64,000 nt of DNA from Carcharhinus longimanus (lineage: Eukaryota): the NCBI GenBank assembly GCA_030264375.1, contig JASCQW010000072.1, positions 73,682,761-73,746,760 of the forward strand, read 5' to 3'. This document shows, piece by piece, positions 1-64,000 of the stretch; positions within the stretch are counted from its first letter, which is position 1, and the number at the start of each line of letters is the position of its first letter. A program made the translations under genes and the position numbers. The notes under the pieces were generated by a model. The model was given only the letters and a program-made list of their open reading frames with translations. It had not been told where the DNA came from and did not search any database.

Positions 1-793
1 TGTTATGGTTCATGTCAGAAACTCCAAATTGTTTTATGGAGCCTGGCTGGATCACAAGTTTTGCCTCTTGAATTTGTCTAGGATAAGCATGATATGTTTC
101 ACTCCAGATAGATTCAAATGTCCCACTAGGGAGCTTTTATCAACCAAAGTTTATTTAAGAATATAGTTAAAAGATATAGTAAGAAAATTAACAAGAATTT
201 TTATCAATTACAAACAAGAAACAGAACAACCACTGCAATGTATAACCCTTAACAAATATATCTAAATTTTCTAATCAAAACCAAAACCTTCCATAGACAA
301 AAGACCCTTTTCACAGTTTCAACACAGGAAAGACTAATGCTCACATGATACTGGACTTCAGACCTTTGGGTGAAGTCTGCAGTTATCTGGATAGACTCAG
401 AACAGTTTGAAGTCAGAATAGCTTCCCAAAACACCAGGGACTCTAGGCAAGCCACCAACAACCTCTTCAGAAAAGCAAGACTTTGCTTTCAGCTAACCAG
501 CAGAATTTCCAAAATCAGAGAGAGAGCAAGTTCTTTTCAGCTTGATGCCCCTTCTGAAACTAAAGCTCAAACCTGCAGCTCCAAACTAAAAATGAAAAAA
601 AAACTGCTATCACCTGACCTGCCAACCAGTTTTTCTTCTAATAATGCAGAGTCATAAACATCCCAGTAAAAATAAACAAACCCACATTTAAGCAGAAATA
701 AAAAGACTCATAGACAGCCAGGCAACAAGTTTGTTCACAACTGCAGAGTACATAATTTAAAAAAAAACTTCTTAAATGTACACAAACGTCACA
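1..793. mobile_element. Probable solo LTR (Gypsy-like)
   Basis: TG...CA termini (tgttatgg...cgtcaca), no coding capacity, A-rich; the left target-site duplication cannot be checked at the window edge. Confidence 0.35.
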
Positions 794-3694
794 ATAGTTA
801 ATGTAGCTTTGGGTCAGTGTGGTTCCAGCAAAATTCACGCTTCACTGTCTGTAACTTCATCCAAAATACTTGGGGGACTGACTCACCCTCTGAGTCATCG
901 CACTGAAAGAATACATCGATGGAATGTATCCTTTTGATTATTTGGATCTGGTCTTGGTAGGGGATGTTTGTTACTGTTAGTTTCTTCCAGTTTTGGTCGT
1001 GCAAATCCAATGTAGGCTGTCTTTTGGTGTGTCTTTCTCAAATGGTTAGTCATGTGATGCTAGTGATCTTTTTTATTTTTGTTTGCACGATGTTGATGCT
1101 GCAGAATTCTTCAAGGGTAGTCATGGTGATAGAGTTCCCATGGTTACAGGAGTTTGCTGGTGCCAAGAGCCAACATATGATGGTTCTTTGCCTTTGATAT
1201 GTAGAATGTATTTCATTCTCACCACAGGCATATCATCATGTCTATGTTACTGCTCTGTGTCTAGTGATTTAATTAAACTTTTATCGTTTTACTTCTACAA
1301 AAACAGTATTATTGTTTAAAGGCAGAGGAAGCCTCACTGCCATTCTTTTAATTCCTAGCATTCTGTTCTCATTTTCCTTTAAATTAATTGAAATAACTTG
1401 TCTCCTAAATCAGTGATATGAAGGGGTGTAACACAGCATGTATTGTTCAGGAAAGACTTCTAACATTTTTAATTTTGAGGTTGTGCCTTTGTTGAGGCAA
1501 CTGAAATTTTAGTGCTGATTTTAACATTTTGCTGCAGGGTTATGGGGGTGCAAGGAAAAGAGGGGGGATCACCCACTCCCACCTGCGCCTTCCTCGCTCT
1601 ACCTGTGAGCTCCAGTCAGCCAATTAACAGCCAGTTGTTGGATGAGGGTGGGACATCCTGCAGCAGTGGTGATATACCATGACTCAGAAAGATGTTATGG
1701 CACTCAATTTAAAGGGCCACTGGCAGTGTCATCCATCCAATCCTTGCTCCACACCTTTCACTTGCTCATAACTCAGTAGACTGGCAACACAGTGGTACAA
1801 GTAGCATACCATATAAACACAGGACGAGCTTTCAGAGGCTCTGACAGTGCATGTCTCAGACAGTTGGAGGAGTGCAAGACTGCAGGTCGTTGCTGAGCCG
1901 CTGGCTGATGGTGAGCCTCTTGAGGCATCCTTAAGTTGGCAGATGCTGGACGCACAACAAGAGATGTGAAGATCTGGCAGTGATTCCATGGGATCTGCAC
2001 AGCCCTGGCATGGACAGTGGTGGAATCCATTCAGGCCGCGAATTTTGTGATCTCTTCTCAGCACATGTGGCTTCCCCCTTTGAAAGATTGACGACACTTA
2101 TGGAGAGTCAGAATCAGCGGGACAGTCAGGGGATGCTTGGTATGCTGGCGCTTTTGACAGTGACAGTGGCTCTTCCCACCCTCTGCCAGTGCCTCAGGAT
2201 GCTGCAGTGACAGAAGAGACTCCTATCATTGTACAGGATTCCCTCAACACTGGGGTCCTCATGGCTTCAGGTGACTGAGGATATCACCAGTGTCATCCCA
2301 GGCAAAGGACCAGGACCCAGTAGCCTGCCTCTAGCACAGGGGAAGCACCACAGCATACATAGAATTAAGAAAACACACAAGACACACGTGGGTCATCATG
2401 GCTGCTAGTTGAAGTTGTATTTCTGTGTGAGGTATACTTTGAAGATCTTTATTAAATGCATAATGCCTAAAATGATTGTTGTTCTGAGGGATCTCAGAGT
2501 TTGATGGTAATTGGAAAGGACAGTGAGCCCATGAGTGGCTGGTGATGTCGGAAGTGGTGTGGGTGCTCAGAAACTCCTTTCCTGAGGTGCTGTGCAATGC
2601 TGACCTTGATGGCGTTGGCTTTGAATGATTATGTGGGATGCAGAGTGGGAGCTTACGGAGCACTGCTGTTCGTGTTGAGAAGTCCCTGCATCGCCAATTT
2701 TAGACTTCCAAGTCTCCCTGGATCCAATCCCTGTTGATCTCCAGGTGGGAAAGCAGACTGGACAAGATCCTCCTGATCCTCTTCTGATTCCACATCTGAT
2801 TCTTCATCTGTCAAGGTTGGTCAATGAGATCCTCTTCTGCCAGGCCCTCCTCCCTTCAGGAACATAGGAGTGTGAAGGGCACAGCAGATGACCAAAATCA
2901 GGGAGACACAAAGTAGGACCACCAGCTAGGCGTCTGGGCCAGTGCCATTTCTCACTGGTGTCAAGAGCCATCTCTTTAGTGGGCAACGCTTGTCACCAAG
3001 TACTCATCCTTCCAATAGTGGCACTGAGGTGAGCAGCTGGCTCAACTGGGAGCACCTAAGGAGATAGACATCGTGGTTACTGCCAGGGTACTGAGCACAA
3101 ACATGCATAATCCTCTGGCAGTGGTCATATACACTTGGTACATTCAAGAAAGGAAACTTCTTGTGATCCATAAGTGCCACTGATTGGCCCGCAAGTACCT
3201 TGATGACTGCAAGTGTGCACTCTATGACACCCTCCACTGTGCAAAATCATGCAGTGGTACCAAACCCTCTTACTCTTTGGGCCTGAACAACCTCATCCAT
3301 GATGTAGTTGATGATGTTGCCAGTTCTCCTGAAAAGTGGATCGATAGCCACCTCGATACAGCGTTGGGCTCATGCCTATGAGATGCCACCCTGATCCCCA
3401 GCTGCTCCCTGGAAGGCTCTCGAGGCATAAAAATCACAAGGCTGCTGTCATCTTGAGAACGATGGGGATTGGGTGGTCACCAGCTCAATTGGAAGTTATC
3501 TCCCCTGCCAGCATCTTACACAGAGATGTTATTATCTCATTGCTATTGACACAGCCAACGAAGACACTGGCAGTCTGACAGCTGCACATAGTTTGACATT
3601 GCCTGTGCATCTACCTCCAATGTAAGCAATCCTTTGGGTTGGCTGGCCCTGATGGCCACGAGCTCTACAACCTCTGCCCCATTAACATCACCAG

Positions 3695-3982
3695 GTGCCT
3701 CATACATGGCGTGAGAGGTTATTGCAGAAGGTAAGGGGGCATGGAGTTGGGGGTAGGGTGTTAGCGTGGATAGAGGATTGGCTGTCAAATNNNNNNNNNN
3801 NNNNNNNNNNNNNNNNNNNNNNNNNNNNNNNNNNNNNNNNNNNNNNNNNNNNNNNNNNNNNNNNNNNNNNNNNNNNNNNNNNNNNNNNNNGGCGGGAATG
3901 TGGAACTGAGCCACGACAGATCAGCCATGATCTTATTGAATGGCGGGGCAGGCTTGAAGGGCTGGATTGCCTACTCCTGCTC
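3695..3982 (+). mobile_element. CR1/HER1-type LINE fragment (RT remnant plus 3' tail) spanning a gap
   Basis: VPHT..RLLQKVRGHGVGGRVLAWIEDWLSN; tail agatcagccatgatc...cctactcctgctcctatttcttatgttcttatg. Confidence 0.85.
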
Positions 3983-4165
3983 CTATTTCTTATGTTCTTA
4001 TGACTTTCCCTGTCCAGCGGTTCTCCTCTCCCTACTTCCTCACTGGAAGAGTCTCCACCAAAATGCACAATGCACATGCAGCCAGTGGTCTGTTCCTTTC
4101 AGAGTGACCCTACCCATTTGAGAATCATCTATGGCTCCAGGGCCCACTGACCTGTGACTTCCTTC

Positions 4166-4484
4166 TAGAATCATAGAATCCTTACAGTGCAGGAGGAGGC
4201 CATTTGGCCCATTGGTCCTGCACCGACAACCCGCAGGCCCTATCCGCATAACTCCACATATTTACCCTGCTAATCCTCCTGCCAATAAGGGGAATTTAGC
4301 ATGGCCAATCAACCTGTCCCGCACATTTTTGGACTTTGGGACAAACTAGAGCACCTGGAGGAAATCACGCAGACATGGGGAGAACGTGCAAACTCAACAT
4401 AGACGGTCATCCACAGCTGGAATTGAACCCGGATCCCTGGCGTCGTGAGGCCACAGTGCTAACGACTGTTCCACCATGCCACCC
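4166..4484 (-). mobile_element. HE1-type tRNA-derived V-SINE
   Basis: Reverse strand has a tRNA-like head with A/B boxes, a V-domain core and a (ctatgatt)n tail. Confidence 0.85.
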
Positions 4485-5041
4485 TTTTGGTCCTGCTGGC
4501 CTCCTCTTAAATCCAACTTTGCAGCTCGTTACCCTGAGAGGTTGACCCCGGATTAATCAATGAAAACACCTTTCACCGCTAGCAGCTGCTGCCTTTAGCT
4601 CCTCAGAGCGAGTCCAAGCTCCAGTTTGCTGTCCATGAAAAGCTACTTCAAATCACTCCCGCTGTTTCTCCTGTGCCCTACCTAAAGAATTGCAGGGGCC
4701 ACGTAAAATTTGAGTGCATTGACAATTTAATTGCCTTAATTAGCACTTAATTGCTGGTTTCTGAAAAGTGAACAAGCTTCTAACCGCCCTCTGCTTTGTT
4801 GCAGGCAGGCGTCGTGACATTGACTGCCTGACCCATGTCGAAATGTCTGATTTTACAGAGCAGCAGTGGTAACAGCCGCACAATCCATCTCCGAGTGTAA
4901 AATTCAGCCCCTAGCATAGAAATAGTTTGTGGATTTATGTGATCTGGGGGCTTGTGGTTATAGTGCAAAGTTAAATTCTCTTGCCACCGGCTGCTATTTC
5001 CAATCATTTCTTTTGTAAACGACTCTTTTTTCCCTTTGTAG

Positions 5042-5224
5042 TCGCAACATGTGGCCTGCTGCAGTGTGCTCCACTTCTCCTGGTTTCTTGTCGTTTCTCG
5101 ACTGAAGGAAAACAAATGTACTGTCCCCCTTGAGGGAACCCGACTCTTCTCCTCTGTGGATCCTAACATAAAAGTGACCTTCCCACCTGGAGCGGTAAAT
5201 GCAACCCGCAGTGTGAAAATGCAG
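5042..5224 (+). CDS. PIDD1: PIDD1 exon: end of ZU5-1 with first autocleavage motif HFSW, start of ZU5-2
   Basis: tttgtag|TCG...ATGCAG|gtgtgt; SQHVACCSVLHFSWFLVVSRLKENKCTVPLEGTRLFSSVDPNIKVTFPPGAVNATRSVKMQ; phase 0/0. Confidence 0.95.
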
Positions 5225-5361
5225 GTGTGTGGATCATATTAAGCCCTGAGAATGAAGTAACAAACATCATCTCCGTCCAGTAAAAAATTTTTGTTTTGTG
5301 ATTGTATTCGCATCTGTTTTTGTTTACTCCACTGATAAAATCTCCTTAAATTTACATGCAG

Positions 5362-5509
5362 GTATTACCAGTTGCCCTGGATGAATTATATGAGTTCCTG
5401 AATGATCAGGATTCTGTAGCAAGTCCTTTGCTCTGTTTGTCACAGGATGCATTTGACAACTTCCTGAAGCCTGTCAAGATTCAGCTTCTATTACCGAGTG
5501 GGGTCACAG
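5362..5509 (+). CDS. PIDD1: PIDD1 exon (ZU5-2)
   Basis: catgcag|GTA...GTCACAG|gtcagt; VLPVALDELYEFLNDQDSVASPLLCLSQDAFDNFLKPVKIQLLLPSGVT(G); phase 0/1. Confidence 0.93.
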
Positions 5510-5909
5510 GTCAGTCTTTTTAATACCATTGCAGAAATGACTTAGAATAGCAGTGTGTCTGGGAGATTAGGTGTGTTGTGGGTGATCAAAGCCTTGTTCC
5601 ATCCCTGTCATGTGTGTAATCAGAGTTAAATACAACTCTGATTATACAGTTTAAAAAAAGGGCAGAGAACGGGGGAGTGTGAGTCGACAGCTTTTTGGAG
5701 GTGGCAGAACAAATTGAGAAGATGATTTTTTTATTAGTCAGGGAATGTTGGTAGTACCCGTCCTTAGTCACGAAAGTGGTGATGAACCGCCTACTTGAAA
5801 TGCTGCTGTCCAGGTAGCGAAGGCACTCCCACTGCACTGAGTGGCTAGGAAGATCAAGATTTTGGCCCAGTGAAGGAAGCCACCCTACCTGCACATCGTT
5901 GTGACATTC

Positions 5910-6110
5910 AGGGGAAATATAGCATAGTTACTCCACCTAACCTACACATTTTTGAACTATGAGAGGAAACTGGAACACCCAAAGGAAACCTGTGCTGACG
6001 CAGGAAGAGAACATTCCAACTCCACATTGATAGTCACCGAAGGCTGGAATTGAACCCGGGTCCCTGGCACTGAGGCAACAGCGCTAACCATTGTCCCACC
6101 GTGCTGTCTT
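5910..6110 (-). mobile_element. HE1-type SINE (partial)
   Basis: gaattgaacccgggtccctggc...gctaaccattgtcccaccgtgc head on the reverse strand. Confidence 0.75.
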
Positions 6111-6124
6111 CTATGATTCTTTGG

Positions 6125-6615
6125 TCCAAAGTCTGGATGGTATGTGACTTGGGTGGGAATGTGAGGTGGTGGTATTCCTGTGTACCTGTTTCTCTTGTCC
6201 TGAGTGGTAGAAATACTGTTGAAGGAGCCTTGATGAGCTGCTAGAGTGCATCTTTGTAGCTAATACACACTGCTGCTACTGTGTGTCAGTGGTGGAGGTA
6301 GTGATTGTTTCTGATGTGAATGGAGTGGCAGTCAACCAGATTACATTGTCCAGTATAGTATTGAGTATTTTTGGCGCTGCGTTCATCCAGGCCAGTGGAG
6401 AGAATTCCAGCACATTCCTGAGTGTTTGAAAGTCAGGAGGTGAGTCACACACTGCATGATACCCAACTTCCGACCTCCCTTGTAGCCATATGTGGCTAGT
6501 CTTAATTAGATTTCTGTTAATTTGGGGTCCTCAAGATAGTGAGAGATTCAATGACGGTAATGCCTTTGACTGGCAAGGGACGGCGGGTTAGACTCTCTCT
6601 AGTGGCAGATGGTGA
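6125..6615 (-). mobile_element. Degenerate CR1-superfamily LINE 3' region
   Basis: Same family as 40890-41490 and 44440-47100 (gtgcatcttgtag..cacactgctgc; ggagtcaggaggtgagt). Confidence 0.65.
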
Positions 6616-9600
6616 ATAGGATTCTAGGCTTTATAAATAAAAGCATAGAGTACAAAAGCAAGGAATTTATGCTAAACTTTATAAAATACTGGTTAGGCCA
6701 CAGTTGGAATATTTGACAATTATAGGCACCACAATTTAGGAAGAATGTCAAGGCCTCAGAGTGAAGTCAGGGTAGCAAGGATGAACAGCTCAGTTTACAT
6801 GAAGAGCTGAGTGAAAATGGGTTTGTTTTCATTTGAGCAGATAAGTTTATGGAGAAATTTGATTGATCCTTTTAATGTGGTTAAAGATTGCCTGTTAATG
6901 ACACTGATACACAGTCAGTTCACAGATCATATCCAGCTGTTAGCCAGATAAGTATTAACAGCAGTCTCACCCCATTTAGATGCTTAACCAGTTTAAAGCA
7001 GCCCATTATTTTAATCTCACAAAACAACTTCACATAAATATACCAGTTTCCTTTTCTCCAATTTTATTCTAGACTACTCAGTTGAGCATGACACTCTCAG
7101 GAATGTTTTACAGACCTATGCAAACCCACCTCAGTTTCTCAGTATTATTTAATCTTACTTATTCATTCAAGGAATTTATATTATTCAGCAGAGTTGAAAA
7201 TTTAAGCATGACAAACTGATAATTTTTTTTTCCCACGATTACAAGAATGACATCAACAGGAGAATAATAGAAAAAGGAAATGCGAGAAAAACTCAGCAGG
7301 CCAGGAAGCTTTAAAATAGCATTTGCTCAGTGTATCAAGGAAAATTGGGTGTACCCTCGTATTATTGAAGCAGCTGGCTTCCCACCTTTGCCTGCGACTC
7401 ACTGCTGAAAACTACGGCAGCTGAGGCACCCATCATTAAGAAGAAGGTCGAGAGCTTTAGGGTTGGACATCTTGTCAGTTGCTTGTGTGGGAATAACATT
7501 AACTACCATTCATTTCTACAAAGTGGACAACGTGCCTTTTTTTGCTGTTTTATTGCCCTTGTATTTTTCTCTTTAACTCTCTTGCCAGAAGGATAGTTTC
7601 CCAGACACCTGGGAAGTCTGTGGGCCCCTATGGTACCCCAGTTTGAGAATCACTGATGTAGACTTTTTCCAATTTGATCTTTATTGCTTTGGTTGTAGAC
7701 TTCAGCCTTCAATTTGCTTTGTTAGTGGTTAGAATTGATCAGCAACCCTACTTAAAGCGATGAGGTATTTTTCAGTACCCACAGTAATTATTTCATTCCA
7801 TTTATTAGATATATTGGGCACTGGTTGTTTCCAGTGTGTCTTGTCTGTATTAAATTCCATCTATGTGATTTATCAAAATAATTTGGAAGTTCCCGAATGG
7901 ACTCTTTGTGTTGGTCATTCTTCTGAGTTTGATATTGTTTGAATTAACCAATTTGTGTTGCGCTTCTGAATCCATATCACCAATATAAACTAATAAAAGT
8001 AAAAGTCAAGCATTAATCCCTGGGCCTTATCGTTTCTCCACAACCTCCTCTAACAAATATCATTGTTTCCTACCCTTCAGCCTGTTCCTCATCCATTTCC
8101 ACAATTTACTTTGAAAGTCAATCATAACATTTTGTGCAAAACATTATTACATGATCTTTGGAGGCAAAACAGTATGGTTACCTAATTGTTGTGGCACTGG
8201 ATTAGCAAACCAAAGGTTTGAGTTTAATCCCCATTTGGTTGTAAATTTGAATTTCATTCATCTGGCCACTTTTTTGGCTAGTACCAGAAAAATAATCATG
8301 TTGGATTGTTAACAACCTAACAGATTCACTTGTTCTTCAGTTAAGGGAAACTGTCATTCCAATCAATTTACCTGCAGCCCCCACCCCCACCTGCACAACC
8401 AACTGATCAGTAACCCCTCCATATTCAACATTGCTTGAAGGAAACTAAGAGAAACAAAGCCAATGAATGTACAATTAGTCAGAACTTCATTGTCTGCCAT
8501 TAAAGGTGGCTCGATAGTATCATTGATCAAGCTAGCTGACACTTGAAACATAAAGGTGACAGTTTGGGCCCATATTATGAGGCAAAGGAATCAACAACAA
8601 GGATACATAATGAGCCTTGTCTGAGAGTCCAGAAAACCATTGGTTTGTTGAAGTATTTGAGCCCCAAAGAAAACATTGCTTGGTTGGCAACTCTGTCTCT
8701 CAAGTCTAGCTGTCAGTTTCACAATATTTATTTTTACACAAAATAAAGAGGTTTCAAATTTGCAGTTCAGCTGTTGATACTTTCAAGTTTTTAAATGGTT
8801 GACACTTTCATTGGGCTGTACTAAAAAAGAGGGTTTTTTAAAAGTTACTGATGAATGGTTGTTTTTGTTTTAAAGCTTTGTTTACACATTTTACTGTGGA
8901 TTTGTTGCTTCTATACAATGTACAGTGGGTGAATAGGCATGAAAGTGCCATAGCTTGGCATGAGGGGCCATAGCGGTTGTTTGGGGGGGATATAGCATGG
9001 CATGGAATGCATGAGGAGCCAAAAGGGAGTAAGCGGAGAACATCTTTGGTGTGGGGTGGGGCCATGAGGAGGCCCTTTTGAATTTGCCTTTCAAAAGGTT
9101 CCCTCATGCATGCTATGATTCAGCTTTCTAGTGTAAGCGCATTAATGGCTTAGACTTCCTGCTGGGTCATGTTAATTTTTTTCTTAGCAAAATTTACCTA
9201 AAATTCATTGAACCAAATGCAAATTTCAAGTGCACATTACTTCCAGCACAAATTGTATTTCCACCCTTTTTGCACCAGTTTAACAAACACATGCTAGAAG
9301 CTGGCCTTGCCCATCTCACTGGTCACTCCCACAGCTTAAATTAGTCATCACTGTATTAATAAAACTGCAACAAGATACCACTCTTAAATATACAAAGGAA
9401 TATTTCTTAAAATAATTTGTTTCTAAAATCACATTCTAAGCACTGTTGTATTGTGCTGTTTCGTGGCAGATTTGATATTTGGAAATGGAAAAAGAGTATT
9501 CTTGGGCACAGTTTGCACCGGGAGTGATGAATTCATCCAAGTCAAAAATGCCAACCATTCCTGTCCCTGGGACTTTTGAAACCATTTATATTGGAGTTGT

Positions 9601-10947
9601 GAATTGTTATGTCATTGCAGTTGGGAAGGGTTTGCTGCTCTTATTTTCCATGGTGAATGTTTGGAATATATCATCCGCTGTTTTAGCTCCATAAGCATCT
9701 TCTAAGAACCTCTAACTGTCTTCTTACTGTTGCATTTTGCAGCTGTGTTCTATTTTCATGTTTGCTTTGCTCTGACATCCTTGTAAATTTCCTGGATGTC
9801 TATTCAGCTCAGGGAACTCCTTGAACGTTTGCTGTAGAGGATTTTCAGAGAGTTTCTTTGTAGAACAAATCGTCTTCTTCGTTGTGAATATCGCCTCTCT
9901 TTGTGAATAGCTTTATAAAAAGGGTGCAGATTCAGGGCACAGAACCACACATAGATTGGTATGGCTTCTTGCAGAGACACCATAAAGATGATTCATAGAA
10001 TCCCTACAGTGCAGAAGGAGGCCATTCATTTCTGACTATTTTGGATTATAATTTTTAGCCTACGTTTGCTAATTCTGGATATATATATTTTGAATTTTCA
10101 GTATTTTGCTTTTGAGGAAGTTTGATTTATCCTTTATTGAAATGTTGCTGAAAAAATGCATCCTCCCTAACCAAAAATTTGCTTCACTTTCATTTTCTTA
10201 AATATTGATTATATTTTTAAACTAACATGCTTGATTCTTGATTGCTGGTGTTTCTGAATCTCAGACTATGTTGAAATTGATCTTTCTGTGATTCCTATCT
10301 TCCTAGGGTGCCAGAAGTTTCATATCATCCATGGAATTTGGGTCACTTCATTACAAAGACAAATGCACAGTCACGCATGATATTTGCTAATATAGACTCA
10401 AAATGATGTGGATTTTCCCAGTTTACATTTGATTGATTAAAGTCGCCAATTAAAATATTCTTGCTGATTTCACACATAGGATTTCTTTGTAGCGCAAATC
10501 ATCTCCTTCCTTGTGGATATCAACTCTCTCTGTGATCAGCTTTATAAAAAGAGTTTGGGTGCAGATTCTAGGCACAAAACCACACATAGATTGGTACAGC
10601 TTCTTTCAAAGACACCATAAAGATGATTCATAGAATCTCTACAGAAGGAGGCCATTGAGCCCATCGAGTCTGAACCAACTGTCTGAAAGAGCATCTGAAC
10701 CAGGCTCAGCTTTGGATGGCTGTTCACCTGCTCTATGGGAATGTGCATAATCTATACTAAACTATACTTACCTGGATGATTTGGAATTTGTGCACTTTTG
10801 TCTTTTCTAACTACTCAGGCCAAAAAGTAAATTGACTTTTGAATCAGATACTATTTCTGTTTTGATAATTTATTAGGAACTGGTAATTCTACTTAGCTTA
10901 AAAAGATCTGAAAATTCGATTTTTTTAAAAAGTAACTCCTCATCCAG

Positions 10948-11083
10948 GTTCGAATATGGACCGCTCCAAAGTGCACTTGCTCCATGGAGATCCAGAAGTG
11001 CAGGACTGGATGGACATTACGAATCAGGTGGTGCTGGAATTCACTCACTTGTATGCTGTTTTTGAAGTTAACCATTTCTCATG
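10948..11083 (+). CDS. PIDD1: PIDD1 exon: end of ZU5-2 with second autocleavage motif HFS(W)
   Basis: catccag|GT...TCATG|gtaag; (G)SNMDRSKVHLLHGDPEVQDWMDITNQVVLEFTHLYAVFEVNHFS(W); phase 1/2; absent from the ORF track. Confidence 0.94.
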
Positions 11084-12496
11084 GTAAGATTTTGCAAAGT
11101 TTCGCTGTAGCTATTCATTTTTTAGACTCTGACAGATTTTAGATATCCTCTCCTCCTTGGCGATGAGAGAGAGCCAAGCAGACTCTCTTGTGGTTACATT
11201 GGGTCTAACCTGACATCCCTTGTGTTGGGAGATTGGAATTAAGTTGACCTTCTCTTGCGACCTTTGTGGTCAATGCATGAGCTAGGCAGCTCAGTAATCT
11301 TCCAATATGCTATTGATGATTAATCAGTTAGCCTAGTTTATTGAGAAGATTTGGAGTGGTAAACCTGTCATTGGGAGCTGGAATTTTTCCCCACTTAATG
11401 CTGGATAATTTTTAAATGAAACAAAGCCCTAATTGACCTGCAGAGGGAAGGGTACCAGTGAATTATGCTGTACAGAATGTAGACTCCAGAAGTATTTATG
11501 TGCAAACTGAGAAGCCTTTAGCCTTGGTTAAGTTGGCTCTGGGCAAAGGTTTACTGGGCTTAGCTGAGCGCTGGGTGTCTGTTTGTGTACAGTGGGAACT
11601 CCATATTGAATAGATTGAAATTTCTGCAGTGGAATTCTCAGTCATTGGTTTGGAAACTCTGAAGCAGAATGATTGTTTCCAAATATGTCTTGTCAGTCAG
11701 CTAACCAAGGAATAATTGACCAATAGAACCTTCTGGAATGTAATATAAACTATTTTTTCATAACTCTCCAACTCCAAAGGTCATTGGAAAAATGCATTTG
11801 TCAATGTTAGAAGACATTTCAGTTAAATATCATTGAACTTAATTCTGTTTCACTGTTTTCAATATGAGTAGCTGCCTAGGAATGCAGACGGAACATAACT
11901 TGGACATAGGAGCCCTATTCTTATAGGGAAGGGAGCTTTGTTTAGTCCATGACTGTAATTAAGTAAAATTCATCACCGTTCTAAACATGTTAAAGAAAAA
12001 TAGCTGGTCCTAATGTAAAATATCTTAAAATATAAACTATGTCTTGACAAGAGTTGAATAGAATTTCCTAAGCAAAAAACTCCATCAATAGCAATGGGTG
12101 GGGTTAAGAAACTAAGCCAGTTGATTTACTTCCAGGAAAGTTTGATGACTGCAATGCAAAATATGTGCTTGATATTTGTGCTTTACCTGTTTTCATTGAG
12201 TAATTAATACTGCATGTTTTCTCGAGTTATTTTTGTCCTTTTATGCCTGCATAAGCAACATTGAGTACATTTCAAAACAACTCAGTTAACGTGAGGTACT
12301 TTGAGACATCAACAGAGGAGGAAAACTTAATCCCCAAGAATGTGTGGGTGGAGCAAAAATGTTAGATTTTTCAACTGAGAATGTAACTATTCATGCAACA
12401 GAACTAACAAACAAAGCTCATCTTGTAGAATCCCTACAGTGCAGAAGAGGCCATTTGTCCCATCAAGTCTGCACCAGCTCTCTGACAAAGTAAGTT

Positions 12497-12602
12497 ATGA
12501 TGTGGAGATGCCGACGTTGGACTGGGATAAACACAGTAAGAAGTCTGACAACACCAGGTTTAAGTCCAACCAATTTATTTGATAGTAAACTCACAAGCTT
12601 TC
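12497..12602. mobile_element. Penelope-like element terminal fragment
   Basis: atgtggagatgccgacgttggactgg...aacaccaggtttaagtccaac; same motif as 49727-50222. Confidence 0.6.
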
Positions 12603-12702
12603 NNNNNNNNNNNNNNNNNNNNNNNNNNNNNNNNNNNNNNNNNNNNNNNNNNNNNNNNNNNNNNNNNNNNNNNNNNNNNNNNNNNNNNNNNNNNNNNNNN
12701 NN

Positions 12703-13000
12703 CCCACGCACCCCGGACATTCTCTCTTCCACCTTCTTCCGTCGGGAAAAAGATACAAAAGTCTGAGGTCACGTACCAAGTGACTCAAGAACGGCTTCTT
12801 CCCTGCTGCTATCAGACTTTTGAATGGGCCTACCTCACTTTAAGTTGATCTTTCTCTACACCCTCGCCATGACTGTAACACTACATTCCGCACTCTCTCC
12901 TTTCCTTCTCCATGAATGGTATGCTTTGTCTGTATAGTGCGCAAGACACAATACTTTTCACTGTATACTAATACATATGATTATAATAAATCAAATGAAA
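12703..13000 (+). mobile_element. Rex1/Babar-type LINE 3' end
   Basis: cccacgcaccccggacattctctcttccaccttcttccgtcgggaaaaagatac...; tail aataaatcaaat; other copies at 21683-21870, 28570-28935, 56840-57085. Confidence 0.75.
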
Positions 13001-13560
13001 TCACTGTGGGTGCTCCTACAAAACATGGACTGCAACAGTTCAAAAAGGCCCCTCACCATCACCTTCTCAAGGGCAATTAGGATTGCCGATAAATGCTGGC
13101 TTAGCCAGCAACATTAACATCCCATAACAAATAAAGAAAAAAAGGATAACTTGTCTCAATTTTATAATTTACCTCGAGCATCAGCAAACCAATCATTTCT
13201 GTTACTGTATCTGATTGGAGGTCTCCCGATTCAACAAGCTGCATGCAGTGTTTGTACACAAAAAGCCTCCGACAAACTCCTTCAGCCTGAAAACATGGGG
13301 AACCTATCAAGGGGAAACAAAAGGACAAGTTATACTCAATCATTGTTCCAACAAATTTCACTGAATTCATCATTTAGGATAAGCAAGGATAGGACTGCAG
13401 AAATCATACAATCCTTTTGGGGCTGGTACATGGCTTCAAATCTAGCTTTCTTAGTTGTTCTTAGTAAGCATCATTCAATCTTAAATTTGATAATATTCAC
13501 ATGGACTACTGGACATGATAAGCTTCTATACACTGGAATTTAGAAGAGCATGAGGTAACT

Positions 13561-13790
13561 TGATTTCCTGCGGGTGCTCTGGTTTTCTCCCACAGTCCAA
13601 AAATGTGTGGGTTAGGTTGATTGGCTATGCTAAAATTGCTCTTAGTATCCTGAGACGCGTAGGTTAGAGGGATTAGTGGGTAAATATGTAGGGACGTGGG
13701 GAGAGGGCCTGGGTGGGATTGTGGTCAGTGCGGGCTCAATGGGCCGAATGACCTCTCCCTGTACTGTGGGGTTTCTATGTAATTTTTTTT
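13561..13790 (+). mobile_element. HE1-type SINE, 5'-truncated
   Basis: V-domain core and 3' tail similar to 14059-14403. Confidence 0.75.
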
Positions 13791-14058
13791 CTATGTAAAA
13801 CCGTTAAGATCCTGAGGGGTCTTTACAGGATGGAGACAGAGATGATACTTCCTCTTGTGGGAGAATCTAGAACCCGGGATCATTGTTCAAAAATAAGGGG
13901 TCACTCATCTGAGACAGAGGAGGAATTTTTTTTTCTCTCAGTGAGTCATGAATCTTTGGGACACTTCTTCAAAGGACAATGGAAGCAAAATCTTTGAATA
14001 TTCTTAAGGCAGAGCTAAATAGATTCTTAACGAGGAGGTGGAGTTGAGATTACAATTA

Positions 14059-14403
14059 GGGGGGACGGCACGGTAGCACAGTGGTTAGCACTGCTACTTC
14101 ACAGCTCCAGGAACCTGGGTTCAATTCCCAGCTTGGGTCACTGTCTGTGTGGAGTTTGCACATCCCCCTGCGTGGGTTTCCTCGGGGTGCTCCGGTTTCC
14201 TGCCACAGTCCAAAGATGTGCAGGCTAGGTTGATTGGCCATGCTAAAAAAAATTGCCCTTAAGAGTCATGAGATGCAGAGGTTAGAGGGATTAGCGGGTA
14301 AATATGTAGGGATACGGGGGTAGATCCTGGGTGGGATTGTGGTCAGTGCAGACTCGATGGGCCGAATGGCCTCCTTCTGCACTGTAGGATTTCTATGATT
14401 CTA
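14059..14403 (+). mobile_element. HE1-type V-SINE, full length
   Basis: gggacggcacggtagcacagtggttagcactgct...gggttcaattccc (Pol III A/B boxes), V core gtgggtttcctc..gtgctccggtttcc, tail ctatgattcta. Confidence 0.9.
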
Positions 14404-15170
14404 GATCAGCCGTGATCTACTTGAGCTGTTTAAGGAGCCGAGTGGTCTACACCTGCTCTTAGTTCATGTGTTTGTATGTTCTTAACGGTAAGGTTGATCA
14501 CTATGTTTTTTTTCATTTATTTACTACCTAATCAATGTAAATACTGGTACTAAATCAGTAAGAGACATTTTCAGTTGTCATCAAAACTATATTAAAACAT
14601 TTATAGTGCTGAAAATGTGTCCCTAGTTTATTTCTGCACGCAAAACACTAACCACGTGCATTTATTCTAACCAAATACACGTGCTTGTGGAACATGGGAA
14701 TCTGTTGTATCTTTAAACTGGAAAGTAATGCATAAATATTATTTATCTTTGAGCATTCACCTTTAAAAATAGCTCTCACAAGCATCCCAATCTCCTTCCC
14801 TTTCAAAGCATGGCGTGTGATGACGGCACCAACCTGTAACAAAAGTAGTAACACACTTCAAATTGTATCTTCAGACCATTGACTAATCAAGCAAACAAAG
14901 AAGTTCAGGATGCAACAGACTTAATTTTATATAATCATATCATTCATAAATTTACTCCTGTCTCCACATTCCTTTACTGTAATTATATTCTTTAAAATTA
15001 AGCAAGAAAATAACTCACAGATGGAAACTTTTACAAGTATGTTTTGCTGCTTGTGAAATGCCCTCAAATGTTTTCAGAATTTAGGTAATACTGTGCTCAT
15101 AAAAGTTGGGAATGAGCAAGTCAGTGAAGTACTGGATAAAAGCAAATTACTGCAGATGCTGAAATCTGAA

Positions 15171-15367
15171 ACCAAAAGAGAAAATACTGGAAAATCTCAG
15201 CAGGTCTGGCAGCATCTGTAAGGAGAGAAAAGAGCTGACATTTCGAGTCCAGATGATCCCTTGACAAAGCTTTGACAAAGGGTCATCTGGACTCGAAACA
15301 TCAACTCTTTTCTCTCTTACAGATGTCCCCAGAGCTGCTGAGATTTTTCAGCATTTTCTCTTTTGGT
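15171..15367. repeat. ~197-nt imperfect palindrome of Penelope-like origin with degenerate hammerhead motifs
   Basis: Centre caaag|ctttg at 15269/15270; arms accaaaagagaaaatactggaaaatctcagcag / ctgctgagatttttcagcattttctcttttggt. Confidence 0.85.
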
Positions 15368-15963
15368 AATTGCTACCAAAATTCTAATATTGTGATGCAG
15401 TCATTCTGTTAAATTGGGATTTTCCTTACATAACACATTTTCCAGTTTCTGTATGTCTGATAAATAGTGCCTTTGTCCATCCAGTGTCAAAGATCTTTGA
15501 ATTGCACGGTTTCACCCAGTACTTGTGCACAAAATATGTTGTTCCATTTTATTACTTTGGGGAATTTCAGATTAATGCCTACTAATAGCTGCAGTGAATA
15601 TAATGAGCCAAGCAGTAAAGCACAGAGTTCCAATTTACGAACATTTGCCTCAAAGCAGGAAATAGTCATCTACCTTGAAATTTCCCCTGTTTTTTTAAAC
15701 TTGTTGACGAGATGTGAGTATTGCTGACAAGGCCAGCATTTATTGTCCACCCAAAATTGACCTTGAGACAGTGGTGGTGGTGGTGAACCATCTTTTTGAA
15801 TTGCTGCACTCCGTGTGTTGCAAGTACGCCCACAGTTCTGGATGGAGGGAATTCCAATGAGAACAAGGGAGCAGCGTTATAGTTCCAAATCATAATAGTA
15901 TATGACTTGGAGGGGAATTTGCAAGTGGTGGTGTTCCCATGTATCTGCTGCCTTTGTCCTTCT

Positions 15964-16269
15964 CATAGAATCATAGAATCCTACTGTGCAGAAGGAGGTC
16001 ATTTGGTCTATCTAGCCTGCACCGCCCACAGTCTCATCCAGGCCCTATTCCCATAACCCCATGCATTTACCCTAGCTAGTCCCCCTGACACAAAGGGGCA
16101 ATTTAACATTGTCAATCCGCCTAACCCGCACCGTGGGAGGAAACGGGAGCAGCTGGAGGAAACCCACGCAGACACAGGGAAAATGTGCAAACTCCACATA
16201 GACAGCAGCCCAAGTTGAGAATCGAACCCGGTCCTGGTGCTCTGAGTCAGCAGTGCCATCATGCTGCCC
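15964..16269 (-). mobile_element. HE1-type SINE inserted in a CR1-type LINE 3' end (15700-16440)
   Basis: catagaatcatagaatcc tail; gaatcgaacccgg head; LINE sequence continues on both sides. Confidence 0.85.
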
Positions 16270-17829
16270 AAGTGGTAGAGTTTGCAGGTTTGGAAGGTGG
16301 TTTTGAAGAGGCTTGGTGAGTTGCTGCAGTGCATCTAGTATACTGCTGACATTGTATTGTGGTGGTGGAGGAACTGAATGTCAATGATGTTGGTTGGTGA
16401 ACTCATCAAGTAGATTTCTTTAGCCTAGATGTTGGTGGGTGGTAAAACTGGGATTGGCATAATGATTTCCCCTCATGCACCCTTGCCTCTAGGTGTCATA
16501 CCTGTACTGTTGAACCTCAGAATCTGTGGTTCACTTCCATTAAATCCCAATATAATACGCAATGCTCATAAACCTGCACTGTTGCAACTAAATGCTCAGT
16601 CCAAGCTGTGTCTGCTCATGGCTTCATCAAACTTCAGAGCCAACCCACAATATTGAAAAGCTTTCAGTAATCCAACATTGTCCTGTCTAATTCCATTTTA
16701 GCTCAAATAGTCGCCTTGTGAACCAGCTGCAGCCAGAGGTGATGGATCAGGCTGCAGCTGGAGAAGGATGCAGCAGCAATGTTGGGATCAGGGTTCAGGT
16801 CAAGTCAGGAAATGTTCGGGGAATTAAAAGTCTTTCCTGTAGTAGAGAATCCTGCGTTTTAAATTAAATACCGGGCTGTATTTTATTTTAACCACGGGCG
16901 TTTTGTTTATACCTCAAACAATAAAGGTCACTGTTGAGAAAACCTCACAATGTTTAACTAATGTTTAGAATGTTTTAAATTCATTCTCCCACTGGGCCTG
17001 TCACTAATCCCTCCCCATCATACTAAAACCTCAAGCCCTATATCTTCTTATCACCGTTTTCTCCCTCATTGTCACCCTAACTCTCCTGTGCAATCTTCCA
17101 TCATCATCAGTGAACACCGAATTCTCCCTAATCACAACTCTCCTCTTTCTTCAGCCCCTCGCTTTCCTGCATTGTGCTGTCATTCAATCCAACTCCCACT
17201 TCATCCCACATTCTCCACGAATGGAAGAAATACTTAAGTTTTTGTTCAAGAGCACTTCACAGACAAAAGTGTGATCACTTTTACATAAGCTAACAAGGTG
17301 TCAATTTTCAGCCCAAAACATTTTCCACAAGTGAAATATGTGACCTTGCTGTCAGTTAGTGCAGGGTTATTGACCTTCTGTTAAATATGTGTCCCAACTT
17401 CCTGCCTCATAGCACATCCACTATGACTTGCTAACATAAACACAACTTCCTGCTTCAGGCAAATACTCAAGTACAAAATTCTACAAATGTTTTTGTTATA
17501 TTTGTACACAAAATCCATACAAATGTATTTCTTTTGTATAATATTACTGCATATGAATTACACATATACACACACTGTATTTACATAACAAGTNNNNNNN
17601 NNNGTATATAGCGATTTCAATGATACTATTTCAAATAGTTCACTTATAGTTAAATGAGCAACTCCTGTGTCCTTTATTCCTAAGCCTCTGTGTTTGAAAG
17701 AGCTTGGTTCAAGGTCCAGTCAAGAATTTATAAGTAAAAACTTAAAAATTTATTTAGTAGTCACAAGTAGGCTTACATTAACACTAATGAAGTTACTGTG
17801 AAAGTGTAACCTGAACTAGCATTTTACTG

Positions 17830-18175
17830 CAATAGTGTGGGAGTGCTGCATTATTGCAGGAGCCATTTTCTTTTAGATGAGACATTAAACCAGAACCTCA
17901 CTTGATTTTTCATTTGGACATGAAAGATGCTATGGCTCTATTTGAAGAACAGGCGAGTTCCTTTCGGTAATCTGACTAATATTTATCTGAACTAACATCA
18001 CCAAAATTAATTGATTGGCCATTATTCTCATTGGTATTTCTGGGATCTTGGTGTGGACAAACTGGCTGCCAAGTTTGCTGATACAATGGTGTCTAAACTT
18101 CAAAAATATTTATTGGCTATAAAATGCTCTGGGGCATTCTGAAGGTATGGGGGAGGTGATTATATAAATAAAAGT
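17830..18175 (+). mobile_element. Deu-domain SINE (SacSINE1/AmnSINE-like)
   Basis: gagtgctgcatt..gcaggagcc..ttagatgagacattaaacc..aaagatgctatggctctatttgaagaa..aatatttat; tail ..tatataaat. Reverse copies at ~24310-24460, 29240-29510, 32390-32750, 39720-39960. Confidence 0.65.
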
Positions 18176-18439
18176 AGTAATTCTACAAGTATATACATGT
18201 TTCAATTTTACAATTACACTTTATTTTCTATTCTATTAATTTAAGTTCTATCTAATTTCTCTTTGCTATTTCCTCCATTTTAGATGTTTTAATTTTAAAC
18301 CATTATACCTTATCACAATATCTGGAATATTCCATTACTAAAATGCTTTCTTCCTATTCTTTCATATTTTACATGCTGTACAGATATGCGCAAAATTGTA
18401 GAACCCAAGCCTGTAAAATATCAACCCCACGCTGTCACA

Positions 18440-18700
18440 GTGCTCGAATAAGAAATTTCTTCACCTAGACAGTGGTCAGCCCACAGAATTCACCACCACA
18501 GAAAGTGGTCGAGGCCAAAATATTGAATGTTTTCAAGAAGCAGTTAGATATAGGGTGAAGGGGGGGTGGAAATCAAAGGATATTGGGGGGAAGGTGGGAT
18601 CAGGCTATTGAGTTAGATGATCAGCCATGATCAGAATGAATGGTGGAGCAGGCTTGAAAGGCCAAATGGCCTCCTCCTGCTCCTTTTTTATATGTTTCTA
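18440..18700 (+). mobile_element. CR1/HER1 LINE 3' end
   Basis: agaaatttcttcacctag...gatcagccatgatc...ggcctcctcctgctcct. Confidence 0.8.
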
Positions 18701-19094
18701 AGACTGTTTAACTTATTCAGTTGCTATAAATCAATTGTTCTGAAATTTAACCAAAACAGTTAATTAAAAAACTGACTCACCATCAGCCAATCCACAGGAA
18801 GTCTGTTAGTAAAATACATATGTGTCCACAGACATTCTGGCCAATCTCACTTTACACGTCACACACTATTGAAAACAAGGTCTGGTACCGTTTACAAAGA
18901 TGTATGAAGGACAAAGGCACTGCCCACCCCAGTACACACAATACAGAGCTACAATATCTGCAGGTATCAAACCTGACCTCCCTACATATAAAGCCCCAGT
19001 TTTAATCTTCGACCTTTCAGGCAAGCAACATTTGAATTAACTCACCTGGTGTTTACTGAACATCAATTAGATTTAATACTTTTAAAGCAATTAC

Positions 19095-20808
19095 TTTTCC
19101 AAAATTATATTTTATTCAAAGAATTTGTCAAAGTACATTATATAACAATTCAAATTTGACATAAAGTGCAATATAGGACAGTTTATTTCAATACAGTACA
19201 TGAGGTACCTCATTACACTTTCCATTACAGGTTATATTTACATTTACATTCCATGTCAAACATTCTATAAACATACAGCCTGAGGGGTTTTGCACCATTT
19301 TCAGTGCCTCACTATGTTTGAGGTTGGGGGGAGGGGTTAAATTGTGGCTTTTCTCCATTGAGCCTTTGTGAAAGCTGCCCCAGACATCTTTGGGGGTGAT
19401 TTTGAGCCTGCCCTCTCCACCTGCAGGAATTGCAGCGCGTGATCAAAATCCAGAGAGTGCAATTCATACTGGCGAGTTTCTGAGTTCCAATCTTATCGAC
19501 CCCTCACCAGTGGCATGAAACATGTCGCAGAACTGCAGGAAGCTCATTTTAATACATTAGCTTGTCATTGGCAAGCACTCTCTGTAGGTCTTGCCCTCTC
19601 CTCACTGGATATTCAGCAAGTGCTGGAGTGATGTCACACCAACGCCATTTACAACAGGTCTACATAAGGCTGATCCTGGTGCCTTCACCTCTGAAGGGGG
19701 AATTCAGAAGTGTGCGCTCAGGCAGCCAGCACCCACTGCAGTGTGCACTGCTCAGGGGGCACCAGAAACACAGGTACGTTCAGCTTGAAATTGGGGTTCC
19801 AGAATCATCATTTCAGGGAATCACTTGCAGGCCTTACATTCTCTTCATGTGGGGAGTGGGGGGGAACCTAGCTTTAAAGGTATCGTGGAGGCTGATGTAC
19901 AGGCAGCGCTTCCTGTGTCCTCCATCCTGCCTTCCTGTTCATATCGCAGCTGAGGCTGTCTCCTGGAGTGGGGTAGAGTGTATCTTGCCTGCACTTCGTT
20001 CCACCCAGCATCCTTGTGAGGCCCCCCCCCCCCCCCCCCCCCCCCCCACCACCCCCCCCAAANNNNNNNNNNNNNNNNNNNNNNNNNNNNNNNNNNNNNN
20101 NNNNNNNNNNNNNNNNNNNNNNNNNNNNNNNNNNNNNNNNNNNNNNNNNNNNNNNNNNNNNNCCGCCGACCCTCCCCCCGAAAAGTGCAGTGCTGCCTTC
20201 TTGCCTGGCATCTCGTTGTGGAACAAGTGCTGGGGAGCGGCTGGTGAGCTGTTTATATGGAGTTCTCTAGTGCTGGCAGCAGTTAAGCCATTGCAGGGTG
20301 GATGAATCAGAGGCTACATGCCACTTAAACACTGTGAAACTTGTGGGCCTAAAAGTCATGAGGCATAAGATTCGGCCCAAAAAGCATGCCAGCACTGTCG
20401 GCAAGAAACACTATTTTTCGTGCCTAATCAGCACTCTGCCATTTTTTGGTAAGGTTTCACCCAGTTTGTCCCTCGGCACACAGTCCAGGATCTTGGAATG
20501 TGCCAGGCTGCGACATCCTGTCATCCATAGCTCTTTGCGATGGAAGAGCGGGAAGTTTCAGTAAGACCAAAGAGCATCTTCCTCCAAGTTGATGGTCTTC
20601 CAGCAGCAGTGGATCTTGGCGTATGTCACTGGGAACAGCCCATGGAGCAATTAGTCCTGGTTATGAAGCTGCTTCGAATGAACCTCAGAAAAAAACTACC
20701 ACATCTCTTTCCAAAACTCTTGATGCAAAGACACATTCCAGAAGGAGAGGGCAGTGACAATCTCATACCCACCACAGTTGGCTCAAAGGCAGGGCATGGA
20801 GCAGTGAG
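19095..20808 (-). mobile_element. Tx1/L1-like LINE 3' fragment interrupted by a Harbinger-type element (~19390-20463)
   Basis: Reverse-strand Tx1-like 3' end, similar to 60680-60880. The internal insert has ggggtgattttg...aaggtttcaccc TIR-like ends. Confidence 0.55.
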
Positions 20809-23800
20809 NNNNNNNNNNNNNNNNNNNNNNNNNNNNNNNNNNNNNNNNNNNNNNNNNNNNNNNNNNNNNNNNNNNNNNNNNNNNNNNNNNNNNNNNNNNN
20901 NNNNNNNNNNNNNNNNNNNNNNNNNNNNNNNNNNNNNNNNNNNNNNNNNNNNNNNNNNNNNNNNNNNNNNNNNNNNNNNNNNNNNNNNNNNNNNNNNNNN
21001 NNNNNNNNNNNNNNNNNNNNNNNNNNNNNNNNNNNNNNNNNNNNNNNNNNNNNNNNNNNNNNNNNNNNNNNNNNNNNNNNNNNNNNNNNNNNNNNNNNNN
21101 NNNNNNNNNNNNNNNNNNNNNNNNNNNNNNNNNNNNNNNNNNNNNNNNNNNNNNNNNNNNNNNNNNNNNNNNNNNNNNNNNNNNNNNNNNNNNNNNNNNN
21201 NNNNNNNNNNNNNNNNNNNNNNNNNNNNNNNNNNNNNNNNNNNNNNNNNNNNNNNNNNNNNNNNNNNNNNNNNNNNNNNNNNNNNNNNNNNNNNNNNNNN
21301 NNNNNNNNNNNNNNNNNNNNNNNNNNNNNNNNNNNNNNNNNNNNNNNNNNNNNNNNNNNNNNNNNNNNNNNNNNNNNNNNNNNNNNNNNNNNNNNNNNNN
21401 NNNNNNNNNNNNNNNNNNNNNNNNNNNNNNNNNNNNNNNNNNNNNNNNNNNNNNNNNNNNNNNNNNNNNNNNNNNNNNNNNNNNNNNNNNNNNNNNNNNN
21501 NNNNNNNNNNNNNNNNNNNNNNNNNNNNNNNNNNNNNNNNNNNNNNNNNNNNNNNNNNNNNNNNNNNNNNNNNNNNNNNNNNNNNNNNNNNNNNNNNNNN
21601 NNNNNNNNNNNNAATGGCGGGGCAGGCTCGAAGGGCTAGATGGCCTACTCCTGCTCCTATTTCTTATGTTCTTATGTTCTTATTGCCATCAGACTTTTAA
21701 TTGGACTTGCCTGACATTAGGTTGATCTTTTTCTACACCCTAGCTATGACTGTAACACTACATTCTGCATTCTCTTTTTTCCTTCTCTATGAACGGTAAG
21801 CTTTGTATAGTGTGCAAGAAACAATACTTTTCATCATACACTAATACATGTGACAATAAATCAAATCAAAGTTTGTTATGGGTGGGTATGGTAGTGATGG
21901 TGGTATGGATGGAATTGGGTTCACTGCTGCTGGATGCAGATAGGAGACAGCCACAGAGGCTGCCAAGTGTTGTGGTGGGCCTTGGTTCTCTGGGACTAAT
22001 TGTTTTGTGAAAATTTAGATCCTCCAGTCCTCACACCCCACATTATCCTCCCACCCACTCCCCATGTCACTCCCACACCTCTATGACAACTTAACGCAAA
22101 GTCATACCCCACCCACCATCATGGCCCCTTATAGCTCCATGCCAACCTAATGTCAACCCCCTTAGCACTTTCAGCCCTTACAATCATCAGGTAAATCCAT
22201 CCAGTATCCACCTTGGGCAGACAGGAGCCATTGAGCAGACATAGAAAGAAGGTCTAAAATATGTTATAGCTTTTACTATAATAAAAATACCTCTCCAATT
22301 CATGAAAGCTCATTCAGAACATTTAAATGCCCTCAAGTACTTCTTTCCTTCTAAAAATAAACAAACAGCTAGTCTTTTAATAACCTTTCTGAATTATCAG
22401 TCAAACTATGAACTAAGTACCCCGTTGGTGAGGTTAATATATGTTATGGAAAGCAACCAAAAACAGATAATGCTATAATGATAACCATTGTATACACGTT
22501 AACAAATGACTGCTATAACTGCTAGAACATTTTTTTCATTTTCACTGGCACAGGCAGCTTTTTATTAATTTTTAAAGAGCTGAGGATTTGAATAACTTCA
22601 CAGTTTGATAGTTCTGCACACCATATCTGTCTTGCTTGAGCATTTAAGAATTTGTGACTCCCACACTACAGGATTGTCCTTTCTGGTTTGAACTTGGCAC
22701 TGAGTTCAAACGTTCAAATGGTCTGAATGAGTTCAGATTTCCTTCTTGTGTGGGTCATGCCTTGCCCCTTTTCTCCTACCAGTAAAATGTGATTTGTTGG
22801 AAGTTGGGGAGGACATTCTGAATCTATTTTTAAAGTTTTGCAGAGTCTGCACAACCTTTGAAATATTCAGATCTCTCCCTCTCTCTCCTTTGTTCAAACA
22901 AGTTAACAAACTGTGGTTTTGAAATTTGAAATTTTTGACAAGTTAATTTATTTAGTTGACAGTTAAATGCAGACAAAGGAAGAATTCTGCGCACTAAAAG
23001 AGAATGTCCTGATTTTTGGCCAAGGCCAGATCAGGTGCATGATTAGTGAATGGACCACATATGATTTTATGTCTGGAATAATACCATTAATCAAGGTATT
23101 TGATAATGCCATTTTTATATCCAACAAAATTCAAAACCATTCAAGACATGGGAGAAGAAATCTGTTTGTGTAGCCGCAGACCATTCCTTCAAGGCATTCT
23201 TCTAAAATATTACTGCATAATATGTAACTGCTTACAAAGCTACCTGGCTCGGAGAATCAATGTGGTCCCTCTCTGAAACAATTTCTTCTACTCTGTGTTA
23301 GCATTATTCACAGAGCACTCATGAATGCCATGATTATTGATTTTCTTTCTTTCAAAGATTGACTACTTACACCAGCAAATGTAAATGTGTGGAAAACGGC
23401 ATTTTAAATTCTTGTGAACATACAGAACTGACAGACAGGAAAGACTCAGCTGTTCCATCAAGCCCATGATGAGGGTCATGGTCGGAAGATCAGGACTAAA
23501 CATTTCCCTTCATCTCAGCCTCCTTACATCTGTAGCCATAGTGTCTTTGGAGATGTAAGGAAATGCAAATGATATGGGAAAAATTATTCTGGAAATTCCC
23601 ACTCCTAGCCATCATTCATCAGTGATTAAACCACTCTAAGAGGTCACATGCACCAAAATTAGCGTTGCCAACTCCACACCCTTCATAGCGTCCTCAATCT
23701 TCTCAAACTGCGAAAAGTAATTGAAAAGCAATTGACCGCTTTTGAATTTCCATAACTCTGTACATTGCCAAAGGCTTTCTCTCTAGAGAAAACTGGCTCC

Positions 23801-24137
23801 CTAATCAGGTAAATCAGTTGTTGAAGAGGCAATCTTTCACAGTAGTCCATGTTGAAATACTAAAGAATCTGAAGAAATTTATTCTCTAGGGCATGTAATT
23901 GAGAAACACATGATTGTGGGTTTGGAGGACTGAATGAAAGGAACTTGCTTGTCAGGTCTGACCTGTGACCGTTTCTTCGACGTCTCTACTCTATGGGTTA
24001 TAACAGTGGCCTGGGGCTTTTTCCCCTTTTACACAGAGGTGTCCATGACATAAATGCATAATTGTTGGAGAATTCCAACGACTTGTTCAGAACAGATGTC
24101 TTGTTGATGAATTCTGCTTTGTTTTTGTGTTAAACAG

Positions 24138-24288
24138 GTACTGGTTGTGGTACACAACTAAAACATATGTTGATGGTATTGCTAAAAGAGTGTACGAACG
24201 CTTGCGGAAGTGGCAGGTCAATTTTTTGGCACTGCAGAGAAAGAAGGACCCAGAGCAAATTTTCCTGCAGTGCGTTCCCAAAAATAAG
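24138..24288 (+). CDS. PIDD1: PIDD1 exon (start of PIDD-CC/UPA region)
   Basis: taaacag|G...AATAAG|gtatg; (W)YWLWYTTKTYVDGIAKRVYERLRKWQVNFLALQRKKDPEQIFLQCVPKNK; phase 2/0. Confidence 0.96.
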
Positions 24289-25214
24289 GTATGCCTTTCT
24301 TACAGAAAGAAGAAAGAGTTGCACTTAAATAGCACCTTTCTTGCCTTAAGAGCATCCCAATGTGCTTTACAGCTAATGAAGTACTTGCGAAATATAGTCA
24401 CCGTTGCAATTGAAGTCACAGTGAGTGAGTTTAATCCACATACAGAGTGGATGAATCAGATCAGCAAAGGTAGTCTGTAAAATTAGGTTATTTAATGTAT
24501 TCAGTACATTTGCTTAGAGCAGTACGTTCTCTGGGATTCTCCGGCCGTTCACACCAGCAGGATTCTCTGGTCAGAATCTGGTGCACCAGATCCTCACCTT
24601 TGCTGGTAGTGGCAGCGGGACATGAACAGCCAGAGAATGCTGGCCTATGTCTCTGGAATGGGACTTCAACTCAGTCAGTTGAGCTATGGCTGACATCTTT
24701 TTACATTCTTCCTGAGAAGGATAATTGGCTGCTTTTGTCCAGCTTTGCAGACAGATATTAAATGCAGGCTAGGCCAGCATTTAATTCCAACTTCAATTCT
24801 CTTTTTGCACCAAGTGGTGCACTAAGACAGACTTTTGTCTGTTGCCATAGCTAGTAATTCCTGGAACAGGTCACTAGTCTGTTGTCGGAGGCTTAAAGGT
24901 TGGGAGGGTGCCACTCTGCATCAAGTGTGGCTGATCAGGAGTCTCTCCCACTCTTAATGCCTGCCATTGGCGTGTGTTGAAGGATTTTGCCGGTTGAAAC
25001 TCAATCTGTTTGGCTGCACTATGAATACACCTTCCTTGCCAGCAAGTCCTGGGGTGGGACTCAAACCCAGAGCTTCTGCTCAGAGGCAGGGACATTATGC
25101 ATTTGGCCACATGCATCATTTGGCCATCTGCAGCATTTAATGCTTGTCCATATTTCACAATGGTTGTGAGATTTTATTTGCTCATTTTTCTTAATGTAAT
25201 CTTTTGTGGCTTAG

Positions 25215-25338
25215 GTTGAATATGTTCGCAATAAGTTGGAGCCCAGATATTGTGGCCCCGAGCCATCTGATATTGTCGAAATGTTTGAAGGGGAACAGTT
25301 TTTTGCTGGATTTGAAAAAGGGATTGAAATTGATTCAG
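25215..25338 (+). CDS. PIDD1: PIDD1 exon (UPA)
   Basis: gcttag|GTT...TCAG|gtaat; VEYVRNKLEPRYCGPEPSDIVEMFEGEQFFAGFEKGIEIDS(D); phase 0/1. Confidence 0.96.
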
Positions 25339-25399
25339 GTAATATCATGTGATGGATCGGTTCCGTTCAATGATGTGTGACCTTTCTGAGGTTTCCAGT

Positions 25400-25630
25400 A
25401 AAGTTAAAGTTTATTTATTAGTCACAAGTAAGACTTACATTAACACTGCAATGAAGTTACTGTGAAATTCCCCTAGTCGCCATACTTCGGCACCTGTTTG
25501 GGTCAATGCACATCTTTCAGACTGTGAGAGGAAACCCATGCAGACACGGGGAGAAAGTGCAAACTTCAGTCAGTCAGTGACCCAAGTCGGGAATTGAACC
25601 CGGGTCCCTGGCGCTGTGAGGCAGCAGCGT
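25400..25630 (-). mobile_element. HE1-related SINE variant with an alternative tail (ttaatgtaagcctacttgtgactaataaataaac)
   Basis: Head gaattgaacccgggtccctggcgctgtgaggcagc; same tail at 17740-17805, 58770-58850, 61460-61520. Confidence 0.8.
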
Positions 25631-27753
25631 CACCCAGTTTACTTTTCTCATGATATTCATATTAAAATAAGTCTGCATCAAAATTATATACTGTCAAATG
25701 AAAATGCAAGAGCTGTATTTCACTGATTCACTAGCTTTTATTCACGTGCCTCCTAAGCAGACAGACAGCTGAAGATATTTATTATGTTGCAATTGAAGAG
25801 CAGTATATTTTCTGTCACATTACGCCAACGGCTGATCACACAGCTGCTAATTCAAGGTCACATATTGACAAATGGGAGAGGAAGTTTAAAATACTTATTC
25901 CAGATGACTCTTGGCAATTCCGATGCATACATTCTGAAACAATGGAAGAGACGATGAAAAAAAGATCATTTTGAGGTCGAAGAAATTCACATTTTGACCG
26001 CTGTTTTCAAGATAAACAGTTTGAGGAAGAATTGGATATTATTTTTCAAATTGCATTTATAGCTCTGTTAAAGCAGTGGAAAATTTATGCTTCAGGGCTA
26101 CATAACATTTCTGTACAGCTCTGATTAAAAACCAAAATAATAAAGCTTGAGTATTTCATCTCATCATCATAGCATGATCAAGATTGTATTACTCTCCATG
26201 ACATCTAATAACTTTTTAATAATGCGTTGGTTTCCATATTAATATCACTTTTTTGAGTACTGCAATACTATAATTTGAGATTATGGCTGGAATTTCTGGG
26301 CCATTCTCGCTGATGGTATCTTCTAGTCCCATCAGTGAACCCCGGCCACTTGGACACAGATTGGGAAACCCTGTGGTTAGTCGCAGGATCAGAAAATCCC
26401 TCCACCAGCCAATTGCAGGCTGACTCTGTCTAGTGAAACACCTCGGGGTTGTAGAAAATCCAATCTAAGGTCCTTTATTCTGGAATGTGATATTCCATAT
26501 CCTGTATTTGATTTCCTATTGCACAATGGGAATACAGGCAAACTAAGACATCTATTGTCATTGAAGTGGAAGTGTTAGAATTGAAGAGCTTTACACCATA
26601 GAAGAGGATTGTTTAACCCATCGTGCTTGTGTTAGCTCTTTGAAAGAGCCGTTGTGTTTAGCCCCACTACTCAGCTTTATCTCCTATAACTCTGGAAATT
26701 AATCACCTTCAAGTATACGTGTAATTGTCTTTTGAATGCCCCTATGGGATATGAATCTTCAATCGTTTTAGGTAGTATAATGAATTCTAGATCTCAACAA
26801 GTCTGAAAATATTTATCTTCATTTCCTCCTGGTTATTTAACCAGGTTACCAACCCTCTTGCCAAAGGAAGCATTTTGTTTATCAAAACCCCTCATCATTT
26901 TGAATAGGTCCTTTTAGACTCCCCTTAACAACTTCTTCTCCAAGGAGAAAACTCTCAGCTTCTCCAATCTCTCCGCACAAGTGGAGCCACTCATCTCTAG
27001 TTTCATCCTGATAGAGTTCCTTTGTACTGTCTCCCAAGGTCCAGATTTGCTGAAAGTAACGTGTCTGTATTTTTACATATGTATGTTAATGCAGCCTGTG
27101 AGTCACATTCCACAGTGATCTTCTTGCTGCACCTGTTTTGGGGTATACATTCGCTGTACATGAGCTCTAGATGTCAACGACAGAGAGAAAGATATGTTTT
27201 TTGAAAAACAGGTGGAGTTTAACAGCGTTAAATCTGAGTGACAAGTAGTAAATTACTGCTCATGTTCTGTCACTTAATGAAAAGTAAGCAAGTGTCCTGA
27301 TGCATAAACTATTGGATATCCGGCACATAAGCCATAAGGAGGAAGCAAGGAGTATTTGCTCAGAATATGAGCTTCAGATTTGGGATTCTGAGTTGATGCA
27401 TGTCTTTTAAAAAAAATTCTGGCCATTCTTTCTCTCCCACATTGTGACATGAGCTGTTGTGATGTACTGACTTACTTTGGATCATGAAATATGAATAATT
27501 CAATGTCCTCCATATCACATCATGGTATTCCCAGTGAGGGGACTCCTTGATGTATTGAGACGTGCACAGAGAATAAGATGCTAGGGTGAGCAAAATTTTA
27601 ATTTAATTCATAACCATCATGGCTAGGACCAGTGCAAAAGCTGAGGAAGGGACTAAGAAAACATACATTGGTATCATGATTAATTGTTTTCTAATTAATA
27701 TTTTAAATATTCACTTGCGCAACAGACGACTTAAGTATTTGCTTTATTTTCAG

Positions 27754-27872
27754 ATCGGCCAGACTGTGTGGATGGGAGGATTGGGTTCACCTTTTACTCG
27801 CACCTGAAGAACAGTAAGGAAGTTTATGTCTCCACAGTGGTTGACAGGAAAACAAAAGCCGTTAAAGGACAG
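27754..27872 (+). CDS. PIDD1: PIDD1 exon (UPA)
   Basis: ttttcag|AT...GGACAG|gtgaat; (D)RPDCVDGRIGFTFYSHLKNSKEVYVSTVVDRKTKAVKGQ; phase 1/0. Confidence 0.96.
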
Positions 27873-27913
27873 GTGAATGATGTTCCAGCTTTCTTAAAAA
27901 CGTTACCATTAAT

Positions 27914-28210
27914 GGATGGCACAGTGCTTAGCACTGCTGTCTCATAGCTCTAGAGAGCCGGATTCAGTTCTGGCCTTGGGTGACTGTGTGGACTTTGCAC
28001 GTTCTCCCCGTGTCTGCATGGGATGTGCACATTAGGTGGATTGGCCATGCTAAATTGCCCCTTAGTGTCCCAAGATGTGTAGGTTAGGGGGATTAGCAGG
28101 GTAAATACATGGGGTTACGGGAATAGAGCTTGGGTGGGATGCTCTTTCAGAGAATTTGCAGACTTGATAAGCTGAATGGCTGCCTTCTGCACTGTAGGCA
28201 TTCTGTGAAT
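27914..28210 (+). mobile_element. HE1-type SINE
   Basis: tggcacagtgcttagcactgctgtc head; ctgcactgtagg.attct tail. Confidence 0.8.
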
Positions 28211-28569
28211 CTGCATTTCCACAGTCAGATGCTTAACTACTTACTGATGCATTATATTTGCTTCCAGAATCCAAGATAATTTCATAATTTTGGGCCAGTC
28301 ATGAATGTCACCTGCTTAGGGGATGTACTCTGTAACTGCCAGCTGTTCCTTTGGAATGTGCAAGACAATTCTCAAATTGGCAAGCACTGGGACTACATGG
28401 ATGGGAGACTCTGAGCCATAGCAGTTTAGTTCATGCTTTCTGTACTCCAATCTTGATCTGTTCTAAAAGATTATTCTACGCATTCGGATCCAGATTCAAG
28501 CTGTTGACAGGTCTTTTACTGGTTCTGAATTTGCCACCTAACTGAAGGCAGCTGAAAAGTTGCTGATGC

Positions 28570-28935
28570 AAAGTCTCCCATCCATTGACTCTGTCTACAT
28601 TTCCCACTGCCTCGGAAAAGCCAGCATAATTAAGGACTCCACGCACCCCGGACAAACTCTCTTCCACTGTCTCCCTTCGGGAAAAAGATACAAAAGTCTG
28701 AGGACAAATACCAACCGACTTAAGAACAGCTTCTTTCCTGCTGCCATCAGATTTTTGAATGGACCTACCTCACATTAAGTTGATCTTTCACTACATCCTA
28801 ACTATGACAGTAACACTACTTTCTGCATTCTCTCCTTTCCTTCTGTATGCACTGTATGATTTGTATAGCATACAAAAAACAAAACTTTTCACTGTATACT
28901 AATACATGTAATAATAAATCAAATTAAGTCAAATC
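28570..28935 (+). mobile_element. Rex1/Babar-type LINE 3' end
   Basis: Translates as LPSIDSVYISHCLGKASIIKDSTHPGQTLFHCLPSGKRYKSLRTNTNRLKNSFFPAAIRFLN, the typical Rex1 C-terminus. Confidence 0.85.
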
Positions 28936-30051
28936 ATGATTTCTACCACATGTCCATTAGGTCCTCACATTTTGTCCTATCTTAGCTTAACAAATTTCTC
29001 TAATTCCTTTTTATTTATTACAATACCTCTCACCTTTCTGTTAACCAATTGAAGCTTAACCCCTTACCAATTAACCTGCTCTTTTGTAAATATTGAAGCA
29101 AAGTACTTGTTAGCCATTCCCGTGATCCTCTCTTCTCTGTTAATAATTCTTTTTTCCCTTTTAAATTTGCAGAATACTTTGCTGTTCTTTTTAATATATC
29201 TTGGGAATTTATGTTACTGGATTATTAGAAAGAAGATTAGAAAATAACTTGCATTTATATATTACATTTGACAACCTCAGAATGTTCCAAAGCTAATAGG
29301 GTAGGATTTGAAGTGTAACTGCCATTGTAATATCAGAAATTGCACATGGCAAGGTCATAAAAGCAGGAATGAAATACATTAGCATGGTTCTGTATTTAGT
29401 GGTGTTCGTTGAGGGATAAATAATGACACGAGTGAGTCTATCTTGCTGCTTATACTAGTAACATCTTTGACAGCCATCAAAGAGGATAGATGGAACCGTG
29501 GTTTATAAAATTTAAACATAAAATGGAATTGCCTTCTTTAAAATCTCAGGATTATGCTGATTATTTTCTGTGTTGGTGATTATCTGATGAGTATGCATTA
29601 GCCTGAAGACACATGTGATTTCACATCAGTCACTTAATAAGGACGATGAAGCATAAGACCAGGATTTTGTTTTTCATTTAATAAAAGGTTTCTGGTTGGT
29701 GGTTGAAGCAGCTGCAATTCAGACCAATCCATTTCACATCACTGACTTATTGATTCAATGCAATTTACATGGAAATGTAGTTATATTGCTTAAATTTGAG
29801 TAAATCCCTTGTTTGTAAGGTAGTAGCTCTTTCGTTCGACTCATGTATGTTCATCCTTATATTTGAGAGAATGAATATCTTTTGCATTCAGTTGAGGATT
29901 ATCCATGGGTTCACTCTTGTTCTCCATGTTTCCCTTCAGTACGAGACAGTTGCCATTCAGCATGTGTGCTGGACATACATATATTTGATCTATGCTGAGG
30001 TCAAGGGGAGAGTGGGTCAGACAGTCAGCATTACAGTACTGTAGACACTGA

Positions 30052-31143
30052 GGGCCCGATTTTACCATTTAGACTCTTACGTGCTGAATCGGGGAGTATT
30101 CCAGATCCGAATTGTCAACCCGTTCTCAGGAGCCCCCATATACGCACTCAGCCTGAAAAAAAGCAGCAATTTTGAATCGTGCTGCAGAAGACTGTGGGTG
30201 GGACTTACTGAACCCAAAACACTGCTGCTCCGATTGGAGCCTTCAACAAAAAAAAGTTTAAAAATGCTCCCCTGCCACATCGCTCCCAGACCCGCTAATG
30301 TCTCCACCCTGGCCCCCACAGACATTGCCCCACCTCCACAACATAACTGAACCCGTTATCACCCCAACCCCTGCTACCCAGATCAATTGTTGGCCCCTTT
30401 CCCCCACTGATCACATGCAAAGTGGCAGTGGACCCCCCTGCCCTTNNNNNNNNNNNNNNNNNNNNNNNNNNNNNNNNNNNNNNNNNNNNNNNNNNNNNNN
30501 NNNNNNNNNNNNNNNNNNNNNNNNNNNNNNNNNNNNNNNNNNNNNNNNNNNNNNNNNNNNNNNNNNNNNNNNNNNNNNNNNNNNNNNNNNNNNNNNNNNN
30601 NNNNNNNNNNNNNNNNNNNNNNNNNNNNNNNNNNNNNNNNNNNNNNNNNNNNNNNNNNNNNNNNNNNNNNNNNNNNNNNNNNNNNNNNNNNNNNNNNNNN
30701 NNNNNNNNNNNNNNNNNNNNNNNNNNNNNNNNNNNNNNNNNNNNNNNNNNNNNNNNNNNNNNNNNNNNNNNNNNNNNNNNNNNNNNNNNCACACACACAC
30801 ACACACACAATCTGAGTTAGAGAGCTGCTGGAAGCTCTGAACTTACCTGGAGTGCCCAAATCAGGCCTTTGTGGACTATGTCTGTTTCGTGCTGAATCTG
30901 GACAGCGGGAAATGCCGGTAAGTTTGGGCATGCAGCCCATTAAGTCAATTTAAATGCATGCAAATGCATTTAAATTGACGTTGCGCCCATTTCGGGCATG
31001 GTGCCAATTGGGGCCATTTTGGATACTTGGTAAAGGGGGAATGGGTGCGGAGGCGGTCGTGGATTGCACTACTCGCCTCATGACCGACTTTACCATGTTT
31101 TCATGCCCGAAAACGGGCACAACTTGATGGTAAAATCAGGCCC
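30052..31143. mobile_element. Non-autonomous PIF/Harbinger element
   Basis: TIRs gggcccgattttacc / ggtaaaatcaggccc; 3-bp TSD TGA on both sides (30049-30051, 31144-31146). Confidence 0.85.
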
Positions 31144-31953
31144 TGACTGTGGCTTCCTACTGGGACTATGTGATTGCTGGAATTACCCTTTGACTTTTCA
31201 GGGATTGTGGCAGTGTGGAGTAAAAACTACAGGATCCACTGCTGTAGAAATGCCTTATTCTTTATTCAGGATGGATGGTAACAGTTTAAGCAAAATTGAC
31301 AATACATGGACAATGAAATTTAAATGTTAAATCGCTCAGCTTCATTTAAAGTTTTGGGAATGCGTTGATCAGTGTGTGGATTAACAGATGGGAATGCAAG
31401 GGAGTCGAAGGTTACGGGGAACAGGACGGAAAGTGAAGTTAAAGAAACATAAGATCGGCCATGATCTTATTAAATGGCTCAAGGGGCAGAATGGCTTTCA
31501 TCCTGTTCTATTTCTTTTGCTCTTGTTGTCCCGGTGGCACTCGTGATTTCACACAGGTACTTGGTAATAAGGAAAGAAATTGAGAAAGTATTCTTGTCAC
31601 GGATTATTTCATTTATGCTTCGGAGTACTGTTGTCTGATGGAGACCATGGACAGCTGAGTGGCTCTCTAGTCTTCACTTGAGGCAGAGCTGTTTGGAGGT
31701 GCCCTGAAATGCTGAACTTCCTTGTAGAGAACCATCTGGTCTCCACTGTTGGCAGTGTCAGATTGGGAAGTTGCCAGGAGAGGAAGTACAAACTTGAATC
31801 TGTGCAGGATGCTTTTGTAATACTGTTTAGCAGCTCGAGAGCCAGCCAGCCTGCCACAACATAGCTCCCTATCAAGATCCTCTAAAGAACAGCATCCTGT
31901 GCTCAAAGCAGAGATTACAAGATGTAATGGTGTTTCACTGATCTTCATTCTAG

Positions 31954-32061
31954 GTTTCCTTTTACAGAGGATCTTTGCCGGAAAACGTACCTGTGGAAGC
32001 TGCTCAGAAGCGAAAAGGCCCAGATTCGATGTGGCTGGCCACTTTACCAATTAAATTGCCA
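31954..32061 (+). CDS. PIDD1: PIDD1 exon (UPA end)
   Basis: attctag|GTT...TTGCCA|gtaag; VSFYRGSLPENVPVEAAQKRKGPDSMWLATLPIKLP; phase 0/0. Confidence 0.96.
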
Positions 32062-33254
32062 GTAAGCTGCTTCATTTTCTTAGGTCGGGATTTCTTCCCC
32101 TCTCCGCAGCACGTTTGGCAGTGGCGGGAGGCAGCGTGCCACTCACTGGTGGCAGGATCTTATGGTCCTGCCATTGTCAATGGGGTTTCCCGTTGAACAC
32201 ACACCTCGCCACCGGGAAACTCGTGGTGAGGATGTGCCGTCAGCAGGACTGTAAGGTCCCGCCAGCGTGAATGGCAGCAAGATTTTGCGTTAATGTTGTA
32301 TTTTCTTAGAGGATTTAAGTAAGGTTAAAAGCTGTCACAGTAGAATCACTGGACACATTTTATTAAGAGAAGTGAGAAAGGCTGTTGTTATAAGTGTCAC
32401 TTTAACACATTTCAGTAATTATGTTAAAGTGCAGGTACTGTTGTTATAGGCAAATGTAGTGGCCATTCTGTGGAGAGCAAGGTCCTATATAAATAGCAGT
32501 GCATAACAGCAGTTAATTTGAATTTTGTGGGACTGGCTGAGAGAGAAGTGCTCAACAAAAAGCTGGAAAACAAGTCCTTTTTTTATCTTAAAGTAGCGCC
32601 ATGCAATCTTTTAAGTTTACTTGCAATAGTGTAACAAATGAAAAGATCCTTGATATCTCGCACTGAAGACTAGTGTTTCTGACAAAACACCTCCTCAGTG
32701 TCCACCTAGCGTATAGGCTCAAGTCCAGGAGTGGGGCTTGAACCCATGTTTTAGGCCTGATTTTAAACTGCTAAAACTATTATCTGTTCACGTACAGTCC
32801 ATCAGAGAGGTTAGGACTGTTCTCCTTGGAGACAAGACAGCTGAGAGGAAATTTGATGGAGCTGTTCAAAATCACGAGGGACTGGACAGAGTAGGTAGGG
32901 ACATTCTTTCCCCTCCCCCCGCCTCATGAAAGGATCAAGAGTGAGAGGGAACAGATTTAAACTGACTTGCATGAGAAACAAATGCGATGTGAGAAAACGT
33001 TGAGTGGCTCAGGTCTGAAATGCACTGCCTGGAAGTGTGATGGAGTCAGGTTCAATTGAGGCACATAAGAGGGCATTAGGTCATTACTTGATGAGAAATA
33101 ATTTGCAAGAATACGGGGTAAAGGCAAGAAAATAGCACTAAGCCATATTGCTCATTTGGAGAGCCAGTGTAGACATAATGGGCCAAATGGCCACTGTAAC
33201 AGTGCTGCTTATGCCAAAGTGTGGCTTTTTAAAAACCTGCTGAATTTTTTCCAG

Positions 33255-33327
33255 AAGCAGAAATCAAGGCTTCATAATGAGTCAAGAACGGAATCATCCT
33301 TTCCACCATTAAATCTTGGCGATGAAG
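33255..33327 (+). CDS. PIDD1: PIDD1 exon (linker before death domain)
   Basis: tttccag|AAG...GAAG|gtgag; KQKSRLHNESRTESSFPPLNLGDE(E); phase 0/1. Confidence 0.9.
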
Positions 33328-33877
33328 GTGAGATTGTATTACTTTCCAAGTATTTAATTTGATTTTGTTTGCTTTTGTCCAAGTGCTGAACAATGGGATG
33401 AGTTTTCTGCATTTTTAACCCAGTGTCTGTGCAGCACCATGAATTCCCAGACCCAGTAAGCCCTTACTGCTGTGTCTGCATCTTAATAAGAGCCTTAAGA
33501 GGTTTTATGCAGCAGAAGTATAGGTTCTGCTATTTTTGATATCATCCAACTGTAATGCTGTAGCATTGTGTTCTCAATAGTGATGGTAAAAACTAGACCA
33601 TTTTCAAAGGTGATTTTCTGCCCAAATTTTCACTCCTATATACCAGCAAAATTAATTTTTATTTTGAAACAAAGGGAAGAGAATCTGATTTTGTTAAAGG
33701 AGAAGTGTTGTTAGTTAGTCAGTGTTTTTGTCTTGTTCTCCTTCTGTGTCATCTTTGATATTAATTAAATGGTAAACTCAAATTGGTAATCGAAATCAAA
33801 CCATGATGAATCGCATAATGTGATTTGGATGGCAGTGACTGCAAGACTGAGCAAGTATAACATTGTAGAATCTAAAT

Positions 33878-34592
33878 CCAAGTTGTCCAACGTATGGCCC
33901 ATGGGACACATCCATCCTGCGAAGATCCTCTGTACAGCCCCCGGAGCCAGTTTCATAATCCCTGTCAAAGAGGTAAGTTTCAAGAAAAGGTTCTGCACGG
34001 TCCTTCTCCTTCAATCACAGGCCTTTTCTCTCCAAAATCTGCTGTTGCTAGGCTGACTAATAAGCCTATCAGCAACAAAAGTGGGAAAGAAACAGTCTCT
34101 GATTGGAGGATCAGAGAATACCAGCATTGGTGTGTGTGCAGGGGAAAGCCAGGGTATGATAGGACAGGAGTCTGGGGAACCAAGCAACGAGTCTGGGAGC
34201 CAAGCAATGGCAGAGCTGAAGTCCGGGGACCCAGATACATTGGGTACAGGGACTATGCAGTTTTGTCAGCCCAGCCAGGGAAAAGTCTCATTAGGCCCAG
34301 GAGGGCCATCTGCATTGGGGTGTGGGAGGGCAAAGTTTTGACAGACCCAGATAATAGCGCGAAGTTTTGACAGGTCTGGGAAGGGCGAAGTTTTGGTTGA
34401 CTCAGGGAGGTGGGGAGGTGACAGTGCCATGGTGAATATGTGGGAGTGTGCGCATGTGATTTGTGTCTGTGCATGTGTGACTCTNNNNNNNNNNNNNNNN
34501 NNNNNNNNNNNNNNNNNNNNNNNNNNNNNNNNNNNNNNNNNNNNNNNNNNNNNNNNNNNNNNNNNNNNNNNNNNNNNNNNNNNNCGTGTGTG

Positions 34593-34629
<37 letters not shown>

Positions 34630-35093
34630 TGAAATGAGACTGACAGCATGGGTATGAGAGGGAGGGACTGAGTATATGGAGGGAAGTATGAGGGCATGAG
34701 TGACTGAATGGAGGTGAGTTCAGGCAACTAAGTGAGTGTGAAGTTGTGAGTGTGAATCTGCCTGACACCCTGTATCAGTTTCCCATTCATTCTCAGCAGC
34801 ACACACCAATCCATACACATGCACCCTCGCACACTCATCCACCCACATGCACTGACCCTCGCAGACACTGGTTAGTTTTATTACTTACTCTTTTTTTTAA
34901 ACTTAATTTATTGCTATGACAGCAGTGTATTTTTGCTCAGCAATATTTTTTTCTTTAAAATCTTAATTCTTGTTTGAAATTCAATTTATTATTGTGTCAA
35001 ATCTTACCTTTCCGAAATTTGCTTGTTGGCCCCTTGAGTGAGAAAAAATGCAATTATGCCCCTGCCCTGAGTGAAAAAAATTGAACAATGCTG
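33878..35093. mobile_element. Non-autonomous hAT (Charlie-like) element with internal (GT)n
   Basis: Degenerate TIRs ccaagttgtccaac / attgaacaatgctg; 8-bp TSD atctaaat / gtctaaat (7/8 match). Confidence 0.7.
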
Positions 35094-35715
35094 GTCTAAA
35101 TATATGGGCGTGCTTAAATATCCATTTAACTGCAGCATTTAATAAATTATTGAATCTCACCCCTTGTAAAAGCCAATAATGTCAACAATGCCATTGTCAT
35201 TCATTGCTTGCTAGATCATATCAGTGTCTGGTCAGGACCTCAGGGGTATGAGTCAGCATTTTGCTTAAGCTTAACATGTATGAAAATATGTTATGTATGT
35301 GTAGGTTTTTTTTTTAACTAAAATTAAACTTGCGGATGAACTCTTCTGTTTCTGTTACCTTCAATTTGCTTTATAAAGTACCTAGCAATTTAGCTTCCTG
35401 CGAGTATCTGAATGGCTTTTGCTATCTTGAATTGGATAAACCGACCGAGTAAATGCAGAAAAGCAAGGTCACTGAAGGTCCGTTCTCCCCAAGCAATTGA
35501 GTCATTAACAATTACATCTGATCAGTATTATAATACCAATTCCATATTAATGCACAGTGTTTCAGTGAAAATAACAGATGACTCCTACCCGGAGTCAAGT
35601 TCTGACCTGACTCCAGCACACAGCAAGGTGAGATGCTTTCTGGAAAGTTATCTTATGAGCTGTTTCAGGGATGACACCGGCTGGCTATCCTGGCTCTTTT
35701 ACAAACTTACCTATT

Positions 35716-36616
35716 GGGTGAAATTTTGCAGTCTGTGCACAGAATGGTGGCTGAGGTGAGAAAACTAACATGCAGCTCTCCAGCTGCACAGCTGAGCTTT
35801 CCTGTCCAGACTGTTTGGCACTCTGTGAACAGATAACCTGGTTTTCGCCATCATGCTGGCAAGACGGGGCCCAATAAAGCTGGCAGCGCCAGTTCCACGG
35901 AGATCGGAGTCCCATTTTTAAAACACGTCCCAGTCTGTGCTGACAAAAGTGTCTTCCCACTGCCTTCACAAGCACCAGGGAAATACTCCACCTCCCACCT
36001 GACCAAAAGTAGTGGGGCCACCCCACCCAGCGCACATTAAGGGAACCCGCCCCATTGCTTGAGCTCCCCAGAGGCCTGCCCCTGGCTCCAGCCGGGATTT
36101 TACTTAGTTCGCGGCAGGTTCCCCACGTCCCCTTGACTGCTTCACATTTTTAAATACTGTTGTAAACCTTGGCAATGTGATGTCGAGAGGGATTCTCCAG
36201 CTTCCCAGCTCTAGTTTTCCCATCGGCAGGAGGTGACGTGTTGTTTGCTAGTGGCGGGATTCTCTGATTCTGCTGTTGTCAATGGGAATTCCCATTGATG
36301 TCACCCCATGCCAGTAGGAAAACCCACAAACAGGGGTGCACTGCCACCCGAATGGGAGAATCCACATGAAGCCATCATGTTGGTAAGGGAGGAATCCCAT
36401 ATATGGGGGGAACATATGGCGGGGAAGCCTTTAAGAGTATTGAAAAATATTCAAATGTTTTGAAATTAGGCTCCCACTCAGAAGTGTCACCTGCGAGGGG
36501 TGGGGATATCAGAAAGCGAGATGCCGCTGGCGAGAATCACTTTTTCCGATTGTCACAGGATTTTACACACATTGACTTTTCCCCTTATGGTGAAGACAGG
36601 AGCAGAATCGCCCCCA
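35716..36616. mobile_element. Harbinger-type MITE (with a nested short MITE)
   Basis: TIR-like gggtgaaattttgc / gcagaatcgccccc; related short MITEs at 24527-24645, 26285-26465, 32083-32290, 37697-37823, 43690-43803. Confidence 0.55.
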
Positions 36617-36676
36617 TGGTCTTTTTGAGTGTATTGAGAAAGCAGCCGTTTCATCCACAATCACAAAGCATTAGGG

Positions 36677-37475
36677 CAGGATTTCTCAAACCTTTCCAAC
36701 CACAGAACCCTTTTCATCTCCCAGGAGTACTGTCAGAACCCCTGAGAAACATTCCCGTTGTGTTGAAGAGTTAAAACACAAAAAAAATGACTGTTTCCAC
36801 AGACAACATACAAATATATAGAAACCTGATTTACAGAAGCCTTTTCTATTTCTTATATGTATACACTATAATTAAAAGATTCTCTTATTTAAAAAACACG
36901 TAGGTCTTACCTTTTTGCCATTTTTAATGGGATGAGTGTTGCTGGAATATTTATATACATAGACACACACAATTTGCCCCAGTCCCGCTCTGAGACCTAC
37001 TTTCCCCCGACCTTTCCCCAACCCCCTTTTCCACTGCTTTCAGACTCACTCCCCCTCTCTGAGGCCCGCTATCCCCCTCTCTGAGGCCTGCAACCCCCTT
37101 CCCGGGACATGATTTCCCCAGTCCCTCTTCCATGCCTGCTTTCCCTACTTCAAGACCTAAAATCCTCTGCTCCGAGGCCCACATTCCCCCACTCCGAAGT
37201 CCATATTTCCCCGCTCCGAGGCCCACATTTTCCCATCCGAAGCCCACATTTCCATACTCCGAGGCCCACATTCCCCACTCCCAGGGAAACTTTGAGTTTG
37301 GTGCTGTTTTCAGCTCGACTAGTCAGAGGCTGGATTCTGGAGAAGCCAACCTATGATTGGACAAGGAGCTTTGTAACATTTTCAAATGTTATACATCAGC
37401 CTGGCCTGCCTCGGAATCACTGGCATTCCTCCTGCAGAACTCCAGGAATTTGTGGAATCCAGTTTGGGAAACCCA
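36677..37475. mobile_element. hAT-like MITE containing a ~21-bp minisatellite (37040-37283)
   Basis: TIR-like caggatttctcaaac / gtttgggaaaccc; repeated unit ccgaggcccacattcccccact. Confidence 0.55.
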
Positions 37476-37955
37476 CATTAGGAACACATGATGTGGATGT
37501 GACATTTCCAATTGGATGCTGTTTGCATTCTGCAAATGTTGGTCTTGAGCTGCCAACACATTACAATCTTTTCTGAAGTTGCCCGTTATTGATGTGGACA
37601 GATACTAGCTTTGGCAAATACTGTTCTCCGGGGCAAGTGCCTTGTGACAAATATTATTTTCTGGCACGCTTGAAAACTCTCACTTATTGTTATAATGGGT
37701 GGAATTTTACCAACATGTCCGCCCGAAGCTTATACAATCCCACCCGAGGCCAACGGAGAATGCAGTTCTCCGAGCCTTGCCTGCCATTGGAGTCGGAGTG
37801 GTCATGCCAGTAAAATTCTGGCCAATTTGTTGAAACTGTGTTCGCAATTATAAGCTTAATAATATAAAGAGCTAACTGAAATAGGTTCTAGAAGTACTGA
37901 ATGGACACATGTTTTATAACATGTTTTTCTAAATGGTTTCTTTACTTTTGGACAG

Positions 37956-38082
37956 AAACTGGCTACCTCACAGAAGCTAATCTTTTGAGTATCGCAAGGA
38001 GAATCGGGCTGGAATGGAAGAATATTGGTATAAATCTTGGTTTATCCTATGCGCAATTGGAAAGAATAGAATACAGTAATAG
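37956..38082 (+). CDS. PIDD1: PIDD1 exon (death domain, first part)
   Basis: ggacag|AA...AATAG|gtgag; (E)TGYLTEANLLSIARRIGLEWKNIGINLGLSYAQLERIEYSN(R); phase 1/2. Confidence 0.95.
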
Positions 38083-38289
38083 GTGAGGAAGACACTTCCT
38101 TATAACTGTGGTCAATAGTTTGGTTTTCCTGATTGTTCTAGTACAATGATGGTTGTCAGATTAACTTAAAGGACAGCAACAATAAAAGGTCTGTATTCCT
38201 CTTTACAGTCCAATGACAAATACTCCTCATGCACAGTAAACATTGATAGTCAAGCTCAACACAACGAGCTTCAGGTAAGCCTTTCCCAT

Positions 38290-38970
38290 CTTGTTCTGAT
38301 GCATACCTTGGCCCTACAATGTCCATCATTCTTTTGTAAATGATGCACGGCAGTTGACCTGGTATGTGCAGCACATTCCTGGTATGTCACTGACATAGCA
38401 CAGTTGCTCGTGTTTGTTTGGGCTTGACCTTGAACCACTTTCATTTGATGCCAAACATATGTTTTCCCCAAAGGACAACAGATAAAGGTGCAGCTCTAAT
38501 GGATCGACCATTGCCACCACATGGCTGATCCAGCATTACTCCACCTTTATCAGCTTAGCCCTAATCCCAGGGCAGAACCATAATGTTGATTGCCTTGACA
38601 TTCAAAGTGGTGAACAGCTTGCAGCCTTCTCGGTGTTTTATGTGCTTTCTGCTGTAGATGCAAGACTGGCAGCTGCACAGTGGTGGGGACATTTGGCTTC
38701 TTGGCAGACTTTAGCACGCATCTTTATGCTGTGTTGGTTAATGGTTCCTGAGATACCTGGAAAATTGTATTTGACTTTTGATCCAGCTAATAACTTCTTG
38801 GCCACTGATATCTCACTGAAGATGCCCAGGTTCATGTGGTATTTGCCACCTTGGTTTGGGCAGTTTAATGGTAACTCTTGGTGCAGCATGCAGCTCGGGT
38901 AAGATAGGTTGGTAATCTCAAAAATGATCATTAACCTGTTGCAGCTGTGACAACGCTCCCACAAGGTCAC
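38290..38970 (-). mobile_element. Possible heavily decayed LTR-retrotransposon RT remnant
   Basis: Fragment PCIIYKRMMDIV resembles the Gypsy RT motif PxxFQRxMDxV; many stops. Confidence 0.3.
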
Positions 38971-39994
38971 CTTGTATGAGTGATGGGTTACTTAATCCAA
39001 TTTTCAATAGTTAACTAACCATTTAATTATAATGGTTAATTTTGCATTTAAATTGTTTCATCCCTCTTCATCTCTGTAATACTCAGCTGCACTATAGCAT
39101 GACTCACCTCCCCGCCCCTTCCAGCTGCTTCAGATCTTTTCACTAGTTTGACTTGAGCTTCATCTGCATCATCTCCTCAGTTTACCCCATTATTGACAAC
39201 TGGCGACCCCTGTTGCCAAAGCTTATGCTTTCAAATTTCTCTATTTGAAAACTCTCCACTTTTCTTTTTACTTGAACAATCGTTGCTAATAATCCACCTA
39301 TATGACCAAGCATTAGGTTGCACTTATTGCACTTCTGATATGTCTTTGAATTTTTTTTATTTATTCATGCATGGAATGTTGGCATCGCTGCTAAGCCAGC
39401 ATTTATTGCCCCTCCCTAATTGTCCTTGAGAAGCATTGGTGAGCTGCCTTCTTGAACCACTTCAGTCGCTGAGTTGTAGGTAAACCCACAGTGCTGCTAA
39501 GGAGGGGCATCCAGGGTTTTGACCTACAACTTTCTACATTAGATGTTATGTAAATACATTTTATGTCATTACAAGATACTTTTATTTCTAAAATACAACA
39601 CTGGTGCAAAAAAGTGAAATGAAAGCATTGCATTCACGCAGTATCTCTTCAAGCATTTTGTTTACATTGGGTTACTTGGAGGTCTACTAACTGGCTGCTG
39701 TGTTGGCTATAACACAATAGACACGGTAATACCCCATAAATAGATGAATGAGTGATCAATTTTTCTTAGCAGGATTAGTTCGTGGAGGAATTTTATTTGG
39801 AACATTGGGAAGCTCCCCACTTTTTAAATAGTGGCTTGGGAATTTTAATATTCACCTGAGAAACTGGGAGAAATGGAATCTCAATTTAAATAGCTTGTTT
39901 AATACTTCTGGCAATTTATCACTACCTCAATACAGTCAGCACTGTCAACCTAGTTAAGAATGTACAAGGTTTTTAGTGGACCTTGAAACTACCA

Positions 39995-40285
39995 GCTTCT
40001 AACTCGGTCCTGCTGCAACTGTTCAGGGTACTGGTGAGGCCGCAGCTGGAGTACTGTGTGCAGTTTTGGTCGCCGCACTTGAGGAAGGATATATTGGCCT
40101 NNNNNNNNNNNNNNNNNNNNNNNNNNNNNNNNNNNNNNNNNNNNNNNNNNNNNNNNNNNNNNNNNNNNNNNNNNNNNNNNNNNNNNNNNNNNNNNNNNNN
40201 AGATCAGCCATGATCGTATTGAATGGCGGGGCAGGCTCGAAGGGCTAGATGGCCTACTCCTGCTCCTATTTCTTATGTTCTTATG
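39995..40285 (+). mobile_element. CR1/HER1 LINE 3' fragment spanning a gap
   Basis: VLLQLFRVLVRPQLEYCVQFWSPHLRKDILA plus the conserved 3' tail. Confidence 0.9.
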
Positions 40286-40889
40286 AAAGGTGAGATTTGG
40301 TACAGAGCAGGAAATTATTCTACTCAGGGATACATACATTTGGTGTACTATAGAAACCATTTTGTCCAGCACTATATAAATTGTGTTGATATACAAACAT
40401 AAGGGAAAAAACAGATGTTTTTCATATTCCCTCTGGCATTTTTGAAAATATTGATTTTATCTTGAGTCTTCACAAGTACCTTTGTGGTAAAATTGTTTTC
40501 ATGAAGAATGTTTTTTTTTGAAATAGGGCAGGTACTTGTCTCAATTTGTTCAATTTCGCAAATAACACTGCTTATACCTCTCCTTGCTATTTTTGCTAAA
40601 TTGACAGGTGAACACTCTAAGAACAATACATAAAATCATTGCTAGATTGGTTGTGGGTTTTACGCCTCTTAATTTCTTTGTGGTTCATCTTTGGCCCCAG
40701 TAGCCTCCTCAGTCCAGTGGTTACCCAGTAGAATCTGCCCAAGCTATTCTGAGGATTTCAGAAATGACATTCTTGTGATTTCTACTTCTTTTCTAACCTT
40801 TAAATTCCACCTACCCACCAGTAACTGAGAGGGGGAGTCATGACAAATGGACATTGTTGATTTCATTCCATTTTTTACTTATTTATAAA

Positions 40890-41490
40890 TCAAGGAATGT
40901 GGCTTCACTGGCTAGGCCAGCATTTATTGTCCATCTCTGATTACCTTTAGATTGGTAGTGGTGAGCTGTGTTGAACCACTGCAAAACTGGGTGTAGAACC
41001 CAGTTCCAGGAATTTTGACCCATCAACAGTGGAGGAACGGTGATATATTTCCAAGTCAGGATGGTGAGTGGCTTGGAGATCTTCCAGGTGGTAATGTTCT
41101 CATGTGTCTGCTGTCCTTGTCCTCCTAGTGTGGTATTTGTGAATTTGGAAGGTGTTGCCTAAGGAGTTTTGTTAAGTTCCTGCAGTGCATCTTGTAGATG
41201 ACACACAATACCACCGCTGTGCCATCAGTTGTTGATGGGGTACCAATCAAGTGGGCTGCTTTGTCCTGAATGGTGTTGAACCTCTTGAATGTTGTTGGGT
41301 CAGCACACAGTCAGGCAAGTGGAGCATATTCCTGACTTGTGCCTTGAAGATTGTGGACAGACTTTGGGAAGTCAGGAGATAAATTACTCGCTACAAGAGT
41401 TCCCAACTTCTGACCTGCTCTTGTAGCCACAGTATTTATATGATTTGTCCAGTTCAGTTTCTGGTCAATGATAACCCCCAGGATGTTGAA
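40890..41490 (-). mobile_element. CR1-superfamily LINE 3' region
   Basis: ggccagcatttattg.ccatc..taatt.ccttgag family end, repeated at 13080, 15730, 39400, 41920, 44460, 45600, 51400. Confidence 0.7.
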
Positions 41491-41576
41491 TGTAAAACTT
41501 CTTGGATATTACCTATCAAGGAAATGTTTCTTGAACCACTTCTTGTCTTTTCAAGTTATTGCTTCATTTTCTTTAG

Positions 41577-41814
41577 GGGTGACCTGGATAAGCAAATCTT
41601 AGAGATGCTATTTACATGGGCACAATGCAACGTGAGTGTACCAGGCTGCATCAATAAACTAATTCAGGCAATGAAGGAGAGTGATCGCGAAGATATTGCC
41701 GAAGAAGTGCGTTGCATTATTGAACTGGGAAGGAAGAAATATCATGATTCCATTCGCCGAGTAGGACTGAGCCAAGAAAGCAGTAATGAAGATTCAGCTA
41801 TAGCAATGGTGTAA
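41577..41814 (+). CDS. PIDD1: PIDD1 terminal coding exon (death domain, second part, stop TAA)
   Basis: ctttag|G GGT...; (R)GDLDKQILEMLFTWAQCNVSVPGCINKLIQAMKESDREDIAEEVRCIIELGRKKYHDSIRRVGLSQESSNEDSAIAMV*. Confidence 0.96.
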
Positions 41815-44439
41815 CCTGGGAAATACTGCAACTATAGACAATGCATATGAACCTTCCTGGTGATTCTTGAAGATAGAGAGGTTTTTATTTATTTATTCAT
41901 TTTTGGATGTCACTGGGTAGGCCAGCATTTATTGCCCATCCCTAATTAGCATTGAGAAGGTGATGCTGAGCTGCCTCCTTGAACCGCTCTAGTCCATGTG
42001 GTGCAGGTCCACCCACAATGCTGTGAGGGAGGGAGTTCCCGAGTTCTATTTTAGACTTTTATTTTTGCTGGCAAAAGATGTTCATGGGGGACAGTGAATT
42101 CTCAGCATTGCATGGAGAATGGGTCAATATATGCAACTTCCACAGAGCTCATTCCATATAAGTATCAAGAATCACTGTGGTTGTGTTTTACAGAGAAAGC
42201 CAACAAGCTTTTATGACAGCACCAATTGATTTGTAGTGATGTGCAATTTACAATTTGATTTTAGCTACATGATGGGCAATTTTATTCTGTGCATGTTACC
42301 CAGGATAGCATACCTTGCACTTAGTTTAAAATGTCAAGTGAATTTCTTTATCCTTAATGGTGAGGGGTGTCAACAGTGCACCATGGAGGTTCACCACATG
42401 GTAAGAAGCCATCCAACTCATTAAATCTGCAGTGTTTTTCTCAACCTGAGCTACCTAATCTAATCCAACTCTGTTACTTGCTCACTTTGCAGCTTAAATC
42501 TGGAAAATGGGCTTCTTTGCCATTTATTTGCATAAGCCCCTGGTATCACTGAGTTCACCATAGGGTGAACTTGGATTGGAATTCTAGTGCATCACCCAGC
42601 TGCTGTGTGCCACCCTTTACAGCATGAATGAAGGATAAGGTTGGTGAACCTGCAATGACAGGCAGCCTCTGCTTCCTTGCAAAGGAGTTACACTAATGAG
42701 TTTCTGTACTAAAATTTGCATTGTTTAGATGACCTTTGTCCCTAGTGTTTACCAGGCCCAAGTAAAGTAAATTAATTAGTAAACCTTGCCTGGTGAAGTT
42801 AGATTTCTGAAGGTGCCAGTGGCAGTTCCCACACAGCTCCAACGTGGTATCTTCCCAGCTCTAGCTAGTGTGATTTTTTTTTTCATTTTCATCCTTTTTT
42901 GTCACATTGATTGCAATTTGCAACTTATGTCAACTAAAGAGTTCTCTTTCTTTTGTGTAAATTTAGCTACCCATGGAGCATTATAAAAATTTACTACAAT
43001 CAACTACAAGGTTTTACGAGGGGTATAATTAGTGTTAACATCCAGAGAAAAGAGTGATTAAAGTGGGAACAATTTTTTGATATACTGGTATTTCTTTATT
43101 TAAAAATGACAGGTGCACAGAGCAGCATGGGTTATTCCTTTCTAGTACAGAACAGTATGCCAATATTTTGCCACATGTACTGCACATGACATAGTATAGA
43201 AACAAATACAGATATTAATTGAACTGGATCTATAGGTATATCAGTACATAATATACAGTCTATAGTAGCCTTCACGTCAAATGTTTGTCATACTTACTCC
43301 ACCAAGCTGAAGCCAAGTAAGCCTAATGGTTTCTGGATGTATTTAAATGTTTCTATTTATTTAGCTGTGTGTGCAAATATGAATGTGGGTATTATGTTTA
43401 TGTTGGCTTTTTTTTGCACTAATCTTTAATGTTTTCATTCAGGATTGCACTGAATTTAAGAGCCTAATTTGTAAATTTGTTCTCCTTCAAATATTGCAGC
43501 TACTTCATTTTAATGTAACATCAAACTTACAGGAGTTGCATGTGAGTCATAAACAGTGTATACTTAGGAATTCATTTATTCTAAAATGAGTACACAGGAG
43601 AAATATCGATTGCCTTTAGTTTTCAACACATATGGAAAATTGGTAATAACTTATGCATCTTATGAGAAAATTGCATCCTAAGAAAAATAGGACAGGGTTT
43701 TACAGCCTCACTCATCCCGCAACCTTAAGGTCAATGGACTTTCCCATTGTCTGCCCTTCACCCGCTCCAATTCCTGTGGTGGGTGAAGTGTAAAATTCCA
43801 GCCATAGAGTCAGTCTTTAACATGTGAGTAATCTGATGCAGCCACCCACAAGTATAAACTATCAGTTGTCTAGGTCGAATCAATAAATGAATGACATATC
43901 TAAGAGGACACTGCATCCCAGGGATTTGTTCTGTTTTTACCAGTCTCTGAAAATGAAATGTAGGCTGGTTGGGTCAGTCCAGTGCAATAATATGTTACCT
44001 CTAAAGATATGACTTTTTTCACAATTGGTATGTGCTTTAGGCATTTATCTTACTAAATTATCTGCCACTGTTCTAATGCTTATTTACATTTCAGATTATA
44101 GTTTAACAACACCATAAAATATATAAAGATGAGCATGCGCATTCAGGCTACCTTAATACATTCATTGTGAAATAATCCAAATATTGCAAGGATTTTCACT
44201 TCTCAATAGTCATTTAACACAGTTAAACAAAGAGAAACATTTATCCTTGCAATAACACTGATAACATGGTGGGTCACAGGCTTTTAACAAGTTGTGGATA
44301 TGTCTGTCATTCCTTCACTCATATGTTGAGGGAGGAGATTTGTTTTCCTGGGGATTAACCCTTCCTCACCCATAGATTTTGACCTTAAAGCATTCCATTT
44401 GCCTCACTTGCACCCCCTTTTTTTATTTTTTCATTCACA

Positions 44440-47100
44440 GGATGTGGGAATTGCTGACAAGGCCAGCATTTATTGCCCATCCATAACTGCCCTAGAAGAG
44501 ATGGTGGTGAGCCACCACCATTAATGGCTGCAGACAGGTTAGTGAAGGTACACACTCTGTGCTTTTAGGGAGGGAGTGCCAGGATTTTGACCCCGACGAC
44601 AGTAAAAGAACAGCAATATATTTTAAAGTCAGAATAGTGTGTGACTTGGAGGTCAACTCATTTGCCGGCTGCCCTTATCATTCCAAACAGTGGAGGTCAC
44701 AGATTTTGAAAGTGCTGCAAAAAGAGCCTTGGCTCATTTCTACAGAGCACCTTCTAGATGGAACACATTGTAGATATAGCATGCTGGTAGTGGAAGAAGC
44801 CAATATTTAAGGTGATGGACATGATACCAGACACATGGGATACTGTGTCCTGAAGGGTGTCAGTCTTTTTGAGTGTTGCTGGAGCTGCACTCATCCAGGT
44901 GAATGGAGAATATTATATCAAACTCCTGACACTTTCCTTGTAGTTAGTGCAAAGGCTTTGGGGAGTTAGACGGTGAGTCGCTTACTGCAGAATGTTAAAC
45001 ATCTGACACGTTCTTGTAGCCACAGTATTTATGTAACTTGTCTAATTATGTTTCTGGTCAACAATGACCTCCATAAGAACATAAGAAATAGGAGCAGGAG
45101 TAGGCCATCTAGCCCCTCGAGCCTGCCCCGCCATTCAATAAGATCANNNNNNNNNNNNNNNNNNNNNNNNNNNNNNNNNNNNNNNNNNNNNNNNNNNNNN
45201 NNNNNNNNNNNNNNNNNNNNNNNNNNNNNNNNNNNNNNNNNNNNNNATCCCCCTCGCTATAAAGGCCAACATTCCATTCGCCTTCTTGATCACCTGCTGC
45301 ACCTGCAGACTGGGGTTTTGCGACCAGGATGTTGATGTTGAGGAATTCAGTGGAGATAATGTTATTGAATGTCTGCTTTGAGATTGGATTTTGCCTTATT
45401 GGAGATGGCCGTTGCCTAGTATGTATGTTTCTTGGCACTTATTAGCCAAATTCTGAATACTTTCCAATTTTATAACATGCGACTTCAGACGACTTCAGTG
45501 TTATGAGGTGTTCCAAATGGAACTGAACCTTGTGCAATTTCAGTGAATGTCCCAACTTTTAAAAAAATTCATTTACAGGATGTGAGCGTTGTTGGCTGGT
45601 TCAACATTTATTGTCCACCCCTAACTATCCTTGAGAAGGTGATGGTGAGCTGCCTTCTTCAACCACTTGCAGTCACTGGGGTATAGATACACGCACAGTG
45701 CTGGAGTTATAGGATTTTGACCTAGCGACAATGAAGGCACGGTGATATATTTTCAAGTCAGGATGGTGAGTGTGTTGGAAGGGACCTTTGAGGTGGTCGT
45801 GTTCCCACATGTCTTTGGATTTATAACGAAGGGAACATTATTCATAAAGCAGCTACTGGATGTTAGGCCTAGAACACCTTCCTGAGGAACTCTTTCAGGG
45901 CTGAAATGACTGACTCCATCCAGTGGAGATCTTCCCAGTTACAGTTCTTTGATGCCACATTTGCTCAAATGCTGTCTTGACATCAGGTGTAGTTAATCTC
46001 ACCACTCTTCTAGAATTCAGCTTTATTGTCCATGTTTGGAACAAGGCTTTAATGAGGACTGAAACTGAGTATTCTTAGTGGAACCCAAACTGCCATCAGC
46101 CAGTAGGTTATTGGTGAGTAAATAGCACTTGATAGCACTGTCAATGACATTGTCGACAGTGGTCAATGATCAAGAGTAGACTGACGGGGCCATAATTAAC
46201 AGGGTTGTAATTGTCCTGTTTTCTGTGAACTGGTTTTATTTGGGCAATTTTCCACATTGTCATGTAGATGTCAGCACTGGAACTGTACTGTAACAGTTTG
46301 GCTGGAATCTCAGATACTTCTGTGGAACAAATCTTCAGCACAAAAGCTGGAATGTTGTCATGCCCTTAGCCTTTGCTGTATCCAGCGTGCTCAGCTGTTT
46401 CTTGATATCATTTAGAATGAATCAAATTGGCTGAAGACTGGCATCTGTAGTGTTGGGGACATCAGGAGGAAACCAAGATAGAACATCACCTTGGCACTTA
46501 TGGCTAAATGTAATTTCAAATGCTTCAACCTTATCTTTTGGGCTCATTCAAGACTCCAGCACCATTAAGGATTAGGATATCTGTAATTTTTTCCACCACC
46601 TTACACAACTGGATGTGGCAGGACTGCAGATCCTTGTCATAAGAGTCATAGAATTTTACAACACAATAAGAGGCCCTTTAGTCCATCGTGTCTGTGTCAG
46701 CCATCAAGTATCTATTTATTCTAAACCCATTTTCAAGCACTTGATCTGTAGCTTGATCTTGATCTGACCCATTGGTCATGGAATCACTTAGCTGTCTATT
46801 GCCTGGTACATCAACTGATTAGCATGCAAATAGTCTGATGTAGTAGATTCATCAGTTTTGCACTTCATTTTTAGTTAGACCCAAGTACATTTTGTGTCCT
46901 TGATACCATCAGTATTTCTTCCAAGTGGTGTTAAACATGGAGGAGTACTAATTTATTAGATGAGAGAGGATGGTAGATTAATCAGCAGGATAGTTCCTTA
47001 CCCATGTTTAACCTGATGCCATCAGACTTCATGGAATCCTGTGTTAATGTTGAAGACTCCCAGAACCATTCCCTCCTGATTGTGTACCCCTGAGCCACCA
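44440..47100 (-). mobile_element. Long degenerate CR1-superfamily LINE with nested CR1 pieces
   Basis: Reverse-strand RT motifs MWKIAQIKPVHRKQDNYNPVNYGPVSLLLII (46141-46341); nested HER1-type fragment 45073-45325. Confidence 0.8.
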
Positions 47101-49726
47101 CTGCACTGACTCCCAATACTCATATGTCTATTGTTTTTAATCAACAGCTGCAGCAAAAAAAATGTAGATGATAGTGTCATCTAAAGTACTTAGTGACTTC
47201 GATATTTCCTTAATTAAATCCAATTATAAATTATGAATATAATTTGGAATTAGAAACATTGTGTTAAGCATTCAAAATAAAAACAAAGTTAAATTGTTCA
47301 TGTAAAATTAAGCTGCTGAAGTTACATGTCCTGTTGGCTAAGTTGAAAATTCTATTTATAAAACTGTTTAACAGTAAAATGTGAAAGGAAATGTATAAAA
47401 TGTGTCCTTCTGTGATCATGGTCATGTAGAGTGAGCACTCTGAGGTCCTCCAGTGAACTTGGACATATAGGCTGAGGATGCTGTGGTCTTCCTGAGATCA
47501 TGGACATACAGACTGAGGTGCTCCTTACACAATTACCATGCATTGGAGCATGAATGGGCTGTTCAACCGCTTGAGTTTGTTTTGTTATTCAATGAGATCA
47601 TTGTGATGGTGGAGCTGGACTACCCATCTGCCTGGGCCAGTAATAATTTATCAAATAAATTATTAACTGAGTTAGCAGCTTTGTTTTTGTTGTAGAGAAC
47701 ATAACATAAGAAATAGGAGCAGGAGTAGGCCATCTGGCCCTTCAAGCCTGCCCCGCCATTCAATAAGATCATGGCTGATNNNNNNNNNNNNNNNNNNNNN
47801 NNNNNNNNNNNNNNNNNNNNNNNNNNNNNNNNNNNNNNNNNNNNNNNNNNNNNNNGGTCTGGAATGTACTACCTGAAAGTGTGGTAGAGGCAGGTTCAGT
47901 TGAGGCATTCAACTTTGTTTTAAATGATTAGTTGAATAGAAACAGTGTTGGGCTTTGGGAAGAGACAGAAGAATGGCACTAAGTTACAATGCTCATTAGG
48001 AAAGCCAGTGTAGAAATGAGGGGCTGAATGGCCTCCTGTGCCGTAACAATTCTGTGATTTTAAGGTTATGTCCACTCATTCTAATCTCCACCACAAGTGA
48101 AAAAGTTTCTCTCCACCCTATCAATTCCTTTCAAATTTCTAAAAATCTCAAGCAAGTTACCCCTTAACTCTCTATATTCCAGGAAGTACAAGCCTAGTTT
48201 ATGTACACTGTCATCATAATCTAATCTTTGGAACCCTGATAACATTCTGCTGAATCTATACTGCACCCTTTCCAGGACGAATGTGTCCTTTCTAAGCTAC
48301 ACTTCCTAGAATTATAATGTGGTCCAAAACAAGGATTGTAAAGCCATAGCGAAACTTTCTCCCCTTATATATTCTTGCCTGCTTGTTATAAAGGCTTCAG
48401 ACATTTAGAGTAAGTGCATTGAGGTCTGCTTAAGATCTAAGCAGTACTGAGGGATGCTCCAAGTCAATTGCCATTGGCTAAACCAAAGCGCAAACTGTGC
48501 TAGTGGATGTAAATTCGTAATTTGACCCGGACATTGCTGGCCTCCCCAACCCCCAGTGACCCAGACAGCGCTAGCCAGCCCATCCCTCAGTGACCTGGAC
48601 GTTGCTGGCCTCCCTCCCCCACCAACCCTGACTGCAGAGTGGCAGTGGGACTCCCCTGCCCCCAATAGGTCCCAGCCCCTTGGCACTGTCCAATGACCAA
48701 TGGACAGTGCCAAGATGTCCCCTCGACTTTGGCACTTTGCCTTTTGGGCAGTGCTGGCAGCTCAAGCTGACACTGCCAAGGTGCCAGTGCTCATGGGGCA
48801 CCCCCCTGTGCCTGACCTTCTGGAGGGGGGCTGGCTTGTCGGGNNNNNNNNNNNNNNNNNNNNNNNNNNNNNNNNNNNNNNNNNNNNNNNNNNNNNNNNN
48901 NNNNNNNNNNNNNNNNNNNNNNNNNNNNNNNNNNNNNNNNNNNCTAAGCCTGCTAATGCCATTTAAATTACATTGTCCCAATTGTTTCTAATGCAGCTCC
49001 AAGCCAATTTCTGGCACAGAACTGACAGCGCTGGGAGACACGCTCAGGGCTGGACGACCAGGTGAATCCCACGGATCAGGTGCCACCTAAATCTCCTGGC
49101 CCACTGCGCGATAAAAGCAGCACAGTGAGATGGGAGAATTGCTCTGAGTATCTGTGGGGTCCTTGATTATGCTGGCTGCTTTTCCAAGGCAGTGGAAGTG
49201 TAGATGGAGTTAATGGATGGGAAGCTGGTTTGCGTGATGGACTGGCCAATGCTGCTACTTAAAGGAAAGCAGAGAAGTCCTCTCAATGGCCTAGCCAACA
49301 TTTACCCTTCAACCCATACAGTTAAACCATTGAATGAGTTATTTATCTGATTGCTGCTGTGGAAGTTGACTTACATAAATTGTTGTTTTCCAAAAATACA
49401 AAAGTGATTGCACTTCAGAAAAGTGCTTCCTTGATTGTAATGTTCTAAGGGACATGCAGAGCTACCTTAAATATGAAAGTCCTTTTCTTTGTGTATCTCC
49501 ATAAAATCATGTAACAGACATTTCTCAAGGCTGAAAAGTCCAGCACCTTTTCTAGTTTTTAAGCCTGAACCTACAGTCTGAATTAAGATGGGGAAGGAAA
49601 TGCGACATCTTTAAAGAACAACTGTTTGTAATGGCCCCTACAGCAGATTATTGTGAAATCAGTCTCTAAATTAACACATAACATTGAATTGAACAATTTC
49701 CAATCTTAATCACTGAGCCCACTGTT

Positions 49727-50222
49727 TCTCAACACCAAGTTAAAGTCCAACAAGCTTTGAGTATTGCTCCTTCCGCAGGTGAGTGAAGAGTTGTGTTCAC
49801 AAACAGGGCATACATAGACCCAGACTCAAATTACAAGATAATAGTTTGAATGAGAGTCTTTACAGGTACAGACACATGAGGACGGCCTCAACCAGAATCT
49901 TGGGTTCATGATATACTATCTATAACCCCCATGACTTGCCTGGGCTTGCAAAATCTCACTAACTGTCCTGGCTGGAGACAATTCACACCTCTAACTTCTG
50001 CTTAACCTTCTCTCCACTCATTTTCTGCACCTGTAAAGACTCGTATTCCAACCATTGTCTTGCAAATTGAGTTTGTGTCTATGTATGCCCTGTTTGTGAA
50101 CACAACTATTCACTCACCTGAGGAAGGAGCAACACTCGAAAGCTTGCACTAAACCTATTGGATTTTAACTTGGTGTTGAGAGACTTCTTACTGTGCTTAC
50201 CCCAGTCCAATCTCCACATCAT
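49727..50222. mobile_element. Penelope-like element remnant with ~140-bp inverted repeat, GIY-YIG C-terminal remnant and hammerhead motif
   Basis: Arms ~49727-49868 and ~50028-50182 are reverse complements; the spacer encodes THEDGLNQNLGFM; CTGAGGA...GAAA at 50118-50141. Confidence 0.75.
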
Positions 50223-50439
50223 GCGCACTGTATTGGACAACAGATTTTGCTAATGATTTGGCTGTTGCCATTATGGCTCCCCTAGACCTATCTTTTAATT
50301 CATAATTGGTCCTCCAACACATTTTCTTGCACCATCATCATATCATTAATCAGTTATGCACCTTGTTCTTCTTTCACGCCTCTCCAGCTCCTTTCCCTGC
50401 CTTTGTCCTTGCTTAAAATCAGACATGGACATGGGTTGA

Positions 50440-51445
50440 ATCCAGAGGTGAGCTAAAAATGACTGCCCTTGACATCAAGACAGCAAAATTGAAGTGAATG
50501 GGATTCAAGGACAATATGGTTATGGTGGTTGGAGGTCAATCATCTCAGATGCAGGATGTCACTACAGGAGTTCCTCAGAATAATCACTAGGCCCAGCCAT
50601 TTTCAGCTGCTTCATTAAGTGCCTTTCCTTTTACCTAAGGGCAGAGGTGGGTGTGTTTGCTGATAATTGCACAGTGTTCAGTATCGTTCACAATGCCTCA
50701 GATAATGAAGCCATCCACACCTACATGTTGTAAGAACTGGATGATATTCAAGCTTCGGTTGGTGACCATTTCTAGCAAATGAGTACCTAACCATCTCGAC
50801 CGAGCGCCCAATGCCAAACCACAACCTTAGGTTATTATTGATCAAGAACTTAACTGGACCAGCCACATAAATATTGTGGCTACAAAAGCAGATAAATCAG
50901 GCTGGGAATTCTGTGATGACTAATTCACCTCCTGACTCCCCAAAGCCAGGTTAAGTCAGGATTGTGATGGAATACTTTCCAATTGTGCAGAAAAGTGCAG
51001 CTCCAACAATAGTCAAAAACTTGACACCATCCTAAAAAAGCAGACCATTTGATTCACACCCTATTCACCACTTTAAGCATTCATTCCCTCTAAACCATAG
51101 CAGCCTGTGCCCCATCAACAAGATGCACTTGCCAAGCTCCAACAGTATCTTCCAAACTCAAAACCTCTACCACCTAGAGGAACAAGCACAGCAAATGCAT
51201 GGGAACACCAGTACCTGCAAGTTCCTCTGCAAGTCACATAATATACTGACTTCAAACTATATTGTCAGCCCTTCACTGTAGCTAGATCAAAGTCCTGGAA
51301 TTTCTAATCCTCTCTAATAGCACTCTGGGTGTACCAATACCATATGGACTGCACCATTGAGGATTACCATCACCTTCTCAAGGGCAGTTAGGATAGACAA
51401 TAAATGCTGACCTAGCCAGTAATGCTCACATTCCATGAATGATTA
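50440..51445 (+). mobile_element. CR1-superfamily LINE RT/3' fragment
   Basis: Remnants of GVPQ.S.LGP..FSCFI and FADNCTV; family 3' end caataaatgctg.cctagccag. Confidence 0.75.
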
Positions 51446-52267
51446 AAATAAAATCTCTGACTTTTACTGATGAAAATTCATCAACCTGAGAGGTTAACTT
51501 TGTTTTTCTCTCCACAGATGCTGACAGACTTCAGTACTTAGAACAATTTTTGCTTCTATTCTTAATTAATGGGTTGTTTAGAATATTAATACTCAGTATC
51601 TAGCATGGAAGATGTACAAAATAAGGAGAGAATAAATTACAAGGAATGATCAATAATCCTGTCACATTTCTTGATTCTGTACAAACTATAACCATTGAAA
51701 TAGCATTCAGTTTGTTATTTACTTCAGGCTATTAATTGATACTCACCACGTTAAAAGTTTTTGGTGTTCAAGAAATGTTGCAGCAGAAATCTGTCTGTGT
51801 TATCTGGACTGGACCCTCCTTTGAGAGCATGTGTGAATTTTACTTTAAGCCATCTGTGACTGCATGAGATAGTGAATTGCCTGCAGAATGTTGTGTTTTA
51901 TGTTCTGAGGGGGAAGAAAGTCTTAAATAAGTGCATAAGCGTAATTTGAGAACACACCAGACACCCTGGATCTCAGACAGCATTATACAAGCTGTACAAA
52001 TAGATTGAAGATGCACAGTACACCCAGTGCTAATAAATTGAAGAATGGTTGGTGATAGTCCATAAAATTAATAAATAAACTTAAACTGAGGAGGACACAA
52101 AAGTATATAGATAGGTTATGTGAGTAGGCAACAAATTTGACAGATGGAGTATATTGTGGGAAAGTGTCCATTTTCTTGCTGATATTTTCTACATTGCTGC
52201 ACAGGGAATGTAACATTTCCCTATTTTCATCATTCCCATTTAATTAAGTTTTCTTTAACAAGTATTT

Positions 52268-52575
52268 CATAGAATCCCTACAGTGCAGAGGAGACCATTT
52301 GGCCCATGGAGCCTGCACTGACAACAATCCCACCCAGGCCCTATGCCCATAACCCATGTCACCCTGCCAATTCCCTTGACATTAAGCAGCAATTTAGCAT
52401 GGCCAATCAAGCTAACCTGCACATCTTTGGACTGTGGGAGGAAACTGGAGCATCTGGAGGAAACCCACACAGACACAGGGAGAACATGCAAACTCCACGC
52501 AGACAATGACCTGGGGCTGGAACCAAACCTGGGGCCCTGGCACAGTGAGGCAGCAATACTAACCACTTTGCCGCT
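52268..52575 (-). mobile_element. HE1-type SINE, full length
   Basis: catagaatccctacagtgcag tail, V core and tRNA-like head on the reverse strand. Confidence 0.88.
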
Positions 52576-52899
52576 GTGCAGTCTGTGTTATTACTTTTCA
52601 TAACCTTTTTTGTTCCTGCACCATTTATGACACCATTATCATTTTTTGCACTCTGACCTTTGTTCTGATGTTATCTTTCGGATAGCATTGTTCCACCAGC
52701 CACCCACTCCCTTCACTTTACTGGTTTAAAGTCCTTTCACTGGCACTACTAGTTCTTTTCCACTTGGAACTTTAGATCCCAGCTATACAGTTCCTTCCGG
52801 TGTCACTTGTACCTCCTTGGACTGCTTCTTTCTTCAAGTTGACTTGTTTAGTTTTCTGACCATTACTCCTGCAGCCTTACGAGATTGAAAACATAATTA

Positions 52900-55800
52900 A
52901 AAGTAGTCAGTGCACATTTCAAAAGCTAAGTCATGCTTAGCAAACAATTCTTTGAAGAGGTAATAGGAAGACTAAGCTGTGATAATGTAGCCATATACTT
53001 TCAAAAGATGTTCAAAAGACTGTCAGTAACACAATAGACATATGACACAGATGTGGAGCATGTCGAGACAGGGATAATATATGGTAAATTAGCTAAAAAA
53101 ATAGAAAACAAAGTCTGGATAAAAGGCACTCGCTTAAAGTTGGAGGCACGTAAAGAGTGATGTTCCACAAGGTCAATGTCTGGACTGCTGTTATTCAAAA
53201 TTTACATTAATGCTTTGGATTTAGAAACAAGTAACTTTGATTTCAAAGTTTGCAGATGATACCAAACTGCTAGTGAGGATAATATACTACAATAAGACAT
53301 TGTGAAAACTTGCAGACTGGGAAGTCAAATGGGAAATGAACTATTCTTAGAATCAAAGAGAAAGAGACCCTTCAGCCCGTCATGTCTATGCTGGTCATCA
53401 AACACCTTTCCTAAACCCATTTTTCAGCAGTTGATCTGTAGCTTTGTGTGCTGCTTAAACCTTGCAAGGGTTCCTGCCTCTACCACCCTTTCAGACAGTG
53501 CATTCCAAATTCCCAACTCCTTCTGGGTGAAATGCTTTTCCTTGAATCCCTTCTAAATCCCCTTTCCCTTACATTAAATCTATTCCCTCTGGTCATGAAA
53601 TCACTCTACTAAGGGGAAATGTTTCTTTCTATCTATGCCCCTCAAAATTTTGCACACTTCGTTTAGCAAAAGACCCAGCACCAATCCCTACAGTATATCA
53701 CAGGACACAGACTTCCAATCACAAAAACAATCTTCAATTATCACCCTCTGCCTCCAGCCAATAAGCCAATTTTGGATCCAATTTGCCAAAATGCCCTGGA
53801 TCTCATGGGCTCTTACCTTCTTAATCACTCTCCCTCGTCAAAAACCTTACTGAAATCCATTTATGCTACATCAACTACATGGCTCTCATCTACACACCTA
53901 GTCACCTCCTTGAAAAATACCATCAAATCTCCTCAAAAAAAGCCATGTTGAAATATCCTTGATTAATCTTTATCTCTCTAATGGAGATGAATATGTTTCC
54001 TCAGATTTTTTTCTAATCATTTTTCAACACTGATGTTACATTCACTGGCCTGTTATTACCTGCTTTTTATTCCTAATTCCCTTCTTCAATAATGGTGCCA
54101 CATTAGCTGTCCCCCAGTCCTCTGACACCTCTCCTGAGGCCAGAGAAGATTTGAAAATTAGTATCAGGATCTTCTCCCTTGCCTCACACAGCAGCCTAAG
54201 ATACATCTAATCTGGACCTGGGAATTTATCCACTTTTGGGACCACTAAAATCATTAACACCTGCTCCCTCCAAATGCTAATCTGTTCAATTATCTCAGTC
54301 CTTGTCCCTGTTTTCTATCCCTGCATCGTCCTTCTCCTAAGTGAACACAGATGCAAAATATTCACTTAATACCCCACCTATATCTTTGGGCTCCACAGAC
54401 AAATTTTAGGTGATAAACTTTGGTAGGAATAATAGAGACATCACCTACACCCTAGGTGGGGCGGAAGAGCAAATGGATATAAGTACACAAGCAAAAACAA
54501 ATCATTAAGAGTCACTATGTCACAGGTCCTATCTGTCTCTGTGTTCTTAAGGATGAGTCCAGCCATGTTGCCATGAAATGCTTAAGCTAGTTGGGCCGTG
54601 CCATCCCACCTGACCATCATGGAGAAGTTTATGCAGAAAGACACCTTTGACCATGAGTCTATCAGGTAGTGGTCCACCTGTAACTTCTTCAAGGACTTGT
54701 GAGATAAGGAGATAGTGGATCCTGTTGTTTAGTTCCCTGAGCAGACTGTCAAATTCATTTGATAGAGTACTTCATCACCAGAATTTTCAAACAAATGCCA
54801 AGATTTAACTTGGCAGGTGGTGAGAAGAGCTTTCCTGTCAGACCCGTCCAGTGTGCCTGCTGTCCAACTCCCTCTGCACATTCCCCTCAAGGTGGCTGTG
54901 GTGGGGAAGAAACTGACAGAAAAAACTAATGGAACAATAGGTGATTTTTCACTTTCATGCTCAAGTGCAGGCTAGGAACATCCCAATAAGGACAAACAGT
55001 AAGGATGCCAAAAAACACAGTTCCTTAGAGAGATGGAGGTTATGATAAAACATCAGAAGGATATATGACGCATTTCAGGCAAGTCCATAAGTGGGAACCA
55101 GGTCATACACCACAGTTTGAGAGGCGAGGTGATGAGTAAAGTAAGTCTGACAAAGAGAGTAAGAGAATGAATTGATAGAAGAAAAATGGAAGCCCAAAAA
55201 ATTCTAGCGTGTAAATAGAGAGTTCTATGAGGTGGAGCTGGTCCTGGTGGTGACAAAGAATATGTATACCTAAAACTGCAGGACAAGCCTAGAATACAAA
55301 ATGAGTTCTTTGTATTGGGTTTATCAATGATGAGGTCTCTGACTAAATATCAGTCAATGCAGCGATAATGGAGACAATGGATAGTGTGAAAATTGTCAGG
55401 GAGGAGTTACTGGAAATGTTGGCTATGTTTTGGGCAGGTAAATCGCCCATTCTGGATGGTTTACAAAACACGTTGCCAAAAGAAGTGGGGATGGAGATAG
55501 CAAAGTGCGGGCCTTTCTTTCGATCTTCCCTGGAAAGTGTATAAGAACAGTCCTGCAACAAAAGGCCAGTTAGTTTAACATCAATGATGGGTAAGGTTTT
55601 GGAATCTATGATAGGTAGGAAAAATCAACAGACAAGTTTTGAGTGAATTAGGGGGAGCCAGCACAGATTTGTAAAAGACAGATTGTTCTTGACTAACTGA
55701 GAGGGTTGATAATGAAAATGGGGTGGATGTTGTTATATGGATTTTAAGAAAGCATTCAACAAGTGCAACATAAAAGAGAATAGAGCCAATGTTTGATGAA

Positions 55801-56255
55801 GTGTCATTTAAAGTCAAAATCTTTTGGCTCTATTCTCTTCATAGATATTGTCAGTCCTGCTCAGATTTTCCAGAATTTTATGTTTTTGTTTCAGATTCCA
55901 GCATCTGCAATATTTTGCCTTTACCGCATAATAGGCTGGTTAACAAAGTCTAAGCTCATGGCTGTAAATTGGGAGAGGGAAGTGTGCACCAGTCACTGAA
56001 GGTAAGCATGCAGGTGCAGCAGGCAGTAAAGAAGGCAAATGGCATGTTGGCCTTCATTGNNNNNNNNNNNNNNNNNNNNNNNNNNNNNNNNNNNNNNNNN
56101 NNNNNNNNNNNNNNNNNNNNNNNNNNNNNNNNNNNNNNNNNNNNNNNNNNNNNNNNNNNATATTCAATCCCCCTCGCTATAAAGGCCAACATTCCATTCG
56201 CCTTCCTGACCACCTGCTGCACCTGCAAACCGGGTTTTTGCGACTCATGCACAAT
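52900..56255. mobile_element. Cluster of nested, decayed CR1 fragments (both strands) with a Tx1-like piece at ~54520-54915
   Basis: KFADDTKL (53245), RPVSLTSMMGKVLES (55565), QVQQAVKKANGMLAFI (56010); Tx1 zf-RVT-like LTWQVVRRA...GGCGGEET. Confidence 0.7.
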
Positions 56256-56479
56256 CTTCTATGCTTTCCCAACCGCCTGTCATTTCCAGTAATTATCAGG
56301 TGGCAGCATGGTGGTACATTGATTAGTACTGCTGCCTCACAACATCAGGGAGACACAATCGATTCCAGCCTTGGGTGCCTGTCTGTGCGAAGTTAGCACA
56401 TTTCCCCCCTCTCTATATGCATTTTCTTCGCATGCTCTGCTTTCCTCCCACAGACCAAAGTTAGTATGGATTAGACAAT

Positions 56480-56850
56480 TCTCTATATGCACACATTGGC
56501 ACACGCATGCTCAGATATTTATCCATACATACGCATAGACATACAACATACTCAGATATATATCGATACACACAAATAGACACACGTATGCTCAGATATG
56601 TTTTTGTGCTCACACATGGACACGCATTCGCATCAGAAATTTATCTATACATAGACATAAACACACACATATCAGATATTTATCTGTGCGCACACGCAAG
56701 CTCAGAAATATATCTATATATACACGCTCAGGCTATAACATTGTAATCTCATGTTCAGATATTTATCTATATATACATATTCAGATATATAACTATACAC
56801 ACAGACGTTCAGATATATGTGTATATGCAAACACGTCTACGTCTGAGATC
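56480..56850. repeat. Degenerate AT/AC-rich tandem repeat (~30-bp unit, gctcagatatttatctatac...)
   Basis: tcagatat recurs about 10 times at ~30-bp spacing. Confidence 0.6.
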
Positions 56851-57574
56851 ACCTACCAAGAGATTCAAGAACAGCTTCTTCCCTGCTGTCATCACGCTTT
56901 TGAATAGACCTACCTTATAATAAGCTATTTTTTTCTCTAAACGCTAGCCATGACTGTAACACTATATACCGCACCCTCTCCTTTCATTCTCCCCTATAGA
57001 ATCGATAAACGTCATATCTGTAGAGTACTCAAGAAGCTATATTTTTCACTGCATGTTAATGCATGTGCAATAATAAATCAAATGAAATTAAACACACATG
57101 CGNNNNNNNNNNNNNNNNNNNNNNNNNNNNNNNNNNNNNNNNNNNNNNNNNNNNNNNNNNNNNNNNNNNNNNNNNNNNNNNNNNNNNNNNNNNNNNNNNN
57201 NNNNNNNNNNNNNNNNNNNNNNNNNNNNNNNNNNNNNNNNNNNNNNNNNNNNNNNNNNNNNNNNNNNNNNNNNNNNNNNNNNNNNNNNNNNNNNNNNNNN
57301 NNNNNNNNNNNNNNNNNNNNNNNNNNNNNNNNNNNNNNNNNNNNNNNNNNNNNNNNNNNNNNNNNNNNNNNNNNNNNNNNNNNNNNNNNNNNNNNNNNNN
57401 GCACAGACACAATCGCACACACAAACACGCACACACACAATCACAAACACATACACACACATATATTTACACACACAAACATATATATATCTCCAGATGG
57501 CTGGGATCTACTGAACTAATCCAATTGTCTCTAAAGTTGAATAGAACCCTTCACTGTACAGAGTAACATCTCAC

Positions 57575-57904
57575 CTTCCCTTTCTTCAGTTGCTTTGGGC
57601 TTCGACACACTCTTCGTCCAGTATTCCCCTGGTGTGCCACGTTGAACGATACAAGTGCAGACAGCGCCACTTTCCCAAGTTACCCCCGACACCATGACAT
57701 GACTTCTGATGCTGTAGGTCCCGTCCTTCTCCATTGTCCCGGGATCACTCGACCCTTCAGTGACGTAACCGGAAATATTCCAGAAAACAGCAATCTGATT
57801 AGAAGAAACTCCACTGACCAAACACACGAAGGGCACGGTACCATTCACATCCGGTTCAGCCGGCGGGACAAATACCAGCAGGGCCGTCTGGTTGGTAGAA
57901 CTGT
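57575..57904 (-). CDS. Ig C1-set domain exon of the VJ-C1 gene (read-through of the donor would stop at 57531)
   Basis: ctgtccag|AC AGT...GAA G|gtgag, phase 1/1, 330 nt, 90-nt intron after the V exon; DSSTNQTALLVFVPPAEPDVNGTVPFVCLVSGVSSNQIAVFWNISGYVTEGSSDPGTMEKDGTYSIRSHVMVSGVTWESGAVCTCIVQRGTPGEYWTKSVSKPKATEERE. C1 hallmarks: CLVSG..V.W, DGTYS..S...V....W..G....C.V. Confidence 0.92.
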
Positions 57905-57994
57905 CTGGACAGAGATTGAAACATAGTTCTCGATTAATTTACACCAAATGGTACTGCTGTGCACAATCTGAATTAACTTCACTTGCTCTCTTAC

Positions 57995-58321
57995 CCCCAA
58001 CCAGTAGTGTGTGTCCATTCTGGAGTGCTGTAACGCCATACTTCTCAGCACAGTAGTAGGAACCTGAGTCATTCGCCTGGACATTGCGAATTTCCAGTAT
58101 CAATTCAGATCTGCCGTTGTCTTTTTTAGGAATAAACTTACAACCGTCCCACTGACAGGTTGTATTGATTAGTTTTGGGATTTCACCAACATGTTGTTTG
58201 TACCAGAAATAGCTGGTCACCAATTCCGAAAACGTGCCGTCACACGTGAAATTCACCGTCTGGCCGACTTCAGCGACCACTGCGAAGGGCCTTTGAGTTA
58301 GCGAGGGTTCGGAATCTGCAA
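57995..58321 (-). CDS. Ig V-set domain exon with germline-joined J-like G strand (VJ exon of a non-rearranging VJ-C1 gene)
   Basis: ctctctag|TT GCA GAT...GTT GGG G|gtaag, phase 1/1, 327 nt; ADSEPSLTQRPFAVVAEVGQTVNFTCDGTFSELVTSYFWYKQHVGEIPKLINTTCQWDGCKFIPKKDNGRSELILEIRNVQANDSGSYYCAEKYGVTALQNGHTLLVG. Has the B-strand Cys, WYKQ and D.G.YYC. Confidence 0.93.
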
Positions 58322-58529
58322 CTAGAGAGATTATTGATACATTACCACAAATTATTTCGACATAGAAAGCTGCCGTTTGAAAAAAATCTCCTGTAAATTA
58401 AGAACAATCTCATTAATCTTCAATGATACTTCCTTAGATTTATTTGCCAATATGTGTTGTCTTCGCTTGAAAGGAAGAAGCAGAAAATCCCTTGTATCGA
58501 ACACTAAGTCGCATTTGCAGAGCTGTAGC

Positions 58530-58800
58530 CGGGCGGCATGGCTGTTGGCACCATTGCCACACAGCGCTAGGGACCCGGGTTCAATTCATAGTTTGGGTCA
58601 CTGCTTGTGCACGTCTCCCCCGTGCCGGCATGGGAGTTTTCTCCCACCGTTCGAACGCGGTGCTGGTTAGGTGCGTTGGCGGTGCTAAATTCTGTCTCTG
58701 TGTACCCGCACTGGTGCGGGAGTGTGGCGACTCAGGGTTTTTCACTGCAACTTTATTGCAGTGTCGATGTAAAAGTAAAGATTACTTATTAGTCACAAGT
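58530..58800 (+). mobile_element. HE1-related SINE upstream of the V exon
   Basis: gggacccgggttcaatt B box; cacgtctccccgtg core. Confidence 0.7.
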
Positions 58801-58858
58801 GAAGCTTACATTAACACTTCAATGAAGTTACTGTGAAATTCCCTTGTAAGCCGACTCA

Positions 58859-59900
58859 CATAAGAACATAAGAAATAGGAGCAGGAGTAGGCCATCTAGC
58901 CCTTCGAGCCTGCCCCGCCATTCAATAAGATCATGGCTGATCTGAAGTGTATCAGTTCCACTTACTGCCTGCTTAATTCCATAACCCTTAATTCCCTTAT
59001 CGATCAGATGAATGGCAATAAGGGACACTATAAAATGTCGCTTCATCAATGACCTTCCCTCCATCGTAAGGTCAGGAGTGGGGATGTTTTCTAATTATTT
59101 CACAGTGTTCATCACCATCACACCTCTCCAGATGCTGGAGCTGTCCGTGCCTGTGTGCAGCAAGACCTGGACAACATTCAAACATGGCAGGTAACATTCA
59201 TGCCCCACAAGTGCCAGTCACTGACCATCCACCACAATCTAACCTTCGCCCCTTGACATTGCTGAATCTCTCGCCAGCAGCACCCAGTGGTCAGAGATTG
59301 AACTGGGCCAGCGAAATATCCCAGAGCAGGTCAGAGGCTGGGAATTCTGTCATGGGTAACTCCCAAAGCCTTGTTTTGGTCTCCTTTTCTGAGGAAGGAT
59401 GTTCTTGCTCTCGAGGGAGTGCAGCGAATATTTACCAGGATAATTCCGGGGATAGGGGGACTGATGTATGAGGAGAGATTGACTAGGTTAGGATTGTTTT
59501 CACTGGAGTTCAGACAAATGAGGGGGGCGGTTCTTGTAGAGACTTATAAAATTCTAACAGGACTATTCAGGGTAGATGCAGGAGGAATGTTCCCGATGGT
59601 GGGGGGAGTCCAGAACCAGGGGTAGAGGATTCAGTGTAGACCATTTAGGACAGAGATGAGGAGATATTTCTTCACCCAAAGAGTGATGAGCCTGTGGAAT
59701 TCATTATCACAGGAAGTAGTTGATGCCAAAACATTGAATGCGTTCAAGAGGCGGCTGGATATGGCACTTGAGGCAAATGTGATCAAAGATTGTGGGGAAA
59801 AAGCAGGATTAGGTGATTGAGTTGGATGATCAGCCATGATCTTGGTGAATGGCGGAGCAGGCTTGAAGGGCTAAGTTACCTTTTCCTACACCTATTTTGT
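58859..59900. mobile_element. CR1 fragments (reverse 3' tail 58859-59010; forward RT C-terminus and tail 59371-59900)
   Basis: FWSPFLRKDVLALEGVQRIFTRIIPGIGGLMYEERLTRLGLFSLEFR. Confidence 0.85.
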
Positions 59901-61080
59901 ATGAATACAAGGGCCAGTGTCCAATTAGATAAAATTGGCTTAACCACAGAAAGCAGTGAGTCAGGGTCGATTATTGTATTTTGGATTAGAGGAAGGTGAA
60001 GTAATTTATTATTCACATATGAACTTATCACCATGTCTCTCCTCACAATTTTGGTTCAGACGGGTTGCAGTCACCTTTACTGGATCTGTTATTAGTGTAA
60101 AACAGTAAGTTTGCTGGCATCAGAAAACAACGTTACAAACTAATTGAGAGGGATTTCAGGTCACATTGCCTGTTTGCATTCTTTTAACATTTTGTTCTAA
60201 TAGTAGTGATTCACATTTAATGTGATTTCTGACATATTTGCAATTGATTTGCCAAATTAGTACTTACCCCCAAATGAGCAGCAGATCAGTTGGTGTGGTG
60301 GGAAGCTAATCTCCTGCTCAGATGTTACAATGAACAGCAGGAGTGAACCATTCCCAGCGTTTATCTGAAACCTGCACTGCTGTTGGATGATTAACAGAAC
60401 TTTTTGTTTTTGGTAATGGGAAATACAAAACTCAAAGGATTTGCCACTGAATGTATGTTCTCTTTTTTAATGCAAAGGTTGTTTAAGATGGGGCAATGAG
60501 TAAGTTCATGCAATGTAAAACATTTACATTATTGTATCAAACTTCCATACACGTTCCTGAAGATAAAGGTTTAAAAATTACATATCAGTCTGATCAATGC
60601 AAATTTGTACTTTCCAGACCAATTATCATTTCCCTCCCCCACCCCCACTAAAAATGCACGACAGGAGAGTGGGGGAGAGACTTTATTCTTTCAAAAATAT
60701 ACTTTATTCATAAAAATTTGTAGAAGTACCTTACAAAATATTTCAACCTACATTTCAATTTGAAAATGCCAGAAAGTGCCATAAAAATTTGACTTGCCCA
60801 CTCCTCTGTGCGAGTGTAATTCCTTTGATATTTACAATATACATTCCAATGTCAGGCATGCAGCCCGGAGGGAGAGGAGGGACTAACATCTCCAATTGAA
60901 ACTTAAGAGAGTGCAATAGAATGTAAGTTATTTTAAGGTGATAAAAAGTGCCTCAGCACAATTTCAGTATGGTATTCATGTTCATTGTAGGGGGAGGGGA
61001 TGTGACCCACAGTGTTGAGGGAGGCGGCACATAGACACTGCAAGGGGGGCGGGGGGCATGGTGACACATTGGGGAGGGAG

Positions 61081-61520
61081 GGGCACGCTAACATAGTGGT
61101 TAGCACGTCTGCCTCACAGCACCAGGGACCCAGATTTGATTCCTGGCTTGGGTCNNNNNNNNNNNNNNNNNNNNNNNNNNNNNNNNNNNNNNNNNNNNNN
61201 NNNNNNNNNNNNNNNNNNNNNNNNNNNNNNNNNNNNNNNNNNNNNNNNNNNNNNGGCACAGTGATTAGCACTGCTGCCTCACAGCACCAGGGACCCAGAT
61301 TTGATTCCTGGCTTGGGTCACTGTCTGTGTGGAGCCTGTTATGTTCTTTCCTCCCCCACCCCGTCTGTGTGTTTCCTCTGGTTTCCTCGCACATCCCGAA
61401 AGACATGCTGGTTAGGTGTATTGGCCGTGCTAAAGTCTCCCTCGGTGTATCCGATTTTTCACAGTAACTTCATTGCAGTGTTAATGTAAGCCTATACGTG
61501 ACATTGACAAATAGACTAAA
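61081..61520 (+). mobile_element. HE1-related SINE, head duplicated across an assembly gap
   Basis: ctgcctcacagcaccagggacccagatttgattcctggcttgggtc occurs on both sides of the N run. Confidence 0.75.
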
Positions 61521-61639
61521 CTCAAATGTAACAGATTGGGAGGACACAGTAAGAAGGGTTTGCCTGCTGTAACAGCAGCACACAGCATTGCTGCTTGCAA
61601 GACTCGCTGGAAGCTCTACACACACAGTCTGACTGTCCA

Positions 61640-61950
61640 ACGTTGCTCTGGCGCCTGACCCTGTAGCTCGCGCAGTCTCGCGCTACTTTCCTGCAGAGCC
61701 AACCGAGCGGACTGAGATGCGCGCGTGCACGCCCCTCTGGCTTGCGAGCGCGGGGAGCGGGCGCTCGCTGTCCTTTGACTTGCGCGCGCGCACTCACATT
61801 TACACACGCACGGGGGGACGGGTGCGCGCTGCCAGCCTGGGTGTGTGGACGTCGGGAGCAGCCATAGCAAATCCTGTGTCCAGATGGTATATTTTTTGCA
61901 GAGTGAGGGAGCAGGCAGGCTGGCTGAGGTAAGAAACGCCTGGGCGAAAT
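61640..61950 (+). promoter_or_regulatory. CpG island promoter and probable non-coding first exon of the next gene (donor GAG|gtaag at 61928/61929)
   Basis: Sharp local rise in CpG/GC in an AT-rich background. NRF1-like TGCGCGCGCGCA (~61781) and TGCGCGCGTGCA (~61718); strong splice donor. Gene identity is not visible in the window. Confidence 0.7.
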
Positions 61951-63279
61951 GCAATGGTTAATGACAGCAGAATAATGCAATAAGGGGAGGAAGGCGGAGC
62001 TCATTTATAATTATATAGTCTATTTGTTGTTTAGGTTGCCTCTTGCTTGTGCGCTCACCTAGCGGTTTTATGAATCAAGTCGTAATTTGGTTGCAACACA
62101 GTTACACACACAATCCCGAGTGAGGGATTGATACATCAGCAGGCTCACACATATTGATGTAACCCAGTCCACCTTGTGGGAACCGATGCCTGTATATTTT
62201 CTGTAAATGCATTGGTTTGTTTTCCCCCACCGCTTTTTTTTTCATTCCCTGTTAACATTTAATGTAACGGCAGCCCAGCAATCCTGAGGCGATTAAAGGT
62301 GGATTTTTTTTATTACTGGACAGTGGAAAGCTGCAGTGAGAGAGAGAGACACACACACACAGACTAACTGTGGAAGGAACCACAAATCCCCCTCATTTTA
62401 TCCAGTAGCAGACGTGTCAGCCTATTTTACTTCACCTTTTTTTTTCTCTCCACTTGTGGGTTCACAGTGCTTCAAGTAATCTCTTGCTAACCAAGTTGGC
62501 AATGAATGAGTGAGGACAGTAACAATGGCTGCTGAAACAAGACTGAGAAATATTCCTGATTGTGTCCACAGATTGCACCGTATTATGTGAAGGAAAAAGA
62601 GTGTCCTGCATTTAGACTTTGATTCCGGTCATTTTGTGAGACAGTATTTGTCCCCCCCCCCATTTAAAACTGATGGGTCCGTTTATTTTTTAATTAAACT
62701 GCCTTGTTGACGTAGGGTTGGTTGGAGGAGGCAGTGTGAAATCTCGAGAACTCCGGGAACTAGGCTTTGCATTTGGGCATAGTTTGGAATTTCACTCTAA
62801 GTCAACAAACGTGTTCCTACCTTCACACTAGTAATAGCCTTACAAGGATGATGAAATAAAACGGAATGATGAGCATGCAGTTTTTTTAACTCTTCTTGCG
62901 ACCCATTAAACTTTGCTCACCTCACTGAACCGTGCAACATAGGTCAATAGCGATAATCTGATGGAGGTTGATAAATTAGCTTTTATTATATCTTGTGAAA
63001 TATTTCTCAGCTTTATATAGTGGAACTTTCACGTTGAGATACTTAAAGGCAAACTGATTTTGTTCACTGGTCCCATTACAAGTGTTTCAGATTTAGTGAA
63101 ATTTTGAAGGGAAAGGTTTATATCTATGAACCTTGCTCAGGTACGTTCTACTTATTGAAATTTCTGTGCTAATATTTGATACATTATTTACGGATGGCTT
63201 AACTCTCACATGTCTGTGGTGTTTGCAGCCATCATATTCTGTGGGGTTTTTTTTAGAGCAAAGTTATGATCCAACATCA

Positions 63280-63750
63280 TTTTGGAGTGGTTGATTTGTG
63301 TTTTTCTGACTGAGATTGCTTCTTGAGAGACCATGAGTGTGAGACTTCAGCCACACAAGTGAGAGGAGCGGTGAGGTGGTGTGAACCTTGTGCTTTAATT
63401 GTCTGCAGTCTGTCAGAGAAGGATGAAACCGAGGAATGCAAGGAGAATAGTCTTGAGATCCTGGAGAAAGGTAAATCAGGGTATGGTGGTATTGGTCTGA
63501 TCTTGACCATGGATGCTGGTTTCTCACAGTCAAAGATGTTAGATTCTGCTTTCAGTATGGTGTTTATGTAACCTGTTTTAGAATTAGATTCTGTGACTTG
63601 GGCTATCCTTGTTAAAACATGAAAATCAATAGCTTTGGTTCTGAACTTATTGAGAATGTAGGTGAACAAAGGCCAAATCGAGTGCTTGAAACACAGAAAG
63701 AAACAAGAGAGAAGTTCACAAGAATGCTGATCATATTTTAATAAAAGCAA
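63280..63750 (-). mobile_element. Possible ancient L2-like LINE RT remnant
   Basis: Fragments HHTLIYLS...LSLVWLKSH..S and AESNIFDCE resemble L2 RT motifs; highly decayed. Confidence 0.3.
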
Positions 63751-64000
63751 AATGATAGAGCTTGGGAGGTAAGAGCCAAAATATTTGAAATTTGTCTATT
63801 AGTAAATAGATCTTTTTTATTTTTTATCAGAGGTGTTCAAAAAGCTCACCTATGTAAAACCCCACCATACTAAGTATATCTTATATCCCTATAACTGACG
63901 AACTGGAAGGATGTGATAGTAACAATTCTGCAGTTACATGGTGGCAGTGTACATAATTAAAAAAAAATTATTTTTCATCCAATTAATTGGAGATATAGGT

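Follow-up and report, generated by a model that had tools for sequence, protein, structure and literature searches.

A VJ-C1 copy, probably misplaced, in the Carcharhinus longimanus assembly and its family of non-rearranging receptors

Exons of the window copy

The window analysed here is a stretch of 64,000 nucleotides from Carcharhinus longimanus (GenBank assembly GCA_030264375.1, contig JASCQW010000072.1), and its features are listed in Table 1. A VJ exon and a C1-set exon lie between PIDD1 and SLC25A22, with PIDD1 on the opposite strand, upstream of the VJ-C1 piece. The 3' exons of PIDD1 were missed by a Death-domain search and by a scan of 79 short ORFs and were recovered by motif; the exon that we take to be the last was assigned to PIDD1 from sequence motifs. 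A mitochondrial-carrier exon 55 kb beyond the window end is presumably SLC25A22, a name given from a sequence motif. Elsewhere in the window, positions 10936-11139 (plus strand) gave a Pfam SYS1 match (E 3.8e-6) with a translation unlike that of a regular exon; it may reflect a decayed copy or chance.

Table 1. Features of the window (positions counted from its first nucleotide).
Feature	Position	Strand	Remarks
PIDD1 Peptidase_S68 exon	5045..5101	+	Pfam
N-terminal FANCI exons (two) within an intron of PIDD1	13104..14857	-	internal mis-scaffolding control
Likely last PIDD1 exon	41570..41811	+	start approximate; ~15.8 kb from the C1 exon
100-N run, 3' side of the piece	56060..56159		two sides without overlap
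Stretch homologous to cluster paralogues	56486..58938	-	about 2.4 kb
Read-through past the C1 donor to a stop	57531..57574	-	stop at 57531, the end point of the first-pass annotation
C1-set exon	57575..57904	-	330 nt; phase-1 donor GTGAGA
V-C1 intron	57905..57994	-	90 nt
Single-exon VJ domain, type A	57995..58321	-	327 nt; both ends in phase 1; donor GTAAGA
LINE-like 3' tail	58858..59008	-	cluster-type sequence gives way to local sequence here
Local flank, repeats and single-copy DNA	59046..61154		46-bp overlap with the next contig

The first-pass annotation, made from the letters of the window, had described an intact V exon continuing past YYC into a G strand and a phase-1 donor, followed by a short intron and an intact C1 exon, and we confirmed all of these. 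After YYC, the G strand reads LQNGHTLLVG, without FGxG. An additional Cys pair lies within the CDR2-like loop, and CDR1 and CDR2 each carry a one-codon deletion relative to the paralogues, with the frame kept in both. The V-C1 intron shared 81-87% identity with those of the five paralogues in which it is complete. The C1 exon carries the family signature CxC on its F strand, and its phase-1 donor leads to the transmembrane (TM) exon in intact paralogues. A short read-through of the C1 donor, as in the window copy, was also present in three of five paralogues checked, so a secreted form may be possible by this route.

Both domains matched Pfam above the cut-off (V-set, E 7e-10; C1-set, E 8e-11). 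The V domain was predicted to fold as a V-set domain with its G strand at residues 103-107 (pLDDT 79.8), and a fold search with it gave a top Z of 12.4 with many ties among antibody, TCR and CD79b domains. The PDB sequence matches ranking best were antibody domains. Scanning the whole window for recombination signal sequences (RSS; at most one mismatch in the heptamer and two in the nonamer) returned three matches, the nearest 5 kb off and none within 5 kb of the VJ exon, in agreement with the annotated lack of an RSS. The single copy noted previously holds for the 64 kb, which contain one V and one C1 of the type-A kind; in the genome there are 17 more type-A V copies plus type B.

The copy had also been read as a complete single gene, and this part found no support: its leader, TM and cytoplasmic exons are absent, and it belongs to a multigene cluster that lies elsewhere. 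Leader, TM and tail queries that do find other paralogues had no match across the window and the 60 kb that follow it, and no hydrophobic ATG-donor exon resembling the family leader was found near the copy. Homology to the paralogues ends within 1.1 kb of C1. On the other side, close paralogues carry the leader ~90-170 bp past the point where the window enters the LINE-like tail and then unrelated DNA. Genome-wide, the queries gave 4 leader, 16 TM and 14 tail matches, none on C72, the sequence that holds the window; the true numbers may be higher, and some of the exons counted may be haplotypes. The nearest subgroup had 9 TM and 8 tail exons versus 7 other V exons, and the spare TM and tail exons sit on unplaced contigs. 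The window copy is thus the VJ and C1 of one type-A member, without leader, TM or tail, and a functional gene at this site is very unlikely.

A minus-strand, exon-like stretch at ~60260-60360 was considered as a new leader and ruled out, as it has no in-frame ATG. It has good splice signals and lies upstream of a GC-rich island with a plus-strand donor (61600-61930); it is perhaps an antisense non-coding exon from a neighbouring promoter.

Placement of the copy in the assembly

The first-pass annotation treated the PIDD1-SLC25A22 interval as a meaningful locus, but the placement is probably an assembly error, given a split FANCI gene and a junction in a high-copy repeat. FANCI is a single-copy gene. 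Its profile was scattered over three chromosomes, with parts 3-37, 36-96 and 132-221 on C72, C190 and C163, respectively, so the assembly is mis-scaffolded in places. The junction of the VJ-C1 piece falls in a LINE-like tail whose first ~90 bp are near-identical across many copies and common to paralogue C29075. Beyond this tail, the flank belongs to the locus, since its 46-bp overlap with the next contig is locus-specific (no other SINE copy examined matches within 3 mismatches). The same overlap ruled out misplacement of a whole contig with a leader past the right-hand gap. A 2.4-kb cluster-type segment has therefore, in our judgement, probably been mis-joined into the interval via a young repeat. 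The explanation as a whole, a mis-joined type-A VJ-C1 lacking leader, TM and tail that comes from an A-B family of inhibitory receptors, is the one we favour on balance.

A real and recent orphon is a less probable but substantial alternative. Here, a 2.4-kb V-C1 fragment would have been copied from the cluster by repeat-mediated ectopic recombination and would now be a leaderless pseudogene; the family interpretation would be left as it is. The piece passes into local 5' DNA without a gap, and assemblers usually permit gapless joins only with read support; the FANCI piece, by contrast, has a gap on either side. Both ends of the piece lie in repeats. Comparable pieces with V and C1 alone occur on C99 and on C27, where the V contains a stop. 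Real dispersal may also occur in other sharks, as family members lie on two sequences each in Mustelus and Scyliorhinus canicula. Against this, V-C1-only or TM-only pieces on C99, C27 and C109 adjoin N runs, an N run follows close behind C1 in all four dispersed V-C1 copies examined, the assembly scatters other genes too, and unplaced contigs carry spare TM and tail exons. The window copy shows no decay and a functional selection pattern (see below), so an orphon would have to be very recent.

Sequencing runs bore on both readings. In run X1, V-C1 contigs had a depth of 14-21 versus 6-9 in the flank (~2x), which fits a recent real duplication; collapsed cluster copies would give the same. In run X2, the nearest V-C1 contigs differed at 27 of 661 bases (4.1%) versus 28 of 1587 (1.8%) for the flank (p 0.002), so that the divergence of the piece does not match that of its surroundings, contrary to an orphon. 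None of the contigs of four runs bridged piece and flank. In run X7, the summed contig depth over the family exons (window 57610-58090) was ~1000-2200 versus ~10 in the flank, much higher than in X1 and X2, which hints that the size of the family may differ widely between species.

That the copy is a complete gene standing alone at a new, conserved locus, with a product perhaps secreted by intron read-through, is very improbable. Its frames and splice sites are intact, the read-through stop at 57531 would end such a product, and a small exon could be hidden in the N runs (774 N from 40000 to 57575; 100 N above 58322). However, the failure of the leader search where its positive controls worked, the lack of a hydrophobic ATG-donor exon and the early loss of homology behind C1 all stand against it. 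The copy itself carries little weight; it is incomplete, its address is probably false, and its position is unfit for synteny.

Two chain types and their predicted pairing

Of the 157 candidates from a genome search with the V domain, 150 were scored, and 32 matched: the window itself, 17 further copies at 50-71% and 14 V domains that are distant. Searching with C1 returned the same places and an additional group at 40-48%, which we call type B. The two types differ in the J motif, which is the canonical FGNG in type B and LQNG in type A, including the window. Scaffold C10 carries six A and seven B loci, interleaved. C166 carries a head-to-head A/B pair that has TM exons and, for A, a tail exon; its B copy has YYR in place of YYC. 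No RSS-bearing split member was found among 16 loci scanned, the best having at least 4 mismatches of 16. These loci form a multigene family of non-rearranging receptors with two chain types in shared clusters. No copies were found on C81, the MHC-bearing chromosome; C10 is unplaced. A Pfam search for a marker gene near the C166 pair (248 of 430 candidate ORFs) gave only integrase fragments and one weak repeat; the fragments, of an LTR-type element, lie ~15 kb from the pair (L229:2338-3010, G000:C166).

Protein searches returned at least 58 relatives, 57 from 12 sharks and 6 batoids and one from Dallia; a further search added at least eight type-B proteins and one gar protein. The databases label them 'immunoglobulin kappa/lambda light chain-like', heavy-chain-like or uncharacterised. 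Relatives are thus present in 18 elasmobranchs and in bony fish. None from tetrapods or chimaeras appeared among the matches listed in these word-indexed searches, and all that atlas searches brought up were generic clusters of V+C1 and of SIRP. The window C1 was 41% identical to that of gar over 82 residues. The gar and Dallia relatives are also pre-joined, and gar has a canonical FGxG J.

Full-length relatives from the 18 elasmobranchs and gar share one layout: leader, VJ, C1, stalk Cys, TM and an ITIM-like tail, with one C1 in each shark relative. We surveyed this anatomy in 68 relatives among the matches listed (58 A, 8 B, 2 bony fish). A TM segment was present in 41 of 58 A (six not parsed, 11 without), seven of eight B and both bony-fish proteins. 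All 50 TM-bearing relatives have a Cys just before the TM, whose core is uncharged in 46 and charged in 4, and 33 of the 50 have a YxxL tail. A strict ITIM pattern was found in 11 A tails, one B tail and gar; position -2 to the tail Tyr is Pro in 16 of 27 A tails and Thr in four B tails, outside the strict consensus. Profiles of A and B align from leader to TM (E 3.6e-47). Four database isoform models (P0005, P0007, P0015 and P0052) skip the TM exon and keep the tail, which suggests putative soluble splice forms.

The V loops of the window copy differ in their evolution from the rest of the domain. Compared with six close paralogues, dN/dS was 2.2 in the three loops versus 0.53 in the framework, with non-independent pairs; for C1 (three paralogues) it was 0.42. 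Replacements private to the window copy occupied 11 of 32 loop codons versus 7 of 75 framework codons (p 0.0035). By this pattern, we infer that the exons evolved within a working, diversifying receptor.

Modelling of A and B ectodomains from Heterodontus gave a dimer score of 0.70, versus 0.01 for the best of three controls. The runs share at least 82% of contacts, with a partner pLDDT of at least 82, and the interface comprises V-V, C1-C1 and both stalk cysteines. The dimer mark, calibrated without antibodies, was passed by 51 of 78 solved versus 2 of 108 mismatched pairs (eukaryotes, 39 of 65 versus 2 of 126). Fab and TCR structures closely resemble the modelled pair, so the pass may reflect this resemblance. 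The model points to a likely pairing of A with B as a disulfide-linked, TCR-shaped dimer.

Alternatively, A and B may act as homodimers or monomers, like NITR/SIRP-like multigene inhibitory receptors, and their co-clustering may reflect duplication only. Each chain type has its own YxxL tail, type A is without the FGxG bulge used in V-V pairing, and in batoids and most sharks only A-type proteins were among the matches listed. UrIg2 is itself a homodimer, according to passages of PMC12227049. We regard this as the less likely but a real alternative: against it stand the modelled V-V, C1-C1 and Cys-Cys contacts and the fact that at least four sharks have retained A and B side by side. In Mustelus, Heterodontus and Cetorhinus, the two types have neighbouring RefSeq accessions.

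With A-B pairing as the preferred arrangement, a mechanism can be proposed. Each chain would be encoded by a VJ exon that is fixed in the germline, and its diversity would arise from gene number and loop evolution, not from RAG. The paired V domains would bind a variable ligand, either a self marker or a pathogen, through their germline loops, and the stalk cysteines would link A to B. An uncharged TM implies that no adaptor of the CD3, DAP12 or FcR-gamma type would be engaged. The YxxL tail would recruit an SHP-type phosphatase and give an inhibitory signal. Intact members are thus predicted to be membrane chains, which would likely signal inhibition.

Relation to known antigen receptors

C1 trees were built with 80 and 51 rows out of 161 C1 domains (plus three added to the 51-row set), and V trees with 65 and 38 rows from 130 plus further added rows. 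Reference rows came from the same genome; we assigned their identities from sequence motifs and position, and the UrIg2 label alone was checked against the PDB. The TCR C rows were beta- and gamma-like only, and the set held no verified NITR or SIRP rows. In the 80-row C1 tree, A, B and Dallia formed one clade (100/100). In the 51-row tree, a clade of A, B, gar and Dallia (100/98) lay outside IgL, IgH, TCR beta/gamma and UrIg, and a constraint joining A to IgL was rejected (p-AU 0.0035). The V tree recovered A (100/98) and B (99/97) as clades and united them at only 85/86. None of the V constraints was rejected (p-AU 0.185 for A with IgL, 0.076 for A with UrIg and 0.124 for A, B and the fish sequences together). 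UrIg types formed separate V (100/98) and C branches apart from the A/B family, and NCR3-like V rows also branched apart. From the C1 clade shared with gar and Dallia, we infer that the A/B family is distinct and predates the shark/bony-fish split.

The first-pass annotation had raised the possibility that both domains nest inside an IgL or TCR clade: C1 falls outside these, and V has a clade of its own, which the AU test allows to stand as sister to IgL. Its view that this is no typical shark germline-joined IgL cluster gained strength, as V and C lie 90 nt apart here versus 1.9-2.9 kb in six joined IgL clusters of this genome. This distance, the C1 trees and the TM and tyrosine-motif tails also support the gene type that it had proposed, a non-rearranging single-exon VJ plus C1.

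Passages of PMC2193156 describe RAG joining of shark light-chain genes in germ cells, and the family could in principle stem from an IgL or TCR orphon joined in this way. Its relatives are labelled light chain-like in databases, antibody domains are its best PDB sequence matches, and the AU test on V did not reject a grouping of A and IgL. We consider such an origin extremely improbable, given the C1 clade outside IgL and TCR beta/gamma, a TM and YxxL tail that IgL lacks, and a TM that is uncharged, unlike that of TCR. Moreover, no split, RSS-bearing member occurs among the 16 loci, and the bony-fish relatives are pre-joined as well.

Shark germline-joined IgL genes share with the A/B family a fused VJ followed by one C1 in many copies (passages of PMC2193156 and PMC12227049); they differ in their long V-C distance, in being secreted without TM and in their separate clades. 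The family resembles TCR in its layout of V, C1, stalk Cys and TM and in the predicted two-chain pairing, and differs in lacking RSS and rearrangement and TM charge, in having its own tyrosine motif and in its separate C1 clade. NITR, SIRP and NCR3 are expanding families of germline VJ-like inhibitory or paired receptors. They are alike in this expansion, whereas their membrane-proximal domains are I-type, two C1 or none.

Chicken PRARP1 and PRARP2 are reportedly paired non-rearranging VJ genes whose products form disulfide-linked dimers with an ITIM/ITSM-like tail. The V-C1 layout is said to occur in non-avian species, with a canonical J-like FGxG and bony-fish relatives. Xenopus VJC1 genes are likewise said to combine a single-exon VJ with C1. 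By these descriptions, the annotated resemblance to PRARP and VJC1 was borne out in anatomy. The A/B family shares with PRARP a single-exon non-rearranging VJ, the V-C1-TM layout with an ITIM-like tail (TM and tail being absent from the window copy) and bony-fish relatives, here gar and Dallia. A paired, disulfide-linked dimer like that of PRARP may also be formed, in view of the head-to-head pair on C166, the stalk Cys in 50 of 50 and the modelled dimer. Type B and gar have the FGxG motif, and type A, with the window copy, does not. It differs in being a multigene cluster with diversified loops, versus one PRARP pair, and in having no copy found on the MHC-bearing C81; for PRARP, linkage to the MHC or an MHC paralogon is mentioned in passages of PMC10751288. 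With Xenopus VJC1 it shares the single-exon VJ plus C1, and differs in that no tetrapod relative was among the matches listed. PRARP is named in PMC10751288 and PMC11599192, the former also mentioning Xenopus VJC1, and the passages concerned hold no shark data.

In passages of PMC12227049, UrIg and UrIg2 are elasmobranch non-rearranging VJ genes with three or more C domains that form disulfide homodimers. The A/B family is alike in its elasmobranch non-rearranging VJ, C1-set domains and (predicted) disulfide dimers. It was excluded as UrIg or UrIg2 by its one C1 and by C domains that do not group with those of UrIg; two chain types and a YxxL tail set it further apart. The same paper (2025, legend to Fig. 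2) proposes that antigen receptors had a precursor of two domains, VJ and C1, and its shark candidates are multi-C homodimers. The A/B family has just this layout in a membrane form; it comprises two types of chain whose loops are diversified, and its members appear in databases under the names of light chains or as uncharacterised proteins. The family offers testable material on V-V heterodimers and on repertoires without RAG, and is a candidate inhibitory receptor system of shark lymphocytes. At its most far-reaching, and doubtful in this full form, the family might be an undescribed shark two-chain germline 'TCR without RAG', with dozens of A/B chains forming combinatorial inhibitory heterodimers with diversified loops, and a living sister of the VJ-C1 gene split by the RAG transposon. 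No description of a shark A/B cluster was found in the literature searched; the most relevant papers lie outside it and may describe one. The family's LOC numbers are absent from the supplements searched of PMC12227049 and PMC10751288, whose figure-only supplements could still mention the family.

Other loci in this genome also carry VJ-like exons. L190 (G000:C105:18337300-18339500), L191 and L128 form a second, unrelated single-exon VJ plus C1 group; as they lie outside the A/B clade in both trees, they are another VJC1 candidate. Single-exon VJ-like domains with GxG motifs were seen at L164 (C1:19.46 Mb), L176 (C81:98.29 Mb), L156 and L157 (C137, C99) and L206 (C130); of these, L164 joins the V domains of gar and Dallia in the tree with weak support (90/81). 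At L194 (G000:C109:18860000-18869999), two UrIg2-like V exons lie ~4 kb apart on opposite strands.
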